Shown here: in pieces, positions 1 through 64,000 of the stretch
Numbering within the stretch: the stretch's first letter is position 1
How the letters are laid out: every line of letters begins with the position of its first letter
Assembly (NCBI GenBank): GCA_031262835.1
Contig: JAISGY010000021.1
Location: 707 to 64,706 of the forward strand
DNA: 64,000 nucleotides
Direction of reading: 5' to 3'
From: Ruminococcus sp.
GTDB lineage: Bacteria > Bacillota > Clostridia > Oscillospirales > Ruminococcaceae
The notes under the pieces: generated by a model
What the model saw: the letters and a program-made list of their open reading frames with translations, nothing else
The model's database searches: none
Told to the model about the DNA's origin: nothing
Made by a program: the position numbers and the translations under genes

Positions 1-1445
1 AAAATTATTTCGGCGATTATGCGAAAAAACAAGGTCACAACCTTGTGAAACTCTATGCGGACGAGGGTATTTCTGGCACGAAAATCAAGAACCGCAAGCA
101 GTTTCAGCAACTGATGAAGGACGCGAAACTCGGTATCTTCGAGCTTGTTGTGGTAAAGGATATTTCGCGTTTTGCTCGTAATACCGTCGATTTTTTACAG
201 AGTGTTCGCACCCTCAAAAGTTACGGTATCAACACGATTTTTCTCACTGCGAATATGGAGTCGATGGGGGACAGCGAATTTGTCCTGACCCTCTTTTCAG
301 CCATCGCCCAAGAGGAAAGCTCCAACACATCCAAGCGTATTAAATTCAGCAAGAAAACCAATGCCGAAAAAGGGCGGGTTCCGAACTATGTCTACGGTTA
401 CGACAAAATCCCCGGCGACTATTTCAATTTGTCCATTAACGAAGCGGAAGCCGCTGTGGTGCAGGAGATTTTCACAAACTACACCACTTCCGGTAACGGC
501 GTAAATAAAATCGCCGATATGCTCAATGACCGCGGCATTAAGACCAAACGCGGCGGTAACTGGAATCCCAACGGCGTAAAAAGGATTTTGCAGAACGAAA
601 TCTACATAGGCAAAATCATCAACGGCAAAGAGGAAGTCAAGGATTTTCTCACTGGTACACGCACGCAGAAGGATGAATCCGACTGGCTTGTAACCGTTCG
701 TCCCGAGCTTGCTTTAGTTGATAATAGCGTGTTCGAGAAAGCTCAAGCAATTCTATCAGAGCGTGTCACAAGCTTCACCGAACTTCATTCCCGCCACAGC
801 AACAAGCACAATTTCAGCACCCTTATAAAATGTTCTGATTGCGGTTATTCTTTCCGTCGTATTATCTATAAGGACAAGCTGCGTTGGGTGTGTTCAAGGC
901 GGAATATCGGCGGGGCGGATAAATGCCCGAACGCTACAATAGTCCCGGAGGACAGGCTTATAAGCGAACTGCAAAGCTATTTTTCGGAAATTTTATCTGA
1001 TAAAGAAACGGTTCTGAAAAACGTTGTCACGGAGTTTAACCGTATCTATCGCGGTCGCGGTGAGAATGAAAATTCTTATGCTGCTTCTAAGGAAAAACTC
1101 AAAACCCTGTCGGCTCAAAAAGACAAATTCACGCAGATGTTTGTGGACGACCTTATGACCCGAGAGGAAGTCAATGCAAAAATCAAACCGATTAACAATC
1201 AGATTGAGCAGATAAAACGAGACATGAAAATTCTTGAATATAACCTTTCAAAGTCCGACATTTTCGAGAATGTGCTTGACAAGACTTTTCAAACGATGTC
1301 CGATATAACCGATGTAAACTGCATGACCAATGCCGAACTCTCGGCGATTATCAACAAAATCACGGTTGACAAAGACGGGCAAATCGACATATACCTTAAT
1401 CTCTTAAACGAAATCGGGTTGGATAAATCTATTCTTGTTAATGAC
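1..1445 (+). mobile_element. right end of an intervening/integrated element inserted in spoIIID (rest lies upstream of the window)
   Basis: The recombinase gene occupies the extreme end. Its last codons overlap the point where spoIIID-homologous coding sequence begins (about 1441). Confidence 0.6.
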
Positions 1446-1457
1446 ATCAATACATAA
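1..1457 (+). CDS. large serine recombinase (5' end cut by window edge)
   Basis: The frame is open from base 3 upstream of the listed Met (NYFGDYAKKQGHNLVKLYADEGISG...). It shows resolvase-type catalytic-domain motifs (VVKDISRFARN, SAIAQEESSNTSKRIK), a recombinase domain, a Cys-rich zinc ribbon (CSDCGYSF...WVCSRR...KCPN) and a C-terminal coiled coil. Confidence 0.9.
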   Translation, partial: NYFGDYAKKQGHNLVKLYADEGISGTKIKNRKQFQQLMKDAKLGIFELVVVKDISRFARNTVDFLQSVRTLKSYGINTIFLTANMESMGDSEFVLTLFSAIAQEESSNTSKRIKFSKKTNAEKGRVPNYVYGYDKIPGDYFNLSINEAEAAVVQEIFTNYTTSGNGVNKIADMLNDRGIKTKRGGNWNPNGVKRILQNEIYIGKIINGKEEVKDFLTGTRTQKDESDWLVTVRPELALVDNSVFEKAQAILSERVTSFTELHSRHSNKHNFSTLIKCSDCGYSFRRIIYKDKLRWVCSRRNIGGADKCPNATIVPEDRLISELQSYFSEILSDKETVLKNVVTEFNRIYRGRGENENSYAASKEKLKTLSAQKDKFTQMFVDDLMTREEVNAKIKPINNQIEQIKRDMKILEYNLSKSDIFENVLDKTFQTMSDITDVNCMTNAELSAIINKITVDKDGQIDIYLNLLNEIGLDKSILVNDINT

Positions 1458-1620
1458 AGACATAACTGAAAAATTATCGTTAACGAATCACACGTTATAT
1501 AAAGAAGTCAAGACTGTGCTTGATAAGAATAAAAGCGAAAGACACCTTCGCGGCGGAATTGCTACAAAGGAAAAGTTTGAAATGATAAAAGAGCTCAAAA
1601 ATAAAACGGGAGAGGCGTAA
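1441..1620 (+). pseudogene. spoIIID: 3' portion of spoIIID (mother-cell transcription factor), lacking about 35 N-terminal residues; split gene
   Basis: MTSIHKDITEKLSLTNHTLYKEVKTVLDKNKSERHLRGGIATKEK aligns with my recollection of B. subtilis SpoIIID (KSTVHKDLTERLPEINPDLANEVKEILDYHKSIRHLRGGEATK). Upstream in the same frame (TKSGWINLFLL) there is no homology and a stop at 1405-1407. Confidence 0.75.
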
Positions 1621-1638
1621 AGCTTCTCCATTTTTTTT
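1608..1638. terminator. bidirectional intrinsic terminator between the spoIIID fragment and the cysK-like gene
   Basis: Stem gggagaggc/gcttctcc followed by an 8-T run. An A-rich tract on the other side serves the convergent gene. Confidence 0.5.
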
Positions 1639-2470
1639 AAGCCGGCAAAAGCGCAACAATTTTCTTCCCCGCACTGTTTTCTGTAACAGTCTTAGCGGCA
1701 GCGTAAACCGCGCCTGAACTTATCGAAAAAGGCAAACCATAACACCTTCGCATTTCACGCGACGTCTTAACAGCAGTTTCCGAACTTACCGTTAATATTT
1801 CATTCGGCAAATTAACATCAAAAAGCGGCGGAATAAATCCCGCACCAAGCCCCGGAATCTCATGTAACCCCGGCTTTTTCCCCGATAAAACCGCCGATTC
1901 TTCCGGCTCAACCGCGATGATTTTAACGTCGCGGTTTTTAGAGCGTAAAAGCTCTCCGGCACCCGTTAAGGACGCTCCCGTCCCAACCCCTGCGATAAAA
2001 ATATCGACCTCTTCATTCATGTCCTGCCAAATTTCAACCCCCGTGTAGTCCCTGTTTGCAAGGGTGCAAAGAGGGTCTTCAAAATGGTTAATGTAAACTG
2101 CTTCCCTTATGTCTTTTGCGGTCAGTATTGCGTTTTTCATACCCTTTTCGGACGGGACAAGGACAACCTCCGCGCCGTATGAAGCAAGCTTTTTCCGGAA
2201 CCGCTCGTCCATGTTGTCGGTCGCGACGATTATTACGTTTATTCCCATTGACGCGCCGATTTGTGCAAGCGACAACGCCGAAAGCCCGCTGCTTGCCATA
2301 GAAACGGTGTCGCCCTTTTGGCAGTACGCTTCAAGCATGGAAAAAATACTGCGGTCTTTAATGCTGCCGGTTGGGTTGAAAATCTCGCATTTTGAGTATA
2401 TATTTCCCATTTTTATCATCGGCGTATTGCCGATAAGCTCATGTAAACCGCCGTAAATTCTCATACTCAA
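1637..2470 (-). CDS. cysteine synthase-family PLP-dependent enzyme
   Basis: NPTGSIKDR PLP-lysine motif, GVGTGASLTG glycine loop, and the overall CysK/CysM fold pattern. At 277 aa it is shorter than typical CysK. Confidence 0.8.
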   Translation of the reverse strand: MSMRIYGGLHELIGNTPMIKMGNIYSKCEIFNPTGSIKDRSIFSMLEAYCQKGDTVSMASSGLSALSLAQIGASMGINVIIVATDNMDERFRKKLASYGAEVVLVPSEKGMKNAILTAKDIREAVYINHFEDPLCTLANRDYTGVEIWQDMNEEVDIFIAGVGTGASLTGAGELLRSKNRDVKIIAVEPEESAVLSGKKPGLHEIPGLGAGFIPPLFDVNLPNEILTVSSETAVKTSREMRRCYGLPFSISSGAVYAAAKTVTENSAGKKIVALLPA

Positions 2471-2489
2471 TATTTTATGATAAATTATC

Positions 2490-2518
2490 TTGACTAACCA
2501 TGGAAAATATGTTATACT
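2490..2518 (+). promoter_or_regulatory. sigma-A-type promoter for guaA
   Basis: TTGACT-17 nt-TATACT, located about 30 nt upstream of the guaA ATG. Confidence 0.5.
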
Positions 2519-2549
2519 GATATAAGTAATTTTTGAAAGGACTCAAAAA

Positions 2550-4055
2550 ATGTCTCTTGTGCTTGTTATTGACTTCGGCGGGCAGTATAACCAACTCATT
2601 GCGCGCCGCGTAAGGGAATGCAACGTGTATTGCGAGGTTATTCCATATAAAACTCCGATTAGCGAAATTTTGGCAAGAAACCCTATTGGGATAATTTTTA
2701 CGGGCGGTCCTGCGTCGGTTTTGGACGAAGATTCCCCGAAAATTGACAAGGCAATTTTTGAGGCGGGGATACCTATCCTCGGTATCTGTTACGGTTGCCA
2801 ATTAATGGGGCAAATCCTCGGCGGAGAGGTTTCGGCGGGCGCGAAAGAATACGGTCAGACCTCGACTTTTTATGACGATTCGCCGCTCTATTCGGGTACC
2901 GGCATATCTTGGATGAGCCATACATACTATGTAAGCCGTCTGCCGGAGGGGTTTAAGTCAATTGCGCATACAAATAGTTGCCCGAACGCCGCTATTGCAA
3001 ATGTTGGGGCGAAGCTTTACGGCTTGCAGTTTCACCCCGAGGTTAACCACACCGAAAACGGCACAGCTATGATTCGGAATTTCCTTTATAATGTGTGTAA
3101 AGCAACGGGCGATTGGACGATGTCGGACTACATGAACCGCTCTATTGAGAGTATTAGGAACACGGTCGGGGAGGGGAGAGTGCTTCTTGCGCTTTCCGGC
3201 GGCGTTGACAGCAGTGTTGCGGCGGCTCTTTTGTCGAAAGCAATCGGCAACAAGCTGACCTGCGTTTTCGTTGACCACGGTATGATGAGGAAGAACGAGG
3301 GCGACGAAATAGAGGCAGCGTTTGCGCACCGCAATCTTCACTTTATAAGGGTCAATGCCGAGGCGCGTTTCCTCCAAAAACTTGCGGGGATAGAAGAACC
3401 CGAAACGAAGCGCAAGATTATCGGCGAAGAGTTTATACGCGTTTTTGAAGAAGAGGCGAAAAAAATCGGGCGGGTGCAGTTTTTAGCGCAAGGAACAATT
3501 TATCCGGACGTAATTGAAAGCGGTTTGGGCGACGCAGCAGTAATAAAATCGCACCACAACGTCGGCGGGATTCCCGACGCAGTCGATTTTGAAGACATAA
3601 TTGAACCGTTACGAATGCTTTTTAAGGACGAGGTTCGCGCACTCGGACGTGAGCTTGAACTTTCCGAAACGCTTGTAAGGCGGCAACCTTTCCCCGGACC
3701 GGGGCTTGCGATACGGATTATCGGGGATATTACGAAAGAGAAGCTTGAGTGTTTACGCGACGCGGATAAGATTTTCCGTGATGAGCTTGAAAAAACCGAT
3801 ACGCCACTTTCGCAATATTTCGCGGTTTTAACGTCTATGCGCTCGGTAGGCGTAATGGGCGACGAACGCACATACGACTACACCTGTGCACTCCGCGCAG
3901 TCGAAACTACCGATTTCATGACGGCGGATTTTGCGCGTATACCCTATGATATTTTAGCGAGAGCAAGCTCACGGATAGTAAACGAGGTCAGCGGAATAAA
4001 CCGCGTGGTTTATGATATTACTACTAAGCCGCCGGCGACTATAGAATGGGAATAG
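2550..4055 (+). CDS. guaA: GMP synthase (glutamine-hydrolysing)
   Basis: GATase domain ([11 protein letters not shown]), ATP-PPase SGGVDSS motif, and the canonical C-terminus ...PPATIEWE. Confidence 0.97.
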
Positions 4056-4146
4056 CTTTTAACATTTCACGAAATTCCATAACGTGCCGTAAACCCTTAT
4101 AAACACTCGTTTCTTGACTGCTTACCCTGACATATCATTTCACAAT

Positions 4147-4201
4147 GTGTGCCACATTTTCATAATATGGCGTAAAAAGTGGCACACAAAGTGGCACACA
4201 A
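4147..4201. repeat. GTGGCACACA motif: one inverted copy plus two direct copies in the att arm
   Basis: tgtgtgccac (4147-4156) followed by agtggcacacaa twice (4178-4189, 4190-4201). Confidence 0.8.
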
Positions 4202-4218
4202 ATAAGAGCATTTTTTAA

Positions 4219-4251
4219 GCCCTTGCCGGATTAACCGACAGGGGCTTTTTT
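4219..4251 (+). terminator. intrinsic terminator downstream of guaA, supplied by the island
   Basis: Stem gcccttgccgg/ccgacaggggc followed by TTTTTT. Confidence 0.6.
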
Positions 4252-4272
4252 CGTTTGAGATTATAGAAATAT

Positions 4273-4292
4273 AGTGACAAAAGTGACAAAAG
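4273..4292 (+). repeat. tandem 9-mer iteron AGTGACAAAAGTGACAAAAG (copy 1 of 4-5 in the island)
   Basis: The same 19-20-mer occurs at 9133-9152 (+), 9179-9198 (-) and 12005-12023 (-). A degenerate copy lies at about 13542-13558 (-). Confidence 0.85.
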
Positions 4293-4358
4293 GTCTAAAT
4301 TTATAATTTAGAAAACAGAAAAAAGGGTGAAATAAGTGAATTAATTAATTGTTCATAT

Positions 4359-5822
4359 TTATTCATTGATGGCGGAAAGCCTAAGGGGTGCAGATGTTTG
4401 AATTATCCCCGCGAATGAAGCCCCGACAACGTCCATAGCGGCGGCACGGCGTTGGGCGAAACTATGGGCGTAATGCTTACTGATAATCTCTATTGTGTCC
4501 CCGGCGAGAGCGGCAACGTTCACCGGGTCTAAACCGTTTGAGATTAAGAGCGATACGAAAGAATGTCTCATGCTGTGGGCGTGTAGACCGCGAGGCAGTT
4601 CTTGACGTGCCTTTAATATCCGCTTCACGGCTTTATTCGGCGTTGCCTTGTCCATAAGTCCGCCTGTGGAGTTCGTGCAGACAATGCCGTTGTCTTGCCA
4701 TAATGAACCAATCGAAGCGGAATACTTCTCTTGCTCTGCTTTGTGATTGATGAGAATATCACGCAGGAGCGGCGAAAGGGGGAGCTTCCGGCGTGACCGC
4801 TTCGTTTTGAGGTCTGTGAGGGCTAAACCGTGCAGGGTATCACCGCAATTCTTCTCGATACTGACAACGCCGTTATTATAATCAATATCGCACCACCGAA
4901 GCCCACGAGCCTCACCGCTCCGAAGACCGAGCATAAGCATAAGGATTATTGCAACACGGACGTTATTATCAATATCAATCTCATTGAGGGCGTTAAGGAA
5001 TATCGGTATTTGCGTATTGTCGAGGTATGGGGGTATGTCCTTTTCGCCTATACGAGGCTTTGTGGCGTTCTCTACCGGGTTTTGTTGCAGTACACCATTC
5101 TTGACACAGGCAGTAAACAGAGCCGACAGCGTGTAAGTTATCTTGCTTACCGTCAACGCCGAAAGGGGCTTGACTTCTATTTTCTTTTCAAACGCCGAGG
5201 ACAGCGACACGCCGTAGTATTTGGCGATTTTTTCGGCTATTTTCTTTTCGCAGTTATCCCCACGCCGGACACGGACAAAGGTATTGTCAACGCCTATGCC
5301 CAGCTCACGAGCCACGAGGTTAAAGCCGCCGTCCGTCCTTGACGGTTTTCTCTCATACATAATCTGTATAAATTCGGGCTTTGCAGAGTAGACAGCTCTA
5401 CCACCGCCGCCGCCTTTTTCAAGAAGCTCTGCAAGAAGCTTTGTAACCATAGGGGCGGTTATCTCTTTGAGCTTATAGTTGCCGAGCCGAGGGGTGAGAT
5501 AATGCTCAAACACGAATGTGTCCGCCATGAAGGTACTCTCCCGAAGTTCGAGCTTGCGAATGCCGTTAAACCATTCCACGGCTTGCGAGAAGGTGCTTTT
5601 ATCGGAGATGTCACCGCTCTTAAGCTGTCCTCTCTCTATGCGTTCCTTGAAGCTGTCAATAGCCTTTTGCAGTTCGCTCTGTAGCCGCTTCTTGCCTGTT
5701 TCTGTTGCCCGGTAATACTCACAGAACTTCTTCCCGTTCACTTGAACACGCATTTGATATAGACCGGGGCGGTCTTTTCGCTCTGTCACGCCGAGGGGTA
5801 AGCCGCTCTTACTATGCTTCAT
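4359..5822 (-). CDS. tyrosine-type site-specific integrase
   Basis: C-terminal catalytic region with GLRSGEARGLRW, HAHSMRHSF and ISKHYAHS (R..HxxR..Y pattern), plus an N-terminal arm-binding/SAM-like domain. Confidence 0.95.
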   Translation of the reverse strand: MKHSKSGLPLGVTERKDRPGLYQMRVQVNGKKFCEYYRATETGKKRLQSELQKAIDSFKERIERGQLKSGDISDKSTFSQAVEWFNGIRKLELRESTFMADTFVFEHYLTPRLGNYKLKEITAPMVTKLLAELLEKGGGGGRAVYSAKPEFIQIMYERKPSRTDGGFNLVARELGIGVDNTFVRVRRGDNCEKKIAEKIAKYYGVSLSSAFEKKIEVKPLSALTVSKITYTLSALFTACVKNGVLQQNPVENATKPRIGEKDIPPYLDNTQIPIFLNALNEIDIDNNVRVAIILMLMLGLRSGEARGLRWCDIDYNNGVVSIEKNCGDTLHGLALTDLKTKRSRRKLPLSPLLRDILINHKAEQEKYSASIGSLWQDNGIVCTNSTGGLMDKATPNKAVKRILKARQELPRGLHAHSMRHSFVSLLISNGLDPVNVAALAGDTIEIISKHYAHSFAQRRAAAMDVVGASFAGIIQTSAPLRLSAINE

Positions 5823-6432
5823 GCGATATTTCCCTCTTTTCTTTCATCTTAACAAGCATACCTTCAATACAAACAAGAAATGCTTTTCGCAGTGTATCTT
5901 CAACAAATGCCGAACCATGTTCAAATATTCTGAATCCGTCAATATTCACTTTTGTGGTAAACAAAGTAGTATTTTGTTCAATACTCATTTCTGCAAAAAA
6001 ATATGAGTAAATCAATCGCAATGCTTGTTTACCATATTCATCGGAAAGCAGTAAATTTATAGCCTCACGATATTCTATAGTAGCACCACACCGCTCTGCG
6101 CCTGTATCATTCCATTTAAATTTCGGCATATCAGACAAAACATTCAATGCCGTTTCTTCAAGCCCGGTTATATTAATTGCTGTCTGAATGTCGGCGTTTG
6201 GGGTCTTTACTTCCGATAAACCAAGTAAATAATCGGTACTCACGCCGAAATATTCAGCTATTGAGATAATATTACCCGATTTTATATCTCGTGTTCCTTG
6301 TTCCCACTGTGAAACCGTTACACGGTCTACAAAAAGTGCGGTAGCCATTTCTTGTTGTGTGATGTTTTTTTTAGTGCGTAAGTGGGCTATGCGTTCGCCT
6401 ATGCTTTCAACATTTTTGTTTCCTTTTTTCAT
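5812..6432 (-). CDS. XRE-family HTH repressor with C-terminal domain (Stl/CI-like position)
   Basis: HTH_3 motif (IAHLRTKKNITQQEMATALFVDRVTVSQWEQG). It overlaps the integrase start and diverges from the replication module. Confidence 0.85.
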   Translation of the reverse strand: MKKGNKNVESIGERIAHLRTKKNITQQEMATALFVDRVTVSQWEQGTRDIKSGNIISIAEYFGVSTDYLLGLSEVKTPNADIQTAINITGLEETALNVLSDMPKFKWNDTGAERCGATIEYREAINLLLSDEYGKQALRLIYSYFFAEMSIEQNTTLFTTKVNIDGFRIFEHGSAFVEDTLRKAFLVCIEGMLVKMKEKREISHEA

Positions 6433-6489
6433 TATTAATTACTCCCTTGTGCGATTTTGTTTCATTGCGATAATTAATGAAACATTTTC

Positions 6490-6518
6490 TTGACTTCGCT
6501 TTTTGTTTCGTTTATAAT
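6490..6518 (+). promoter_or_regulatory. rightward promoter of the island with flanking operator-like inverted repeats
   Basis: TTGACT-17 nt-TATAAT. Palindrome gtttcatt...aatgaaac lies just upstream (about 6459-6483). Confidence 0.55.
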
Positions 6519-6587
6519 ATAAGTGTAACATAAAGTTTCTCAAATGTCAAGCGAAAACGAAAAAATATTTTACGGAGGTAATAACAT

Positions 6588-6749
6588 ATGAGAACCGAAG
6601 ATATAGAACGTTTAGCCGCCGAGGAACGTAAGGCGTACTTCAAGGCGTGGAGGGCGGCGAATAAAGAAAAGACTGCAGAACACCGCCGCCATTACTGGGA
6701 GAAAAAGGCGTTAGAACGTTTGAACACCGAGCAAAACAAGGGGGCGTAA
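6588..6749 (+). CDS. small basic protein (53 aa), below the ORF-track cutoff
   Basis: ATG preceded by GGAGGT at 7-nt spacing. Encodes MRTEDIERLAAEERKAYFKAWRAANKEKTAEHRRHYWEKKALERLNTEQNKGA. The stop lies 3 nt before the next ATG. Confidence 0.5.
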   Translation: MRTEDIERLAAEERKAYFKAWRAANKEKTAEHRRHYWEKKALERLNTEQNKGA

Positions 6750-6752
6750 ACT

Positions 6753-6959
6753 ATGACACAGGAAAGCAATAAGCCGCGAATGCTCACTATTCCGCAGTTG
6801 GCAGCAGAGGGATATTTACCCGAAAGAGCAATAAGACGGCTTGTAGCAGAGGGTGCAATTCCGACCGTGAGAATCGGTACAAGGCGATACATTAACCTTG
6901 CTGTATTCATTCGGTATTTGACGGGTGAGAAAGAAGCGGTTACATATGAGCGTATTTGA
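6753..6959 (+). CDS. excisionase-type (MerR/HTH_17-like) DNA-binding protein
   Basis: LTIPQLAAEGYLPERAIRRLVAEGAIPTVRIGTRRYI is typical of excisionase-family HTH proteins. Confidence 0.7.
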   Translation: MTQESNKPRMLTIPQLAAEGYLPERAIRRLVAEGAIPTVRIGTRRYINLAVFIRYLTGEKEAVTYERI

Positions 6960-7593
6960 CATTCGCGCCGCCTTCGAGTATGCCCGTGAGTGTGTCGCCG
7001 CCGAGCAAGCGGCTCTCCGATATGGTATTGAACTCAATCGAGGACATCGCGCCCGCTGTCCGTTTCATGACGGCAAAGACTTTAATTTAAGCTTCCACGG
7101 CGGCGGGTATCGGTGCTTTGTATGCGGGGTAAGTGGTGACAGTGTGGGGTTTACGAGGTTGTTATTCGGGTATCAAAAGCCCATAGAAGCCTTGAAACGG
7201 CTTAATAATGACTTTGGGTTAGGTCTTGACTTAGAGGCAGGGAAGCCCGAAGCGGAACACCATACCACGCTAAAGCAGATAAAGCAAATACGGCGTAATG
7301 CCGCCGAGCGTGATTTGCCGGAAGCGGTACGCCGCATTCTATGGGAGTATTCACTTGATTTAGACTGGGTGCAACGTAATCTTGCACCGAAAACACCCGA
7401 AGACGAACCGGCGGACGTGTGGGTATATGCCTTGCAGAATTTATCATATGCAGAGTATATCCTTGACAGTTTCGATAATATGACACCCGAAAACAAGCTT
7501 ATTTTTGCCATTAAAAAAAAGGAGATGATAACCGAATATGAAAACGTATCAAGACTTATTGACGGCTTACGAAGGCGAAAAAACGCCGCCTGA
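6946..7593 (+). CDS. CHC2 zinc-finger protein (primase-like N-terminal domain)
   Basis: CPFHDGKDFNLSFHGGGYRCFVCGVSGD CHC2 motif. The start was chosen by alignment with the paralogue at 13679 (MSVFDIR vs MVFEIVR). Confidence 0.75.
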   Translation: MSVFDIRAAFEYARECVAAEQAALRYGIELNRGHRARCPFHDGKDFNLSFHGGGYRCFVCGVSGDSVGFTRLLFGYQKPIEALKRLNNDFGLGLDLEAGKPEAEHHTTLKQIKQIRRNAAERDLPEAVRRILWEYSLDLDWVQRNLAPKTPEDEPADVWVYALQNLSYAEYILDSFDNMTPENKLIFAIKKKEMITEYENVSRLIDGLRRRKNAA

Positions 7594-9127
7594 CGAGCAT
7601 TCAGACGGCGAAAGAAATTATTTTGACTATCAGTATTCACAACATAATTATACCACACCCGGCGCGGAATGTCAAGCGGTTTTCAATGAATTTATACCGA
7701 TTGAAAACTCTGAACCGCTCCCTATGTTTCCGCTTCAAGCAGTTAATAAAATATGCCCTGTAGTGGGTGAGCTTATATTTGCAGCGGCGGAAAGCATACA
7801 AACATCTTATGACCTTGACGGAGTGGGTACGTTGGGTGCGTTGTCTGTAGCTTGTAGAGGGCGTTATCCTGTGGTGTTACCAAACGGACACCATGAACGA
7901 CCATGCTTTTATTTCTTTCCTATAGCACCGCCGTCTGAACGAAAAAGCGGCGTTATAGATACTCTTTTCCGACCGCTTGTCGATTATGAAATAGAGTACA
8001 ACAGAGAACACGGCGGCGAGGTTGCACAAAGTCAAAGCGAACTAACATTGTTAAAAGGACGAATTACAAACGCACAGACAGCGGCTATAAAAGCGAAAAC
8101 AAGTGATGACAGACTACTTGCTGAACACGAATTGCAGGAGCTTAATAGTGAGCTTGCTGAGTTTGAAACCGTTGAACCGTTAAGGCTATTCGGCGCAGAC
8201 GTTACGCCGGAAAAGCTTGCTTGTATGCAAAAATCACAAGATGGTGTATTCGCTCTTGTGTGTGCAGAAGGTGCCGCCATACTCGAAAATATCGGGCGGT
8301 ACACCGACAAGGGCGGCATGGAAATTTACCTTCACGGCTATAGCGGTGACAGAGTATGTGTCGACCGTAAAAGCTCTGAAAGTATCGTCATTGACAATCC
8401 CACGCTTAATATAATGGCACCATGTCAACCGTCTGTTATAACCGATATGTTTTCAGATAAGGAAAAAGCTGGGCGAGGTTTACTTTCAAGAATGTTATTC
8501 GTCAAGTGTTATTCGCGAGTGGGTAACAGAAAATTCACGAGTAAACCTATTGACGAACGCATTTACACGAATTATAGCAACCTTGTACACAATATGCTAT
8601 CTGCTTCAAGTAAAGGGGATTTGCGGTTTGATGATAACGCCCTTGTGGTATGTGAATCATTCTTTGATGAAATCGAAGCGAAACTTAATGCCGAAGACGG
8701 CGAACTCTCTTTTATGGGAGACTGGGGCGGTAAGCTTCACGGGCAAATGGTACGCCTTGCAGGGTTACTTCATTGCATAGCCGCCTTTGAGCAGGGGAGA
8801 AACCCGGTTGAAAGCTTCATCAACGCAGACGAAGCCCATGCCGCCGTTATCCTTGCCCGGTATTTCCTTGAACACGCTAAGGCGGTATACACAGAGGAAA
8901 GAGAACCGCAGGCTATTTCAAATGCCCGGTATCTGTGGGGAAAAATCAAGTCTGCTAAATCCATAACCAAACGAGACCTTACGCGAAAAACACAGGGTAA
9001 ACGAGACTTTTACCTTGATGAAAGTTTAACCGAGCTTGTCAACCGGGGTTATATTAGGGTTGAGGTTATCCAAACAGGGGGCAGACCGATAGAGCAAATT
9101 ATAATAAATCCCGAATTAAAACAATGA
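7538..9127 (+). CDS. DUF3987/YfjI-like replication protein (putative helicase-type initiator)
   Basis: 529 aa. It overlaps the CHC2 gene, has a paralogue at 14235-15764, and sits in the position of PICI/IME Rep proteins. The family call is from memory of the sequence pattern. Confidence 0.6.
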   Translation: MKTYQDLLTAYEGEKTPPDEHSDGERNYFDYQYSQHNYTTPGAECQAVFNEFIPIENSEPLPMFPLQAVNKICPVVGELIFAAAESIQTSYDLDGVGTLGALSVACRGRYPVVLPNGHHERPCFYFFPIAPPSERKSGVIDTLFRPLVDYEIEYNREHGGEVAQSQSELTLLKGRITNAQTAAIKAKTSDDRLLAEHELQELNSELAEFETVEPLRLFGADVTPEKLACMQKSQDGVFALVCAEGAAILENIGRYTDKGGMEIYLHGYSGDRVCVDRKSSESIVIDNPTLNIMAPCQPSVITDMFSDKEKAGRGLLSRMLFVKCYSRVGNRKFTSKPIDERIYTNYSNLVHNMLSASSKGDLRFDDNALVVCESFFDEIEAKLNAEDGELSFMGDWGGKLHGQMVRLAGLLHCIAAFEQGRNPVESFINADEAHAAVILARYFLEHAKAVYTEEREPQAISNARYLWGKIKSAKSITKRDLTRKTQGKRDFYLDESLTELVNRGYIRVEVIQTGGRPIEQIIINPELKQ

Positions 9128-9132
9128 AACGT

Positions 9133-9198
9133 AGTGACAAAAGTGACAAAAGCCCCTCATTCAGTAAAAAAAACGACCCTTTTGTCACTTTTGTCACT
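9133..9198. repeat. perfect 20-bp inverted repeat of double 9-mer iterons flanking a 26-bp A-rich spacer (candidate origin)
   Basis: agtgacaaaagtgacaaaag (9133-9152) / cttttgtcacttttgtcact (9179-9198), starting 6 nt after the stop of the DUF3987 gene. Confidence 0.85.
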
Positions 9199-9247
9199 AT
9201 AAATCTTAAAACTAAAAACGCAAATTATATATTGATGGTGTAAATTT

Positions 9248-9439
9248 ATGACTGACTTCTTAAAATCCATAGGCGAAAAATACCCGGACTTGCTAAGATA
9301 TTTGAAAGGGTTGAAACGTCCGGCAAAACCCGAATGGCGAGACTATGAAAACGCAAAAGGTTATTTAAGAACGTTTCCTTTATCGTGTGACGAATATGAC
9401 GAGTGCAGACGATACATAGAAAAACGGTTAGGTATATGA
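9248..9439 (+). CDS. hypothetical protein (63 aa)
   Basis: ORF co-oriented with the module. No recognisable motif. Confidence 0.45.
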   Translation: MTDFLKSIGEKYPDLLRYLKGLKRPAKPEWRDYENAKGYLRTFPLSCDEYDECRRYIEKRLGI

Positions 9440-9451
9440 GGGGGTGAAACC

Positions 9452-9775
9452 ATGACCGAGAGCGAGCTTGTTTATGCTGTAATGCGTGAACTGGGTAAAC
9501 ACGGAGCGGTGTATCGGTGTAATTCGGGGAGTGTCAAGCTCCCAAATGGTAAACGGTTTAACGGTATGCCGAAAGGCTTTGCTGATATTATGCTTGTCCG
9601 CTCCGATGGTGTAGCTTGTTTTATCGAGTGCAAGACCGACAAGGGGAAGCTTTCCCCGGAGCAGGAACGGTTTATTGAGCGTATGCAGGGACTTAATGCA
9701 AGGGCAGGGGTTGCCCGTTCTGTTGATGAGGCTATGAATATATGCGAATTACATACAGAATTACACACTGTTTGA
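9452..9775 (+). CDS. VRR-NUC domain nuclease
   Basis: PD-(D/E)xK-like GFADIMLV...CFIECKTDKGKLSPEQERF pattern, typical of VRR-NUC. Confidence 0.75.
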   Translation: MTESELVYAVMRELGKHGAVYRCNSGSVKLPNGKRFNGMPKGFADIMLVRSDGVACFIECKTDKGKLSPEQERFIERMQGLNARAGVARSVDEAMNICELHTELHTV

Positions 9776-9865
9776 TTTTATCCGCTTCAATGTGAAATTA
9801 CCCTCATAAAAAACAAACGCCGTAAATCGAAAAAATACGGCGTTTTAGAATGATATAAAGCATTA

Positions 9866-10612
9866 TTATTGAAGCGGTATATGAAGCAGTCTTGAAACTT
9901 CACGATAACTTTCAAGAACACGCTCTGAGATAAATTCAATAAACGGAGCTGCATTCCCCTTTTGCTGATACGTCCGAATAGCTGAAATATACTCCGTCCG
10001 CAGAATCGGCGGCACGATGGCGAGCAAGTAACCGTCTTGAATAAGCGAGGCATTCATAAGAAGCCTTGCAACACGACCGTTTCCGTCAATAAAGGGGTGT
10101 ATTGTTACAAACTTGAGGTGTAGCATTGCCGCGAACTCAACCGGGGAAAGCCGCTCCCTGTTGCTGGTTATCCATTGCTCTAAGCCGTCCATTAGACCGG
10201 GGAGAGCTTCCGGCGTTGGGAACTCAAAGTCTGTCCCGGTGACGATAATTGAAATGTCACGCCACACCCCGGCGTGTCTTTCGTCAATACTCTGATAGAA
10301 GAGGCGGTGAAGTGTTTTTATATCTTCCACAGACACGCTATGACTACCGAGCAGGGAGAACATATAATCATAAGCCGCCGAATGTCCGACCGCTTCAAAC
10401 GTATCACGGAGAGGCTTTCCGCCCACCGTTAAGCCGTCCTCTAAAAGAACTTTCGTTTCGACTTCCGAAAGGCTGTTGCCCTCAATGGCGTTTGATGAAT
10501 ATGTGAGACCTATGCGGTAGTATTCCCGAAGCTCACGGAGTGTTTCACCCTCAAAGGGGCGAGCCTTGTCTACAGCCGCCTTGTAGTTCGCCAAGCGTTC
10601 GTTATTCGTCAT
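9866..10612 (-). CDS. Fic-family protein (AMPylase type) with an internal inhibitory motif
   Basis: HPFIDGNGRVARLL matches HxFx(D/E)GNGRxxR. The N-terminal SNAIEGN matches the (S/T)xxxE(G/N) inhibitory helix. The start is taken at MTNNERL (10612). Confidence 0.9.
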   Translation of the reverse strand: MTNNERLANYKAAVDKARPFEGETLRELREYYRIGLTYSSNAIEGNSLSEVETKVLLEDGLTVGGKPLRDTFEAVGHSAAYDYMFSLLGSHSVSVEDIKTLHRLFYQSIDERHAGVWRDISIIVTGTDFEFPTPEALPGLMDGLEQWITSNRERLSPVEFAAMLHLKFVTIHPFIDGNGRVARLLMNASLIQDGYLLAIVPPILRTEYISAIRTYQQKGNAAPFIEFISERVLESYREVSRLLHIPLQ

Positions 10613-10799
10613 TCTGTCCCTCTTTTCCCATAGCCTCATTTATAGCACGGTTTATGAAGCCGTTGACCGTTTCTCCCTTGCTGTCTGCATATGCCTTAAT
10701 AACGTCCTTTTCACCCTTTTTAACCTTTAATTCAATCCTGTCATAAGCGTTTTTGTTATATTCGCGTTTGTAGTCCGTTGCTTTTGTTCCCATGAACAC
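10602..10799 (-). CDS. small ribbon-helix-helix/Arc-like DNA-binding protein
   Basis: YDRIELKVKKGEKDVIKAYADSKGETVNGFINRAINEA pattern. It overlaps the Fic start. Confidence 0.55.
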   Translation of the reverse strand: MFMGTKATDYKREYNKNAYDRIELKVKKGEKDVIKAYADSKGETVNGFINRAINEAMGKEGQNDE

Positions 10800-10844
10800 A
10801 CCCCCTTATTTGATAATTTAATTATAACACAGTAAGCACAAAAT

Positions 10845-10936
10845 ATCTACCGTTAGATTGTACAAAATATCTAACGTAAGTTTGTGCAACATTTTTCATA
10901 AAAACACTTGACATATCTAACGTTAGATGTTATAAT
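10845..10936. promoter_or_regulatory. divergent control region: three ATCTAACGTTAGAT-type boxes and a TTGACA-17-TATAAT promoter
   Basis: Boxes at 10845-10858 (atctaccgttagat), 10869-10882 (atctaacgtaagtt) and 10915-10928 (perfect palindrome). The last box fills the spacer between -35 (10908-10913) and -10 (10931-10936). Confidence 0.65.
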
Positions 10937-10990
10937 ATAATCACAGGGTAAGACAAACGAACCCGATAATATGAAAGGGCGGAAAAGATT

Positions 10991-11266
10991 ATGAGTAACA
11001 ACGAACTTCACGAACTGATTAAGGAACTCAAAGAGTACAAACTCCTCAAAGAGGAAGCAGAGGCAAGAATCTCCGAGCTTGAGGGCGAACTCAAAGCAGA
11101 GATGACCGCACAGGGAAAAGACAAGATAACCGTTGACGAATACAAAGTGGCACTCTCAATCGTCACACAGCAGAGAATAGACAGCAAGAGACTTGAATCC
11201 GAGCAACCGACAATCTACACAATGTACCTTAAACCGAGCGTATACACCCGGTTGACAGTACGATAA
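10991..11266 (+). CDS. hypothetical coiled-coil protein (91 aa)
   Basis: ORF downstream of the promoter with a heptad-rich N-terminus. No assignable family. Confidence 0.55.
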   Translation: MSNNELHELIKELKEYKLLKEEAEARISELEGELKAEMTAQGKDKITVDEYKVALSIVTQQRIDSKRLESEQPTIYTMYLKPSVYTRLTVR

Positions 11267-11360
11267 AGGAAAACCCCTTGCGTGAGGTGCGAACTCACGC
11301 AGGGGGAATCCCATAAGTTAAAGAAAGGGCTTTCCTACATTGTATCACACTTGACGGAGT

Positions 11361-11645
11361 ATGTCAAGATATTATAAGAAAGATTTGGTGAAAATCATGA
11401 GTGCTTTAGAAATCCTGTTTGATAACTTTATACAGTTACCGCACAACAACCCGGAATCGGAAGAAGCCGAAGACAAGCTTTGCGATTTTGTTTACCGATA
11501 CACAAAAACAGTTGAGGACGGAAATACGTTTTATGAGCTGTTGGGAGACATGACATATGCAGAATGCAAGCGAGCGTTCCGGGCGGGCTTCATTGCCGGA
11601 GCTTATCCGCTTCAAGGCGATCCGACACAAGAGGGGGTGAGATAA
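11361..11645 (+). CDS. hypothetical protein (94 aa)
   Basis: ORF joined to the next ORF by a TAATG overlap. Confidence 0.45.
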   Translation: MSRYYKKDLVKIMSALEILFDNFIQLPHNNPESEEAEDKLCDFVYRYTKTVEDGNTFYELLGDMTYAECKRAFRAGFIAGAYPLQGDPTQEGVR

Positions 11646-11944
11646 TGAAAGAGATAGGCTCTTTTGAAAGTTCGGAAATCTTTAATTCGGCGATAGCGTG
11701 GAAAAAAGCTTTTACCGAAAAGTACGAAGAGGAAATAGCAGCTCCCGAATGGATTTTAATTCAAGCGTGTACAGATGTGGACGGACACATAGAAGACAGC
11801 GTTATCAAGGCAGTCCGGGAAGCGGTACGTGAGATTTTTTCGCAAGGGTATTCAAGGGGTACTATTGACGGCTATGTAAAGTGCTTTAACACTCACAATA
11901 CCGACCGCCGGCACATAGTCCATGTTCGCCGCCGTTCTGCATGA
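11645..11944 (+). CDS. hypothetical protein (99 aa)
   Basis: Internal ATG of the listed ORF, preceded by GAGGGGGTGAG. Starts MKEIGSFESS. Confidence 0.45.
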   Translation: MKEIGSFESSEIFNSAIAWKKAFTEKYEEEIAAPEWILIQACTDVDGHIEDSVIKAVREAVREIFSQGYSRGTIDGYVKCFNTHNTDRRHIVHVRRRSA

Positions 11945-12119
11945 TATGCCGGGGTGAACCGCTTCAAAAAGGGGGGGTGAGATAACTCTCCCCCTTTTCG
12001 GGGGGCTTTTGTCACTTTTGTCACCATATTTTCAGTTTTTTATTTTATTTTTTCAGCCTTTTTTCTTTGTTTCACAATGAAAATGCAATGTTAAAGTCAT
12101 AGTTTACATATATATTAAC

Positions 12120-12148
12120 TTGCATTTTTATCTATGCTATGTTACAAT
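12120..12148 (+). promoter_or_regulatory. promoter upstream of the island sigma-factor gene
   Basis: TTGCAT-17 nt-TACAAT. Confidence 0.45.
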
Positions 12149-12199
12149 ATAAAAAGAGCCTCCTACCGCTTCGAGTAATAATTTCAAGGGGTGTAACGC

Positions 12200-13087
12200 A
12201 TGAGCAATGAAGAACTTGCAGTTTTAATTAAAGCCGGGGAAACCGCCCTTTATTCGCAGCTGTGGACTGGGTGCGAGCGGTATTTCCGTAAACGTTCAAA
12301 TAGCTATTATCGGCATAATGAAAACAGAGCAAAAGGTGCAGGACAGACGGCAGAGGATTTTTATAACGCTTGCTTTTTCGCTATGGTGAATGCTGTGGAG
12401 AGTTTCGACCCCGAAAGCGGTTATACATACCTTACATACACAAATTACCATATTCTCAATGAATTCCGCTCCCTTATCGGTATTAAGCTAAAACGCCGGA
12501 ATCCTCTTGATGACAGCAGCAGTCTTGACGAAACCGCACAAGACGGCGAAACCGCTTATATAGAGCTTATTGAAGACCCGGAAAGCCTTGAACCATTTGA
12601 GGAAATTGCAGAGCGAGAAGACACCCTCATGCTCCGGGCGGAACTTGAAGCGGCTATTGACACGCTCCCGGAACGTGAAGCGGATATTATACGCCGGCAT
12701 TATTTCGAGGGAATCCCGGTTGAACAGATAGCGGAGCGGATAGGTGTTTCACGAAAGCGCGGTTATGATTTAGAGCGGCGAGGGCTTGACAGTTTAAGGA
12801 AAATTGACAAACTGGAGCGTTATCATGATGACATTATTTCGCATGAAGCTTATCACCACACCGGGCTTAATGCATGGAAAACAAGCGGCGTTTCTTCCGT
12901 TGAAAGGGCGGTTGAGATGGCAGAACGGCTTACAACGCGGCGAGCAGAACTTAACGACAATGAGTATATAATTCTGAAAGTTTATTCTGAGGGTATGCCG
13001 GTAACTGCAATTGCACGAATGCTACATATTTCCCCCGGCTATGTTAAAAGACTTTGTGCGAAACATTTATTGCACGGGGCGGCTTGA
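12200..13087 (+). CDS. sigma-70-family RNA polymerase sigma factor with an extra C-terminal HTH
   Basis: Region 2-like N-terminus, region 4 (LPEREADIIRRHYFEGIPVEQIAERIGVSRKRGYDLERRGLDSLRK) and a second HTH (MPVTAIARMLHISPGYVKRL). Confidence 0.8.
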   Translation: MSNEELAVLIKAGETALYSQLWTGCERYFRKRSNSYYRHNENRAKGAGQTAEDFYNACFFAMVNAVESFDPESGYTYLTYTNYHILNEFRSLIGIKLKRRNPLDDSSSLDETAQDGETAYIELIEDPESLEPFEEIAEREDTLMLRAELEAAIDTLPEREADIIRRHYFEGIPVEQIAERIGVSRKRGYDLERRGLDSLRKIDKLERYHDDIISHEAYHHTGLNAWKTSGVSSVERAVEMAERLTTRRAELNDNEYIILKVYSEGMPVTAIARMLHISPGYVKRLCAKHLLHGAA

Positions 13088-13181
13088 ATCACTCAGCCCC
13101 CCCTCCGACAAGCAGCGAAGGTGGTGTTTCGTGTGAGAAAACGCATAATCAAATGATTTTTACTAAAATTCATTTTTAGTA

Positions 13182-13210
13182 TTGCATTTTGAATATGGTT
13201 ATGCTATAAT
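13182..13210 (+). promoter_or_regulatory. outward-facing promoter at the right end of the island
   Basis: TTGCAT-17 nt-TATAAT pointing at attR and the 52-bp repeats. It shares TTGCATTTT and ATGCTAT with the sigma-gene promoter. Confidence 0.4.
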
Positions 13211-13336
13211 GATAAGAGATTTTTGCCCGAAAAAAGAAGATGAAAATAAAACTTGCATACAGAATTGCATACATTTTTAGTAATAAAATCCGTGAACCCT
13301 TATAAAATGGGCGTTCAAAGACCGCCTGTATTATTT

Positions 13337-13500
13337 GAGTGGGAATAAAATATATGAAAAAGAAAGAAATTTTAAGTTAAGTTTTTTTGAGTGGGAATAA
13401 AATATATGAAAAAGAAAGAAATTTTAAGTTAAGTTTTTTTGAGTGGGAATAAAATATTTGAAAAAGAAAGAAATTTTAAGTTAAGTTTTTTCGAGTGGAA
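13337..13500 (+). repeat. 3 full copies plus 1 partial copy of a 52-bp tandem repeat, each starting with a pseudo guaA terminus
   Basis: Units at 13337, 13389 and 13441, with a partial unit at 13493. Copies 1 and 2 are identical and copy 3 has 2 substitutions. Each begins GAGTGGGAATAA (EWE-stop). Confidence 0.95.
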
Positions 13501-13603
13501 ACAACAAAATTAATCATTATTTTCCCCCCGACGGCGGGCTTTTTTTGTTACTTTTGCACGAAAATTCTTTCGTTATGCCCGAAAATAAAACCACTTTATG
13601 TGC

Positions 13604-13657
13604 AAACGAACAAATGTTCGTTTTTCGCTTGACAAATGACCGAAAATATGGTATAAT
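13604..13657 (+). promoter_or_regulatory. operator palindrome plus promoter of the second replication module
   Basis: Perfect palindrome aaacgaaca-aa-tgttcgttt (13604-13623), then TTGACA (13629-13634)-17 nt-TATAAT (13652-13657). Confidence 0.6.
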
Positions 13658-13678
13658 AGGGGCATGGGGGGTGAAGGA

Positions 13679-14290
13679 ATGGTGTTTGAAATTGTCCGCG
13701 AGAGCGTCTCGGCGGAGCGGGCGGCGGCTTATTACGGCATTGAAATCAAGCGGAAACGTTGCCGCTGTCCGTTCCATAACGGCAATGACTTCAACCTGTC
13801 TTTTCACGGCGGCGGCTTTAACTGCTTTGTCTGCGGTACTCATGGCGACAGTATTGAGTTTACAAGACTGCTATTCGGGTACCAGAAGCCCATTGACGCC
13901 GTAAAGCGGCTCAACAGCGACTTTTGTTTATGCCTTGACTTAGGCAAAGTGGGAAAGGGTGAATGGAATCCAACCCTTGCCGACATAAGGCGAAAAACAG
14001 CCGAACGTGAGCTCCCAAAAGCGGTACATAAAATCCTGTGGGAATTTGCCTTGAACCTTGACTGGGTGAAACGTTCACTTGCGCCTAAAACGCCCGAAGA
14101 AAAGCCTTTGGACGTTTGGTTTTATGCCTTGCAAAACTTGTCATTCGCAGAGTATATCCTCGACTGTTTCGAGAATTTGACGCACGAGGGGCAACTTGAT
14201 TTTGCTGTAAAAGAAAAGGAGATGATTTCCCTATATGAACGAATTTCAAAGTTTATTGACGGCTTACGAAGGACTTGCAACGCCGCATAA
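13679..14290 (+). CDS. CHC2 zinc-finger protein, paralogue of 6946-7593
   Basis: CPFHNGNDFNLSFHGGGFNCFVCGTHGD, collinear with the first copy. Confidence 0.75.
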   Translation: MVFEIVRESVSAERAAAYYGIEIKRKRCRCPFHNGNDFNLSFHGGGFNCFVCGTHGDSIEFTRLLFGYQKPIDAVKRLNSDFCLCLDLGKVGKGEWNPTLADIRRKTAERELPKAVHKILWEFALNLDWVKRSLAPKTPEEKPLDVWFYALQNLSFAEYILDCFENLTHEGQLDFAVKEKEMISLYERISKFIDGLRRTCNAA

Positions 14291-15764
14291 CGAAAATCAA
14301 TCGTTATTTGCGGAATTTATACCGCTCGAAAACTCCGAGCCGCTCCCGGCGTTTCCGCTTGGTGCTTTCAATCGGATTTGTCCCGGCGTGGGCGAGTTCA
14401 TTTTTGCGGCAACAGAGAGCATACAAACGTCCTTCGACCTTGTTGGTTCTTGCACACTCGGAGTGCTTCAAATTGCCTGTAACGGGCGTTATCCCGTCAG
14501 CTTGCCGAACGGGCACAAGGAGCAGCCCTGCTTCTATATCGCGCCGATTGCGCCGCCCTCTGAACGCAAGAGCGGAGTTATTGCCGCTGTAACACGTCCG
14601 CTTACCGATTTTGAAAACGCTTACAACGAAGAACACGACGCCGACGCGGCTCTTAAAAGGAGCGAGCTTAAGGTACTGCAAGGGCGCATTGCAGAGACTG
14701 AACACGCTATGATAAAGGCGAAATCGAGCGACGCTTATGACGCTGCTGCTTTTGAACTTGAAAAGCTTAACAATGAGCTTGCGGCATTTGAAGAGGCCTC
14801 ACCGCTGCGGCTGTTTGGTGCAGACGTTACGCCCGAGAAGCTTGCCTCAATGCTTAAGGCGCAAGGCGAGGTGTTCGCGCTTGTGTCCGCAGAGGGTGGC
14901 GGCATTTTCGAGAATATCGGGCGGTATTCCGACAAGGGCGGGCTTGAAATTTACCTCAACGGCTACAGCGGCGACAGGGTTACCGTTGACCGAAAGATGT
15001 CCGAGAGTGTTGTAATTGAACACCCCACGCTTAACCTAATCCTGCCCTGCCAGCCGTCGGTTATAACAGACCTGTTTTCGGACAAGCAGAAATCCGGGCG
15101 AGGGCTCCTGTCAAGGATACTTTTTGTCGACTGTTACACACGTTTAGGCAAGCGGGAAGCAATGAGCAAGCCCATTGACGGTAACATTGCCGCGAGTTAC
15201 AATAGTCTTATCAACAATATCCTTTCCGACGGGGGTAAGGGAGAATTGCAATTTGACGACGGCGGCAAGGCGGTTTACGAGTCGTTCTTTAACGAAATCG
15301 AGCCGGGTTTAGCACCCGACGACGGCGAGCTCCATTTTATGGGGGATTGGGCAGGTAAACTTCCCGGGCAGATGGTGCGCCTTGCAGGGCTTATCCACTG
15401 CATAGCCGCCTTTGAAAAGCACCGAAACCCTCTTGACAGCTTCATTAACGCAGACGAAGCCGCTGCCGCTGTCACACTCGCAAGGTATTTCCTCGCACAC
15501 GCCAAGGCGGTATATCGCGGGCAGAGAGAGCCGAAGGAATTAGCCAATGCGCGATACCTGTGGAAGCGAATAAATTCAATAAATTCAACCTTTTTTAGTA
15601 AAAGCGAATTGACACGCAAGGTTCAATCAAAGACTGATTTTGATTATTCAGAATCCCTCAAGCTGCTTGTTGATAACGGATATATCAGAATCGAGGTGAA
15701 TTTACCAGAGCACAGCAAAAAACCTGTTGAGACTATATACGTAAATCCAGAAGCGGTTAAGTGA
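14235..15764 (+). CDS. DUF3987/YfjI-like replication protein, paralogue of 7538-9127
   Basis: Collinear similarity along the whole length (for example FIPLENSEPLP.FPL, APIAPPSERKSGVI, LRLFGADVTPEKLA). Confidence 0.6.
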   Translation: MNEFQSLLTAYEGLATPHNENQSLFAEFIPLENSEPLPAFPLGAFNRICPGVGEFIFAATESIQTSFDLVGSCTLGVLQIACNGRYPVSLPNGHKEQPCFYIAPIAPPSERKSGVIAAVTRPLTDFENAYNEEHDADAALKRSELKVLQGRIAETEHAMIKAKSSDAYDAAAFELEKLNNELAAFEEASPLRLFGADVTPEKLASMLKAQGEVFALVSAEGGGIFENIGRYSDKGGLEIYLNGYSGDRVTVDRKMSESVVIEHPTLNLILPCQPSVITDLFSDKQKSGRGLLSRILFVDCYTRLGKREAMSKPIDGNIAASYNSLINNILSDGGKGELQFDDGGKAVYESFFNEIEPGLAPDDGELHFMGDWAGKLPGQMVRLAGLIHCIAAFEKHRNPLDSFINADEAAAAVTLARYFLAHAKAVYRGQREPKELANARYLWKRINSINSTFFSKSELTRKVQSKTDFDYSESLKLLVDNGYIRIEVNLPEHSKKPVETIYVNPEAVK

Positions 15765-15862
15765 TGAATAGATAAAAAGGGAAGCGGAAGGTGATATACC
15801 GACCGCTTTTTTTTGTAAAATCAACTTTAGAAATTACATTGAATTTATTGAATTTATTCTGT

Positions 15863-16999
15863 TTATGTGCGAAAAAACACCGTAAACTTAACGCTGTCAT
15901 CACTTCTTTCAATGCTGTATTTAAGCCCGTGCATATCGAGGCTTGATTTTACAATATAAAGCCCCATGCCGCCGCTGTCAAAGGAATCATCGGCGGTTTC
16001 TACTCCATGGTTGCAGACGGAGAGTTCGTTATCTTCATTAAATTCAAGCTCAATTTCGGCACCTATCGGCGAGTGTTTTACGGCGTTGCCGATTATGTTG
16101 GAAATAACGATTGCGATAAGTTTTTTGTCGGCAATTACAGGCTTCCCCGAAAAGTTCTGCTTGATTTTAATGTCCTTCTCCTTGATGAGTTCGGAGAGCT
16201 TTAACAGACATTCGTTCGCTGTTTCAGACAGGTTAATTTCTTCGGGAGAAATCTCTACAGTGTCAAGTTTCGCCGCCGTCATAATCTCCTTTACGAGGCT
16301 TTCAATCGCTTCTGTCGTTTCAAAAGCTTCCTGCAAAAACCTATCGCGGTCACTGAATTTCCCGACATTTAAAATCATTCCGTCAAGCTCGCCCTTGAGG
16401 ATTGTAACGGGTGTCTTAAGCTCGTGAGAGACGGCAGAAAAGAAATTTCGCCGCCTTTTTTCTTCTTCAAGCGCAGACTGCAAATTCTTGATATTGACGA
16501 TAAAGCGCGTGTAGAAAAACGCGATAAAAAGCGAGATAACAAGTATCACGATAAACAGAATCGGGAACATTGTCTCGAACGAATTTTCAACCTTTTCTAC
16601 CGGCTCGTTGTCGAAGTAAAAAACCATTGTGTAGGGTTTCGGAGTGTCGGTCTTGACGGTAAAGGTGTAGGTTGTAACGTCCCTATCCGTGCGTCCAAAA
16701 TCGACATTGTCTGTAACGGTGTACCTGAAAATCGCGACTTCGTTGCCTTTTTCGTCAAGAATTGCGGCGGTCGTGTTGTTAATAACACAAAACGTCATAA
16801 GCATATTTGCCCACTCGTTCATCGGCGCGGATTCAAGTTCAATTGCGAAGGTTTCGCTGTTTTTAGCAATCTCTTCGGTGGTTTCGTCGGTATAAATTTT
16901 CGGCATAAAAACCCGCAAAATCGCGAACACCAAAAGCCCGACTGCAAGCAGGAGACAGGTTATTCCTGCGAAGATTTTAACCGAAAAACGTTTATTCAC
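15863..16999 (-). CDS. sensor histidine kinase (two TM segments, extracytoplasmic loop)
   Basis: H-box FSAVSHELKTP, N-box IIGNAVKHSP and G2 GGMGLYIV. Confidence 0.9.
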   Translation of the reverse strand: MNKRFSVKIFAGITCLLLAVGLLVFAILRVFMPKIYTDETTEEIAKNSETFAIELESAPMNEWANMLMTFCVINNTTAAILDEKGNEVAIFRYTVTDNVDFGRTDRDVTTYTFTVKTDTPKPYTMVFYFDNEPVEKVENSFETMFPILFIVILVISLFIAFFYTRFIVNIKNLQSALEEEKRRRNFFSAVSHELKTPVTILKGELDGMILNVGKFSDRDRFLQEAFETTEAIESLVKEIMTAAKLDTVEISPEEINLSETANECLLKLSELIKEKDIKIKQNFSGKPVIADKKLIAIVISNIIGNAVKHSPIGAEIELEFNEDNELSVCNHGVETADDSFDSGGMGLYIVKSSLDMHGLKYSIERSDDSVKFTVFFRT

Positions 17000-17651
17000 C
17001 GATTTTATACCCCATTCCTCGCACAGTCCCGATAAAATCCTCGCCGAGCTTCTTGCGAATCCGCATTATGTGGTTATTAACAACCCGCTCGTCGCCGATA
17101 TAGTCGTAACCCCAGATGTTATTTAAGAGGTAGTCGCGGGTAAAAACGCGGTCTTTGTTTTCAAGAAACAGTTTTATAAGCTCAAATTCCATATATGTAA
17201 CAGGGACAGTATGCCCCGAAAGCTTTACCACACAAGCCTTGGTATCGAGCATAACATTCTTATACGTTAAAATGGCAGGCGGGGACTCGGGCAACTTGCG
17301 TCTTAAAACAGCTTCAATCCTTCGTATAACAAGGTTCATTGAAAACGGCTTTGTAATATAGTCGTCGGCTTTAAGGTCGAACCCCTTAATCTGATTTTCC
17401 TCCGTCTCGAGCGCGGTTAGAATTATCACCGGCACGTCGGAAACTTGACGTATAAGTTCAAGCGTCGCGAAACCGTCGATTTTAGGCATCATTATATCGA
17501 GCAGAACAAGGTCAAAGTTACCCTGTTTAACCTTAGCAACGCCCTCAACACCGTCTGCGGCAGTAATAACGCCGTAACCGTAATCGGTCAAGAATTCCTT
17601 CAAAATCTCGCGGATTTTTGCTTCATCTTCGACAATTAAAATGTTAGTCAT
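16992..17651 (-). CDS. OmpR-family response regulator
   Basis: REC domain (ILIVEDE, LVLLDIMMPKIDG, TALE..K) plus a winged-helix C-terminus. The start is taken at MTNILIVEDE. Confidence 0.9.
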   Translation of the reverse strand: MTNILIVEDEAKIREILKEFLTDYGYGVITAADGVEGVAKVKQGNFDLVLLDIMMPKIDGFATLELIRQVSDVPVIILTALETEENQIKGFDLKADDYITKPFSMNLVIRRIEAVLRRKLPESPPAILTYKNVMLDTKACVVKLSGHTVPVTYMEFELIKLFLENKDRVFTRDYLLNNIWGYDYIGDERVVNNHIMRIRKKLGEDFIGTVRGMGYKIGE

Positions 17652-17789
17652 GAGCTTTTCCCCTTTTATGCCATTATAACACAATTTTCGCGGAAAGTCA
17701 ACAGCTGAAATTTTTTTTGGGAAACCCCTTGCACAACCCATTATTTTGTGATATAATTAAAAGTGGAGTTTTTTACGAAAGGTGACTAA

Positions 17790-19079
17790 ATGAAGATAAG
17801 CGATCCGATTCCTCCGGTAAAGAACAGAATTACCATTGATGAGCGGATATTAAAATACGCCGAAAAGGCAGAGGCGAACTGCGCCCTGCGGTTTTCGGAG
17901 ATAGCGCGTGTTGCGCGTACAAACGGCGAAAAGGTTCTTAACGCCTTCATAAACTCGCGTATGAGTGCGAACTGCCTAACCGGGACGACGGGTTACGGCT
18001 ACGACGACGTTGGTCGAGACACTATCGACAAGGTTTTTGCCGAGGTCTTCGGTGCGGAAGATAGTCTTGTACGGCATAATTTCGTCTCGGGAACTCATGC
18101 AATAACCGTCGCGCTCTTCGGCTTGCTTAGGTCGGGCGACAAGCTTGTTAGCTTAACAGGCGCGCCGTACGACACTTTACGGCAGGGGATTTGCAGTGAC
18201 AAAAACGGTTCACTTGCAAGCTTCGGCATAACATACGAACAATCGGAGCTCCTTGCGGACGGTTCGGCTGACCTTGCGGACATCTTCCTTAAGGTCAAGA
18301 CCGCGAAGGTGGGGTTTATCCAACGTTCAAAGGGGTATTCACTTCGTCCCGCGCTGACTATTGCGAAGCTTTCGGAGATTATCAAATCTGCGCGTAACGC
18401 GAACCCCGACATCATTATCGTTGTCGATAACTGTTACGGGGAGTTTATAGAGACCTTGGAACCCTGCGACGTAGGCGCAGACCTCGTCGTAGGTTCTCTT
18501 ATCAAGAACCCGGGCGGCGGTATCGCCGAAACGGGAGGGTATATTGCGGGGAAAGAAGAACTTGTAGCAAGATGTGCCGACAGGCTCACCGCAATCGGCA
18601 TGGGGAAAGAGGTAGGCTGTTCCCTTAACCAGAACAAACCGATTGCGCAGGGGCTTTTCCTTGCTCCCGAAACGGTTGCAAATGCGCTTAGGACGGCGGC
18701 GTTCGCGGCTGAAATCTTCACGCTCTTGGGGTTCGAGACAACGCCTAAGCCCGGTGAAAAGGTCGGGGACATTGTTACCGCAATAAAAATGCCCGACGCA
18801 CAGAGCCTCATTTCCTTCTGTAAAGGCATACAAAAGGGCTCGCCGATCGACTCCCATCTAACCACAGAGCCGTGGGATATGCCGGGCTACGACAGCAAGG
18901 TTATCATGGCGGCGGGGGCGTTCAATATGGGTGCTTCAATCGAGATTTCCTGCGACGCGCCTATCCGTGAACCGTACGTTGCTTACCTTCAAGGCGGCTT
19001 AACCTACCCCACAGGGCGATTGGCGGTATTATCGGGGTTACAGGAAATGCTTAACAATCACTCGCTTAAACTATTTTAA
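17790..19079 (+). CDS. YnbB/aluminium-resistance family PLP enzyme (Met-gamma-lyase-like)
   Basis: TGYGYDDVGRDTIDKVFAEVFGAEDSLVRHNFVSGTHAI pattern, typical of this family. Confidence 0.75.
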   Translation: MKISDPIPPVKNRITIDERILKYAEKAEANCALRFSEIARVARTNGEKVLNAFINSRMSANCLTGTTGYGYDDVGRDTIDKVFAEVFGAEDSLVRHNFVSGTHAITVALFGLLRSGDKLVSLTGAPYDTLRQGICSDKNGSLASFGITYEQSELLADGSADLADIFLKVKTAKVGFIQRSKGYSLRPALTIAKLSEIIKSARNANPDIIIVVDNCYGEFIETLEPCDVGADLVVGSLIKNPGGGIAETGGYIAGKEELVARCADRLTAIGMGKEVGCSLNQNKPIAQGLFLAPETVANALRTAAFAAEIFTLLGFETTPKPGEKVGDIVTAIKMPDAQSLISFCKGIQKGSPIDSHLTTEPWDMPGYDSKVIMAAGAFNMGASIEISCDAPIREPYVAYLQGGLTYPTGRLAVLSGLQEMLNNHSLKLF

Positions 19080-19090
19080 GGAAGATAAAA

Positions 19091-19891
19091 ATGAATAGCA
19101 TAGGCTTTATCGGCGCGGGAAACATGGGAAGCGCGATAATTAAAGGTATACAAAGTTCCTTACCGGAAGTAAAAATCTCGGTATTCGACCCGAATTTAGA
19201 TAAGACAAAACTTAACGGAATTGACATATTAAAGTGTGAAGCCGCTATACTTGACAGTTGTAAATACGTCGTTTTAGCAGTAAAGCCGCAAATCTTGCCG
19301 GAGGTTCTTGGGAAAATCAAGGGGAATGTTACGGACGAGACGGTGCTTATTTCAATCTGCGCGGGGATTTCGGGAGCGTTTATTGAAACAGCAATCGGAA
19401 GGGCAGTTAAAACAGTCCTTGTAATGCCGAACACGCCGCTTATGGTGGGGGAAGGCGCGACGGTGTTGTCGAGACTCATGGAGGTTACGGACGAGGAATT
19501 CGCTTTCGTTAAGTCAATATTTGGCGCGTCGGGAGTGGTAGCAGAAATTCCTTACGATAAAATGAATGAGATAATCTGTGTTAATGCGTCAAGCCCTGCT
19601 TTTATCTACCTTTTCGCGAAGCCTTTTATTGAGTTTGCCGAAGAAAACGGTATAAAAGAAAGCGCGGCGAAACTACTATTTTCACAGGCACTTATAGGCG
19701 CGGCGAAGATGATACGGAAAAGCGGTTACAGTATTGACGAGCTGATAAAGATGGTGTCAAGTCCGGGCGGAACAACACTTGCGGGGCTTTCTGCACTATA
19801 TGACGGTAACTTTACCGAAACGGTTACGGAGGCTTGTAAACGTTGCACAGACAGGGCGTATGAACTTAGTGGTGACGCACCACGTCAGTAA
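19091..19891 (+). CDS. proC: pyrroline-5-carboxylate reductase
   Basis: IGFIGAGNMGSAII Rossmann motif and a C-terminal SPGGTT motif. Confidence 0.9.
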   Translation: MNSIGFIGAGNMGSAIIKGIQSSLPEVKISVFDPNLDKTKLNGIDILKCEAAILDSCKYVVLAVKPQILPEVLGKIKGNVTDETVLISICAGISGAFIETAIGRAVKTVLVMPNTPLMVGEGATVLSRLMEVTDEEFAFVKSIFGASGVVAEIPYDKMNEIICVNASSPAFIYLFAKPFIEFAEENGIKESAAKLLFSQALIGAAKMIRKSGYSIDELIKMVSSPGGTTLAGLSALYDGNFTETVTEACKRCTDRAYELSGDAPRQ

Positions 19892-19959
19892 TATTTATCG
19901 GCAGACCGGCATAAACTTCTGATATACGGGAAAATTTCGTGTAAAGGAAGAATTAAAAA

Positions 19960-20526
19960 ATGTCGGCTGTAAACACTCACGGAAAAGTAGTAAACCTCTC
20001 CCTCTTAGCGGCGGTTTTTATCGTCGGGATAATCGGCGGCGTAACGCTGTTTATGTTAGGCGGTGGCACACCGCAGGTTGGGATTCCCTACATGGACAAG
20101 GCTGACTTTATAGAGAGGGCAGTTGACGTTTTTACCCCCGCGTTCTTGTCGCTCGGTGCAATCTTCCTACTCGGTTTCGGAAGCATTTTCGCGGGATTTG
20201 TACCGCTTGTGCTCCTCTACAACGGGCTTCAAACAGGCTTAACCCTCGCGCATATTTACACATCGTCCCCGCCGCAAAAAATGTTTTTAGTGCTGTTCAT
20301 AATCGTACCGTACGCAGTTTTTTCCGCACTCGTTTTGATAGTAGGTTGCAGGGAGGCAATGCGGCTTTCGGTTTCGATTTTCAGGATTACAATTTCAAGC
20401 GGGTATCTGCCTGTTGACTATCGTCTTTACATAAATAAGTTCATAATTTTAACGGCAATTCTTCTTACAGGAGCGATAGGAAACGCCTTTATAAGCGGCG
20501 TTTTCACAAAAATTTTAGGAGTGTAA
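19960..20526 (+). CDS. integral membrane protein (possibly SpoIIM/DUF95-like)
   Basis: Five to six hydrophobic segments. The family assignment is weak. Confidence 0.5.
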   Translation: MSAVNTHGKVVNLSLLAAVFIVGIIGGVTLFMLGGGTPQVGIPYMDKADFIERAVDVFTPAFLSLGAIFLLGFGSIFAGFVPLVLLYNGLQTGLTLAHIYTSSPPQKMFLVLFIIVPYAVFSALVLIVGCREAMRLSVSIFRITISSGYLPVDYRLYINKFIILTAILLTGAIGNAFISGVFTKILGV

Positions 20527-20531
20527 AAAAA

Positions 20532-21356
20532 TTGGGTTTATTCACATCTGACTATGGGAAAGCCGGTCCGGGTATTGCAAAAAACGCACCGAAAAAGCGT
20601 TCGTTTTTCCGCTTTTTCGAGCTGTTTTTCCGCAAGTTTTGGAAGCTTTTAGAACTTAATCTGCTGACATTTTTCTTCTGTATTCCGATAGTTACAATCG
20701 GTCCTGCGCTTGCTGGAATGACGAAGGTTTTGCGCAGTTTCGCACTCGAAAAAAGTGTTTTCATGGTGCACGATTTCATGAAGGGATTTAAGGACAACTG
20801 GAAGATGTCGCTGCCGGTCGGGATTATCGACGTGTTCGTGCTTGCGTCGGTGCTTTCGGGGCTTTATATCTACCCCCGAATGGCGGCAGAGAATGAAAAT
20901 GGGACGCTTTTTATCATACTTTGCGTTATAACCGTAAGCTTCGGGTTAACGCTTCTTATGATGAATTTTTATATCTTCCCGATGATTGTTGCGGTTGACC
21001 TTAACCTTAAGCAGATAATCAAGACAAGCTTTTTCCTAACCGCCCGCGCCTTGCTCACAAACCTTTTGACGCTCTTTATCTTCGCTGTAATCGTCTTCGC
21101 AGTCGTTTTCGGCTCGCTTTATAACTACCTCGTAATGCTTATAATTCCGATTATACTCTTGTCGCTTTTGGGGTTTATTGTCGTCTACCGCAGTTACCCC
21201 GTAATACAAAAATACGTAATCAACCCCTTCTACGAGGAACGCGGGGAGATTAATCCCGAGCTTACAATCGGCAAATCCGACTCCGCAGTCTTCACAGACA
21301 AGGGCGGAACAGAAGCCCCGATAAAGGCAAAAAGCCGAAAAAAAACAATTTCTTAG
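20532..21356 (+). CDS. YesL/DUF624-family membrane protein
   Basis: N-terminal F.RFFELFFRKFWKLLELNLLTFFFCIPIVTIGPALAGM is typical of DUF624. Uses a TTG start. Confidence 0.7.
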   Translation: MGLFTSDYGKAGPGIAKNAPKKRSFFRFFELFFRKFWKLLELNLLTFFFCIPIVTIGPALAGMTKVLRSFALEKSVFMVHDFMKGFKDNWKMSLPVGIIDVFVLASVLSGLYIYPRMAAENENGTLFIILCVITVSFGLTLLMMNFYIFPMIVAVDLNLKQIIKTSFFLTARALLTNLLTLFIFAVIVFAVVFGSLYNYLVMLIIPIILLSLLGFIVVYRSYPVIQKYVINPFYEERGEINPELTIGKSDSAVFTDKGGTEAPIKAKSRKKTIS

Positions 21357-21365
21357 AGGTGTAAA

Positions 21366-22424
21366 ATGTACCTTTACTTTGCCGACAACAGCTTCTTCGA
21401 TTACATGGGGAGAGCCGATATTTCCGACCCAAAAGCGGTTAAATTCTTCTATGCCGGAACGCTTGTGAGATTCCGCTTTACGGGCAATTCCCTCACAGCA
21501 ATTCTTAACCGAACCGAGCTTTACGGTTGCCAATGGATAACCGCAGTAATTGACGATAAGGTTTACACCGTCAAGAGCGATTTTGCCGACAACGACCACG
21601 ACCTTGCCGTAAATTTTGCGGACGACCTTGAAGACACCGTTCACACCGCTTATATTGTTAAGCGGCATGAGACCAACGAGCGGTTTATTTTCAAGGGCGT
21701 GATTGTTAAAAACCTGCTTCCGCCGAACTTTACGGACAAGCTTAAAATCGAGGTTTTCGGCGACAGCGTCTGCGCGGGGGAACTCACCGAGGCAGTCGGT
21801 TTCGAGGGGCATGAAGACCCGGAAAACAGCAACTTCGCCTATGATAATGTGCTAAATAGTTTCGTAATGCTCGCGGCGAAATCGCTTTCTGCGCGTATTC
21901 ACAACAACTCGCAGGGAGGGTTAGCACTCCTTGACGGGACGGGTTGGTTTCACGCTCCGGAATACATCGGGCTTGAAAGTACGTTCGACAAGATGTGTTA
22001 CACCACAGAACTTGGCGAAATTTCGGCTTGGGATTTTACACTTTACACTCCCGATATTGTTATAATTGAAATTGCGCAAAACGATTCGCATGACGGTGTT
22101 AACGATATTTTTGACCTTAAATTTCGCGGTGAAGAGCACTACAAACTTTGGACAACAAAGTACAAAGAGATTGTTCGGACGCTTCACGGACACTACAAAA
22201 CCGCAAAATACATATTCACAACAACGGTTCTTAACCACGACAAATGTTGGGACGAAGCCCTTGAAAAGATTGCGGAAGAATTAACTCAAGAAGGCATACC
22301 ATGTTACAAAAACACGTTTGAAAATAACGGCGTTTTAACCCCCGGGCACCCGCGAACGGCGGAGCAAGAAAAGATGGCTTGTGAACTTAAAAATTTTATC
22401 GGGAAGTTAATTTATGAAAACTGA
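21366..22424 (+). CDS. SGNH/GDSL hydrolase with an N-terminal beta-sandwich (CE2-like acetyl esterase)
   Basis: VFGDSVCAGE block I and a later QNDSHD block. Confidence 0.65.
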   Translation: MYLYFADNSFFDYMGRADISDPKAVKFFYAGTLVRFRFTGNSLTAILNRTELYGCQWITAVIDDKVYTVKSDFADNDHDLAVNFADDLEDTVHTAYIVKRHETNERFIFKGVIVKNLLPPNFTDKLKIEVFGDSVCAGELTEAVGFEGHEDPENSNFAYDNVLNSFVMLAAKSLSARIHNNSQGGLALLDGTGWFHAPEYIGLESTFDKMCYTTELGEISAWDFTLYTPDIVIIEIAQNDSHDGVNDIFDLKFRGEEHYKLWTTKYKEIVRTLHGHYKTAKYIFTTTVLNHDKCWDEALEKIAEELTQEGIPCYKNTFENNGVLTPGHPRTAEQEKMACELKNFIGKLIYEN

Positions 22425-24387
22425 ATTAAAAAACGACAGATGGAGCCTTGTTGACGCGCTTGTCAGACTTAATATGCCGGTAGTTGTTACAGACATAGCT
22501 ATCCGCGAGATTTACCACATCTCTCCCGCGCTGTTTTCTATGCCCGGGATACCGGAATATAACGATGAAGTTGACTCTAATCGTGCGCCGAACGAGTGGC
22601 TGGATTCGATTTTTGCGTCAACTGCGGAAAATGCGAAACTCCTTTATGAGCTTAAGTCCGAAGCTAAGGCAGGGGACTCTCCGGCGAGGATTTTTCGTAT
22701 CGGCGAACACACAATTCGCATAAGCTCTTCACATCTTTTTGCCGATGACGGCGAGCGGATTGTGCTCTTTACGTTTGCCGATTTAACGGACGATTTTAAC
22801 GTTGTTAAGGCTCGTTACGAAGATGAACTTGCGCACTACAAATCCCTTATCAACTACGCGTTTTGCGGGATAATTCGTTATGAGCGCGAGATGGACGGCT
22901 ATAAGGTTGTCGAAGCGAACGACATGGCGGCGAAGATTGCGGGGATTTCTTCAAGCGATGAGCTTTTCAAAAAAGGGTTTACCGACCTCGAAAAATTAGT
23001 TTATCCCGACGATTACAACATGATAAAAACAGGCTTCGATAACCTTCTTTATATCGGCGACAGCTTCTATTTTACGCAGCGCATTATCAACCTTAAAACG
23101 AAGGAAATCTGTTTCATAACCGGCATTGCGGTTGCGGTCAACATTCCGGGCTCTGACTCGGAAAGCGGGAAAAATTACATACAAAGCACATTTATAAACA
23201 CAACCGACCGCGCTGACCTTGAAGACGCGAAACGAAAACTTTTGCAACTTGAATCAAGGCTTTTTGAAGCTGAAAATATCAATAAACAGAAAAATTCTCT
23301 TCTTGAAGAGGTTGCCGGGAACATTAAAACTAACCTCAATAACATTGTCGGAAAGGCAGTTATTGCGAAGACGCGTCCCGAAAAGATTGCGGAAAATGTT
23401 GATTCAATTACCGAGTCTTCGAGGGCGGTAATTGAGCTTGTTAACAACGTTCTCGACATCGCAATGATTGAAGAGCGGAAACTTTTCCTCAACGACTCGC
23501 AATTTGAAATCGGCGAATTCTTTGAAAATATCAAGTCCTCATCATTGCCCGCCGCACGTGCGAAATCACAACAGTTAAGTGTGAGCTACAATAACATCGT
23601 CCATTCGTCGGTTATCGGCGACAGCGCAAGGCTTGAAACAATCTTCACAAACCTTCTTTCAAACGCCGTTAAATTCACGCCCGCAGGCGGTCTCATAAGC
23701 ATTACCGTGACCGAAACGCTGTTTAAGCACGGCGTGTGCAGTTTCTCCGTTCAGATTAGCGATAACGGTGTCGGAATGTCGAAAGAAAAGCTGATGACTG
23801 TTCTTTCGCCTTACTCTTCGCGGAGCAAAAAGCAGGGTGAGATTGATGGGTATGGCTTGCCCCTTGCGAATGAACTTATCAAGCTTTTGGGCGGGACAAT
23901 CCGCATTGAAAGCAACCCCGGAATCGGGACAAATGTCTTCGCGGACTTTTCTCTCAAGGCGAAACTCTCGAAGAATTTCATCGACGAAAAGACTGAATAT
24001 TCATTTGAAGGAAAGCAGATTTTGCTCGCGGAGGACAATGAAATTACCCGCGATATGTTTGCGGAACTGCTTGAAGCGGAGGGCGCGCTTGTCGAAAAAG
24101 TCGGTGACGGGTATAAGGCGGTTGAAGCTTTTGAAACGTCGTCTGTTTATCATTTCGATATGATTTTCATGGACATTGCGATGCCGGAAATGGACGGAAT
24201 TGAAGCGACGAAACGTATTCGTTCGATGTACCGCCCCGACGCGCGAACCATTCCGATTATTGCGTTAACCGCGAAATCCCCGGGCGAAGAGATTGCGAAG
24301 GGGCTTAACCTCGGCATGGACGCCTACGAACAAAAACCTTTCGATATGAAGCGGATTAAGAAGCTTCTGTCTGTAATAAGCGTATAA
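22414..24387 (+). CDS. hybrid sensor kinase/response regulator (PAS-like, degenerate HisKA, HATPase, REC)
   Basis: N-box NLLSNAVKFTP, G1 DNGVGMS, G2 GYGLPLA. REC domain with LAEDN, FMDIAMPEMDG and ALTAK. The H-box position reads VAGNIKTNLNN, with no His. Confidence 0.8.
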   Translation: MKTELKNDRWSLVDALVRLNMPVVVTDIAIREIYHISPALFSMPGIPEYNDEVDSNRAPNEWLDSIFASTAENAKLLYELKSEAKAGDSPARIFRIGEHTIRISSSHLFADDGERIVLFTFADLTDDFNVVKARYEDELAHYKSLINYAFCGIIRYEREMDGYKVVEANDMAAKIAGISSSDELFKKGFTDLEKLVYPDDYNMIKTGFDNLLYIGDSFYFTQRIINLKTKEICFITGIAVAVNIPGSDSESGKNYIQSTFINTTDRADLEDAKRKLLQLESRLFEAENINKQKNSLLEEVAGNIKTNLNNIVGKAVIAKTRPEKIAENVDSITESSRAVIELVNNVLDIAMIEERKLFLNDSQFEIGEFFENIKSSSLPAARAKSQQLSVSYNNIVHSSVIGDSARLETIFTNLLSNAVKFTPAGGLISITVTETLFKHGVCSFSVQISDNGVGMSKEKLMTVLSPYSSRSKKQGEIDGYGLPLANELIKLLGGTIRIESNPGIGTNVFADFSLKAKLSKNFIDEKTEYSFEGKQILLAEDNEITRDMFAELLEAEGALVEKVGDGYKAVEAFETSSVYHFDMIFMDIAMPEMDGIEATKRIRSMYRPDARTIPIIALTAKSPGEEIAKGLNLGMDAYEQKPFDMKRIKKLLSVISV

Positions 24388-24406
24388 AAAGAAAGAGGTA
24401 TGAGTC

Positions 24407-25987
24407 ATGGGAATTTTAACTTGCGCGGCGATTTTTTCCGATAATATGGTGCTCCAGAGAAACAAGCCTGTAAAGGTTTGGGGGCACGCTTACCGCAATG
24501 ATGTTATTGAGGTTGAAATTGCAGGAGTGAAAGCAAGTGCGGTTGCCGTCAGGAATTCTTGGGTTTTAACGCTTCCGCCTATGAAAGAGGCAACCGGCTT
24601 AACTATGACGGTTAAGAAACAAGGTCACCCGGAAGATACCATTACATTCAAAAACGTTGCGGTCGGGGAAGTTTGGCTCTGCGGCGGTCAATCCAATATG
24701 GAGTACGAGCTTCAAAACGCTAAAGATGGTGCAAAGTACATCGCCGAAGCACCCGAAAAGGCGAAGGAGCAGGGTAAAGATATTCGCTTTTATTACACGA
24801 AAAAATACGCCGTTAACGATGAGTTTTTCTACATTGACGAGCGCGCAAATGCTTGGCACCCTATCGGCGAGAGCATGGAAAACTGGTCGGCGGTGGGCTT
24901 TCATTTCGCTTGGGAGATTGCAGAAACTGTCGGCTGTACGGTCGGTTTTATCGGTTGCAGTTGGGGCGGGACTTCAATCTGTAACTGGATAAGCGTTGAC
25001 AACCACAAGCGGTCTGCTTCGGGGAATTTTTATCTTGACGAATATAACGGCGTAATGGCAGCAAAAACTTATGATGAGTACCTCGCCGAAGTTGAGGCGG
25101 AAAACAGTTGGTTCGACGACTGGCAGCCGAAGATTGCGGAGTTTTACTCTATCCATTACCCCGAACACCCGCCCTTCTCCGAGGCGGAGGAATATGCGGG
25201 CGAAAAGGGGCACTATCCCGGACCGATGGGACCGTTTTCGTTCCTGCGCCCGGGCGGACTCTATGAGACAATGCTCTCGCGGGTCGCGCCGTATACCCTC
25301 ACCGGCTTCATCTACTATCAGGGCGAAACTGACGACAGCAAGCCCACGCACTATTACGAGATGATGAAGCTGCTTGTTGACTGTTGGCGCGAGACTTGGG
25401 ACGACGGGGACTTGCCGTTTATCTTCACGCAACTCCCGATGTGGCTGCCGCTTGGCGGGGAGGACATTAAGAACTGGGCAAGGGTTCGCGCCGGGCAGAT
25501 GAAGGCGTACAAATTCATCAAGAACACCGGGCTCGCGATTATAACCGATTGCGGCGAATACGACAACCTCCACCCCCTCGACAAACTCCCTGTAGGACAC
25601 CGCCTCGCGCTTCAAGCGAAGTACCTTGTCTACGGTGCAATTTCCGCAAGTGAAGCAAACGCACCGCAGCTTCTTTACACTCGCCCGATTGACCACGGAA
25701 TTGAGCTTTACTTCAAGTACGCCGACGAGGGTTTCGACATTTTAGACAAGCCGAACGGACCGAATGTTAAGCATACTCCGACCTACACATTTGAGCTTGC
25801 AACGGCGAACGGGAAGTTTATCGAGCCGACAGAAGTTATACTTGAAAACGGCAAGGTTACACTTATTAACCCTGCAATAAAAACCTCCGCGATGTACGCA
25901 AGGTACAATTTCGCGAATTTCTGTGAAGTTCCGCTTTTTGGGAAAAACGGTCTGCCGCTGGCACCCTTTAATACTTTTGAGGAATAA
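24407..25987 (+). CDS. sialate O-acetylesterase-like (SASA family) carbohydrate esterase
   Basis: GEVWLCGGQSNME catalytic motif and a later YQGETD. Confidence 0.8.
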   Translation: MGILTCAAIFSDNMVLQRNKPVKVWGHAYRNDVIEVEIAGVKASAVAVRNSWVLTLPPMKEATGLTMTVKKQGHPEDTITFKNVAVGEVWLCGGQSNMEYELQNAKDGAKYIAEAPEKAKEQGKDIRFYYTKKYAVNDEFFYIDERANAWHPIGESMENWSAVGFHFAWEIAETVGCTVGFIGCSWGGTSICNWISVDNHKRSASGNFYLDEYNGVMAAKTYDEYLAEVEAENSWFDDWQPKIAEFYSIHYPEHPPFSEAEEYAGEKGHYPGPMGPFSFLRPGGLYETMLSRVAPYTLTGFIYYQGETDDSKPTHYYEMMKLLVDCWRETWDDGDLPFIFTQLPMWLPLGGEDIKNWARVRAGQMKAYKFIKNTGLAIITDCGEYDNLHPLDKLPVGHRLALQAKYLVYGAISASEANAPQLLYTRPIDHGIELYFKYADEGFDILDKPNGPNVKHTPTYTFELATANGKFIEPTEVILENGKVTLINPAIKTSAMYARYNFANFCEVPLFGKNGLPLAPFNTFEE

Positions 25988-25992
25988 AAAAA

Positions 25993-26856
25993 ATGAAGAT
26001 AGCCGACAAATTCGGGCGGGGGAAAACGCTCTTTTCGCTCGAAGTTTTCCCGCCGAAAAAGGACAGCAGTATCGAGGGAATTTACAAATGTATCGACGAA
26101 GTAAGTGCTTATAACCCCGACTACATCAGCGTAACCTTCGGCGCGGCGGGGAGTTCAGCCGACACGGCGCGTTCGGTCGAGCTTACTTCCTACATTCAAA
26201 ACAAAGGCATAACCGCCTCAATGCACCTCACCTGTATAGCAAGTTCGGAATCGGACATTATAAGTATTACAAACGACCTTAAGGCTCGCGGTATTGACAA
26301 TATTTTAGTGCTTCGCGGCGATATGCCGGCGGATTTGTCGATTACAAAACATGATTTTGCGTACGCTTCCGACCTTGCGAAATTTGTGTCAAAGATAGGC
26401 GGTTTCGGGATTTCGGGAGCTTGTTACCCCGAAATGCATAGGGAGGCGGCGTCTTTCGCGGAGGACATAAAGCACCTTAAGATAAAGGTTGAAAACGGCG
26501 TTTCTCACCTTGTTTCGCAACTCTTTTTCGACAACGAGATTTTTTACGATTTTAGGGAAAAACTCGCGATAGCCGGGATTGATGTGCCGCTCGACGCAGG
26601 GATAATGCCGGTCACAAACGCTGCACAGATTCAGAAGATGGTTACGATGTGCGGGGCGTCGATTCCGCCGAAACTCGCACGGATTATAACTAAATTCGGC
26701 GACAACCCCGAAGCTATGGCGGACGCGGGAATTTCATACGCTATCGACCAGATTACCGACCTTATCGCTTCCGATGTCGATGGAATACATCTGTATGCGA
26801 TGAATAACGCGAATGTCGTACGGCGGATTCACGAAAGCATTAATTCTCAACTATGA
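25993..26856 (+). CDS. metF: methylenetetrahydrofolate reductase
   Basis: LFSLEVFPPKK and VTFGAAGS motifs, and its position upstream of metH. Confidence 0.85.
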   Translation: MKIADKFGRGKTLFSLEVFPPKKDSSIEGIYKCIDEVSAYNPDYISVTFGAAGSSADTARSVELTSYIQNKGITASMHLTCIASSESDIISITNDLKARGIDNILVLRGDMPADLSITKHDFAYASDLAKFVSKIGGFGISGACYPEMHREAASFAEDIKHLKIKVENGVSHLVSQLFFDNEIFYDFREKLAIAGIDVPLDAGIMPVTNAAQIQKMVTMCGASIPPKLARIITKFGDNPEAMADAGISYAIDQITDLIASDVDGIHLYAMNNANVVRRIHESINSQL

Positions 26857-27401
26857 TTGAAGAAATAAACTTAGCCGAAACGTTTTCGTATCTCGGGTTT
26901 AGGGGCGACCTCCCCGACGAACGTATCATGTCGGCGATAAAGCGGTGTGAAGGCGTTTTGCTTGACACTATAACTCCGAGGTTTATCTATAAGGTAACAG
27001 AGACGGCAAACCCGCTCCTTGTCGGAAACGACATAGCAGAGCTTCTTGCGGACTGCGAAAAGGCGGCAATATTTTGCTGTACGCTCGGGCAACAGACCGA
27101 CAGGCTTATTATAAGCGCGGGTGTCAGAGACTTGTCGGAGCAGCTTTATTACGACGCGCTGGCGAACGCCGCGATAGAACAGGTTTGCGACAAGGCGGAG
27201 GAAATCATTCGCAAAGCGTACCCCGAATACTCGTTAACAACACGTTTTTCCCCGGGGTACGGGGACTTTCCGCTTGCCCTCCAGCCGCGGATTATAGAGT
27301 TTTTGGACGCAAAAAAGCTTATCGGCGTAACCGTTAACGAAAGCCTTCTCATGGTACCTACAAAATCAGTTTCGGCAGTGTTGGGATTAAAAAAAGGATA
27401 G
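26853..27401 (+). CDS. stand-alone B12-dependent methionine synthase activation (AdoMet-binding) domain protein
   Basis: RFSPGYGDFPL motif, an ATGA overlap with metF, and an adjacent MetH that lacks this domain. Confidence 0.75.
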   Translation: MIEEINLAETFSYLGFRGDLPDERIMSAIKRCEGVLLDTITPRFIYKVTETANPLLVGNDIAELLADCEKAAIFCCTLGQQTDRLIISAGVRDLSEQLYYDALANAAIEQVCDKAEEIIRKAYPEYSLTTRFSPGYGDFPLALQPRIIEFLDAKKLIGVTVNESLLMVPTKSVSAVLGLKKG

Positions 27402-27406
27402 TTATT

Positions 27407-29782
27407 TTGAAAAATTTCAAATCGTTTTTAGCGAGCAAGGAGTTTATAATCCTTGACGGCGCAATGGGGACAATGCTGACGAGCTTCGGCATGGAAAGCG
27501 GAGCTTGCCCCGAACTCGAAAACATAACCGCGCCCGAACGTGTCATAAAGATTGCGGAGAGTTACGCGGCAGCGGGTTCCGATATCGTTTACACGAACAC
27601 TTTCGGCGCAAGTCTTCATAAACTGCCCGAGGGGTTCACGCCGGAAACGGTTATTCCGACGGCGATAAAAAACGCTCGCGAGGGGATTAGACGGGCGGGG
27701 AAGACTGCACTTGTTGCTCTTGATGTAGGTCCGCTCGGGATTATGACCGAGATTAGCGGCGGTACGGCGACTTTTGATGAGGCTTACGACGATTTCGCTG
27801 TGCAGGTTAAGGCGGCTGTCAACAGTGAGTTTCCTCCCGACCTTATCACTATCGAAACAATGTCAGACCTTCTCGAAACGAAGGCGGCAATACTCGCGGT
27901 TAAGGAGAACTGCGACCTGCCGCTGATGGTTACAATGACCTTTGAAGGCAACGGGCGAACCTTTACAGGCACTCCGCTGTCGGCTTTCGCCTTAACGGCG
28001 CAAGGCTTAGGAGTCGACGCACTCGGTATAAACTGCTCGCAGGGTCCTAAGGAATACTTTAAGCTCTTTGAGGAACTAAAAAAGTACACCGACCTTCCCC
28101 TCATTGCGAAGGCGAACGCCGGTATGCCTGACCCGGAAACGGGAAAATATGGTGTAAATGCGGAAGACTTTGCAGAAGAAATGTTAGGGTTAATATCGCA
28201 AGGCGTAAAAATATTCGGAGGGTGTTGCGGTACAACGCCGGAGTTTATCGCCGCTCTTAAGGCATCGCTTGAAGGGAAAAACTACACTAAACAGCCGAAA
28301 GTAAGCTTTTCTGCGATAACTTCCGCGCTCAAAACCGTTATTATCGACCGCCCGAGGATTATCGGCGAGAGGATTAACCCGACAGGAAAAAAGATTTTCA
28401 AGGAAGCCCTAAAAAATAACGACATCGGTTACATTGTTCGCCAAGCGGCGGAGCAAGACAATGCGGGCGCGGATATTTTAGATGTGAACGTAAGTCTCCC
28501 CGATATTGACGAGATTTCTATGAGTAAGAATGTCATAAACGCAATTTCGACGGTTTGTGACCTTCCGTTACAGATTGACTCTTCTTCCGCTGAGGTTATA
28601 GAGTCATCGCTTAGAATTTATCCGGGGAAACCTATTGTTAACTCCGTCAACGGGGAAATCTCTACCCTAGAAAATATCCTCCCGAGCGTTAAAAAGTACG
28701 GCGCGGCGGTTGTCGGGCTTACTATTGACGAAAACGGTATACCGAAAACGGCGGAGAAGCGTTTTGAAATTGCAGAGCGTATCCTTGAAAAAGCTCTCGA
28801 ATACGGGATTCGCCGCGAAGACGTTTATATAGACTGCTTAACGCTCACGGCTTCTGCGGAGCAGGAAAACGTCTATGAGACTGTTAAAGCTCTTCGTATG
28901 GTTAAAGAGAAGCTTGGTTTAAAAACGGTGCTTGGGGTGTCGAATATTTCATTTGGGCTTCCGAGGCGCGAACTTGTTAACGAAAACTTCCTCGCAATGG
29001 CACTTGCGAACGGGCTCGACCTCCCGATAATTAACCCTAATGCGGAGGGCATGACGGGTGCTGTCAGGGCGTATAACCTGCTGATGAATTTAGATAAAAA
29101 CGCGATTGAGTATATCGGCGCGTATTCGGGCAGTTTTGAGAAAAAGAGCGATTCGGGACAACAGGACTTGACGCTTGAATATGCCGTACGGAACGGTTTG
29201 TCTTCCGAAACGGCGGTTATTACAAAAAAGCTTCTTGAGACTAATGCGCCGCTTGAAATTGTTGACAATATGTTAATACCGGTGCTTGACGAAATCGGGG
29301 TTGAATTCGAGCAAGGTAAAATCTTCCTCCCACAGCTTATAATGGCGGCGAACACAGTTACCGCAAGTTTTAACGAAATCAAGCGCGCACTTTCCGGAAC
29401 GCCGGTAGAAAGCAAGGGGACTGTTGTTCTTGCGACGGTTAAGGGTGATGTGCACGATATCGGGAAAAATATTGTAAAAGTGCTGATGGAAAATTACGGT
29501 TACACCGTTATTGACCTTGGAAAAGACGTTGCGCCCGAAGTTGTAGCCGATTCCGCAAAGACGAGCGGAGCGAAGCTTGTCGGGCTTTCCGCGCTTATGA
29601 CGACGACGCTTGCTTCGATGGAATCGACGATTAAGCTCATTCGCGAGCGTGGGTTAGACTGCAAAATCGTTGTCGGCGGGGCTGTCCTGACTGCTGAATA
29701 TGCCGAGAAAATCGGCGCGGACTATTACGCAAAAGACGCAAAACAGAGCGTTGATATTGCAAGAATTGTATACCAAAAGTAA
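27407..29782 (+). CDS. metH: methionine synthase (Hcy S-methyltransferase, pterin-binding and B12-binding domains)
   Basis: GGCCGTTPE Zn site, pterin-binding region, and the DVHDIGKNIV cobalamin motif. Confidence 0.9.
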   Translation: MKNFKSFLASKEFIILDGAMGTMLTSFGMESGACPELENITAPERVIKIAESYAAAGSDIVYTNTFGASLHKLPEGFTPETVIPTAIKNAREGIRRAGKTALVALDVGPLGIMTEISGGTATFDEAYDDFAVQVKAAVNSEFPPDLITIETMSDLLETKAAILAVKENCDLPLMVTMTFEGNGRTFTGTPLSAFALTAQGLGVDALGINCSQGPKEYFKLFEELKKYTDLPLIAKANAGMPDPETGKYGVNAEDFAEEMLGLISQGVKIFGGCCGTTPEFIAALKASLEGKNYTKQPKVSFSAITSALKTVIIDRPRIIGERINPTGKKIFKEALKNNDIGYIVRQAAEQDNAGADILDVNVSLPDIDEISMSKNVINAISTVCDLPLQIDSSSAEVIESSLRIYPGKPIVNSVNGEISTLENILPSVKKYGAAVVGLTIDENGIPKTAEKRFEIAERILEKALEYGIRREDVYIDCLTLTASAEQENVYETVKALRMVKEKLGLKTVLGVSNISFGLPRRELVNENFLAMALANGLDLPIINPNAEGMTGAVRAYNLLMNLDKNAIEYIGAYSGSFEKKSDSGQQDLTLEYAVRNGLSSETAVITKKLLETNAPLEIVDNMLIPVLDEIGVEFEQGKIFLPQLIMAANTVTASFNEIKRALSGTPVESKGTVVLATVKGDVHDIGKNIVKVLMENYGYTVIDLGKDVAPEVVADSAKTSGAKLVGLSALMTTTLASMESTIKLIRERGLDCKIVVGGAVLTAEYAEKIGADYYAKDAKQSVDIARIVYQK

Positions 29783-29914
29783 ACTTTTTGTGAATTCGCT
29801 TGACTTTTGTTCTATTATATAGTAAAATATTAAATGCCGCATTCTAAAGGTTCAAAAAAGCTTTGCTTTACCTCACGAAGCGAGATCATTAATAAAGGCA
29901 GGTGTACAGAGAGA

Positions 29915-30229
29915 ATGTACGCTGTTATCGAAACAGGCGGCAAGCAGTATCAGGTTAGGGAAGGCGATGAAATCTTCATCGAAAAGCTCCCGGTCGAGGC
30001 TGACGCTGCCGTGAATTTTGACAAAGTTATCCTTCTTGGCGGAGACGACGGAATTACCGTAGGGAAGCCTTATGTTGAGGGTGCTAACGTTGGCGCGGTT
30101 GTCGTTAAAAACGGCAAGAACAAGAAGATTAACATCTTCACCTACAAGTCCAAAGAAGGGTCGACATACCACCGTCAAGGTCACAGACAACCCTACACCA
30201 AGGTTCGTATCGACACAATTAAAGCGTAG
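29915..30229 (+). CDS. rplU: 50S ribosomal protein L21
   Basis: [14 protein letters not shown] start. The internal ATG of the listed ORF was chosen by this conserved N-terminus. Confidence 0.95.
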
Positions 30230-30262
30230 ATTTTTTGCGCTAACTGATTGGAGTGAATTTTA

Positions 30263-30517
30263 ATGGCACATAAAAAGGGTATGGGTTCAACCAAAAACGG
30301 TCGCGACTCAGAATCCAAACGCCTCGGCGTAAAACGCGGCGACGGGCAGTTCGTCCTTGCGGGGAACATCTTAGTCCGCCAGCGCGGCACACACATACAC
30401 CCGGGAACAAATGTCGGGATTGGTTCTGACGACACTCTCTATGCAATGTCCGACGGAAGAGTTCGTTTTGAAAGACTCGGCAGAGACCGCAAAAAGGTTA
30501 GTATCTACGCGGATTAA
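30263..30517 (+). CDS. rpmA: 50S ribosomal protein L27 (no N-terminal propeptide)
   Basis: [24 protein letters not shown]. Confidence 0.95.
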
Positions 30518-30528
30518 TCATGGTTTTT

Positions 30529-30567
30529 AAGCTCCCTTGCTTTTAGGCAGGGGAGCTTTTGTTTTTA
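30529..30567 (+). terminator. intrinsic terminator after rpmA
   Basis: Stem aagctcccttgc/ggcaggggagctt followed by a T-rich tail. Confidence 0.65.
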
Positions 30568-30691
30568 AACAGTATTTTCGACAAGGTTTTGAGCCTTTTT
30601 ATGATAAAATTATTTGGTAATAGATGAAACAAATAAAAAAACTTGGATATAATATTTATATAAATAAAGCGAAAAGAGTAAGCACTTTTAT

Positions 30692-33034
30692 ATGTATAAT
30701 TTAGACAGTTTCACGAAAAAGGCGAATATAGTCCTCAATAAGGCTTTTGTACAAGCCGGGAAATTAGGGCACACCTACGTCGGGAGCGAACATCTTCTCT
30801 ACAGCCTCGTTTCCGAACACGGGAGCACTGCTTCGAGTATCTTTCGCGTCTGCGGGATTCGCGAAGAGGATATCCTCGGGAAGATTATCGAGCTTGTCGG
30901 CAGGGGAGAGGTTACGAGCGTTTCCGAAGACGCTGTTACCCCGAACGCAAAGCGGATTATTGAACACGCTTATCGTGTTGCGTCCGATTCGGGAAGCCGT
31001 CTTGTCGGGACTGAACATCTCTTGCAGGCGATTCTCCTTGAAGAGGGGAGCACCGCTGTTACAATTATAAACGAGTCCGGCGGAAACGTCGGGAAGCTCC
31101 TTTCAGCCTGCACCGGCATTAACAACATGGAGGTGCAGATTTACAACCCGACCGTAAAAGCCCCGACACTCCAAAAGTTCAGCAAAAATCTAACCCAATT
31201 CGCCCGCGACAAGAAGTCCGACCCTGTTATCGGGCGTGAGCGCGAGATTGAACACGTTATACGAATCCTCTCCCGCCGCACAAAAAACAACCCCTGTCTT
31301 ATCGGCGAGGCGGGCGTCGGGAAAACCGCTGTTGTCGAGGGTATCGCCCAAGCAATCGTTTCCGGGCGCGTCCCCGATACGCTTAAGGGCAAGCACATCT
31401 TTTCGCTCTCCTTGACTTCAATGCTTGCCGGGGCGAAGTATCGCGGTGATTTTGAGGACCGCTTAAAACAGGTTATCGAAGAGGTTATTGAGAACAAGAA
31501 CATTATCCTTTTCATTGACGAACTCCACACTGTTGTCGGTGCGGGCGCGGCGGAGGGTGCAATTGACGCGGCGAATATCTTAAAGCCGATGCTTGCAAGG
31601 GGAGAGCTTCAAATTATCGGTGCGACAACGATAAGCGAGTATCGCAAGTATATTGAAAAAGACTCCGCGCTTGAACGCCGTTTCGGGCAGGTTATGGTTA
31701 ACGAGCCTACCGAAGACGAAACCATAAACATGATTAACGGCTTAAAGAAGCTTTACGAGGATTTCCACAACGTGAATATTACCGACAACGCCGTCAAGGC
31801 GGCTGTTAAGATGTCGGTGCGGTTTATCCCCGACAGGTTTTTGCCTGACAAGGCACTTGACCTTATAGACGAAGCTGCCTCCGGCGCGAAACTTCACGCC
31901 TCGAAAGAACCGCAATCGCTCGAACGCCTCGCCGCCGACCTAAAGGCAATGATGGAACGCCCAAGGGGAACGGTAAAAAGTTCGCCGAAAAACGACCGCC
32001 CGGTTGTTACGGAGGACAGCATAGCCGAGGTGATTTCCCTTACAACAGGACTTCCGATTTCAAAATTAACCGCGTCGGAAGAAGAAAAGCTTCTCCTTCT
32101 CGAGTCGGAGCTTTCAAAGCGCGTAATCGGGCAGCAGACGGCAATTTCGGCAGTTGCGGGCGCGGTAAGAAGAAGTCGTTCCGGTCTTCGCGACCCTAAC
32201 CGTCCGATGGCAAGTTTCCTCTTTTCGGGACCTTCGGGTTCGGGAAAAACCGAGCTCGCGAAGGCACTCGCCGACTATCTTTTCGGCGACGAAAACTCAC
32301 TCATAAAGCTTGATATGTCGGAGTATATGGAGAAACACAGCGTCTCGAAGTTAATCGGCGCGCCTCCGGGTTATGTAGGCTTTGAAGACGGCGGGAAGCT
32401 CACCGAAAAGGTTCGCCGCAAGCCGTACAGCATAATCCTGTTCGACGAGGTTGAAAAGGCGCACCCGGACGTCTTCAATATTCTTTTGCAGATAACCGAA
32501 GACGGTGTCCTAACCGACAGCAACGGCAGAAGCGTTAACTTCAAGAATACTATTATAATACTAACCTCAAATATCGGCGCGGAGCACCTTAACAAGGAGC
32601 GGCAATTCGGCTTTTCGCCAAGTGTCACCGACATGGAAACCCGCAAGCAAAATGTTCTTTCCGAGGTTAAAAAGCTGTTCAAGACAGAGCTCCTTAACCG
32701 CCTTGACGATATTATAATCTTCAATAAACTCTCCGACGAAGATATGGGGCAAATTGCAAGGAAGCTTCTTGACGGGCTCAAGACCCGCGCAAATCTTCTC
32801 GGAATAACGGTTGAATTCACCGACGACGCAATAAGTAAGCTCACCCGCGAGAAAATTTCAGAATCGAAGGAATCCCACACCGGCGCAAGAAAACTCCGCC
32901 ACGAGATTACAATGTCGGTTGAAAATCTTCTCTCGAAAGAGCTTCTTAACAACGTAATTAACCCCGGCGACAGCATTAAGCTTGTTGTTATCAACGACGA
33001 ATACAGATTTAAGGTAACTGAATTTGCGAATTGA
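30692..33034 (+). CDS. clpC: ClpC-type AAA+ chaperone/Clp protease ATPase subunit
   Basis: Double Clp_N repeat, Walker [10 protein letters not shown] and GPSGSGKTE, 780 aa. Confidence 0.85.
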
Positions 33035-33036
33035 CA

Positions 33037-33074
33037 CAAAAAAACCGACGGCTCTATAATTGCCGTCGGTTTTA
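33037..33074. terminator. bidirectional intrinsic terminator
   Basis: A-run, stem accgacggc/gccgtcggt, then TTTT, between convergent genes. Confidence 0.65.
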
Positions 33075-33078
33075 GCGT

Positions 33079-34875
33079 TTATTGAAAAAGTGCGGTAATA
33101 GTTTGGTCGGAGGTTATGTTATAGAGTGTCCTGTCCCAGCCGATAAACGTTCTTCCGAACATATCCATTGCCGGAGTAAAGGGCGGGACTGCGCTTTCGC
33201 CCTGTGCTACTTCGACATAATAGAGGTTTCCGTCGATGTTGAAGGTTACGTTATAGAGCTGCACTGTGGCGTAGAGAGCGGTAATTGTAGTATCTGCGGT
33301 TATGTTCGCCGTTGACTTGTCCCAGTTTCGGAACGGGTTGCCGTATGCGTCCGCTGTCGGATAGAACGGGGGCATAGCCGTTCCGCCGTTTTCAACCTCA
33401 ACAGGGTATTGAATCCCTTCGATAACGAACGTTACGATGTGTGTGCCGGTCGAAGCAGAACCAATCGGCTCAAGGATAGCTGTAATGATACAGTCTTCGG
33501 TTATTTTCGTAAAATCTCTGTCCCAACCGAGGAAACGATAACCGGCAATCTCAATATCCGTTTGTAGGTTTGCGGAATCACCGTCAAGGACTTCAATCGT
33601 CTTGCTCTGTCCGGCAACGACAACCGTTACGGTGTGGAAAAGCGAATCTAAGCTGCTGCTGTCATCGGGCTCGGGCAGCGGGATATCTCCGTCGGTGCTG
33701 CCGTCAGCCGGGGTAAACTGCGCGGTAATTGTGCAGTCTTCGGTTATATTCGTAAATGAACCGCTCCAACCCGTAAAGATATATCCGTCCATCACCGGGT
33801 CGGCGGGCTTATCAAGCGAGCCGCCGTAAGGCACTTCGTTAATCGACTCGTCGTCGCCGATAACGAGAATTACCGTTAACATTACCCCCGAGTCGGCAGT
33901 TGTTGTCGTTTCTGCGGTCGTTGCAACTGCGGCGGTAGTTGTTGCAGCAGCAGTTGTTGTTGCAACGGAGACGGTCGGTACTGTAAGCGAGGTATTCGGC
34001 GGAGCTTCCGTAACTGCGGGAGGAACGGTTGTTACCGCGGTTTCTACATCGGAGCTTTCAATCGGTACTGCCGTTATAACCGGCTCGCTCGTGAGTGATG
34101 AAGTTATATCTTCGGGCGGGAGGTTCTTGCTTGCGGCGGTGTACGCTTCGCGAAGTACATCAACGGAGTAGGGGAAAAGCTCGCCTTCAAGCTGTGCAAT
34201 CGTAATTATTGATTTTAGGTCTTCCGCCGAAAGCACGGACAGCGAAAATTCCTGATTTAGGTATTCAAAGAAAGGACCTTCATCGCCGGTAATAATACAA
34301 GCGGCGCGCTTTTCAAGAAGCGGTTCATTCTCTCCGTCAGCGTTGCCGGAAAGGTCGTAAAGTTGGAGCCTTGAGTTACCCATGAAGTCAACTATATCGG
34401 TATATGTTTTGTTGTCCTTTTCGGAAAAGCTGACCTTTGAAACGGTTTTTTGTACATATACCATTGCGTTCGCAGTGCGGATATTGATTTCGCCCTTGCT
34501 TTCACCGACAAGGTTTGTTATTATTGTCCCCCGATTAAGGAAAAGTTCTCCCGAATCGGAGCCCGAAAATTTCGAGTTAACGATAACCTGCGAGTTGCTC
34601 CCGAGTACAATATAATTTTCCTCGGAATTGTCCTTGCCCTTGTATGTAATTGTGCAAGACGAGTTTGCGCCGACAGTTATAATGTCGCCCTGTTTAAGAT
34701 AGAGCTCCGCGCTTTCAACCGCATTGCCGCTGTTATCGGAAACGGAAACACTCCCGGTAACGCTCGACACATAGATTCCCGAAGCTCCTCCGCCGGTTGC
34801 CAACACGACTATTGTAATAATTACTGCAACTACGGCGATTGATGCCGCAATTATCGGTGCCTTAAGATTTGCCAT
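33079..34875 (-). CDS. membrane-anchored FecR-domain protein with Thr/Ala-rich linker and four Listeria-Bacteroides (InlB B-type) repeats
   Basis: N-terminal TM segment, FecR-like block (LKQGDIITVGANSSCTITY), and repeats GYIFTGWSG.., GYRFLGWDR.., FRNWDK.., FIGWDR... ATG at 34875 with GGAAGTGAG upstream. Confidence 0.7.
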   Translation of the reverse strand: MANLKAPIIAASIAVVAVIITIVVLATGGGASGIYVSSVTGSVSVSDNSGNAVESAELYLKQGDIITVGANSSCTITYKGKDNSEENYIVLGSNSQVIVNSKFSGSDSGELFLNRGTIITNLVGESKGEINIRTANAMVYVQKTVSKVSFSEKDNKTYTDIVDFMGNSRLQLYDLSGNADGENEPLLEKRAACIITGDEGPFFEYLNQEFSLSVLSAEDLKSIITIAQLEGELFPYSVDVLREAYTAASKNLPPEDITSSLTSEPVITAVPIESSDVETAVTTVPPAVTEAPPNTSLTVPTVSVATTTAAATTTAAVATTAETTTTADSGVMLTVILVIGDDESINEVPYGGSLDKPADPVMDGYIFTGWSGSFTNITEDCTITAQFTPADGSTDGDIPLPEPDDSSSLDSLFHTVTVVVAGQSKTIEVLDGDSANLQTDIEIAGYRFLGWDRDFTKITEDCIITAILEPIGSASTGTHIVTFVIEGIQYPVEVENGGTAMPPFYPTADAYGNPFRNWDKSTANITADTTITALYATVQLYNVTFNIDGNLYYVEVAQGESAVPPFTPAMDMFGRTFIGWDRTLYNITSDQTITALFQ

Positions 34876-34923
34876 GCTTTTTCTCACTTCCAATATGCCG
34901 GAATTCCCGGCAAGATGTACTGT

Positions 34924-36204
34924 CTACTCTGTTGTTAAAACTTCCGTCTCTGTGCCGGTGTTAGCAATCTCCCACCATTTTTCGCCTGTGTATGTAGTCA
35001 TTTCACCGAGGGTTTGGGTTGTCGGTATAGTCTGCGGAATAGTTGTTGTCGTGATAATTATTATCTCTTCTTCGCTTATCCGAGTTTCTGTCTCGGGCGG
35101 TACTACTATGGGTTCAAAGGGCGTTGCGGTAGTTGTTTCGGGTAGGGTAACGGAGCTTGCGGTTTGATAATTTCGCTCCGAAACGAGTTTTAATGCATCG
35201 TTAAGTTCAATGGTTGAATAGGCAAGCGGTGTAAAGCTGTTCGATACGCGAAGTATTTCCGTCAAGGTCAGCTGCGGCAGATTTTCGAGGTTAAGTTCAA
35301 CATTTAATCCGTTATATAAAGCGGTATCGGGCGTGGTAATTAGTGTTGCGGAATTTCTTGCCTTGAGAATCATTAGGTTTTCGGATTTTTCGCCCGTATC
35401 GTCGAAAAGCTGTAAATTAACGTTCCCGGAGAAATTTTCGACGGTTGTTATCTTCGCGGGAGTTCCGCCGTAGTCGCCGAAATATTCAAAATCGGTTCGG
35501 AAGACTGATTTCCTAACGTCGATAACGGTGTTCGGGGTAATTACGAGGAAGCTGTCCTTCGCCCGTATTTCCTCCGACATTTCGGTAATAACGCTTCCGT
35601 ATAAAAGGTTAACGGCAACGCTTCCCATGCCTTCGATGTTGGTGTAATCGACGTATAAACTTGTGTCCGGCTCGATTGTCAGGAATTTATCCGGGTCAAT
35701 TTGCAGCCTTACCCTTGCGTCATCGCTAAGCGTAATTGTATCGCCGGGGGAAAGGCGGGCGTTCTTTGAAGCGGGTTTTACCCTTGCGCCCGATTCGATT
35801 GTGACTTCGCCGGTTATCTCCGCAATCTTTACGACCCGGGTCTTCATATCGCCCCAATTTATAACCGCGAAAATCGCAACAACAAGCACAATGAGTATAC
35901 AAATAACCCCGCCGATTAGAAATGTCAGGTTTTCGGTTATGTACTCCTTAACCTTAACCGCACCGTCAACAGTTTTTTTAACCGTTTCGCTTTTCTTAAC
36001 CTGTGTTACAGCCTTTTCTTTTACAGGGGGAGGCGTTTTCGGTTCGGGAGGAGATTTTTTCGGAATTGGAATTTCAGCCTTTACGGGAGGTACATTATAA
36101 ATTTTCTTAGGCGGCGGCGGGGGGGGAGGGGGTTGGGAATTATCAATCGGAACGTCAAAACCCATTTTATCTGCAATATTAAGAATCAGTTTCGGCGTTT
36201 TCAA
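34924..36204 (-). CDS. proline-rich, single-TM FecR-domain protein
   Basis: PPPPPPPPP tract, TM segment FLIGGVICILIVLVVAIFAVI, and FecR-like LSPGDTITLSDDARVRLQ. Confidence 0.65.
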   Translation of the reverse strand: MKTPKLILNIADKMGFDVPIDNSQPPPPPPPPKKIYNVPPVKAEIPIPKKSPPEPKTPPPVKEKAVTQVKKSETVKKTVDGAVKVKEYITENLTFLIGGVICILIVLVVAIFAVINWGDMKTRVVKIAEITGEVTIESGARVKPASKNARLSPGDTITLSDDARVRLQIDPDKFLTIEPDTSLYVDYTNIEGMGSVAVNLLYGSVITEMSEEIRAKDSFLVITPNTVIDVRKSVFRTDFEYFGDYGGTPAKITTVENFSGNVNLQLFDDTGEKSENLMILKARNSATLITTPDTALYNGLNVELNLENLPQLTLTEILRVSNSFTPLAYSTIELNDALKLVSERNYQTASSVTLPETTTATPFEPIVVPPETETRISEEEIIIITTTTIPQTIPTTQTLGEMTTYTGEKWWEIANTGTETEVLTTE

Positions 36205-36226
36205 TGTTAACTCCTCCCATAGAAAT

Positions 36227-36961
36227 TTAGGCTATATATACATTCGCTGCTTGATTATCAATTGTTTCAAGAACACATTCAACACTTTTTTCCGAAAGTT
36301 CTAAAAAATTAATCGGTTCGCTTATATCTTCAAGATAATGTGCGTCGGAATCGGTTATTAAATTGCATTTTTCAAGGTAGCTGTTTTCACGTTTAAGCTT
36401 GTCAATAAACCCGGTGTGGCGGATTTCCGCACAGTTAAACCGGCTGTCGGGGGGGATAAAACCCATGTTTGAGAGTATACTTGTACTGCTCTTGTCGATA
36501 TGCGCGGGAATCATTATCCCGTGATAATCCTTAACTAAGTCATAGACGCTGTCGAAGGCAATATCCGTCGCGTTTATAAGGAGAAGCGGTTCTGTTTTAA
36601 CTATATTGTCGTTCTCGTCGGCGAATTGTTGCTTTCCGAATGCCGCTTCGTTGTTTTCTATCGGTAAAAGTTTTGTGTGAACGAAGGCTGAAAACTCTTC
36701 GGCGTGGATTATATCGGGGAAAAGGCAGAGTACGTGGACTTCCTCGGCTGTTGTAAGTTCCATTCCCGGGATTGTTAAGACCCCATACGCTTCACCCAAA
36801 CGGCGAACGGTCTCGCTGTTTCCGCAGGAGTTGTGGTCACAGACTGCGATGATGTCGAGCCCCTTAAGTGCTGCCATTCCGACGATATTTGACGGGAGCG
36901 ATTCGTCCGAGCCGCAAGGGGAGAGGCAGGAATGAATGTGCAGGTCGTATGAATATTTCAT
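36227..36961 (-). CDS. PHP-domain metal-dependent phosphoesterase
   Basis: DLHIHSCLSPCG and VCDHNS motifs. Confidence 0.8.
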   Translation of the reverse strand: MKYSYDLHIHSCLSPCGSDESLPSNIVGMAALKGLDIIAVCDHNSCGNSETVRRLGEAYGVLTIPGMELTTAEEVHVLCLFPDIIHAEEFSAFVHTKLLPIENNEAAFGKQQFADENDNIVKTEPLLLINATDIAFDSVYDLVKDYHGIMIPAHIDKSSTSILSNMGFIPPDSRFNCAEIRHTGFIDKLKRENSYLEKCNLITDSDAHYLEDISEPINFLELSEKSVECVLETIDNQAANVYIA

Positions 36962-37299
36962 GAGATGAGACTGTGGACGAAGAGTGCTGCTTCAAATACA
37001 GGCAGACTCGTCTTTATTACCGTGATATTTTGTTCAACCGCCTTTTTATGTGCGTTTTCGTCAAGGGCGGCGTTTTCGGCAATTATTACTGCTCCGCCGT
37101 CGGTTAAAGCCATAACCCCTATTGTGTTAACATTCCCCATAACCGTTACCCAAACCGAACCGGCAGGGTTTCGCGCCATTGCGAACGAAAGAAGGTCACA
37201 ACAGAAAACCTTTGAAATCTCCGTCTCGCCCGCCTCATCGGAAATATTAATTATCTCAAAACGTTCGTCAAGCTTTTTTGTTAACTCTGAAACTAACAT
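36958..37299 (-). CDS. DRTGG-domain protein
   Basis: Small alpha/beta domain with LTDGGAVIIAEN. Its operon context matches sensory-hydrogenase clusters. Confidence 0.6.
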   Translation of the reverse strand: MLVSELTKKLDERFEIINISDEAGETEISKVFCCDLLSFAMARNPAGSVWVTVMGNVNTIGVMALTDGGAVIIAENAALDENAHKKAVEQNITVIKTSLPVFEAALFVHSLIS

Positions 37300-37332
37300 T
37301 TAAGCTCCATTCCGCCGCGTACGCAGCAAAAC

Positions 37333-38592
37333 CTATTTTTCGGAAATATTACAGCTTTCGCCGATATAGTCTTTAAGAAAGTATATGCAATCGCGCTCGG
37401 TTGCTCTTCCCATTATAACGTCTTCGGCAAGTGCTCTGCAGGTCGGCGCGCCGCAAGCCCCGCAGTCAAGCCCGGGGAAACGCTTTTGCAGCTTGTCTAT
37501 GTCAGCCATCTTCTTTATGCTGTCCTTCATGTCGTTACCGATACGGAAAACGGGGAGATACTCTATTTCGCGGTCGAGGTAGATTGCGTTGGTGTCCGAG
37601 ACGTCGTGTGCTTTTGATACGGGCATATATTTGCGCAGATGATTAATCTTAGCACGGGCAACGTACGGGTTTTCAACCGTCAGCGTTCCGCCGACGCAAC
37701 CGCCCGGGCAGGCGTTGAGTTCGATAAAATCAAGATGAGATATTTTTTCGTCTTCAAGGTCTTCAAGAACCTGAATAACATTTTCAATGCCGTCTGCGGC
37801 AAGATAATTGTCGGTTAAGAGTCCGCTTGCTTCGCCGCCGCTCTTGCTCCAGCTAATCCCGATTTTCCCGGAATCGGCAATATCGTAATTGTCGTTCGAG
37901 TCGCTCATAAGCGGCAGGAGAAGGGGATAGATATCCTTAATTGCGACAACGGCGTCAACCTCGGATCTGCCGATACCGATTGGAGCCTTAACAGAAGTCA
38001 TCTTCGCGGGGCAGGGCGATATAAATATTATGCCGATTTTGTCCGCCGGTAAACCCGTTTTCTCCATTGCGCGCCGTCTTGCGAATATCGCCGCAACGTC
38101 CATAGGGGAGGAAATCGGGAGAAGATGTTCAATCAAATTCGGGAATCTTACCCGTACAAGCCTTACAACAGAAGGACAGGCAGTCGAAATGTACGGCTTT
38201 CCCTCGGGGTGAGCATTTATGAATTTCCTTGAAACTTCGCTGACGATTTCAGCACCCGCCGAAACTTCAAAAACGTCGTCAAATCCCATCTTTAGGAGCG
38301 CGTTAAGTACAATATCGGTGTCCTCAAGGTTGTTAAACTGGGCGTAAAGGGTCGGCGCGGGGAGTGCAACTGTATACTCGAAGTCGTGGATAACCGAGAC
38401 AGGGTCGTATACGGGGAGCTTCGCATGGTGCGGGCAGATACGGATACATTCGCCGCAGTCGATACAAAAATCGGAGATGATATAAGCCTTGCGGTCTCTC
38501 ACGCGGATAGCTTGTGTGGGACAGCGTTTTATGCAGTTTATACACCCCATGCATTTATCGGAGTCAAGTCTTACTGAATTGAATTTCGCCAT
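37333..38592 (-). CDS. [FeFe]-hydrogenase-like sensory protein (2x[4Fe-4S] ferredoxin, degenerate H-domain, C-terminal 4-Cys domain)
   Basis: CMGCINCIKRCP and CIDCGECIRICP. H-cluster-like motifs are altered (STACPS, SPCPAK, ACPGGCVGG). C-terminal CGACGAPTCRALAED. Confidence 0.75.
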   Translation of the reverse strand: MAKFNSVRLDSDKCMGCINCIKRCPTQAIRVRDRKAYIISDFCIDCGECIRICPHHAKLPVYDPVSVIHDFEYTVALPAPTLYAQFNNLEDTDIVLNALLKMGFDDVFEVSAGAEIVSEVSRKFINAHPEGKPYISTACPSVVRLVRVRFPNLIEHLLPISSPMDVAAIFARRRAMEKTGLPADKIGIIFISPCPAKMTSVKAPIGIGRSEVDAVVAIKDIYPLLLPLMSDSNDNYDIADSGKIGISWSKSGGEASGLLTDNYLAADGIENVIQVLEDLEDEKISHLDFIELNACPGGCVGGTLTVENPYVARAKINHLRKYMPVSKAHDVSDTNAIYLDREIEYLPVFRIGNDMKDSIKKMADIDKLQKRFPGLDCGACGAPTCRALAEDVIMGRATERDCIYFLKDYIGESCNISEK

Positions 38593-38628
38593 TTTATTAA
38601 AACACCACACAGAGTAAAAATTTATGTC

Positions 38629-39045
38629 CTATAGATTAACCTTCATTGTAACGGTTGTACCTTCACCGATTACAGTATCTATCTTCATTTCGTCGGTATA
38701 TTTTTTCATATTCGGGAGACCCATTCCCGCGCCGAAACCGAGAGCGCGAATGTTGTCGGGGGCGGTTGAAAAGCCCTCCTGCATAGCCTTCTCAACGTCG
38801 GGAATACCGGGACCCTTGTCCGCTAAAACCATAGTAATAAAGTCTTCGTTTACAAAAACGGTAATTATCCCGCCGTTTGCGTGGATAACCATGTTAATTT
38901 CGCCCTCGTACATTGCGATTGCGACTTTTCGTACCGCCTCATGCGGGACATTCATCTTCTTAAGCTTCTTCTTTATGTCCGCAGAAGCCTCACCGGCTCT
39001 TGTAAAATCGTCCGGGTCAACGGTGTAGGTAAATTCAAGATTCAC
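38629..39045 (-). CDS. GHKL/anti-sigma-type ATPase (Ser/Thr kinase-like)
   Basis: HATPase_c G-boxes (DKGPGIPD, GFGAGMGLPN). GTG at 39045 is preceded by GGAGGT. The ORF is open up to 39093. Confidence 0.7.
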   Translation of the reverse strand: MNLEFTYTVDPDDFTRAGEASADIKKKLKKMNVPHEAVRKVAIAMYEGEINMVIHANGGIITVFVNEDFITMVLADKGPGIPDVEKAMQEGFSTAPDNIRALGFGAGMGLPNMKKYTDEMKIDTVIGEGTTVTMKVNL

Positions 39046-39388
39046 GTTTACCTCCGCGAAGCCCTGCGCCGAAGAGTTTTCCGCATGATTCAAACATCAG
39101 CTGGGTTGTTGAAAGAAGTATTATATCGTTATCGGCGGCAAGATTTATAACGTCTTCGGGCGGAATTTTCCCCCTGACAAATACTATACAGACTATATCC
39201 ATCATCATCGCCGTGCGGACGGTTTGTGAGTTAACAAGCCCTGTTATAAGGACAGATTGGTCCTTCACAAACGCTAAAACGTCGCTCATCATATCAGAGC
39301 CGCACGCTGTATGAACCTCACGGTCAAGGTCGTGTTCACCCCAAAGGGTGTCGCATGAAAGCAGTTTCTTAATTTCCCTTACGGTCAT
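39035..39388 (-). CDS. DRTGG-domain protein
   Basis: VLITGLVNSQTVRTAMMMDI pattern. ATG at 39388 is preceded by GAGGAAAAAT. Confidence 0.6.
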   Translation of the reverse strand: MTVREIKKLLSCDTLWGEHDLDREVHTACGSDMMSDVLAFVKDQSVLITGLVNSQTVRTAMMMDIVCIVFVRGKIPPEDVINLAADNDIILLSTTQLMFESCGKLFGAGLRGGKRES

Positions 39389-39545
39389 ATTTTTCCTCAA
39401 AACATCTCTTGATAATTTATCAACTGTAATTATAGCACAAATATCGGTTAAAATCAATATATTTTGTATTACAAATTGGCTTTATATATGAATTTTCAGT
39501 GACTGAAAGTTAAAAGGTACCTGAATTTACAGATACCTTTATAAT

Positions 39546-40043
39546 TTAAGCGGTATATGTACCGATAATTTCGCCTATAAATTCGGTATGAACCGGGTCG
39601 GAGCCTAAAAATTTCCTGCAATCGGGGGAGATTGCGTCAATATCCATCTCCTTCATGTAAACCTTCTTGCAGACGAAAACAAGCGACGCCTGCGAAAAGG
39701 TTACTCCGCCGTCAATTTCAATCGGTGTTAGCCCGGTCTCCTTGCATTTGTCAACGTCCCTCCCGGAATGTGAGCCGCAATATGCGAGCGTCTTCTTCGC
39801 GTCGTCGCCCGAAAGGAAGTTGACTGTGAAGATATCGTGTTTTTTTGCGAACTCGTATGTATAGCGGTTCGGGCGGATAACCATGTTGAAGACGTCTTTT
39901 GTCCACATTATCCCTGTGAAGCCCCAGCTTATTGTCATGGTGTTGAAGTCGTCGATTGTTCCTGCTGTGATGAGGCAGCCGGCGTTGATTTTCTCGAAAG
40001 GATTAAAGGCAAGGCTGTGAAGGTCGGTTTTTGAAAAAGACAT
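39546..40043 (-). CDS. flavin reductase-like (flavoredoxin) domain protein
   Basis: FNTMTISWGFTGIMW pattern, typical of the family. Confidence 0.7.
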   Translation of the reverse strand: MSFSKTDLHSLAFNPFEKINAGCLITAGTIDDFNTMTISWGFTGIMWTKDVFNMVIRPNRYTYEFAKKHDIFTVNFLSGDDAKKTLAYCGSHSGRDVDKCKETGLTPIEIDGGVTFSQASLVFVCKKVYMKEMDIDAISPDCRKFLGSDPVHTEFIGEIIGTYTA

Positions 40044-40096
40044 AATAAAACTCCTATTTTATTTATTGTATTTATAATATGAGCCGAAAAAATGAT

Positions 40097-41974
40097 TTAT
40101 GCTATGAGTTTTCCGTCTTTTGTAAGTATATAATCATACTCACCCATGACCCCTAATAGGTGTGCTTCGCCGTCTATGACAAGAAGTCGTTCAAAATAGA
40201 GTTCATCTCCCGTGAGCTTCGTTACAGATACTTTGTCGGTAAAATAAAGTGCTCCGCCGTTTATGAAATACATTTCATCGTCATTTACGATATAAGAGTT
40301 GCAGTTATAATCATAAACTTCCCTGTATTCAAGAAGATCGGAAGCTAAAAGTACCTCTGCTTTATCTATACTTTTAAAGTAAAGTTTATGGTCCTCGGTG
40401 AAATAATAAATACTTGAAGCGTTTTCTGTCGGTATCATATACTTCACATTCTGTGTGATATTATAGTTGAGGATATTTTCCGGGTCGCGTAAATCGTAAC
40501 GATAAATCTGATTGCGGAGCTTAAAGTTAACTACGTTCCCGTCACGAGAAACTTTACAGTCAACGTATCGGTTTGATACCTCCCCGGCAACGTCGTTTAT
40601 TATAGTGTGCATTACGAAATTGTCGTCGATATAGCGAAGATTCCAGTCATTGCCGGCGTAAAGGGTACCTGCAAAGCTGTCGGGCTTAACGGCACTGTCG
40701 GGGAACAGATGTAATGAACTTCTGTATTCTATTTCGTCCGATGTTTCATATATGAAGATTCCGTTCTTAATAATATATGTGTTTTTACCGTCTGCGTAAA
40801 TCATTTCGGTATTGTCTGTATTGAAACTATACTGCAATGATTTGTCTATACCGCTGTAGTCAACGACTTTCAACCTATTTTCATAATCGCCGTATCTTTG
40901 AACATACAGCGCCTTGCCTTTTTTATAATAGATTATACTCCCGCCGTCGGCTATAGCAATGGGTTCTATGCGTTCTTCATCAATTAACGTAATTTCGCCG
41001 TCCGTATAGTAACAGTAATATACGTAATTTTCGATCTTTTCTTGAAATAAAACAGTTTTCCCGTCGGGAGAAATCCATAATTTTGACGGTAAATAACAGG
41101 TTTCAGTAACATGGTGCTTTTCTTTTCCGTCCCATAGATAGAGATTCGCATAATCACTTTCGCTGTCGGTATAAGCTATACCGTCCCCGGAAGCAGCCAT
41201 CTCGAAATTATGTACATTTTCATCTATAAAAACAGGCTCCATGTCTTCCGCTGAAATGTAATAGAGGGTATTGTCGGTTGCCGATGTAAATGCGGCTTTT
41301 TTATGGTCGAGACTATAGGCAACGCTTGTATCGGACCTAAAGCGAAGACCCTCGTCGTTATAGACGAAGCTTGCGGGAGTGACCAAAACGCCGTCAGGCA
41401 GACTCACCACCGTCGGCGGTCTTATCCCGTATGGGGGCAATATAATTATCTTGCAGGATTCATTCGGAGAAAGCGATACCGCCGCTTCGGGTATATCCTC
41501 CGTAAGGGGATTGAACCAAAGCTCGTAATTTTCAATATCTGCTTTTCCGTTTACATACGTGATGTCAAGCGAGGCTTCGCGGTCGTCATAATATATCTCA
41601 AGTTTTCTGATAGCCGCGCCTGTTGATTCGGCGTAGTATGCGAAGATACCGAAGTCGGTAATCTTTTTAAATGAGCCGCTTATATTTGTAAGATAGTATG
41701 TATTTTCTTCTTCGCCGACTTCAAAAGAAAAATCGGAAAGGAACTCCGTCGTTGTTTCGGCTGTTGTTTCTGATAAAACTAAAGCAGAAGTAACAGTTGT
41801 TGCTGCGGTTGTCACAGTAGTCGCAGTTACGCTTACAGTTTCGGTAAATTCAGTCGGAGCGGTCAAAGAAGAGGGTTCGTATATTTCCTCAATAATGCTT
41901 GCCTGTATGGCACCATAATCACAGGCGCAAAGAAGTACAGCAAAAATTAGAACAACCGCCGCTAAACCTTTCAT
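40097..41974 (-). CDS. lipoprotein with Thr-rich linker and beta-propeller-like (TolB/DUF5050-like) domain
   Basis: Lipobox LLCAC and repeated ...YY...DG... blades. Paralogue of the upstream gene. Confidence 0.6.
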   Translation of the reverse strand: MKGLAAVVLIFAVLLCACDYGAIQASIIEEIYEPSSLTAPTEFTETVSVTATTVTTAATTVTSALVLSETTAETTTEFLSDFSFEVGEEENTYYLTNISGSFKKITDFGIFAYYAESTGAAIRKLEIYYDDREASLDITYVNGKADIENYELWFNPLTEDIPEAAVSLSPNESCKIIILPPYGIRPPTVVSLPDGVLVTPASFVYNDEGLRFRSDTSVAYSLDHKKAAFTSATDNTLYYISAEDMEPVFIDENVHNFEMAASGDGIAYTDSESDYANLYLWDGKEKHHVTETCYLPSKLWISPDGKTVLFQEKIENYVYYCYYTDGEITLIDEERIEPIAIADGGSIIYYKKGKALYVQRYGDYENRLKVVDYSGIDKSLQYSFNTDNTEMIYADGKNTYIIKNGIFIYETSDEIEYRSSLHLFPDSAVKPDSFAGTLYAGNDWNLRYIDDNFVMHTIINDVAGEVSNRYVDCKVSRDGNVVNFKLRNQIYRYDLRDPENILNYNITQNVKYMIPTENASSIYYFTEDHKLYFKSIDKAEVLLASDLLEYREVYDYNCNSYIVNDDEMYFINGGALYFTDKVSVTKLTGDELYFERLLVIDGEAHLLGVMGEYDYILTKDGKLIA

Positions 41975-43608
41975 TAAAACCCTCCGGCGTCAATTATTTC
42001 TCCGTCTTTATCGGTTAAAAAATATACACCGCCGCTGCGGCTAAGCGAGCGAAAACCTTCCGCTTTTTTAGTTAACGAAGCTCCGTCAGTAAAGTAAAGT
42101 ACGCCGTCATTTAGGAACAACATTTCGTTGTTATTTATTATTGCACAGTAGTTGTTGTCCCTAAAATTCTCGTCAAATTCCGCAAGGTCGGAAGCAATCA
42201 GGAGCGGTTCTTCGTTCGGTTTCATGTAAAAGAGTTCGCCGGTTTGCGTGAAATAATAGATACTGTTTCCGTCTTCGGCGGGGATTAAAAACTCAATCTT
42301 ATGGGAAACATCGTATTCGTATAAACTGTTCGGGTCTGTTATTTCATAGCGATACATCTTGTTGTTAAGCTTAACCGTTAAAATTTTACCGTCTCTTGAA
42401 AGCTTATAGTCAATCGGGCGGTTGGTTCTGTTGTTAATAACCCCGTCGAAAACCTTTACAAGGTTAAAGTCCTCATCGAAGCAATAAAGATTGCGGTCTT
42501 TCGGAATATAATAAGTTCCAACAAAGGTATCTGTGCCGAAAGCCTTTAAGTTCTTGCCTTGAAGCGGAGAGTATTCGCCTTCTATCGCCGTGCTGTCGGG
42601 GAAAAAGTGGTTGTCAGTCCTGTAGTCGTCGGCGAAACTGTTTACAAGCTCGCCGTCCTTTATTATAAAAACTTCGCCGTCATTGTAACAAATCATTTCG
42701 GTTAAGTCTTTATTGAAAACGTAATCGGCAGCAAGTGCACTGTATTCCACTTCATGAAGCCCGAGTCGGTTTTCTATGTCGCCGCCCTTTTGAACATAAA
42801 GATGGTTGTCATGAATGTAGTCTTTTTTATAGTACACGATGCCGTTGTTGCTTATGGCAATAGGGTCTATGTCCTCTTCGATAAAGGTTACAGTTCCGCC
42901 CGTGTAATAATAGTAATTATGCCTTTGGTTAACCCGTTCTTGATACAAAACCGTTTTTCCGTCAGGGGAGATAAGAAAAACTTCCGGGTCGTAGCAATTT
43001 TCTGTAATAAGAGTTTTTTCGTTCCCGTCCCATAGATAAAGGTAAGCATTCTCGTAATCGCTGTCGGTGTAAGCTACAGCGTTCCCGGACAGTGCCATCT
43101 TGAAATATTGGGCGTGATTGTCGATAAAGACAGGCTCCATATCCTCGGCGTTGATATAGTAAAGCCCATAGCCTATTGACTGAATATATGCGGCTTCTTT
43201 TCGGTCAAGGCTGTAATCGAGGCGGTCGTTCCAGACTTCCATTGAGTCTTCTGTTGTCAAAGCTCTGCCGTCGGCATTATAAATTGTAATTGTGTTTTTG
43301 TCGTAATCGGAGGTTATGTAGAGACCGCTGTCGCCGTATATATATTCGTTCTGCGGCAGTTCGATTTTTTCAGCCTGCGGAGTAGTTTCCTCCTCTTCGG
43401 AAGGTTCGTTAACAAGAGCGGTATCGGGCGTTAGAAGTACCGTCGTTTCGGTCGTTGTTTCCGTGGGCTTTTCGGTAACTGTTGTTTTAACCGTAACGGT
43501 TTCCGTAATGGTTAAAGCAGTCGAAGTATCGGTTATCTCAACTGCGGCGGGCGTGATATTACAAGCGCAAAAAAGCATTATAACAGCAAGAATAACAACC
43601 TTTTTCAT
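41974..43608 (-). CDS. lipoprotein, paralogue of 40097-41974
   Basis: Lipobox LFCAC. Long collinear similarity (YYINAEDMEPVFID...LYLWDG..K....E.CY.P....ISPDGKTVL.QE). Confidence 0.6.
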   Translation of the reverse strand: MKKVVILAVIMLFCACNITPAAVEITDTSTALTITETVTVKTTVTEKPTETTTETTVLLTPDTALVNEPSEEEETTPQAEKIELPQNEYIYGDSGLYITSDYDKNTITIYNADGRALTTEDSMEVWNDRLDYSLDRKEAAYIQSIGYGLYYINAEDMEPVFIDNHAQYFKMALSGNAVAYTDSDYENAYLYLWDGNEKTLITENCYDPEVFLISPDGKTVLYQERVNQRHNYYYYTGGTVTFIEEDIDPIAISNNGIVYYKKDYIHDNHLYVQKGGDIENRLGLHEVEYSALAADYVFNKDLTEMICYNDGEVFIIKDGELVNSFADDYRTDNHFFPDSTAIEGEYSPLQGKNLKAFGTDTFVGTYYIPKDRNLYCFDEDFNLVKVFDGVINNRTNRPIDYKLSRDGKILTVKLNNKMYRYEITDPNSLYEYDVSHKIEFLIPAEDGNSIYYFTQTGELFYMKPNEEPLLIASDLAEFDENFRDNNYCAIINNNEMLFLNDGVLYFTDGASLTKKAEGFRSLSRSGGVYFLTDKDGEIIDAGGF

Positions 43609-44297
43609 ATAAACCCTCCGTCAACCGTTATTACTTGCCCTGTTATAAAATTATCACTGCATAAAAAGAGTATAGTTTTTGCAATTTCGAGCGGCGTTCC
43701 TATCCTGCAAAGCGAGGTGCTGTCTGCAATTTCACGTAAATCATCTTCGCTCAAATTACGATTCATGTCGGTGTCTATAACCCCGGGCGCAACTGCGTTA
43801 ACGCGGATTCCCGAGGGACCGACTTCCTTCGCGAGGGCTTTCGTAAGTCCTATAACTGCCGCTTTCGACATACTGTAGAGAGTTTCGCAAGAAGCTCCCG
43901 CAATGCCCCAGATTGACGAGACATTTACGATTGCACCGCGCTTTTGACCAATCATGTAAGGCAAGAAAACTTTACAAGTTAAAAAATACGATTTGGCGTT
44001 AATGTTCATAACCCTGTCGTAATCTGATTCGGAACAGTCGGTGAAAAGCTTTTGGAGTGCTATACCGGCGTTATTGACAAGTACATCTGCGCCGCCGTAA
44101 TTTTTTTTAATGTATTCGGCAAGTTTTAAGATATCATCGGGATTTGAAAGGTCTGTTTTAACGTAGTCAATCGCGGCGGATTTTTGTGGGGTATTTAAAT
44201 ATGTCCCGACGACAGTGTAGCCCTTTTGGGAAAAAAGCTCCGCCGCCGCCTTCCCGATTCCTCTTGACGCACCCGTTATTAAAGCCTTCTTAGCCAA
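43605..44297 (-). CDS. short-chain dehydrogenase/reductase (FabG-like)
   Basis: TGASRGIG, NNAG and YSMSK motifs. Confidence 0.85.
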   Translation of the reverse strand: MAKKALITGASRGIGKAAAELFSQKGYTVVGTYLNTPQKSAAIDYVKTDLSNPDDILKLAEYIKKNYGGADVLVNNAGIALQKLFTDCSESDYDRVMNINAKSYFLTCKVFLPYMIGQKRGAIVNVSSIWGIAGASCETLYSMSKAAVIGLTKALAKEVGPSGIRVNAVAPGVIDTDMNRNLSEDDLREIADSTSLCRIGTPLEIAKTILFLCSDNFITGQVITVDGGFI

Positions 44298-45060
44298 GCT
44301 TAATCACCCCCAAGAGGAATAAAACAAGTAAAATCGCGGGCTGGTGTACTATATAAAACAGAAGCGAATGTCTCCCGATAAATTCAAGCGGCAGGGCGCG
44401 GGCTTTATAGAAGAATTTCGGGAAACGCCTGCCTGTAATCGGCGCACTAATCGCAGTCCCAGCAAGGAAGATAAAGAAATACGGGACGAGCGGGAAGTAG
44501 TCGGCGGAACGAAACTGCGAATTAAAGATTCCGAGGGGATAAAGCCACAGATTCGATGTCGAAAAAATTTGGTGGGGAGGGAATTTTAAGAATATTACGT
44601 AAAGCAAGATTGAGATAATAAAGAGCAGAACCGGGGGCATATCAAGCTTTTCGACCGCCGGGCGTATTATGGAGTATATCATCATCGCAAGCCCGATGAA
44701 GGTTAGAACACCGAAAACTATTATTATTTCATCAGAACGGGTTATGTTTGAAGCTATAGCAGTTATGAGTGTTATAAGCTGCCCGAAGAAGAAAATAAGT
44801 ACGCCGCGTTTTAGGGAATTTCGCGAAAAATGTGTGCTGATTCCGGATACAACAAACAGCAGCGAGACAAAGAAAATATGGATAAAATTCCACCAGCCCG
44901 AGCTAAAGAAGGGCAGTGAAACACCCGCGAATGTTATTAAGTCGTAAAAGAGATGGTAGAGCATTATGTAGACCATGGCAAAACCGCGTAAAGCATCTAT
45001 TGCGTATACGCGGTGAAGCCTGTCATAAGAGGGAAGTTTTTGCGTTTCTAAGTCAATCAT
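44290..45060 (-). CDS. DUF1624/heparan-glucosaminide N-acetyltransferase-like membrane protein
   Basis: RVYAIDALRGFAMVYIMLYH and multiple TM segments. Confidence 0.65.
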   Translation of the reverse strand: MIDLETQKLPSYDRLHRVYAIDALRGFAMVYIMLYHLFYDLITFAGVSLPFFSSGWWNFIHIFFVSLLFVVSGISTHFSRNSLKRGVLIFFFGQLITLITAIASNITRSDEIIIVFGVLTFIGLAMMIYSIIRPAVEKLDMPPVLLFIISILLYVIFLKFPPHQIFSTSNLWLYPLGIFNSQFRSADYFPLVPYFFIFLAGTAISAPITGRRFPKFFYKARALPLEFIGRHSLLFYIVHQPAILLVLFLLGVIKLG

Positions 45061-45163
45061 CCTATCTGTAAAGCTTTATCACCTTACATCAATTTCTGTT
45101 AATCGCCGTAACAGCAACGTCTCCGAGCCACTGTCTATCATGGGGTTGATTTAGCTGTCAATA

Positions 45164-45904
45164 TCAATCCCTTGTCATAGATTCGGCAACCTTAACTGCC
45201 TCTTCAAGACCGAGGTTATGGAAGCGTCCCGCCGGGAAGAGCCTCCCGCACTTTTTATCGTCAACGAATGCGCCGACAACCACGCCGGGAATTGCGGATT
45301 CGGGAGCGTTCGGTGCACCCGGACCGCCGAGATCGGTTCTGCACCAGCCCGGGTCGGTGAGGCTGATAATTACGTCTGTGCCTTCGGTTAGTGTGCCGAG
45401 GTCGCGGGTGAATTTATCGAGTGCGGCTTTTGAAGCGGAATAGCCTGCCTGCTGCGGCTCTTTGTCGATACCGCTTGTGGTGTTGATAATCCGCCCGAAA
45501 CCCTTCTTTTGCATCTTCGGGAGGAAGTGGTAACATATAAATGCGGGGGCAATAGTGTTGATATAAAAGCTGTCAACGAAGTCTGCAACAGGTGTGTCGA
45601 AAGGGTTTGTCCGATATGCAATCTGTACGGCGGCGTTGTTGAAGACAAAATCAACGTCAACGCCGAAGGAGTCAATCTCCTTAAGCATTGCGTAAACCGA
45701 GTCGGGGTTTTGAAGGTCGCAAGCTACCGATTTGCACTCTACGCCTAAGGGGGTAAGCTTGTCTATCATCTTCTTGTTATGTTCGAGCGAGCGGCTTTGG
45801 ATAATTATATTCGCTCCGCGCTTTGCCATAAACTCCGCAACAAGCGCGCCTATTCCTCTTGCGCCGCCGGTTACGAGAGCCCATTTTCCCTTAACATCTA
45901 CCAT
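45164..45904 (-). CDS. short-chain dehydrogenase/reductase
   Basis: TGGARGIG, NNAA and YSASK motifs. Confidence 0.85.
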   Translation of the reverse strand: MVDVKGKWALVTGGARGIGALVAEFMAKRGANIIIQSRSLEHNKKMIDKLTPLGVECKSVACDLQNPDSVYAMLKEIDSFGVDVDFVFNNAAVQIAYRTNPFDTPVADFVDSFYINTIAPAFICYHFLPKMQKKGFGRIINTTSGIDKEPQQAGYSASKAALDKFTRDLGTLTEGTDVIISLTDPGWCRTDLGGPGAPNAPESAIPGVVVGAFVDDKKCGRLFPAGRFHNLGLEEAVKVAESMTRD

Positions 45905-45966
45905 GATTATACCTATCTTTCCTAAGGTTTTATAGTATTTTTCCCGTTTTGTAAAAATTATACGTT

Positions 45967-46980
45967 TTATTTAAAACTCTCTGCAACGCCGTCAAGTTTT
46001 TCGATTAATTTGTCGCAATAAGCGTCGAATTCGGGGTCTTCTGTTTGATATTCGGGGTGCGACAGCACATAGTCAATGGTTTCCTTAACACCGATTTTGA
46101 AAGGTTTCTTAGCGCAAAAACCGGGCACAAGACGCTTTACCTTAGAATTATCGAAGACAACAGAATTAGCCTTGTCGCCGATAAGTCCGCCCTCAAAATC
46201 GTAATCGGAAGTCTTCGCCAACAGGTCGCTGGGGACGTAGTAACGCTTAACTTCCTTCCCGAGGGCAGCACCGATTGCGTCATAGATTTGATTCCACGAA
46301 ATCGACTCGTCGGAGGTTATCTGAACCGCCTCGCCGATTGCTTTTTGATTGCCCATAAGCCCTATAAAAGCGTCCGCAAAGTCGCTGTTGTGGGTCATAG
46401 TCCAAAGGGAGGTGCCGTCGCCGTGGAGGATAACGGGCTTGCCGTCGATAATCCGCTTTATAACTTGATAGGGACCGTTTTTCCCGTGAACGCCGAGGGG
46501 GACATTCCGCTCATCGTAGGTATGGGAGGGGCGAACGATTGTAATCGGGAAGCCGTTATTCCTGTAGACCGAGTTGAGGTAGTCTTCGCAGGCGATTTTA
46601 TTCCGCGAATACTCCCAATAGGGGTTGCAAAGCGGGGTTGATTCGTTTATGAGGTAGTGTCCGACGGGTTTTTGGTACGCGGACGCGCTTGAAATAAATA
46701 TGAATTGTGAACATTTGCCGTTAAAGAGCCTGAAATCACGCTCTAAACTCGAAACACCGAACGCGATAAACTCCGCCACAACGTCGAAATACATTCCGTC
46801 AATCTTCTTTGCAACGTCCGCTTCGTCATAGATGTTCGCGATTATCTCCTTTGCGCCGGGGATAATGTTGTTCCTGCTGCCGCGATTGAGGAGGTAAAGT
46901 TCATTTTCGGGGTTCGATGTTAACTTTTTTGAAATTGCTGTGCTTATCGTTCCTGTGCCGCCGATAAAAAGTATTTTCAT
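45967..46980 (-). CDS. NAD-dependent epimerase/dehydratase family protein
   Basis: MKILFIGGTGTIS Rossmann motif and YxxxK (YSRNK). Confidence 0.8.
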   Translation of the reverse strand: MKILFIGGTGTISTAISKKLTSNPENELYLLNRGSRNNIIPGAKEIIANIYDEADVAKKIDGMYFDVVAEFIAFGVSSLERDFRLFNGKCSQFIFISSASAYQKPVGHYLINESTPLCNPYWEYSRNKIACEDYLNSVYRNNGFPITIVRPSHTYDERNVPLGVHGKNGPYQVIKRIIDGKPVILHGDGTSLWTMTHNSDFADAFIGLMGNQKAIGEAVQITSDESISWNQIYDAIGAALGKEVKRYYVPSDLLAKTSDYDFEGGLIGDKANSVVFDNSKVKRLVPGFCAKKPFKIGVKETIDYVLSHPEYQTEDPEFDAYCDKLIEKLDGVAESFK

Positions 46981-47093
46981 TTTCTTTCCTTCTTTTTGCC
47001 GATATTTACGGTAAATAAAGCCAAATTAATGTACTTATATTGCCATACTATATAATATAACCTAATTTTAAGCAATTGTCAATGTTTAATTTC

Positions 47094-47975
47094 TTAATTT
47101 ATTGTTGAAATTATTTGTTTATCGAGGATTAACTCCGAAACGGTTCCGTCCTTTATTGCGACAACGGCAACGGTATATTTATTCGCAAAAACCGCCATTT
47201 TACCGCTGCCGTCAATATAGTCTTCAATCGTCTTAAGCAGCTCGTCGTCCTTATTTTCTTTGCCGTATTTTTTCTCACACTCGCTATGAAGTTTATCAAA
47301 GATGGTTTCCGCCTCATCTTCGGTTAGCTTTTTTAGCGAATTAAATTCATCGCTTAAGACCGACGCAGGCGCAGTTTTTGAAGTACCCGAAAAGCTCCGT
47401 AAACCACCGGCTAATTTGCCCTCTGTAAAAAGGTAAAAATCGGTTCCGACAGCGTCTGTGCCTGTAAGCCCGACAGGGATAAGGTCCTTCGCATAGGACA
47501 ACGTTTTTTCCCCGCCGATACTTATTACGGACGGTTTTCTTGACTTAAGTTCATAAAAACTTTCCTCAAAATGCCCTGAGAGACAGCTACTTCCGGTAAT
47601 CTTTATAACCTTACCGTCTGACGCGAAGGTATAGATTTTATTGTCAATTAAAAACCCGCCGGATCGAAGCATTGTTCCGTCGGTTAAAAAGTAATAAAAC
47701 GCGCTGCCTATCTTGGTAAAACCGCTTGCGCGCTTTCCGTCCTGCAAAAAGTAGTTATAGTTGCCGCCCTCAAGCCTAACCCAGCCGATATACATCCTTC
47801 CGTCGTCCCGGAAGCGATAATGCGAACCGCCTATGATATACGCTCCGGTAAGCATATTGCCGTTTTTGTCAAGGTAGTAGGTGTAACCGCCCTTCTTAAC
47901 AAACTCCGCAGAGGCAGTTAACGGGAATATTAAAACAATAAAACTCGCCAAAATTAAACAAATTATCTTTTTCAT
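47094..47975 (-). CDS. secreted protein with cell-wall-binding (CW_binding_1-type) repeats
   Basis: Signal peptide MKKIICLILASFIVLIFPLTASA and repeats GGYTYYLDKNGNMLTG / NYFLQDGKRASGF / FYYFLTDGTM. Confidence 0.7.
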   Translation of the reverse strand: MKKIICLILASFIVLIFPLTASAEFVKKGGYTYYLDKNGNMLTGAYIIGGSHYRFRDDGRMYIGWVRLEGGNYNYFLQDGKRASGFTKIGSAFYYFLTDGTMLRSGGFLIDNKIYTFASDGKVIKITGSSCLSGHFEESFYELKSRKPSVISIGGEKTLSYAKDLIPVGLTGTDAVGTDFYLFTEGKLAGGLRSFSGTSKTAPASVLSDEFNSLKKLTEDEAETIFDKLHSECEKKYGKENKDDELLKTIEDYIDGSGKMAVFANKYTVAVVAIKDGTVSELILDKQIISTIN

Positions 47976-48166
47976 ACTGTTATAATAGCATAAATTATAT
48001 ATTTTGTCAAGAAAAAAATAACAGTTACAAAAAAACAACAAATAGTTTTAATTTATACTTGATTTGCTAAATTAAATAATATAAATTGTTACTTGCAAAT
48101 TACAAAGTTTTGTGTTATAATTGTTAAAGGAATTCAAAAAACGCGAAAAAGGAATTTTTTAGTCTA

Positions 48167-50566
48167 ATGATGAAAGACTTCTTAAACGAAAGTATACCTT
48201 GTCTCCCATTTAGGGGTATTATTCCGTTTGAAAAAATCGTGCTTCATGTTGAACTTGACGGAGGCGCGGCGGAAGACGCAGTTAAGGCGGCGATGGCGTC
48301 TGAAAGCCGTTATATATTTATCACGCTTCTTAACACTATTGATGGGGGAAACCACCTTGCCGATGTCGGAATTGTCGCCGAGGCAAAGCAGATTGTTAAG
48401 TCTTCCGGCAAAACGAGGGCGGTCTTAGACGGAAAATTCCGCGCAAGGCTTGAAGCAGTTACAAGTCAAGCTCCGATACTCATGACGAAGGTTAAAAAGC
48501 TTCCGAGGGTTTCTGCAAAATGCGACCCGCTCGAACTTGAAGCAATAACGCGTTCGATTAAAGATGTTTTCGTGATGTACGCGGCTTTAATTTCAACCTC
48601 TCCGCATCTTGTTTCGTCGGTGTTAACGCAGAGCGACCCTTTCAGGCTATTTGAGCTTGTGTCGCTTAACATTCCTATTCCGACGCCCGACCGGCAGATT
48701 CTGCTTGCCGAAAACAGTATTCTTGAGAAGCTTACGATTCTTTACGCAATCCTTGCCGGTGAGACGGAGATGGCGAAGCTTCAGACCAATATTAACAACC
48801 GTGTTCAGGAGTCCTTCGACAAGGGACAGCGCGAACATCTCCTGCGCGAGTCGCTCAAAGCAATTAAGAATGAACTCGGCGAGGGCGCAAAACCCGGTGT
48901 TTCGGGGAGTTATACCGAGGCGATTAAGGCTCTCGGCAATATTGACGATGAGTCACGCGAAAAGCTCCTTCGCGATGCTGCGAGACTTGAGGGTATTCCG
49001 ACACAAAGCGGGGATTATTATCAGCTTGACATTTACCTTGAAACGGTTGTGGGGCTGCCTTGGGACTCTTATACAACCGACAATGACAGTATTGAAAACG
49101 CGTCGCAGATTCTTGACAGCGAACATTACGGTTTAAAAAAAGTTAAGGAACGTATACTCGAACTGCTTTCGGTGCGTTCACTTAAACCCGACGTCAAGGG
49201 GCAGATTATCTGCCTTTCGGGACCTCCCGGAGTCGGCAAGACCTCTGTTGCGAAGTCAATCGCAAAAGCTCTCGGGCGTACCTACCAGCGCGTTTCGCTC
49301 GGCGGTGTACGCGACGAAGCGGACATTCGCGGTCATCGCAAAACCTACATAGGCGCAATGCCCGGACGGATTATGAACGCGGTTAAGCTTTCGGGTACGC
49401 GTAACCCTTTAATACTGCTTGATGAAATTGACAAGGTTGCACATGACGGGCGGGGAGACCCTGCGAGCGCGCTTTTAGAGGTTCTTGACTCGGAGCAAAA
49501 CCACAATTTCCGCGACCATTATATTGAAGTGCCGTTCGACCTTTCAGATGTTTTATTTGTAACAACGGCAAATAATGTAGGTGAAATTGAACGCCCGCTG
49601 CTTGACCGTATGGAAGTAATTGAACTCAATTCATATACCGCGAGCGAGAAGTTTCATATTGCGAAAAATCATCTTGTCAGCAAGCAGCTTGCCGAAAACG
49701 GATTGAAACCGAGTTTGGTAAAATTCACCGACGACGGAATAACGGCTGTGATTGACGGTTACACCCGCGAGGCAGGCGTACGGACGCTTGAACGGAATAT
49801 TGCGTCGCTTTGCAGAAAAGCCGCGAAGGATATTGTATCGGGTAAACGCAAGAAGGTTAACTTGACCGCGAAAAATGTTGTAAAATATCTCGGAATACCA
49901 AAATATGATGCGGCGGAAACGGCTCTCAAACCTGAGGTCGGCGTCGTTAACGGGCTTGCTTGGACAGCTGTCGGCGGAGTTTTAATGCCGCTTGAGGCGG
50001 TTGTCATAAACGAAGGCAAGGGCGACATCAGCATAACGGGCTCGCTCGGCGATGTTATGAAAGAAAGCGCGCAGATTGCAGTAACTTTTTGCAGAACAAT
50101 TGCCGACCGATACGGTATTCCGCGGGATTTTTACAAGGAGCGGGATATTCATATCCATGCGCCGGAGGGTGCAACACCCAAAGACGGTCCGTCCGCCGGG
50201 GTTACGATGGTGACGGCGCTTGTATCGGCACTTTCGGGCATACCCGTCCGCAACGACGTTGCAATGACAGGGGAGATAACCCTCCACGGAAAAGTCCTGC
50301 CGATCGGGGGGCTCCGCGAGAAATTGACCGCCGCTTATAAAGCCGGTATTAAAACCGTTTTTATTCCGAAAAAGAACCAAAAAGACATTGAGGATGTTGA
50401 CCCCGAAATAATCGAAGCACTTGAAATTATCTACGCCGAAAAGCTCTCCGATATACTTGGTAAAGCGCTTGTACCGAAAATCGCTTCAAAAGAAACGGTT
50501 AAGGCAATCTATCGCGGGCAAAAGACCGAGTATACTATTGAGGCGTCGCAGAGTGTATCGCATTAA
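48167..50566 (+). CDS. lon: ATP-dependent Lon protease
   Basis: LON N-domain, Walker [10 protein letters not shown], and protease PKDGPSAG with catalytic Ser. Confidence 0.95.
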
Positions 50567-50576
50567 TATTAACTAA

Positions 50577-50605
50577 AGCGACAGTGGAATTGCTGTCGCT
50601 TTTAT
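50577..50605 (+). terminator. intrinsic terminator after lon
   Basis: Stem agcgacag/ctgtcgct followed by TTTTA. Confidence 0.65.
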
Positions 50606-50791
50606 GATTTAGATTGCTTTATTTCGTGAAACTTTGTTTTCACGAAATTAGATGTTTATTTGATAGCTTAACTATAGCCGCGAGTTGTTCTACATCATTT
50701 CTATAAATAAACATATATTGCTATATAAAAACATTTTTAGCCCGATTCTTTACGCTCAGGTATGTTTTCGGGTACGGTCAGGAAAAATCTA

Positions 50792-50821
50792 TTGACAAAC
50801 GTATATGAAATAACTTATAAT
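50792..50821 (+). promoter_or_regulatory. near-consensus sigma-A promoter with no downstream ORF
   Basis: TTGACA-18 nt-TATAAT. Confidence 0.55.
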
Positions 50822-50827
50822 AAAAGC

Positions 50828-50945
50828 ACACAATTGAAGTGTTTGCAGTATACGTTTTCTTTCATTTTCTTATACTGCGGCTCTTAATCGTTTTCGGAGA
50901 TTTGTACCGAAAAACGAATCAGCTTTATTCTGATTCGTTTTTTTA
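50828..50945 (+). ncRNA. candidate small RNA (about 115 nt) ending in a bidirectional terminator
   Basis: Hairpins gcagtata/tatactgc (50845-50878) and tcgttttcgg/ccgaaaaacga (50888-50917), and terminator acgaatcag/ctgattcgt plus a T-run (50914-50945). There is no credible ORF. Confidence 0.4.
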
Positions 50946-50946
50946 T

Positions 50947-51249
50947 TTACACCATATTTATCATTTCAAGGTACTGTACGGTTTCGCGAAATCCCGGGCG
51001 CACATCTGCTATCTTCCCGTTTCTGAACGCAATCGCAGTCGGTACACCGGTTATGTTATACCGCTTTGCAAGTTCGGAGTTCGTGTCAAAATCAATTATC
51101 TTTACTTTCTCACGGCATTTTTCATCAAGCTGCTTTAGTTCATCTAAAAGTATTAAGCAAAGCGGACACCAATTCGCGTAAAAAACAGCAACCATACTGT
51201 CCTTGTATTCATCAAAATTCTCAAGCGTAAGTGCAGTAATCGCGGTCAC
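50947..51249 (-). CDS. thioredoxin-like protein (WCPLC active site)
   Basis: FYANWCPLC motif and thioredoxin-fold length. It has a 4-nt overlap with the upstream gene. Confidence 0.8.
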   Translation of the reverse strand: MTAITALTLENFDEYKDSMVAVFYANWCPLCLILLDELKQLDEKCREKVKIIDFDTNSELAKRYNITGVPTAIAFRNGKIADVRPGFRETVQYLEMINMV

Positions 51250-52325
51250 GAGTCCTCCCCTACCCCAATGCTTCTAAACCAATTTCTGTTATAGAGTATC
51301 GAATCGGTTACCTTATATTCCGCCGCAATTTCATTATATTTATAAGCCGTTTTTTCATCACCGAGCTTTGAATAACACACACAAATCTGAATCGCCGGAA
51401 GATAACCGTAGCAATCAGGAAGTATAAACGCGCCGGAATCAAAATCAGGTTCCTGCGACAGCGCGTTTTTATACCAATATATCGCTTGCTTATACGCCTT
51501 AATATTCATGAATTGCCGCCCGAGCTCACAGCTTGTTTCCGCACGCGGCGTGTCATAGATAAGCGTTTCAAAGAGCGACATAAACGCATTGCTCTGCTCC
51601 CCCATACGCTCAAAGCACTCCGCCCTGATTCGACAGGCATCGATATTGTTTTCAATCCAACCTTTTTTTGAATTAATGAATTTTGTTAACACTTCGATGG
51701 CATCGTGATTTCGATTGTGGTAAAAAAGTTCTCTGCCGTAATAAAACATATCCCTCGGCGATAATTCTTCGCCCAATCCGATATGTTTTTCGTATAGATT
51801 GATGTTGCGGTCGGAATCCCCTGTCCCTGTTTTGTGATGTTCTACAGGCAGCGAAACGCTTATAATATTCCCGAACATTGTAATTGTTTCGTGTATAAAA
51901 CCCTGCCAGAGCGCATATTCGCAATTTTTAATAATACGCTCCCGCTGATATGTAAAGGTTGGTTTGCCGTTCGCAAATCCGGTGTGGTACGGCATCCTAA
52001 CTACGTCTATATCCCTTTTAAGTTCTTTCTTGAGTTTTATAAGCCCAAAACGAGTATCTTCAGGTAAAATATCATCGGCATCAAGCCACATTATATACTC
52101 GCTCGAAGCTTTTGAAAACGCAAAATTACGCGCTGCCGCAAAATCGTCAACCCAAACGAAGTCGTATATTTTGTCGGTAAAAGCAGCGGCGATTTCCTTA
52201 GTTTTATCGGTGCTGCCCGTGTCGGCGATGATTATTTCGTCAAAGACGCCCTTAACACTGTCAAGGCAATTTTTCAAGTTTTTTTCTTCGTTCTTTACAA
52301 TCATACAAAGGCTCAAAGTTATCAT
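51246..52325 (-). CDS. family-2 glycosyltransferase with C-terminal TPR-like repeats
   Basis: LSLCMIVKNEE, IIADTGSTDKT and LDADD motifs, with helical repeats in the C-terminal half. Confidence 0.8.
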   Translation of the reverse strand: MITLSLCMIVKNEEKNLKNCLDSVKGVFDEIIIADTGSTDKTKEIAAAFTDKIYDFVWVDDFAAARNFAFSKASSEYIMWLDADDILPEDTRFGLIKLKKELKRDIDVVRMPYHTGFANGKPTFTYQRERIIKNCEYALWQGFIHETITMFGNIISVSLPVEHHKTGTGDSDRNINLYEKHIGLGEELSPRDMFYYGRELFYHNRNHDAIEVLTKFINSKKGWIENNIDACRIRAECFERMGEQSNAFMSLFETLIYDTPRAETSCELGRQFMNIKAYKQAIYWYKNALSQEPDFDSGAFILPDCYGYLPAIQICVCYSKLGDEKTAYKYNEIAAEYKVTDSILYNRNWFRSIGVGEDS

Positions 52326-52394
52326 TAAAGTTACCTCGTTTTAATAGCTTCTTACATTATATGATTGTATTATATTTTGTGTTACAAAGTTTTT

Positions 52395-53276
52395 TTATTG
52401 TACAGCAGCACAGATTGCATATGCAGCAATTGAATGTGAAGTTCCGAGGATAGATGATGTTGTATTTTTAGCGGTAACCTGCCAGCTGTTCCCTGTAATA
52501 TTAGGTGTACTGCGGGTGAAAATTATCTCCCCGCTGTTGTCGGGTTCAAGGAAACCGCCGGAAATCATCTTTGTCCCGTTTGGGCAGGTTGCGGTAAGGC
52601 TGTTAACTACTCCGCCTCCGGAAACAGTTGCTGTGTTTACAATTGTTGAAAGCGTTCCGTATGAACCGGGTGCTCCGGTTGCTCCTGTTGCGCCGGTTGC
52701 GCCGGTTGCGCCTGTTGCGCCTGCTGCTCCGGTTGCGCCTGCTGCTCCTGTTGCTCCTGTTGCGCCCTTTACGCCTTGAATTCCTTGTACCCCTGTTGCG
52801 CCGGTTGCTCCGGTTGCTCCGGGTGTACCCTGTACGCCCTGTGTACCCTGTGCGCCTGTCGCGCCTGTTACGCCTTGAATTCCTTGTGCGCCTGTCGCTC
52901 CGGTTGCTCCGGTTGCTCCGGTTGCTCCGGTTGCTCCTGTTGCGCCTTGAATTCCTTGTGCTCCTGTCGCGCCGGTTGCTCCGGTTGCTCCGGGTGTACC
53001 CTGTGCGCCTTGTGTACCCTGTGCGCCTGTCGCGCCTGTCGCGCCTGTTACTCCTGTTGCGCCTGTTGCGCCCGTCGCTCCTGTTGCGCCGGGGTTACCT
53101 TGCAACCCCTGAATACCTTGAGGACCTTCCGCGCCCTGTATCCCCTCAACGCCTTGAGGACCTTGTGCTCCTGTTGCTCCTGTCGCTCCTGTCACTCCGG
53201 TTTCGCCTTGTATTCCCTGAACGCCTTGTTCACCCTGTAACCCGGTTGCCCCTGTCGCTCCTGTTGCCGCACTTAT
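52395..53276 (-). pseudogene. 3' half of a split collagen-like (BclA-like) gene: G-X-Y repeats plus a C-terminal globular domain; no start codon of its own
   Basis: The reading frame opens immediately after a TAA (53279-53277) as [15 protein letters not shown].... The listed start at 53195 is an internal GTG. It ends with a roughly 95-aa domain ([15 protein letters not shown]...[10 protein letters not shown]). Confidence 0.7.
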
Positions 53277-53289
53277 TTATCCGCAACTT

Positions 53290-54894
53290 TTAATCCTTTA
53301 ACCCGTCATTAAAGCAAAATACAATTGATATTTCGCGGCATTCATGTACATAGACGTTTTCAACAAGCTCTGCAAGAACCCCTCGGGTTATTTTCTTGAA
53401 ATTCTTATGTCTCCCCCATTCGTCAAAAAAACTGTTATCCTCTGCCTTTATAATCTCCTTTTGTTCCTTAAAAAGATTACATAAATCTTCGTTTATTTGA
53501 TTAACCGAAGTTTCAAACTTATTTTTCAACCGCCGATAATCAGTCTCTGTAATTTCGCCGGTTTTCCAGTCCATATATAAACTGTCAAGGGCAGTATTGT
53601 ACTTCGCCGATTCACGGTTTTTATCGGCAATCAATTTTTCAATGTGCTTAGTATTTGAAGCGGTTAGAGTTTCGTCAACAATGTCCGCAAGTGAATCTAA
53701 AAGGTTCACATGCAACTGTATAACCGCCAAAACACAATTATATAAAACATCTTCGCGTATTGAATGTTTCGTGCATTTTTTATCGGATTTATCGGTGTAT
53801 GTTCGGCAAGCGTAGTAAACATAACCCTTCGCACTCCTTCGCTCCAAAGCCTTATTACAATCGAAACAACGCATAAATCCCGAAAACAAATGCAGTGTCC
53901 GTGAGTCGTCAGCCGTTCTTGTGTCACGTAACAAAAGCCGCTCAAGCCTGTTATACTCGTCCTGCGTGAAGGTTGGCTCGTGCGTATTTTCTTTAATAAT
54001 CCACTCATCTTCCGGCACGGCAACTTTATCGTGAACCTTATAACTCACAACCCTTTGTTTACCCTGCACCATATGCCCGAGATTAACCTTGTCAAGAAGA
54101 ACTCGTCTAACCGTCTGCCCCGTCCAAAGACCGTCATTAATATCGGAATTGGGATTAAAGTAATTCCATCCCTTGCTCGCTTTATATGAAGTGGGATTCG
54201 GTACACCCAAATCGTTAAGCTTTTTCGCCGCTCCGCGAAGACTCATTCCGTCACCGACAATCCAATAGTAAATCTCTTTTTTTATCGGAATAATATTTTC
54301 ATCTAAGATAAGGTGATTTTTATTATTCGGGTCTTTAAGATAACCATACGGCGGGAACGCTCCGATGAATTCGCCGTTCCTGCGTTTTGTTGCGAAAGTA
54401 CGGCGAATATCGCTCGATGTTTTCGCGGCGTAGCGGTCGTTCATAAGCCCTGTTATAGGCACTTCAAGCCCCAATAAAACCTCCGGTTCGGTAAATGTAT
54501 CAATCTTCGGGTCACCCGTTGAAATAAATCGAACCTGCTTTTGCGGGAAATAATATTCGAGATAGTAACCTTGGTCGGAGTAGTTACGAAACGCTCTTGA
54601 AAGCGTCTTGCAGACAATGCAGTTTACACGCCCGTCTTCAATGTCTTTTATCATTCTCATAAAGTCTTTACGGCTGTCGTCGGTGCCGGAAAGCCCATCA
54701 TCTATGTAGAAATCCGCTAACTCGAATTTATCATTAAAATATTCCTCAAGATACTCGGTTAGAATTTTCTTTTGATTTGTAACACTTTCGCTCTCTGTAT
54801 TGCCGTCTTCTCTGGAAAGGCGGATATAGACGGCTACTCTCCATGTTTTTTCAGCGGTTTCTTGCTTGTCGGCATTTCGTTTACGGCGCGCCAT
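53290..54894 (-). CDS. large serine recombinase
   Basis: VAVYIRLSREDG catalytic Ser region, DDGLSGTD, a recombinase domain, a zinc ribbon (CFDCNKAL...YYACRTY...KCTKH) and a coiled-coil tail. Confidence 0.92.
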   Translation of the reverse strand: MARRKRNADKQETAEKTWRVAVYIRLSREDGNTESESVTNQKKILTEYLEEYFNDKFELADFYIDDGLSGTDDSRKDFMRMIKDIEDGRVNCIVCKTLSRAFRNYSDQGYYLEYYFPQKQVRFISTGDPKIDTFTEPEVLLGLEVPITGLMNDRYAAKTSSDIRRTFATKRRNGEFIGAFPPYGYLKDPNNKNHLILDENIIPIKKEIYYWIVGDGMSLRGAAKKLNDLGVPNPTSYKASKGWNYFNPNSDINDGLWTGQTVRRVLLDKVNLGHMVQGKQRVVSYKVHDKVAVPEDEWIIKENTHEPTFTQDEYNRLERLLLRDTRTADDSRTLHLFSGFMRCFDCNKALERRSAKGYVYYACRTYTDKSDKKCTKHSIREDVLYNCVLAVIQLHVNLLDSLADIVDETLTASNTKHIEKLIADKNRESAKYNTALDSLYMDWKTGEITETDYRRLKNKFETSVNQINEDLCNLFKEQKEIIKAEDNSFFDEWGRHKNFKKITRGVLAELVENVYVHECREISIVFCFNDGLKD

Positions 54895-54904
54895 CTACTC
54901 CCCC

Positions 54905-57900
54905 CTAAAAGCATGGATTGTAGGTATTTGTAAATACAGGCACTGTCCCCTCGTCATAGCTGACCCGTGCTGCAAGCGTTCCCTGTCCGTTATCAGAAAC
55001 GGTAACGGTAACGCCGGCGGTTTTATCGTCACACTGCCAACCGTTGCCGGAGATATTCAGTTCTTTTATGAAGAAACGGTAAACGCCTGCTTTATTGAAA
55101 CTCTGCGCAGGAAATGACACAAAACCGTCTTCATCATTTCTTGCGGAGGAAATCTGTGTACCGCTGCTGTCGAACAGTCCGAAGTTGAACCAATTTGGAT
55201 AAAGTTCTGTTCCGCAGACACACTTGTTTGCGTATATTTTTGCCGTTACAGGCGCAAGTTCATAGGTATTTGTAAAAACAGGTGCTCCGTTAGGGTAAGA
55301 AATTTCTGCCCTTGTTGTTCCGTCCCCATTGTCAATAACACTTATATGAAGCAGATATTTATTCTTATCCGTTGTCCAGTTGTCACCGTCGGGAGTTATT
55401 TCATGTATGGTAAAATTGTAGTCGCCTATGGGCAGATTAAATTCCGAGAAGGTAATATTCCCATCTCCGTCATTTTTTGCGTACAAAATTATTGTACCGT
55501 CGTCGTTAGTAAGTTGAAACTCAAACTGTCCTGCTTCAAAGTTTTTGCCGACAGCGGTCTTTTTTGCGGTAATATTAATCGGTGAATCCGAGGCAGCATA
55601 GTAGTTATCAAAGATAGGTACAGTACCGTCGGGATAGTCCACGCTTGCGGCAAGATTTTGGTGCTCGTCTCGGGTAACAGTCACAACAACCGGAAATGTT
55701 CTTAAGTCGCTTCTCCAGCCTGCTCCGACGGAAGGATTCTCCTCTTCGATCGTGTAACTGTACGTTCCGGGTTCGGTATAGTCAAGCACGCCGAAATCGA
55801 TCTGTCCGTCTTTATTCTGCGCGGTTTCTATAACGTTTCCCTTATCGTCCTTGAGGATAAAACTAAACTGTTTTTCGGTATTGTTCCATCCGTGCACAAC
55901 CTTCCCGGCAGTGATTTTTTCGGAAACAGGTTTATTATTATAGATGTTATTAAAAACAGGTATACCGCCCGGATAAGAAACTTTCGCGCTTAAAGTACCG
56001 TCGCCGTTGTCCGTTATGTTAACGTTAACGGGATAAGCTGACTTATCGGTTATCCATCCGTTTCCGTCAACGCTTACTTCGCGCATCGTATAGACGGTGT
56101 TTCCGACCTTCGACGAGAAAAACAACGGGAAATGAATTTTTCCGTCAGCGTGATTAAATCCCATTGCGATTATGTTGTTATTCTCGTCGTAAAGTGCGAA
56201 GCTGAAACGGCTGTCGGAGAGTTCCCCTCCGCTTGCTGTTTTTGTCGGGATTTCTCCGCTCGGATTGTTGTTGATAATATTGCCGACATTTGCGGGAATT
56301 GCTGTGTAAATGGGATTGAAAATATCGCCGTTCGGGTAGGTTGCAATTGATGAGCTTGTACCGTCGCCGTTGTCGGTTACATTAACATGAACAGGGAGTT
56401 CGGGTACATCAAAAGTCCAGCCGTTTCCGTTAGGAGGCGCAACAATTCTATAATCGTAATCGCCGTCCGGCAGATTCAATGTCGGGAAAACTATATTGCC
56501 GTTATCGTCATTATGTGCAGTCCCGACAATATTTCCCTTATCGTCAACAACGTTAAACTCGAATTCGCCGTCCGCCGGAGTTTTACCATGCCCGATAACT
56601 ACTCCCTTTATATCCGCATCGGCGTTGTCAGAGCTGTAAACGTTATCAAATACAGGCGTACCGTTCGGGTAGGTTACCTCCGCCGTCCTGTGTCCTTTAC
56701 CGTCGTCTGTAATATTAACCTTCACGGGGTAGCTTGACTTATCGACACTCCAACCGCCGCCGTCAGACGTTAACTCCTTCACTTCATAGTCCGTTTCACC
56801 GAGTTTCGACGAATAAAACAGCGGGAATCTTATACTGCCGTCGGCGTTATTAAACCCGACAGCAACAAGGTTTCCGTTACTGTCATACAGTCCGAATCGA
56901 AACTGACTGTTTGTCATAGCCTTGCCGGTTGCAGTTTTTTTAGGAGTTCCTGAAATTACACTGCCTATATTCACCGGAAGTGTTGAATATGTATTGACAA
57001 ACTGCGGTGCTGTGTTGTTGCTGTCGGGATAGTCAACGGCTGCAATTAAACCGCCCTTTCCGTCATCAGTCATATGAACAATTACACGATATGAATTTAC
57101 AGGTATTGTCCAACCGTCCGGGAGCGGCATTTCTTCATTGACTGTATATTCATAATCACCTGGTTCTATGTATTCCAACGTCCCGAAATCAAGCGTCCCG
57201 GCTGAACTTGTTATTTCTTTAACTATATTGCCGTCCTTGTCCTTAAGACTAAACCTGAAGGTTGGTGCAGTTTGCCCGGTTGTGAAGCCTTGCAGCGATT
57301 TGAATGCCAAAATATGCTCTGAACCCTCTGTCGTGTATGTGTTTATAAACGCAGGCTCGGGTGTCGGTTGTACTATCTCTGCGACAAGCTGCCCTTTACC
57401 ATTGTCGGTAACAATAACCTTGTAGGGGTAACTCGACTTGTCGGTAGTATAACCGCCGCCGTCCGGTGTAGTTTCCTTAACCGTATAGTCATATTCGCCC
57501 GGTTTATCAAAGTAACCGACCGGGAATTTTATATCGCCGTTTACGTCATTTGTACCTGTTGTAACGAGGTTGCCTTGAGCATCAAAAACGCCGAATGTAA
57601 ACTGCCCCGCTTCAAGAGGTTTTCCGCCCGAAACCGCTTTTTTCGTCTTCGGCGTACCTTCCTCCCCTGTGGTTGCCTGTGAGGGTTTATAGGTATTAAC
57701 TAAAGTCGGAACACGGTCAATTGCCGCTGTAAGCTGTCCTGAACCGTCGTCAGTTACCGTTACATTAACATTATGGAGAGTTTTATCAAGTGTCCAGCCG
57801 TCACCGTCTGCGCCTTCCTCGAAGATAGTCAGTTCTGTGTTATCACGGGTTTCAAACTCCCCGAAGTCAATTGTACCGTCCGTCCCCTGTATACGCGTCA

Positions 57901-59722
57901 AGATGCCGTCTGAATTTCGTAAAACAAAGGTAAACTGTTTATCCGACTTTTCGGGCAGCGTCCAGCCGTTTATGACTTTATGCGCGGTAACATGATATTG
58001 TGCCGGAGCGGGTTCATAGTAAGCATTGAAATCAGGGTCGGCGGGATAGGTTACTTCGGGGGTGGAAGTGCCGTTGCCGTTATCCTTAACGCCGACATGA
58101 ACGGGAATAGACGGCTTGTCGAATGTCCAGCCGTTGCTGTCTTCCGGGGGTATTACTTCAAAACTGTAATCGCCGGCAGGCAGATTTATATCCGGGAAAA
58201 CAATATTTCCGTCCTTGTCATTCTGTGCCTTTCCGACAATATTTCCGTTCTTATCAACTATATTAAATTCAAACTCACCGCCCGTGAGAGGTTTTCCGTG
58301 CGCGATAACCTTATCCTTTATCCCGACAGGCGACTCCGTATAGGTATAGGTATTGACGAAATTGGGGTTGAGTTCGGGATTATAGGTAACCTTTGCGGCA
58401 AGATTGCCGCTTCCGTCCTTCGTAACCGAAATATGAACGGAGCAATAATGCCTGTCATACTGCCAACCGGGTTTCGGCGGGTTATCAACGACCTCCGCCA
58501 TCTCGTAGTCATGTTCGCCGATTTCATTATAACTTATGTCGGGGAAAACAATTGTGCCGTCGGGGTTATTTGTAACGGTTGAAATAATCTTCCCGTTCTC
58601 GATTAAATTAAACCTAAAAGTTCCTCCCGTTATTACGGAAGAATTGGATTTATTCTGTTTTGAAGCTTGAATTTTAACGGTTGCGGGAGCTTTTTCATTG
58701 ACAAAAACGGGTGCTTTTCCGCCTTCCCAAGATATAGAGCCCTTAAGAGGCAGGTTGTCATTTTTGCCGTCGTCTGTTATCGTAATTGCAGCGCGGTATT
58801 CGGTTTTATCTGCGGCATATTTTCCTGTCGGGTCGGGAAGTTCACGAACGGTATAATTATAAGTACCCGGACTGACAAATGTTATCGGTGTAAACGTAAC
58901 AGTCCCCGCCGCAGTATTTGTGCCGGTTGCAACCTGATTACCGTTATCGTCAAACAAGCCGAATTGAAACTGATTGTCGGTCTGAGCTGAGCCGTCCGCA
59001 ATTTTTTTTGTTACGTTATTATCGGGGTCGAGCCCTTGAGCTCCGTCCCACCCGTCCCCGAGGCTGTAAATATTCGGTGCTTTCCATTTATAGCCGATGT
59101 CGTCGTTGTTATAGGCATATTTATTCGGAGAGGTAAACTGTGTTGTCTTAATATGCGCATTATGTACCGGGATATCTGTCGGCTTTAAGATTTCGGCATT
59201 CCCTGTTGTTGCCTTATTGTTTGAAAAAGTAACAGTTGACGAAACGTCAAGATTCACAAGCTCTTTCTGCGGGACATATATTGCGCCGCCGTTTTGGGCT
59301 TCGTTGTCGGCAATTGTCGCTTGATCTATAGTTATAACAGAATTTCCTAAGTTTATTGCTCCGCCGTTAGTATTCGGTGTTCGGTTCCCGATAAGATCTA
59401 CGCCGTTTTTGAGTATCAGTCTTGTATTGTTTCCGGCAATTAAGCTGCCTCCCGCGTCGGGGTATTTACTCTTATTGACGTCTATGATTAAATTAGAGAT
59501 GGTTAACGCCGCACCGTCGGACAGTTTTATTAAGTCGCCTGTTGCCCCTCTGGTAAGACGGTGTAGGGAATCCGCGCCATTAATTATAACGGTTTTCCCG
59601 GCGGGAATTGTTATGTCTTTTGTTACAGAAAAATCTCCGGTAACATTTATATTAATGTTGCTGTCAGATGACGCAAGAGCAGTGTTTAGCGTTTCCATGC
59701 TGTTTACATTATAATCTGCCAT
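54905..59722 (-). CDS. 1606-aa protein: N-terminal parallel beta-helix (GGAI-type repeats) plus 12 tandem Spy0128/FctA-like isopeptide domains; no signal peptide, no LPXTG
   Basis: Twelve repeats of F.F.L.D..G.....(N/T).D.G.I.FP...(Y/F)...G.Y.Y.(I/V).E...(G)W..D.....V.V.VTD(D/N)G.G.....V.YP....F.N.Y. The start at MADYNV (59722) is coupled to the upstream stop. Confidence 0.85.
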   Translation of the reverse strand: MADYNVNSMETLNTALASSDSNININVTGDFSVTKDITIPAGKTVIINGADSLHRLTRGATGDLIKLSDGAALTISNLIIDVNKSKYPDAGGSLIAGNNTRLILKNGVDLIGNRTPNTNGGAINLGNSVITIDQATIADNEAQNGGAIYVPQKELVNLDVSSTVTFSNNKATTGNAEILKPTDIPVHNAHIKTTQFTSPNKYAYNNDDIGYKWKAPNIYSLGDGWDGAQGLDPDNNVTKKIADGSAQTDNQFQFGLFDDNGNQVATGTNTAAGTVTFTPITFVSPGTYNYTVRELPDPTGKYAADKTEYRAAITITDDGKNDNLPLKGSISWEGGKAPVFVNEKAPATVKIQASKQNKSNSSVITGGTFRFNLIENGKIISTVTNNPDGTIVFPDISYNEIGEHDYEMAEVVDNPPKPGWQYDRHYCSVHISVTKDGSGNLAAKVTYNPELNPNFVNTYTYTESPVGIKDKVIAHGKPLTGGEFEFNIVDKNGNIVGKAQNDKDGNIVFPDINLPAGDYSFEVIPPEDSNGWTFDKPSIPVHVGVKDNGNGTSTPEVTYPADPDFNAYYEPAPAQYHVTAHKVINGWTLPEKSDKQFTFVLRNSDGILTRIQGTDGTIDFGEFETRDNTELTIFEEGADGDGWTLDKTLHNVNVTVTDDGSGQLTAAIDRVPTLVNTYKPSQATTGEEGTPKTKKAVSGGKPLEAGQFTFGVFDAQGNLVTTGTNDVNGDIKFPVGYFDKPGEYDYTVKETTPDGGGYTTDKSSYPYKVIVTDNGKGQLVAEIVQPTPEPAFINTYTTEGSEHILAFKSLQGFTTGQTAPTFRFSLKDKDGNIVKEITSSAGTLDFGTLEYIEPGDYEYTVNEEMPLPDGWTIPVNSYRVIVHMTDDGKGGLIAAVDYPDSNNTAPQFVNTYSTLPVNIGSVISGTPKKTATGKAMTNSQFRFGLYDSNGNLVAVGFNNADGSIRFPLFYSSKLGETDYEVKELTSDGGGWSVDKSSYPVKVNITDDGKGHRTAEVTYPNGTPVFDNVYSSDNADADIKGVVIGHGKTPADGEFEFNVVDDKGNIVGTAHNDDNGNIVFPTLNLPDGDYDYRIVAPPNGNGWTFDVPELPVHVNVTDNGDGTSSSIATYPNGDIFNPIYTAIPANVGNIINNNPSGEIPTKTASGGELSDSRFSFALYDENNNIIAMGFNHADGKIHFPLFFSSKVGNTVYTMREVSVDGNGWITDKSAYPVNVNITDNGDGTLSAKVSYPGGIPVFNNIYNNKPVSEKITAGKVVHGWNNTEKQFSFILKDDKGNVIETAQNKDGQIDFGVLDYTEPGTYSYTIEEENPSVGAGWRSDLRTFPVVVTVTRDEHQNLAASVDYPDGTVPIFDNYYAASDSPINITAKKTAVGKNFEAGQFEFQLTNDDGTIILYAKNDGDGNITFSEFNLPIGDYNFTIHEITPDGDNWTTDKNKYLLHISVIDNGDGTTRAEISYPNGAPVFTNTYELAPVTAKIYANKCVCGTELYPNWFNFGLFDSSGTQISSARNDEDGFVSFPAQSFNKAGVYRFFIKELNISGNGWQCDDKTAGVTVTVSDNGQGTLAARVSYDEGTVPVFTNTYNPCF

Positions 59723-59723
59723 A

Positions 59724-59981
59724 TTAAAATTCTCCTTTTCTCCTCTGCCCCATGAGATAAGACTTAATACACTCCCTAAGCGGTTTCCCGCCTTCTGTAA
59801 ACTCCACATTTACCGCAATATCCCCGCAGCGGAAGTGGTAGGGATTTTTAACCTGAGAAAGATACTGCTCTGCTCGTTTTTCGACAGATGCGTTCATATC
59901 AATTTCAATGTCATTGATATCTACACGCTCTGATAGCGTGGGGCGTTCGTCTTTTAGTTTATTAAGTTCTTCTACAGTCAA
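59724..59981 (-). CDS. small protein (85 aa) of a family I recall seeing next to serine recombinases in Clostridia elements (DUF6870-like?)
   Basis: TTG start preceded by GGGGAG. Contains a KNPYHFRCGDIAVNVEF motif. The family call is from memory only. Confidence 0.5.
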   Translation of the reverse strand: MTVEELNKLKDERPTLSERVDINDIEIDMNASVEKRAEQYLSQVKNPYHFRCGDIAVNVEFTEGGKPLRECIKSYLMGQRRKGEF

Positions 59982-60063
59982 AGTGTTACACTCCCCATTA
60001 TCACAAGATACTAAATCTTATGAGCGGGCAGAGAAAAACTTGCATGAGCTTTACTATTTCTGT

Positions 60064-60102
60064 AAATAAAAAACGCCTTGAAAGAGAAGTTTCTTTCACA
60101 AG
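60064..60102 (-). terminator. intrinsic terminator immediately after the premature stop of the collagen 5' half
   Basis: Minus strand: cttgtgaaaga-aacttc-tctttcaag followed by gcgttttttattt, 16 nt downstream of the TAA. Confidence 0.55.
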
Positions 60103-60117
60103 CGGTTGTGGGTTTAT

Positions 60118-61641
60118 TTACGCTCCTGTTGCTCCGGCTGCCCCCGTAACACCCTGTATGCCCTGAACACCTTGTATACCTTGCGGTCCTGTTGCGCCCG
60201 GTTCGCCCTGTAAACCTTGCTCGCCCTGTATACCCTGTTCGCCGGTCGTACCTTTTATACCCTGCGGACCTGTAGCACCTGTTGCGCCTTGTATCCCCTG
60301 TATGCCTTGTTCACCGTCGTTGCCCTGCGGTCCTGTCGGTCCTGTCGCTCCGATTGCACCGGTTGCGCCGGTCACGCCCTGCAATCCCTGAACGCCCTGT
60401 GCACCTGTCTGTCCTGTTGCCCCTGTGGTACCGCGTTCGCCTTGTACACCCTGTTCCCCCTGTATACCCTGTGCGCCTGTCGCACCTGTCGCGCCGGCTG
60501 CACCTGCCGGTCCTGCCTCTCCCGTCGGACCTACAGCACCGTCCGCGCCTGTCGGTCCGGTTGCGCCGCGTTCACCCTGTATCCCCTGTTCGCCATGAAT
60601 ACCCTGCGGACCGGTTGCGCCGGTTGCACCCGGTTCGCCTTGTTCACCCTGAACACCTTGAATACCCTGCGGACCGGCAATCTGTCCGACATTCTGCCAG
60701 CTCTGCGAATCCGTGTCCCATATGTAAAGATCGGGATTAACATAATAAGCGTCGCCCTGCGTTCCTGTGGGGTGTGCGGCGATTAAATCGTCATAGTTAT
60801 CAAAAGAGCCGGAAAGTGCGCCGACTTCCCCCGCAATACCCTGTATACCCTGCGGTCCGGTCGCGCCGGTTGCACCGGGTTCACCCTGCACACCCTGTAT
60901 ACCCTGCACCCCTTGAGAGCCTGTCGCGCCGGTCGCTCCCATCGGACCTTCGGGACCTGTCGCACCCGTCACGCCGGGTTCACCCTGAATTCCTTGTGTC
61001 CCGGTATTCCCAATGACACCTTGAATCCCCTGTAAACCTTGAATACCCTGCGGACCTGTCGCTCCTGTCGGACCCATTTCCCCGACCATACCCATGATGC
61101 CTTGTATGCCCTGTATGCCTTGCGCGCCTGTTGCTCCCGGAACGCCGTCCGCGCCTTTTTGCCCAACTAAACCCTGTTCGCCGCGAACACCCTGTATACC
61201 TTGAACACCCTGAATACCGTCGGCGCCCGTCGGTCCTGTCGGTCCGGGAATACCCTGTGCGCCGGTCTCTCCCCTCATGCCGGCTTCGCCGCGTTCACCC
61301 TGTTCGCCCTGTATACCGGGTTCACCCTGTAAACCCTGAATACCCTGTGCACCGGTCGCGCCTGCCGGTCCGGGAGAACCGTCCGCGCCTGTTGCGCCGC
61401 GTTCGCCCTGTATCCCCTGAACCCCTTGAAGTCCGCGTGCGCCGGTTTCTCCAGTTGCGCCCCTCGGACCCTGCTTGCCCGCCGACCCGGCGATCCCCTG
61501 CACGCCTTGTATACCTTGAATGCCCTGTATGCCGGTTGCTCCTGTCGGTCCTCTTTCACCCTGCGGTCCTGTATTTCCTGTCGGGCAAGCGTATGGACAT
61601 CCTCCGTTTATAACGGGACAATCTTCATAGTATCTATACAT
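60118..61641 (-). CDS. 5' half of the collagen-like (BclA-like) gene: Cys-rich N-terminus plus G-X-Y repeats, ending abruptly within the repeat
   Basis: [31 protein letters not shown]..., a roughly 45-aa non-collagen insert ([39 protein letters not shown]), and the ending ...[11 protein letters not shown]-stop. Confidence 0.8.
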
Positions 61642-61672
61642 AATTCATCACCATAAAACAAAATCTTGTTAA

Positions 61673-61699
61673 TATCCTATGCAAAATTTCGCTCTGTGT
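61673..61699 (-). promoter_or_regulatory. possible sigma-K-type promoter for the collagen-like gene
   Basis: Minus strand AC-16 nt-CATAGGATA fits AC-N16/17-CATAnnnTA, about 30 nt upstream of the ATG. The motif is short, so this is weak. Confidence 0.3.
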
Positions 61700-61705
61700 G
61701 AGAAT

Positions 61706-63520
61706 TTAATACATTTCGCTCAAGTATGTGCTTACCCGGTCTTGAAGCATTAAAGCGGTTTCTTCGGCTGTCTTTTTCCCCTCATTGTAAAGGTTTGTCT
61801 CTTCGATAATTATTGTTCGGAGCGGCATTTCAATCCGCTGTATTCCGTTAATGCTGTTAATTAAGTCGAAAATCTGTGCTTCGTGTTCGAGTGTTAATTC
61901 CGGCATTTTGTATTCATTTCCTGTTGTATAATCGTTCGCGTAAGTCGGATTAATCACCCGCTCGCCCAATTCGTTTATATAGTATTTCTTAAGCGAATCG
62001 TCAGCAAGTTTTTGAAGCCTTGAGGTAACGAGCGGGAAGGAAGTGTTACTGTTATATCTGTCCGGAGAAATAACGCTTTTTGTCAGCATGAATTTAATAA
62101 ATTCCCAAGCACCTTCCTTGTTTTCGGAACTTGAAAATATCGCGGCTTCGTTAACAAGATACGCGTTAATCCCGCTTTTTCCCGTTGCGGAAGGATAGCC
62201 CAAAAAGCTTACAGGAGCATTAAAATCTATCGTTTCAAGCTCAAGTGCATCCCTGAAATCTGAAACTTGAACATTTTTTAAGAGTGCTCGCCCGTTTCGA
62301 TAATCATCGAGGCTCAGTCTTACCATTTCATTTGGATCGGCAGGACTTTCTAAACTGTAATTGTCCGTATACTTTAACAGCTCGATAAATTCCGGGGTAT
62401 TAAAATAACATTTACCGTTTTTCTTGTCGATAAAAGTGTTTGCCGCGTCCCACAGATAGGACTCAATAAAAATACGTTTCCTCATTGAATAGTACGAAAA
62501 AATGAGCATTTCGTTTTTATCTGCAACTGCTTTTATTTCCGTAAAACTATCGGAATCAAGTCCGCTTAAAAGCTCCGCTCTGCCCGCAAGCGCAACCACT
62601 GTAAAATACGGCGCAATCGAATATAAATGTCCGTCAATCATATTCGCATTTTTTACAGACTCAACCAAATCATCGGAATCAATTTCCGGGTCTGCGTCAA
62701 AGTACGGCAGAAGGTCTTCAAACACACCCTTTTTCGCATATGACTCGTAAGACGAATCCAAAAGCGGTGTTAAGAACATCACATCGGCGGTATTCCCTGT
62801 AATAACGTCTAACGTAAACTCTGTTTCCGTCTTCGGTTCTTCATATTCAACTTTATAAATGGGATTCACTGCGTTAAACTGCGCCGCAAAGGCTTCAACA
62901 TTTCTGTTTACGGTAATAACCGTACGATTTTCCTTCTCATCTTCGGTAACAATTTCCGTTTTATAAACGCTCGAAAAGCCACCCGCATTTTCACCGATTA
63001 CGATAAAATTCCCGTCGGGGAGTTCAAAGTAATATCGCGGTTTTATATTATAGAGTCCGTGAATAGTAAAGCTCGGCTGATCATCAAAGTTATCACTGCT
63101 CGCAAAACTGTAATTATCAATATCGGCTGTTAGGTCTTCCGTTGTTGTTTTTTCACCGTCAATCACGATTTTTTCAAGCTTGCCGTTATAATCGCCGACG
63201 TCGGCGGAAGTCTTATAGAAAGTAATCTTCCCGCGGTCCGTTACTTCAAGGTTATAATAGTTAACAATATGCGTTTCGGTTGACGCTTCAAGGGGGATTT
63301 TCGTAAGGATATTTCCGTTAAAATCCATCGTTAAAAGGCTGCTGTCACAAAGAAGCAGCAGATAATCTTCCATCATCATAGCGTCAGCTATATATTGGTA
63401 ATCCTCACCCGCAGAGGAGATAACATTCGCCCTGCATATCGGCTCTATTGCGGATTTTTCCGCACAGCCTACAAGCATAAATATTATGAATATAACAGAT
63501 AAAATAACATATTTTTTCAT
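61706..63520 (-). CDS. lipoprotein with C-terminal extracellular solute-binding (ABC SBP family 1-like) domain
   Basis: Lipobox MLVGCAEK. The C-terminal two-thirds resemble sugar-binding SBPs. 604 aa. Confidence 0.6.
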   Translation of the reverse strand: MKKYVILSVIFIIFMLVGCAEKSAIEPICRANVISSAGEDYQYIADAMMMEDYLLLLCDSSLLTMDFNGNILTKIPLEASTETHIVNYYNLEVTDRGKITFYKTSADVGDYNGKLEKIVIDGEKTTTEDLTADIDNYSFASSDNFDDQPSFTIHGLYNIKPRYYFELPDGNFIVIGENAGGFSSVYKTEIVTEDEKENRTVITVNRNVEAFAAQFNAVNPIYKVEYEEPKTETEFTLDVITGNTADVMFLTPLLDSSYESYAKKGVFEDLLPYFDADPEIDSDDLVESVKNANMIDGHLYSIAPYFTVVALAGRAELLSGLDSDSFTEIKAVADKNEMLIFSYYSMRKRIFIESYLWDAANTFIDKKNGKCYFNTPEFIELLKYTDNYSLESPADPNEMVRLSLDDYRNGRALLKNVQVSDFRDALELETIDFNAPVSFLGYPSATGKSGINAYLVNEAAIFSSSENKEGAWEFIKFMLTKSVISPDRYNSNTSFPLVTSRLQKLADDSLKKYYINELGERVINPTYANDYTTGNEYKMPELTLEHEAQIFDLINSINGIQRIEMPLRTIIIEETNLYNEGKKTAEETALMLQDRVSTYLSEMY

Positions 63521-63528
63521 ATTGTTTT

Positions 63529-63564
63529 AAAAAAACCGCCCCGACAAAAACAATTATCGGAGCG
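63529..63564 (-). terminator. intrinsic terminator after the hydrogenase gene
   Basis: Minus strand stem cgctccga/tcggggcg followed by a T-run. Confidence 0.55.
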
Positions 63565-63577
63565 ATTATTATTCAGT

Positions 63578-64000
63578 TTAAACTCCGCGTTTAACGTAAG
63601 AGGTATGGAGAATCTCGTGTGCCTTGTGTGAGCCGGGTTTTCCGAAGAATTCGTCGTAAACCGCCTTAATCTCGGGGTTTTGGTGACTGCAGCGGATAAC
63701 CTTGCCTGCGTCCTCGTCGTAGAGAGCCTTTGCGCGTTCTGCACGAAGGTCAACGAAGTTGCGCACCGACATCGGCTGTTGGGGCTGCCCGCCGCCGTTA
63801 ACGCAACCGCCCGGGCACGCCATAATTTCAATGAAGGTGTAGGGCGATTTGCCCTCCTTGATCTGCTGGAGAAGAAGTGCCGCATTAGCCGTACAGGACG
63901 CAACCGCAACCTTAACTTCAAGGTCGCCGATTTTGTAGGTTGCTTCCTTGATGCCCTTAACGCCGCGAACCTCGCCGAAATCAACGTTGTCGGGGTCGTT
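63578..64000 (-). CDS. hydA: [FeFe]-hydrogenase catalytic subunit, C-terminal part (gene continues beyond the window)
   Basis: The frame is open to base 64000 (NDPDNVDFGEVRGVKGIKEATYKIGDLEVKVAVASCTANA...). It carries the canonical H-cluster motif EIMACPGGCVNGGGQP. Confidence 0.9.
   Translation of the reverse strand, partial: NDPDNVDFGEVRGVKGIKEATYKIGDLEVKVAVASCTANAALLLQQIKEGKSPYTFIEIMACPGGCVNGGGQPQQPMSVRNFVDLRAERAKALYDEDAGKVIRCSHQNPEIKAVYDEFFGKPGSHKAHEILHTSYVKRGV

Follow-up and report, generated by a model that had tools for sequence, protein, structure and literature searches.

Background

The closest described systems are elements that lie inside a gene of a spore former and are removed by a large serine recombinase (LSR). 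Gin, a non-phage element of 28.6 kb with three recombinases, interrupts the late mother-cell gene gerE of Bacillus cereus ATCC 10987. At its attachment sites a short shared core, a unique 9-bp sequence in a unique gene, is flanked by imperfect inverted repeats; the direction of recombination depends on GirX, a small partner protein, and sporulation-specific excision, which rebuilds the ORF, was shown experimentally (Abe et al. 2017, PMC5595907). SPbeta in spsM and skin in sigK occupy single-copy sites in spore-envelope or mother-cell genes, encode their LSR (SprA, SpoIVCA) at the element's end, and range from active prophage to degenerate remnant. Vfbin and yin also count among these sporulation-gene intervening elements. 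As directionality factors (RDFs) of SPbeta and skin, SprB and CD1234 are known, and sigma-E or sigma-K controls them (PMC4191935, PMC5499854, PMC5025042).

Among transposons, Tn4451 and Tn4453 (recombinase TnpX) and Tn5397 (TndX) are of interest as small elements with loosely defined sites, a circular attP form and, in the Tn4451 type, mobilisation by a Mob protein and oriT. The crossover dinucleotide of the Tn4451/TnpX type is GA.

The window analysed here is a stretch of 64,000 nucleotides, to which all positions refer; all features described lie on its minus strand. Our reading, to which we give a probability of roughly 0.85, is that a 6,865-bp integrative LSR element entered a collagen-like gene by conservative site-specific recombination, at repeats that encode Gly-Ala-Thr-Gly.

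The split collagen-like gene

The gene runs from 61641 to 52395 and is split by the 6,865-bp insert. Its 5' part (60118..61641) encodes 507 aa (Pfam Collagen, E=2.4e-74), in the order Cys-rich N-terminus with 3 Cys within residues 1-19, Gly-X-Y block, non-collagen module of about 55 aa, and second Gly-X-Y block. The ORF ends in the middle of a repeat, at a TAA (60120-60118) that is itself element sequence, and the C-terminal domain is absent from it. An earlier note on this DNA had recognised the Cys-rich start and the stop within the repeat, but its description of the half as continuous Gly-X-Y has to be corrected for the interrupting module.

The 3' part (52395..53276) is in the same frame and reopens at 53276, directly after a TAA, coding for a Gly-X-Y stretch of about 200 aa in which G-A-T-G is frequent, followed by a 92-aa globular domain. 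Neither a start codon nor an RBS was seen across the first 27 Gly-X-Y codons, and there is no N-terminal domain, all as the note had described; even so, the fragment of 293 codons is free of stops and frameshifts. The C-terminal domain (52398-52676) was modelled by AF2 as six beta strands with a pLDDT of 90.7. It has 611 homologues, which form a Cys-bracketed domain family, gave no Pfam match, and its model has no PDB match at E<0.4.

Removal in silico of the 6,865 bp between two 12-mers at the junctions gives an in-frame ORF of 793 aa in which the Gly-X-Y phase is kept, as had been proposed. An uninterrupted allele or empty site of this collagen gene was not found in any collection searched. 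The host genome was assembled from a metagenome, and genes rich in repeats are easily misassembled.

The comparison gene is BclA/BclA3, including bclA3-sgtA of C. difficile, where sgtA adjoins bclA3 and SgtA O-glycosylates Thr in the collagen repeats (PMC7157674). Both begin with a short N-terminus, continue in Thr-rich Gly-X-Y repeats and end in a globular domain; in both no signal peptide is evident (in the window by eye), a glycosyltransferase gene is adjacent and the promoter is of a mother-cell sigma type (in the window a motif match). The label 'BclA-like' used before is apt for architecture and context, but not for the C-terminal domain, which is unrelated to the TNF/C1q-like domain of the BclA type, and the mid-protein module is an extra in the window gene.

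A sigma-K-type promoter match, AC-N16-CATAGGATA, is exact and lies at 61673..61699, its -10 ending 31 nt upstream of the collagen ATG. Four such matches occur in the 64 kb on both strands against 2.4 expected, one of them in the 64-nt intergenic region 5' of the collagen gene; this strict motif is also found ahead of 11 of 77 other collagen-like ORFs in loci with GT2 homologues. Immediately downstream of the collagen gene is a GT2 + TPR glycosyltransferase gene (51246..52325, Pfam), and its stop is overlapped by a thioredoxin-family gene (50947..51249; PF00085, E=9.5e-14). Both neighbours had been pointed out before, and the GT2 pairing belongs to a widespread arrangement: in most loci of other Clostridia, collagen-like genes flank the GT2 homologue. 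By eye, no hydrophobic leader is evident at the collagen N-terminus. The sigma-K-type match and the adjacent GT2-TPR gene support a role at the spore surface, and the gene probably encodes a glycosylated spore-surface protein expressed in the mother cell.

The inserted element

The element, delimited by comparison of the junctions, covers 53263..60127 including one copy of an AC crossover dinucleotide, and its GC content of about 0.43-0.47 differs from the 0.55-0.63 of the flanking collagen DNA. It is one tight operon of three co-oriented genes, for DUF6870, an FctA-repeat cargo protein and a TnpX-like LSR; the gene count, their direction and the place of the LSR at the end were correctly given in the earlier note.

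The DUF6870 gene (59724..59981; PF21757, E=6e-22) encodes 85 aa. Of 74 related loci, 52 have a DUF6870 match at E<1e-3, and wherever coordinates were compared it lies directly upstream of the LSR gene. The AF2 model (pLDDT 60) is too poor for structure comparison. DUF6870 is the conserved partner of this recombinase family and, as a guess, may be an accessory or directionality factor.

The cargo gene (54905..59722, from ORF and Pfam) encodes a protein of about 1,605 aa with about 12 FctA repeats (Spy0128-like isopeptide), in which neither a signal peptide nor an LPXTG motif was found. Its start is probably the ATG at 59722, which is preceded by the RBS AAAGGAGA; an alternative in-frame ATG at 59809 overlaps DUF6870.

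The LSR gene (53290..54894) encodes 534 aa with all three domains at full length, Resolvase (PF00239, E=1.7e-16), Recombinase (PF07508, 5.9e-16) and Zn_ribbon_recom (PF13408, 1.3e-12), and a catalytic YIRLSRED motif. Among solved structures, the TnpX catalytic domain (2mhc, E=1.3e-21) is the best match by sequence, and a recombinase of a C. difficile conjugative transposon (3g13) comes next. The stop codon, 53292-53290, lies 14 nt from 53276, where collagen coding resumes. With dN/dS values of 0.11 for the LSR (against an 80%-identical relative), 0.07 for DUF6870 and 0.17 for the FctA-repeat gene (against its L081 homologue), the substitution patterns indicate that all three genes are under purifying selection.

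A Pfam search of the three ORFs found no transfer, replication or Mob gene and no oriT function. Immediately inside the left end, a folding test identified a terminator-like hairpin with a U-run (60068..60104): the 81-nt stretch 60125->60045 that contains it has a dG of -20.2 kcal/mol (z = -3.9; 0 of 200 shuffles as good), and the GGCG(T/A)TTTTTT at the terminator is conserved in two related loci, L156 and L157.

Attachment sites

In attL (60105..60152) a collagen half-site is followed by the central AC (60129-60128), the 10-nt spacer AGGAGCGTAA (60127-60118) and the 13-nt arm ATAAACCCACAAC (60117-60105). In attR (53240..53287) the order is the 13-nt arm GTTGCGGATAAAT (53287-53275), which starts 2 nt past the LSR stop codon, the 10-nt spacer AAGTGCGGCA (53274-53265), the central AC (53264-53263) and the other collagen half-site. 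The two arms are imperfect inverted copies of each other (9/13). The sites thus have the form of LSR attachment sites, with 13-nt inverted arms each placed 10 nt from a non-palindromic AC that is identical in attL and attR; this AC is the first two bases of the Thr codon in x-Thr-Gly.

The earlier note had defined the junctions by the 12-mer and a 7-mer, TTATTTA, in the same order at both ends. On the plus strand, however, the 12-mer precedes the 7-mer at 53 kb and follows it at 60 kb, and the 7-mer is common, with 8 copies on one strand and 9 on the other. The 12-mer does contain the true crossover at both ends, but its identity alone is no better than chance within this repeat, since the gene has 8 copies of its 11-nt core, and a third copy of the full 12-mer is found at 53076.

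Junctions were collected from related recombinases with 42-80% identity; 29 were listed at first and 34 with later additions, of which 30 are distinct. The arrangement of a 13-nt arm, 10 nt, and AC or GT was present in 28 of the 29 listed first, and in 19 of the 30 distinct junctions at least three of four Gly codons fall exactly on the 9-nt register counted from the predicted crossover (chance about 1e-3 per junction). The sites of L152 and L155 agree with the window geometry, and L118 holds an intact, unintegrated attP of the form arm-10-GT-10-arm; at the left ends of L156 and L157 a recognisable arm was not seen. We take the window junctions to be real because this attachment-site geometry is conserved across many independent relatives.

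The same data bear on the reading that an island lies by chance, or by an error of assembly, between two unrelated collagen-like ORFs, with the 12-mer as a low-complexity repeat. Neither the 12-mer nor the 7-mer is remarkable by itself, and collagen repeats are hard to assemble. Against this, the two ORFs are complementary in what they lack, the C-terminal domain in one and the start codon, RBS and N-terminal domain in the other, the stop codon of the 5' half belongs to the element, and the junctions fall exactly at the recombinase arms. The worry about misassembly is further countered by other samples, where the geometry recurs in about 30 independent contigs. Coincidence or artefact is largely refuted, and we regard it as hardly credible.

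A second alternative is that the element integrated once and cannot leave, so that the collagen gene is a disrupted pseudogene from which at most a 507-aa stub is made. The window arms are indeed more diverged than those of L152 (12/13) or L118 (11/13), the element is without transfer or replication genes, and the collections searched yielded no empty site. The LSR, on the other hand, is complete, with its catalytic motif and a low dN/dS, attL and attR still share one AC at an unaltered distance of 10 nt, the startless 3' fragment has stayed open with a C-terminal domain that folds confidently, and the left arm, though divergent, agrees at 11/13 with that of the closest relative (L081), which looks functional. 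A dead insertion is improbable, and the site-specific insertion is likely to be excision-competent.

Relatives of the recombinase and their target

The comparison indicates a previously undescribed group of recombinases (42-80% identity) for which collagen-coding DNA is the landing site in most members. The relatives are carried on siphovirus prophages, on Rep_1/FtsK mobilisable elements and on small cargo islands; Rep_1 and FtsK were found on L152, and related elements have Rep, FtsK, HTH and sigma modules. The prophage relatives, at 65% identity, are inserted in collagen genes, after which GT2 and GT2-TPR genes come next.

Insertion position, orientation (both occur), cargo and copy number vary among the relatives, and a single collagen gene in L155 holds two elements. 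In L109-L113, L096-L101 and L092-L094 the same element is found with different collagen flanks, which points to mobility with collagen specificity and, like the attP form of L118, is indirect evidence of recombination activity. Excision in silico of the three complete elements (window, L152 and L122) restores both the frame and the Gly-X-Y phase, and in L157 a homologous collagen gene of another genome is likewise interrupted in its second collagen block. The motif GGN-GCN-ACN-GGN occurs 54 times in the window's collagen gene, against once in the other 61.6 kb on both strands.

Discussion

In the integrated state, transcription from the collagen promoter would stop at the element's terminator, and the product would be a 507-aa protein without the C-terminal domain. 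The intact LSR, possibly aided by DUF6870, could excise the element; as attL and attR share the same AC, precise excision would rebuild the 793-aa ORF and release a circle carrying attP.

How excision is controlled can be weighed with the described systems. Like gin, the window element is a non-phage element inside an ORF, with LSR sites in which imperfect inverted repeats enclose a short common core, and its excision rebuilds the ORF, here in silico, with DUF6870 as a candidate for the role that GirX has in gin; it is smaller (6.9 kb, one LSR), and the core of gin contrasts with a degenerate motif present about 54 times per gene and common to many collagen genes. As in SPbeta and skin, the LSR gene lies at one end of the element, the target is probably a spore-envelope or mother-cell gene, and the group ranges from active prophage to remnant, the prophage relatives L158 and L161 being the parallel to SPbeta; the repetitive collagen target is unlike their single-copy sites, and SprA and SpoIVCA are not TnpX-like. 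The window LSR is closest to TnpX in its catalytic domain, the element is similarly small (about 6-7 kb), and a circular attP form also exists among its relatives (L118). It differs from the Tn4451 type in its AC crossover, collagen-coding target and DUF6870 partner, and in having neither a Mob protein nor oriT. The comparisons indicate that a repetitive target class is new for gene-intervening elements.

Programmed excision would mean that the element is kept in the germ line (forespore) and lost only in the sporulating mother cell, giving full-length collagen, as for skin/sigK, SPbeta/spsM and gin/gerE. In favour, the target resembles a late mother-cell gene, by its sigma-K consensus, its sgtA/bclA3-like GT2-TPR neighbour and an N-terminus without a hydrophobic leader as judged by eye; the LSR and DUF6870 are under purifying selection although the element has no transfer genes; both collagen halves are fully open; and the homologous gene of L157 is interrupted likewise. 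The spectrum from prophages to a stripped three-gene element also recalls that from SPbeta to skin and gin (PMC5595907). Several observations speak against it. No clear sporulation-type (sigma-E/sigma-K) promoter was seen upstream of DUF6870 or of the LSR gene in the DUF6870-FctA-LSR operon, whose conserved upstream block is ambiguous, and with a terminator next to attL, transcription from the collagen promoter is not expected to run on into the element. The varied position, orientation, cargo and copy number of the relatives are what opportunistic mobile elements are expected to show, no sporulation genes are visible within the 64-kb window, and TnpX-type LSRs can excise without a developmental signal. 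Programmed excision is plausible but rather doubtful; for excision that is ordinary, at low frequency or regulated by the element, the chances are a little short of even, and what is left, about one in four, goes to no excision at all.

Conclusion

We suggest only tentatively, as a rather unlikely case, that these recombinases mark a new class of gene-intervening elements coupled to sporulation. Prophages, and stripped forms descended from them, would then reside in the exosporium-type collagen genes of gut Clostridia until they are removed in the mother cell, and the collagen fibre of the spore coat would be made only after excision. On the same tentative reading, as each gene has dozens of near-equivalent Thr-Gly crossover sites, elements that enter and leave at different repeats might also change the length of the collagen stalk or make it more diverse.

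Organisation of the interrupted gene

All features of the split collagen region lie on the minus strand. A spacer of 64 nt separates an ABC solute-binding-protein gene from the collagen 5' ORF (61641 to 60118, 507 aa), in which a Cys-rich N-terminus is followed by a long Gly-X-Y block, a non-collagen module of about 55 aa and a second Gly-X-Y block. The Cys-rich N-terminus and the repeats are as described in the earlier note, which had not separated the two repeat blocks.

Three co-oriented and tightly packed genes follow: a DUF6870 protein (59981 to 59724, 85 aa; PF21757, E=6e-22), an FctA/Spy0128-type cargo protein of about 1,605 aa with about 12 isopeptide repeats (59722, the likely ATG, to 54905) and a large serine recombinase, LSR (54894 to 53290, 534 aa), with Resolvase, Recombinase and Zn_ribbon_recom domains. 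The cargo ATG lies one base past the DUF6870 stop, with the ribosome binding site AAAGGAGA in front. The collagen frame reopens at 53276, right after a TAA and 14 nt past the end of the LSR ORF, and runs to a stop at 52395 with no start codon of its own; this 3' part comprises about 200 aa of G-A-T-G-rich Gly-X-Y and a 92-aa globular domain. A GT2+TPR glycosyltransferase gene (52325 to 51246) and a thioredoxin gene (51249 to 50947) come next. The GC content is 0.55-0.63 in both collagen parts versus 0.43-0.47 in the insert, and a search for RNA genes in the region found none.

Attachment sites

If the 6,865 bp that separate the two 12-mers CGCTCCTGTTGC are deleted, the result is, as the earlier note claimed, an in-frame protein, here of 793 aa, in which the Gly-X-Y phase is kept. 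The identity of the two 12-mers is by itself no evidence for a junction, as the repeat alone would yield it: a third copy is found at 53076, the 11-nt core occurs 8 times in the collagen gene and the underlying motif GGN-GCN-ACN-GGN 54 times. The 7-mer TTATTTA was said to accompany the 12-mer in the same order at both junctions, which is incorrect, since the orders differ between the ends. It was rejected as a second repeat, being abundant in the window and differently positioned relative to the crossover at the two ends. Independent evidence for the junctions was therefore needed, and was obtained from relatives of the recombinase.

Related loci were collected by a metagenome scan with the window recombinase (72 loci), and more were added by exact-protein look-ups. 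The junction set consisted of 29 junctions, or 34 after later additions, 30 of these being distinct. Just 3' of the recombinase stop a recurrent structure was found in this set (29 junctions; 34 with additions), consisting of an arm GTTG(Y)G..ATA.AT, 10 nt and the dinucleotide AC, which is replaced by GT where the collagen gene is on the opposite strand. The crossover is always the AC of the Thr codon in x-Thr-Gly. At 19 of the 30 distinct junctions, at least three of four Gly codons in the next 36 nt are in exact 9-nt register from the dinucleotide, where chance would give about 1e-3 per junction.

In the window, attR (53240..53287) reads GTTGCGGATAAAT-AAGTGCGGCA-AC-AGGAGCGACAGGG and attL (60105..60152) reads GGAGCA-AC-AGGAGCGTAA-ATAAACCCACAAC, both on the minus strand. 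The arms, 13 nt each, form an imperfect inverted repeat (9/13 matching), and both are exactly 10 nt from the AC, which falls within the 12-mer. The outer (zinc-ribbon) contacts of a serine-integrase attP are expected at positions 12-24 from the centre, and with this spacing the arms cover positions 12-24. The predicted products of excision are an attB junction GGGGCAGCCGGAGCAACAGGAGCGACAGGGGCAACC and an attP junction GTTGCGGATAAATAAGTGCGGCAACAGGAGCGTAAATAAACCCACAAC. The arm spacing is confirmed by an intact attP at the related locus L118 (11698-11790), GTTGTGCGAAAAT-ACATGGTTCA-GT-TGAACCATCA-ATATTTGCACAAC, located 3' of the recombinase gene; here a related element is present in the unintegrated or excised state.

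In three groups of loci (L109-L113, L096-L101 and L092-L094) identical element ends are next to differing collagen sequences, which means that the elements move and land in collagen DNA. Two further complete elements, in L152 (9.8 kb) and L122 (about 6.1 kb), also rejoin in frame and phase. Two elements are present in a single collagen gene in L155 (4476-6955), in the order LSR and attR, a 400-bp collagen fragment, attL, and a DUF6870-led element with FeoAB as cargo.

Two left junctions between collagen and DUF6870 (L156 8130-8400 and L157 6960-7190) carry no recognisable 13-nt arm 10 nt from an AC, which sets them apart from the rest of the junctions. In another four loci (L105, L107, L116, L120) a common non-collagen flank, TGGCCCGAAGT, lies past the crossover just after the LSR stop and is followed by divergence; this flank could represent either a second target or the far 5' end of a gene family.

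Recombinases, cargo and DUF6870

The closest solved relative of the window LSR is the TnpX catalytic domain (E=1e-21). In a neighbour-joining tree the collagen-targeting recombinases occupy several adjacent lineages, 42-80% identical to the window LSR; a single clade nested among them has changed its target. The vehicles range widely. Two recombinases with 65% identity (P0010 and P0018, in loci L158 and L161) are integrases at the end of siphovirus prophages with HK97 gp10-like, Dit and Sipho_Gp37 genes; past the integrase come attR, GPT/GPD collagen repeats, a C-terminal domain and then GT2 and GT2-TPR genes. The L152 element (42%) carries HTH, DUF3102, FtsK-like and Rep_1 genes, L118 (44%) Kinase-LRR, HTH and sigma-70 region 4 genes, and L081 and L082 (80% and 89%) NACHT-WD40, TIR and RelA/SpoT genes. 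With its single cargo gene the window element is the most reduced among the forms seen. The possibility that it is a satellite in a prophage tail-fibre gene (HE-PICI-like) was rejected, as no phage genes flank the collagen gene of the window.

The C-terminal domain of the prophage-interrupted collagen protein (L158 11720-12900) matches PDB 9h38 by sequence (E=9e-8), a 148-aa entry deposited as 'flagellar hook-length control protein FliK'; its 21 chains suggest a filament-forming fold.

Of 74 related loci, 52 contain a DUF6870 match (E<1e-3). The DUF6870 gene is immediately upstream of the recombinase wherever coordinates were compared; in the window and L155-L157 type it is at the opposite end from the recombinase, with the cargo wedged between. 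DUF6870 is thus a conserved partner of a large TnpX-like recombinase family and a candidate directionality or accessory factor. Its structural model (pLDDT 60) is too poor for comparison with known recombination directionality factors. Compared with their closest relatives, the recombinase has a dN/dS of 0.11, DUF6870 one of 0.07 and FctA one of 0.17. Selection maintains all three element genes.

The FctA/Spy0128-repeat cargo (54905-59722, minus strand) has no signal peptide and no LPXTG, which is unusual for the domain type. A 71%-identical homologue (L081 20091-21653) is found outside the recombinase element, beside ABC transporter genes.

A second mobile region lies at 45-15800, beside guaA (2550-4055). 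It encodes an LSR whose N-terminus is cut off by the window edge (45-1457; identity to the collagen-site LSR 24%), a tyrosine recombinase (4359-5822), DUF3987 (7538-9127), Fic (9866-10639), a sigma-70 region 4/HTH protein (12200-13087) and a DnaG-type zinc-ribbon protein (13664-14290).

Identity of the collagen gene

Homologues of the GT2-TPR protein were found in Oscillospiraceae, Lachnospiraceae, Clostridium and Paenibacillus, and in most loci they are flanked by collagen-like genes, often with Cys-rich N-termini. In C. difficile the glycosyltransferase SgtA, next to BclA3, O-GlcNAcylates Thr of the BclA3 collagen repeats (PMC7157674). The crossover codon in the window gene is likewise a Thr of the collagen repeat. 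An exact sigma-K-type consensus, AC-N16-CATAGGATA, is located 31 nt upstream of the collagen ATG; both window strands hold 4 matches where 2.4 are expected, and a match in the 64-nt spacer has p ~1e-3. Among 77 other collagen-like ORFs in the GT2-homologue loci, 11 have this strict motif in front of them. The promoter match and the GT2 context support a putative late mother-cell, spore-surface role for the collagen gene.

The description of the protein as BclA-like holds for the glycosyltransferase pairing, which recurs, and fails at the C-terminal domain (52398-52676, minus strand). A BclA-type domain was rejected here, there being no Pfam match and, with an AF2 model of pLDDT 90.7, no significant PDB fold neighbour; the C-terminal domains of the relatives also gave no BclA match by sequence. 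The domain falls instead into a Cys-bracketed family without annotation (about 75 aa; pattern ATCPxG...GGGF...GNxWxV...AYAIC). It has 611 homologues, mostly secreted proteins about 285 aa long that carry the domain in three tandem copies. A single C-terminal copy on a presumably trimeric collagen would equal such a three-fold set.

The uninterrupted orthologue that the earlier note proposed to look for was not found. Exact-protein look-ups with GT2, LSR and thioredoxin gave no other contig, a genome-collection scan with GT2 gave only homologues of at most 52% identity, and a chimeric query (N-terminus, mid-domain and C-terminal domain) gave fragments only, as did a full HMMER scan for the C-terminal domain. 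L157 has a homologous gene that shares the mid-module and likewise carries an interruption in the second of its collagen blocks, perhaps at the same site.

The mid-module (60660-60830, minus strand; 5' ORF residues ~271-325) recurs in four short collagen-like proteins (P0122-P0125) ending in a C-terminal domain other than that of the window protein.

Excision and expression

Judged by sequence, the element was inserted site-specifically, its att sites are intact and matched, and its excision would restore the ORF. Immediately inside attL lies a hairpin with a U-run (60104 to 60068; the 81-nt stretch 60125 to 60045 has dG -20.2 and z = -3.9), a feature that related left ends share. Transcription started at the collagen promoter would end here, so that the integrated state would give a 507-aa protein without the C-terminal domain.

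Excision timed by sporulation, in the manner of the skin, SPbeta and gin elements (PMC4191935, PMC5595907), is an attractive analogy: the interrupted gene is a probable late mother-cell gene, and the elements form a continuum with prophages at one end and remnants at the other. The terminator at the left end speaks against the most direct developmental trigger, in which transcription from the collagen promoter would read through into the co-oriented DUF6870-FctA-LSR operon, and the rest of the window shows no sporulation gene; we consider such timing rather unlikely. A block CATAwGATwTArTATcTTGTG, containing an AAGAT/ATCTT inverted repeat, precedes the DUF6870 ribosome binding site in four elements (window 59982-60067, minus strand; L155, L156, L157). 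Possible readings of this block are a -10 core of mother-cell type (CATAnnnT), a -10 element for sigma-A (TAGTAT) and an operator. A sigma-70 and terminator consensus scan of the region was uninformative.

Implications

Gene-intervening elements carried by LSRs are already known. A group of recombinases that specialise on a target in collagen-like genes which is codon-periodic and present in many copies, and that are common to prophages, mobilisable elements and cargo islands, appears to be a new form of them; full-text searches of incomplete coverage gave nothing relevant on integration or intervening elements that target collagen or bclA genes, and nothing on DUF6870. The target is not a unique locus, it is the x-Thr-Gly of the collagen triplets, with tens of landing sites per gene, and various collagen genes in various hosts can serve. 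The finding is relevant to DNA recognition by serine integrases and to their engineering for repetitive targets, and DUF6870 is a testable candidate for a directionality or accessory factor. Spore-surface collagen genes would be added to the interrupted sporulation genes sigK, spsM, spoVFB, spoVR, gerE and yabG, and the phenomenon would be carried into uncultured gut and termite-gut Clostridia. For annotation, collagen-like genes that look truncated in Clostridial MAGs may in fact be split and not pseudogenes.

Follow-up and report, generated by a model that had tools for sequence, protein, structure and literature searches.

By the textbook, pilin domains locked by isopeptide bonds mark a surface protein as dependent on Sec and sortase, and Spy0128-type domains produced in E. 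coli are known to form their Lys–Asn bonds autocatalytically. The protein described here has stalk domains homologous to those of Spy0128/FctA-type pilins and fibrillar adhesins (PF12892, TIGR03786; PDB 3B2M, 3KLQ), and its layout is that of Gram-positive fibrillar adhesins, i.e., an N-terminal functional head, a repetitive stalk, and a putative C-terminal attachment end. Unlike these pilins, it has no Sec signal peptide, LPXTG-type signal, transmembrane (TM) segment, charged tail, or nearby sortase; its family carries a cysteine-containing tail in the place of the anchor as well as a sporulation-type promoter motif, and polymerisation by a pilin motif is not implied. Its head shares the right-handed beta-helix with GGAI(Y) turns with GGAI/PMP-type heads (PF02415 Chlam_PMP; Rhombotarget A, 9CDV; L. 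reuteri SRRP, 5NY0) but is shortened, with no assignable catalytic residues or ligand.

Spore-mediated transmission between hosts is important in Oscillospiraceae/Ruminococcaceae, and to our knowledge nothing is known about how their spores attach. BclA-type glycoproteins (B. anthracis BclA; C. difficile BclA1-3) are leaderless products of the mother cell under sigmaK. They belong to the outermost layer of the spore, from which they project as long filaments that bear a globular domain at the distal end, and their genes are linked to glycosyltransferases. In C. difficile, bclA1-3 are sigmaK-dependent, and the sigmaK consensus consists of AC at −35 and CATATAAT at −10 (PMC3789822). In the present case, the collagen-like genes have the promoter motif of the FctA family and are found at the same loci as its genes, which parallels BclA; unlike the collagen triple helix of BclA, the protein is a monomeric string of Ig-like isopeptide domains, the N-terminal targeting motif of BclA is missing, and the proposed anchoring is C-terminal instead of N-terminal. 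The Bacillus S-, L-, and F-ENA fibres (Ena1-3, DUF3992) and the A-ENA “sporesilk” are leaderless, mother-cell-assembled, and covalently stabilised spore fibres. L-ENA is disulfide-linked and has a Cys-bearing collagen-like partner (bioRxiv 10.1101/2023.10.23.563578); the protein at its tip is a BclA paralogue of the collagen-like type whose N-terminus carries a Cys-Cys motif, and the L-ENA cluster behaves like a mobile element. A-ENA relies on auto-crosslinking isopeptide bonds, and auto-crosslinking extracellular spore matrices are known (PMC13111695). The likeness to Ena is functional only, as Ena subunits have no sequence or fold relation to the protein (beta-helix plus FctA), and none of the scanned ORFs of the window, i.e., the entire 64-kb stretch of DNA that was analysed, matched DUF3992 in Pfam. 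An Ena fibre is built by polymerisation of small subunits, while in the present case a single 1605-aa polypeptide would account for the length, and its bonds are predicted to be intramolecular (within domains), with putative terminal disulfides in addition. No description of FctA-type domains on spores was found in the literature.

The gene is carried by an element that resembles the gene-intervening elements skin (sigK), SPbeta (spsM), gin (gerE), and yin (yabG) in its large serine recombinase located at one end, its short shared core, its host gene with a mother-cell-type promoter motif, and the clean in-silico reconstitution of the interrupted ORF. Like gin, it is small and non-phage, with a recombinase and a small accessory gene. 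It differs from all four in that the target is a repetitive collagen-like structural gene instead of a regulator or enzyme, a giant structural-protein gene is carried between the end genes, and recombinases of the same clade are also encoded by a real prophage and by elements that carry other cargo. No description of an element intervening in a collagen gene was found in the literature.

The gene encoding the leaderless beta-helix and 12×FctA protein is located at 54905–59722 (minus strand, as are all features given below) and was called by ORF, RBS, Pfam/NCBIfam, and database match. Its product of 1605 aa starts with MADYNV at 59722 and is terminated by the stop codon at 54905–54907; the exact database match is P0002, “MAG: Ruminococcus sp. 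LBL98_02525.” A strong RBS (AAAGGAGAA) is present at 59730–59738, 1 nt separates the ATG from the stop of a small upstream ORF (59724–59726), and the stop lies 10 nt from the recombinase ATG (54894), as the initial annotation had stated. A search for an upstream start encoding a signal peptide yielded nothing convincing: the ATG at 59809 was rejected as a source of a leader, having no RBS, an 86-nt overlap with the Pfam-supported DUF6870 ORF, and an extension adding no convincing signal peptide. The gene is under purifying selection (dN/dS ~0.15, window gene vs. P0003), and a pseudogene reading was rejected on this value.

The head comprises residues 1–237 (59012–59722), as delimited by AF2, Foldseek, and comparison with relatives. 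In the AF2 model of residues 1–350 (pLDDT 83), a right-handed parallel beta-helix with GGAI(Y) turns and a conserved C-terminal cap (…FTSPNKYAYNNDDIGY) is followed by an FctB/Spy0128-like domain, and the Foldseek matches of the head were 9cdv, 4mxn, pectin methylesterases, and tailspikes. The fold had thus been recognised correctly in the initial annotation, while the length of ~270 aa assigned to it has to be revised to about 235 aa. Compared to its closest relatives (P0003/P0004/P0009), the head is ~110 aa, or four coils, shorter. Weak PF02415 signals were detected in relatives. A word-indexed protein search with the head alone returned one weak match and missed the query itself, and exhaustive HMMER was used instead.

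The stalk (residues 238–1605, 54908–59011; PF12892 and repeat alignment) consists of 12 tandem FctA (Spy0128-type) domains; this previously claimed number was borne out by 12 PF12892 stretches (Pfam, E 1e-153), with 10 stretches detected by TIGR03786 (NCBIfam). Full-length phmmer against PDB sequences gave no match; homology to PDB entries came from a profile built from the 12 repeats, which matched FctB, Spy0128, and T-antigens. Foldseek assigned a probability of 1.0 to the likeness of the stalk domain to Spy0128/FctA-type pilins, and the Glu of Y.Y.V.E in the repeats aligned with the KVTE Glu of Spy0128. The Lys/Glu/Asn triad, earlier attributed to all repeats, is found at consensus positions in 10 of the 12, and intramolecular isopeptide bonds would be predicted for these 10 domains from the triad positions. 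In the variant repeats R3 (residues 462–572, 58007–58339; repeat alignment, 10 repeats detected by TIGR03786) and R8 (residues 1032–1146, 56285–56629; repeat alignment), the latter a second variant of the R3 subtype, the Glu of Y.Y.V.E is missing and F-N-x-Y is shifted, and an isopeptide bond in R3 is doubtful. Both represent a conserved subtype, as FEFDI repeats occur at equal rank in P0003 and P0004. The terminal repeat R12 with the ...NPCF end (54908–55255; cysteine positions, Cys-rich tails in relatives) holds four of the five cysteines of the protein (C1501, C1503, C1564, C1604) and is proposed as the anchoring end.

Signal peptides were called by a hydropathy heuristic rather than SignalP. 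The maximum 19-residue Kyte-Doolittle hydropathy across the entire protein is 1.26 and hence provides for neither a TM segment nor an h-region; the first 60 residues reach a 10-residue maximum of 1.22, and the last 60 residues, ending in ...FTNTYNPCF, a 15-residue maximum of 0.43. The previously noted lack of a signal peptide, TM segment, and LPXTG-like motif was thereby confirmed. No sortase Pfam match was obtained among the 48 window ORFs scanned and none was listed beside relatives, and no candidates for export machinery or sortase were present next to the ~15 family members examined or in the 64-kb window. As far as the family's sequences go, the absence of export signals is a family trait and not an annotation error. 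The nearest relatives (49–69% identity) all start with M-A-x-(Y/F)-x-V and end with F.N.Y plus Cys.

The relatives that share this head fall into two groups: some have a signal peptide and end in a TM/sortase tail, and the others are leaderless and have a Cys-rich tail that begins right after the last F.N.Y strand. Among the best 120 full-length matches (121 listed minus the query's own record), the 102 proteins with signal peptide and TM tail had no Cys in their last 30 residues, compared with a mean of 1.8 in the 11 leaderless proteins. Among the best 150 head-domain matches, 44 were leaderless and tail-less, and 30 of these carried C-terminal Cys, many of them as CPPC or CC runs; the metagenome loci matched this leaderless/Cys-tail pattern. 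In the leaderless subfamily, a C-terminal tail rich in Cys takes the place of the sortase signal. The tail of the window protein has a single Cys, far fewer than in many relatives. All family sequences stem from MAGs of uncultured Oscillospiraceae/Ruminococcus; a genome scan with a head profile of 6 sequences recovered 3 loci, all in MAGs (a 13-sequence head alignment was too diverse for a genome-scan pattern).

The motif AC-N16/17-CATANNNT was found 23–73 nt upstream of the start in 10 of 12 leaderless genes (two of these 10 being hold-out loci that were inspected once the prediction had been made) vs. one of 19 signal-peptide relatives (Fisher p 9e-5, calculated with the 8/10 loci known before the hold-outs). 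Its background rate was 0.011 per 100 nt, and it preceded 15 of the 322 ORFs with upstream sequence, i.e., 11 of the leaderless family, two collagen-like genes, one adjacent glycosyltransferase gene, and one secreted relative. The family motif is identical to the C. difficile sigmaK consensus; the sigma factor is assigned by consensus only, because the motif is short and the −10 elements of sigmaE and sigmaK are alike. No canonical sigmaK motif was found upstream of the window copy, and the motif is also missing upstream of L004 and L009 (two paralogues in one MAG). Upstream of the window gene, a box (CATAAGATTTAGTAT, 60008–60022) conserved in four of four related element ends lies ~27 nt before the DUF6870 start; it contains the −10-like CATAAGAT, has no AC at −35, and looks like a candidate −10 element of the sigmaE/sigmaK type. 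Motif scan and specificity control placed sigmaK-type motifs 32 nt upstream of the collagen start codon (ACACAGAGCGAAATTTTGCATAGGAT, 61674–61699) and 30 nt upstream of the start of a glycosyltransferase/TPR gene (motif 52356–52382, gene 51246–52325) located 3′ of the collagen gene. A related collagen gene beside P0006 has a sigmaK-type motif, too.

The fibre gene lies inside an insertion of 6865 bp that splits the collagen-like gene. An identical 12-bp core (GCAACAGGAGCG) occurs at the left (attL, 60121–60132) and right (attR, 53256–53267) junctions, and in-silico removal of 53268–60132 regained an uninterrupted collagen-like ORF of 793 aa. The 5′ fragment (60118–61641, 507 codons; ORF, Pfam, in-silico excision) has a Cys-rich N-terminus without a signal peptide, and the 3′ fragment (52395–53267; ORF, in-silico excision, L002 comparison) encodes a non-collagen C-terminal domain common to the L002 collagen genes. 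Splitting of a “spore-surface” collagen gene, as the initial annotation put it, was confirmed with regard to the split; its spore-surface attribution is inferred. The excised circular junction (attP) was not found in viral contigs. Just inside the element, right after the stop that truncates the collagen N-fragment and between the CATAAGATTTAGTAT box and the collagen promoter, a terminator-like hairpin with a T-run (60064–60103; fold −13.5 kcal/mol, z −4.1) has counterparts in L049, L050, and L051; it was missed by a generic sigma-70/terminator scan (AT-rich stem) and folded separately. At L002, P0006 stands next to, and is divergent from, three collagen-like genes that share the C-terminal domain of the split gene and have Cys-rich N-termini; the FctA family and collagen genes are linked in two independent arrangements (window gene; P0006).

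The right-end gene of the element (53290–54894) encodes a large serine recombinase of 534 aa (Resolvase, Recombinase, and Zn_ribbon_recom in Pfam) with 61% identity to the L049 recombinase and 65% to that of L054, both of which abut collagen-like DNA; L054 is a true prophage inserted in a collagen-like gene. At the left end, an 85-aa ORF with a TTG start (59724–59981) belongs to DUF6870 (PF21757, E 6e-22), for which no mention was found in the literature and whose AF2 model (pLDDT 60) was too poor for fold comparison. DUF6870 homologues adjoin large serine recombinases and collagen fragments and also stand beside related recombinases with other cargo, e.g., a 1706-aa WD40 protein on the L051 element; as an element-end gene of this distribution, DUF6870 is not a dedicated partner of the fibre protein, and its position makes it a candidate recombinase accessory or directionality factor. 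The window element is a member of a serine-recombinase/DUF6870 family that repeatedly targets collagen genes.

The FctA protein is probably a new kind of spore-surface fibre. The reading we lean towards, at slightly better than even confidence, is a mother-cell-made, isopeptide-locked stalk with a beta-helix tip that is cysteine-anchored to the spore surface. The first suggestion, a covalently stabilised fibre that is formed on the forespore from the mother-cell cytoplasm, holds in part. It is now favoured over the alternatives by independent computational evidence, namely the subfamily-wide lack of a leader, the Cys tail, the motif in 10 of 12 genes, and the collagen linkage; nothing indicated polymerisation into an appendage, and each molecule may form a single stalk of ~50 nm. 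We infer that the gene is expressed in the mother cell, that the protein is located on the spore, is anchored by disulfides, and serves in adhesion, and that the element is excised developmentally. Late in sporulation, the protein would be synthesised leaderless in the cytoplasm of the mother cell, the family promoter being of the sigmaK type, and its FctA domains would fold there, with autocatalytic Lys–Asn isopeptide locking in 10 of the 12 requiring neither enzyme nor export. This would produce a rigid, protease-resistant stalk of ~50 nm with an N-terminal beta-helix tip that is probably glycan-binding. The C-terminal repeat and its cysteine(s) could form a disulfide tether to cysteine-rich outer-spore material, either the basal layer or the Cys-rich N-termini of co-regulated collagen-like proteins, and mother-cell lysis would expose the fibre for spore attachment. 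In the window copy, the fibre gene would be co-transcribed with the recombinase on the 6.9-kb large-serine-recombinase/DUF6870 element, and the collagen gene would be made whole by precise excision, which would probably take place in the mother cell, as it does for skin, SPbeta, and gin. The complete scenario, namely a sigmaK-made, Sec- and sortase-free, isopeptide-locked, Cys-anchored, and glycan-binding fibre whose gene, together with a candidate excision system, makes up a minimal developmental element in a co-regulated collagen-like gene of the exosporium, and for which one excision event in the mother cell both allows fibre expression and restores collagen, is put forward tentatively, with somewhat less than an even chance; it includes evolution of the Cys-rich tail in the place of LPXTG and carriers among uncultured Oscillospiraceae, probably of termite and other guts.

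If true, the FctA module has moved into another cellular compartment and another route of assembly, with its Sec and sortase signals swapped for a cysteine tail and a sporulation-type promoter, and the protein is the first molecular candidate for spore-surface fibres in uncultured Oscillospiraceae/Ruminococcaceae. The combination “leaderless + FctA + Cys tail + AC-N17-CATA” would be a sequence predictor applicable to any genome. The recombinase/DUF6870 elements in collagen-like genes would add a structural spore gene to the known targets of gene-intervening elements, and they are a source of new serine integrases whose core site is short and defined.

The promoter motif and the missing leader would equally fit an unanchored mother-cell product, i.e., a free adhesin or matrix released at lysis (gluing spores together or to plant fibre, like the Bacillus thuringiensis “sporesilk” matrix) or a parasporal body, and both the single Cys in the tail of the window protein and the existence of auto-crosslinking extracellular spore matrices (PMC13111695) are in its favour. 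Conserved Cys-rich tails exactly at the wall-anchor position of secreted relatives suggest anchoring, though, and anchored fibrillar adhesins have the same polarity, with the head at the N-terminus and the tail at the C-terminus; we regard a free product as unlikely. Elsewhere, FctA stalks and GGAI beta-helix heads typify the surface adhesins of vegetative cells, and secreted paralogues with the same head occur in the same communities, as expected if the protein were a vegetative adhesin with an unrecognised Sec-independent export route for which the Cys-rich tail is the export or attachment signal. Such a route is decidedly unlikely given that no candidate export machinery or sortase stands beside the ~15 family members examined or in the 64-kb window, and it leaves the specificity of the sigmaK-type motif for the leaderless form unexplained.

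We assign a similarly low probability to cargo that serves the element itself and does nothing for the spore, for example what is left of a phage fibre or host-recognition protein, or an adhesin involved in transfer. The placement of the fibre gene inside a recombinase element, with an end gene on either side, the 65%-identical recombinase at the end of the L054 prophage in a collagen-like gene, and related elements with other giant cargo such as the WD40 protein of L051 would be explained by it; yet the closest relatives (P0003, P0004, P0006, P0009, P0013, and P0039) are chromosomal, with their own promoters and no nearby recombinase or DUF6870. A phage-fibre origin was rejected on the search of phage records, which revealed essentially no similarity to 50,697 phage genomes (two weak single-repeat matches), and on BLAST, by which no L054 phage ORF matched the fibre protein. 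Very improbable and largely refuted is decay of a sortase-anchored adhesin to a non-functional remnant after loss of leader and anchor: the shorter head, the triad residues lost in two repeats, and the missing canonical promoter could be taken as signs of it, but the 4.8-kb ORF is intact with a strong RBS and dN/dS of ~0.15, dozens of diverged proteins share the leaderless architecture with a Cys tail, and the R3/R8 subtype is conserved in relatives such as P0003 and P0004.

Plasmid records contained no match to the fibre protein. The neighbourhoods of 10 relatives were ordinary chromosome with no recurring sporulation, sortase, secretion, or phage genes, and apart from the L002 collagen genes their context was uninformative; sporulation genes were not enriched among the neighbours, and collagen linkage was present in 2 of ~15 contexts. 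No Pfam families were found in the small ORFs upstream of relatives, and the 91-aa ORF that precedes P0005 bears no relation to DUF6870. The contig of the closest relative encodes SpoIIID.

The fibre gene was delimited on the minus strand from an ATG at 59722 to a stop codon at 54905–54907 (1605 aa), and its exact product has no database name beyond "MAG: hypothetical protein LBL98_02525 [Ruminococcus sp.]". The initial annotation had it start at MADYNV with no hydrophobic leader, and this start was upheld, as ATG 59722 is well supported by a ribosome-binding site (AAAGGAGAA, 59730–59738) 8 nt upstream. The sole alternative, a longer frame from ATG 59809, has no ribosome-binding site and overlaps the upstream DUF6870 ORF by 86 nt. 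The reported absence of a signal peptide and a sortase signal was likewise borne out: no hydrophobic stretch was found in the protein (all 19-residue Kyte–Doolittle means ≤1.26), including its first 60 and last 60 residues, and the C-terminal end is FTNTYNPCF, with four of the five cysteines lying within the last repeat.

Twelve FctA domains (PF12892, summed E 1e-153) were assigned by Pfam and ten matches to TIGR03786 (streptococcal pilin isopeptide linkage domain) by NCBIfam, and a profile of the 12 repeats matched the solved pilins FctB and Spy0128 as well as several T-antigens, with the Glu of the Spy0128 KVTE motif aligning to the conserved Glu of the repeats' Y.Y.V.E strand. The isopeptide triad, earlier ascribed to all 12 repeats, is kept in ten, because the third (residues 462–572) and eighth (1032–1146) form a variant subtype with no consensus Glu and a shifted F-N-x-Y. 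Residues 1–350 were modelled with AlphaFold2 from a 7-sequence alignment (pLDDT 83) as a right-handed parallel beta-helix followed by a less confident cap and an FctB-like domain; Foldseek matched the domain after the head to FctB and Spy0128, and the head itself to beta-helix proteins (Rhombotarget A, 4MXN, pectin methylesterases, and tailspikes). The beta-helix head was thus retained, with its length corrected from roughly 270 to about 235 aa. Compared with the closest relatives P0003, P0004, and P0009, the head (59012–59722, minus strand) lacks about 110 residues (four GGxIY coils), lost in frame between ...NEAQ and NGGAIYV.

The closest relatives (P0003–P0009, P0013, and P0039; 33–69% identity) begin with the head from the very start (MA-x-Y/F-x-V...) and, after F.N.Y, close with Cys-containing tails (...YYRC, ...YLSC, ...YKPCK, ...GRCDRCEE). 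In an exhaustive HMMER scan, the head was found in two protein forms, one having a signal peptide at its N-terminus and an xPxTG-like/TM/basic tail at its C-terminus, the other beginning at head residue 1–3 and carrying tails such as FLNCYCPPCCCR, FVNHICKPCKPCCC, and FTNTYCQPCPPMRCHPCPP. When leader and tail classes were called by a hydropathy heuristic, 102 of the 120 best full-length matches (121 listed minus the query's own record) combined a signal peptide with a TM tail and had no cysteine among their 30 C-terminal residues, and 11 were leaderless and tail-less with a mean of 1.8 tail Cys; by the same heuristic, 44 of the 150 best head-domain matches were leaderless and tail-less, 30 of them with tail cysteines. 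The two-form pattern recurred in the metagenome loci. Missing export signals are therefore a family trait. A headless sub-branch of the leaderless family (P0005, L012:777; P0007, L053:1332) has about 15 residues and then at once FctA repeats, with basic Cys-containing tails and a sigmaK-type promoter motif. A second paralogue in the MAG of P0004 (L009:10001–11013) comprises the first 73 head residues, frameshifts, and the last three FctA repeats, ending in ...FTNYYKRIC; this copy seems to be either degraded or misassembled. The evidence is computational throughout, and the sequences derive from MAGs of uncultured Oscillospiraceae, presumably of termite-gut origin judging by names such as Hm464_bin28 and Rs511_bin9; the relatives stem from JGI sample 3300042599.

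Upstream regions were searched for AC-N16/17-CATANNNT, the sigmaK consensus of B. subtilis, prompted by AC-N17-CATA upstream of two relatives. The motif was located 23–73 nt before the start codon in 8 of the 10 leaderless genes with upstream DNA on hand, versus 1 of 19 signal-peptide relatives at about 280 nt searched each (Fisher p 9e-5, before hold-outs), the background density being 0.011 per 100 nt. Both hold-out leaderless loci fetched later carried it, too; the promoters of L001 and L011 are homologous, as are those of L012 and L053, which leaves somewhat fewer independent cases. Of the 322 ORFs in all fetched loci and the window that were 150 aa or longer and had 110 nt upstream, only 15 bore the motif, namely 11 leaderless FctA genes, two collagen-like genes, one glycosyltransferase/TPR gene, and one secreted relative. 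Leaderless FctA genes and BclA-like collagen genes thus have a rare, position-specific promoter motif in common. In C. difficile, the sigmaK consensus consists of a −35 AC and a −10 CATATAAT, and BclA-like collagen genes are sigmaK-dependent exosporium genes (PMC3789822). Loci L009 and L004 have a common upstream region lacking the sigmaK-type motif. The window fibre gene is an exception as well: no such motif precedes it, and it sits behind DUF6870, whose upstream DNA has only a conserved CATA(A/T)GAT(A/T)TA box common to all four related element ends.

Linkage of the fibre family to collagen-like genes was observed in two contexts only, the window and the locus of P0006 (L002). P0006 (1977 aa, 49% identical to the window protein) is divergent from three tandem collagen-like genes, and the intergenic region carries the sigmaK-type motif on both sides. 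These genes (L002:2189–5712, minus strand; 470, 337, and 291 aa), which automatic gene calls had split into antisense fragments, encode leaderless proteins with Cys-rich N-termini (MSCCNDCN...; MSCCNDCNQQESCNNCN...), and two of the three match the C-terminal domain of the window collagen gene. The window collagen protein is itself leaderless and Cys-rich at its N-terminus; at residues about 265–320 (60750–60920, minus strand), a non-collagen interruption lies amid the Gly-X-Y region. Immediately 3' of the collagen gene is the motif-bearing glycosyltransferase/TPR gene (51246–52325, minus strand; motif at 52356–52382, 30 nt upstream), reminiscent of the glycosyltransferase genes beside bclA.

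We lean slightly towards placing the fibre family on the spore surface. On the most parsimonious reading, the mother cell would produce the proteins at a late stage of sporulation, and they would fold in its cytoplasm; isopeptide formation is autocatalytic in Spy0128-type domains, and by analogy the FctA domains of the fibre protein may lock in this way. The C-terminal cysteines would then fix the protein to the outermost spore layer, and the beta-helix head would be displayed at the tip of a roughly 50-nm stalk. A precedent is Bacillus L-ENA, a leaderless, disulfide-linked spore fibre with mobile genes and a collagen-like partner bearing an N-terminal Cys-Cys motif (bioRxiv 10.1101/2023.10.23.563578).

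A rival to spore anchoring is a mother-cell product that is released, and another is vegetative export by an unconventional route; in the neighbourhoods of the other relatives, which are ordinary chromosome, no sortase, secretion, or phage genes were found. A function serving the element, or a phage derivation, also has to be weighed. Gene decay is largely excluded, and the window fibre gene is under purifying selection, with a dN/dS of about 0.15 against P0003 and P0004. The parts are all of known kinds (FctA stalk, beta-helix head, serine-recombinase intervening element, BclA-like gene); new are their combination and the implied assembly route. In the literature searched, neither FctA or pilin-type domains on spores, nor leaderless FctA proteins with Cys tails, nor a recombinase element within a collagen-like gene were described, and DUF6870 was not mentioned.

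That the fibre gene lies inside an element splitting the collagen gene, as previously proposed, was confirmed. A 12-bp direct repeat (GCAACAGGAGCG; 60121–60132 and 53256–53267) brackets the DUF6870 ORF (59724–59981, minus strand, 85 aa; PF21757, E 6e-22), the fibre gene, and a large serine recombinase gene (53290–54894, minus strand, 534 aa), which are co-directional and separated by 1 nt and 10 nt, respectively. Deleting the 6865 bp between the repeat copies in silico joins the collagen fragments into an uninterrupted 793-aa Gly-X-Y protein; the junctions expected after excision are ...GGAGCAACAGGAGCGACAGGGGCAACC... in the restored collagen gene and ...AAGTGCGGCAACAGGAGCGTAAATAAACC... in the circle. 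Just inside the left junction follow a stop codon, a terminator-like hairpin (60064–60103; −13.5 kcal/mol, z −4.1), and a conserved CATAAGATTTAGTAT box (60008–60022). Among gene-intervening elements, it resembles skin, SPbeta, and above all gin, a non-phage element with a recombinase and a small factor; developmental excision is a candidate behaviour of the window element.

At L049, a recombinase 61% identical to that of the element precedes a 370-bp collagen fragment, stop, hairpin, and 76%-identical DUF6870 (L049:4476–6955); therefore, two such elements sit in a single collagen gene and flank a piece of it. Collagen-like DNA also adjoins DUF6870 at L050 (7073–8651) and L051 (6258–7454), and at L054 (10001–11872) a true prophage within a collagen-like gene ends in a 65%-identical recombinase with collagen-like codons directly after. 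Large-serine-recombinase/DUF6870 elements form a family repeatedly inserting into collagen-like (Gly-X-Y) coding DNA, with cargo that varies by member: genes for iron transport, a WD40 protein of 1706 aa, or phage genes. Their recombinase-side arm keeps AGTTGCGGATA(A/T)AT. The WD40/beta-propeller giant (L051:8075–13195, minus strand), apparently cargo, adjoins the DUF6870 element end on the opposite strand. Because related recombinase loci carry DUF6870 beside differing cargo, it is an element-end gene rather than one that partners the fibre protein; by position, it is a candidate directionality factor for the recombinase. On a human-gut contig (L006, MT837243.1), DUF6870 immediately precedes three tandem large serine recombinases (1774–6929). 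This 7.3-kb human faecal "Bacteriophage sp." record has no evident phage structural genes, and small "phage" records of this kind may be recombinase elements. Other mobile-element genes occupy the 5' quarter of the window (45–15764): a second serine recombinase truncated where the window begins (45–1457), a tyrosine integrase (4359–5822) beside an HTH repressor (5812–6432), two primase-type modules with a DnaG zinc ribbon and DUF3987 (6925–9127 and 13664–15764), a Fic protein (9866–10639), and a sigma-70 region-4 protein (12200–13087).
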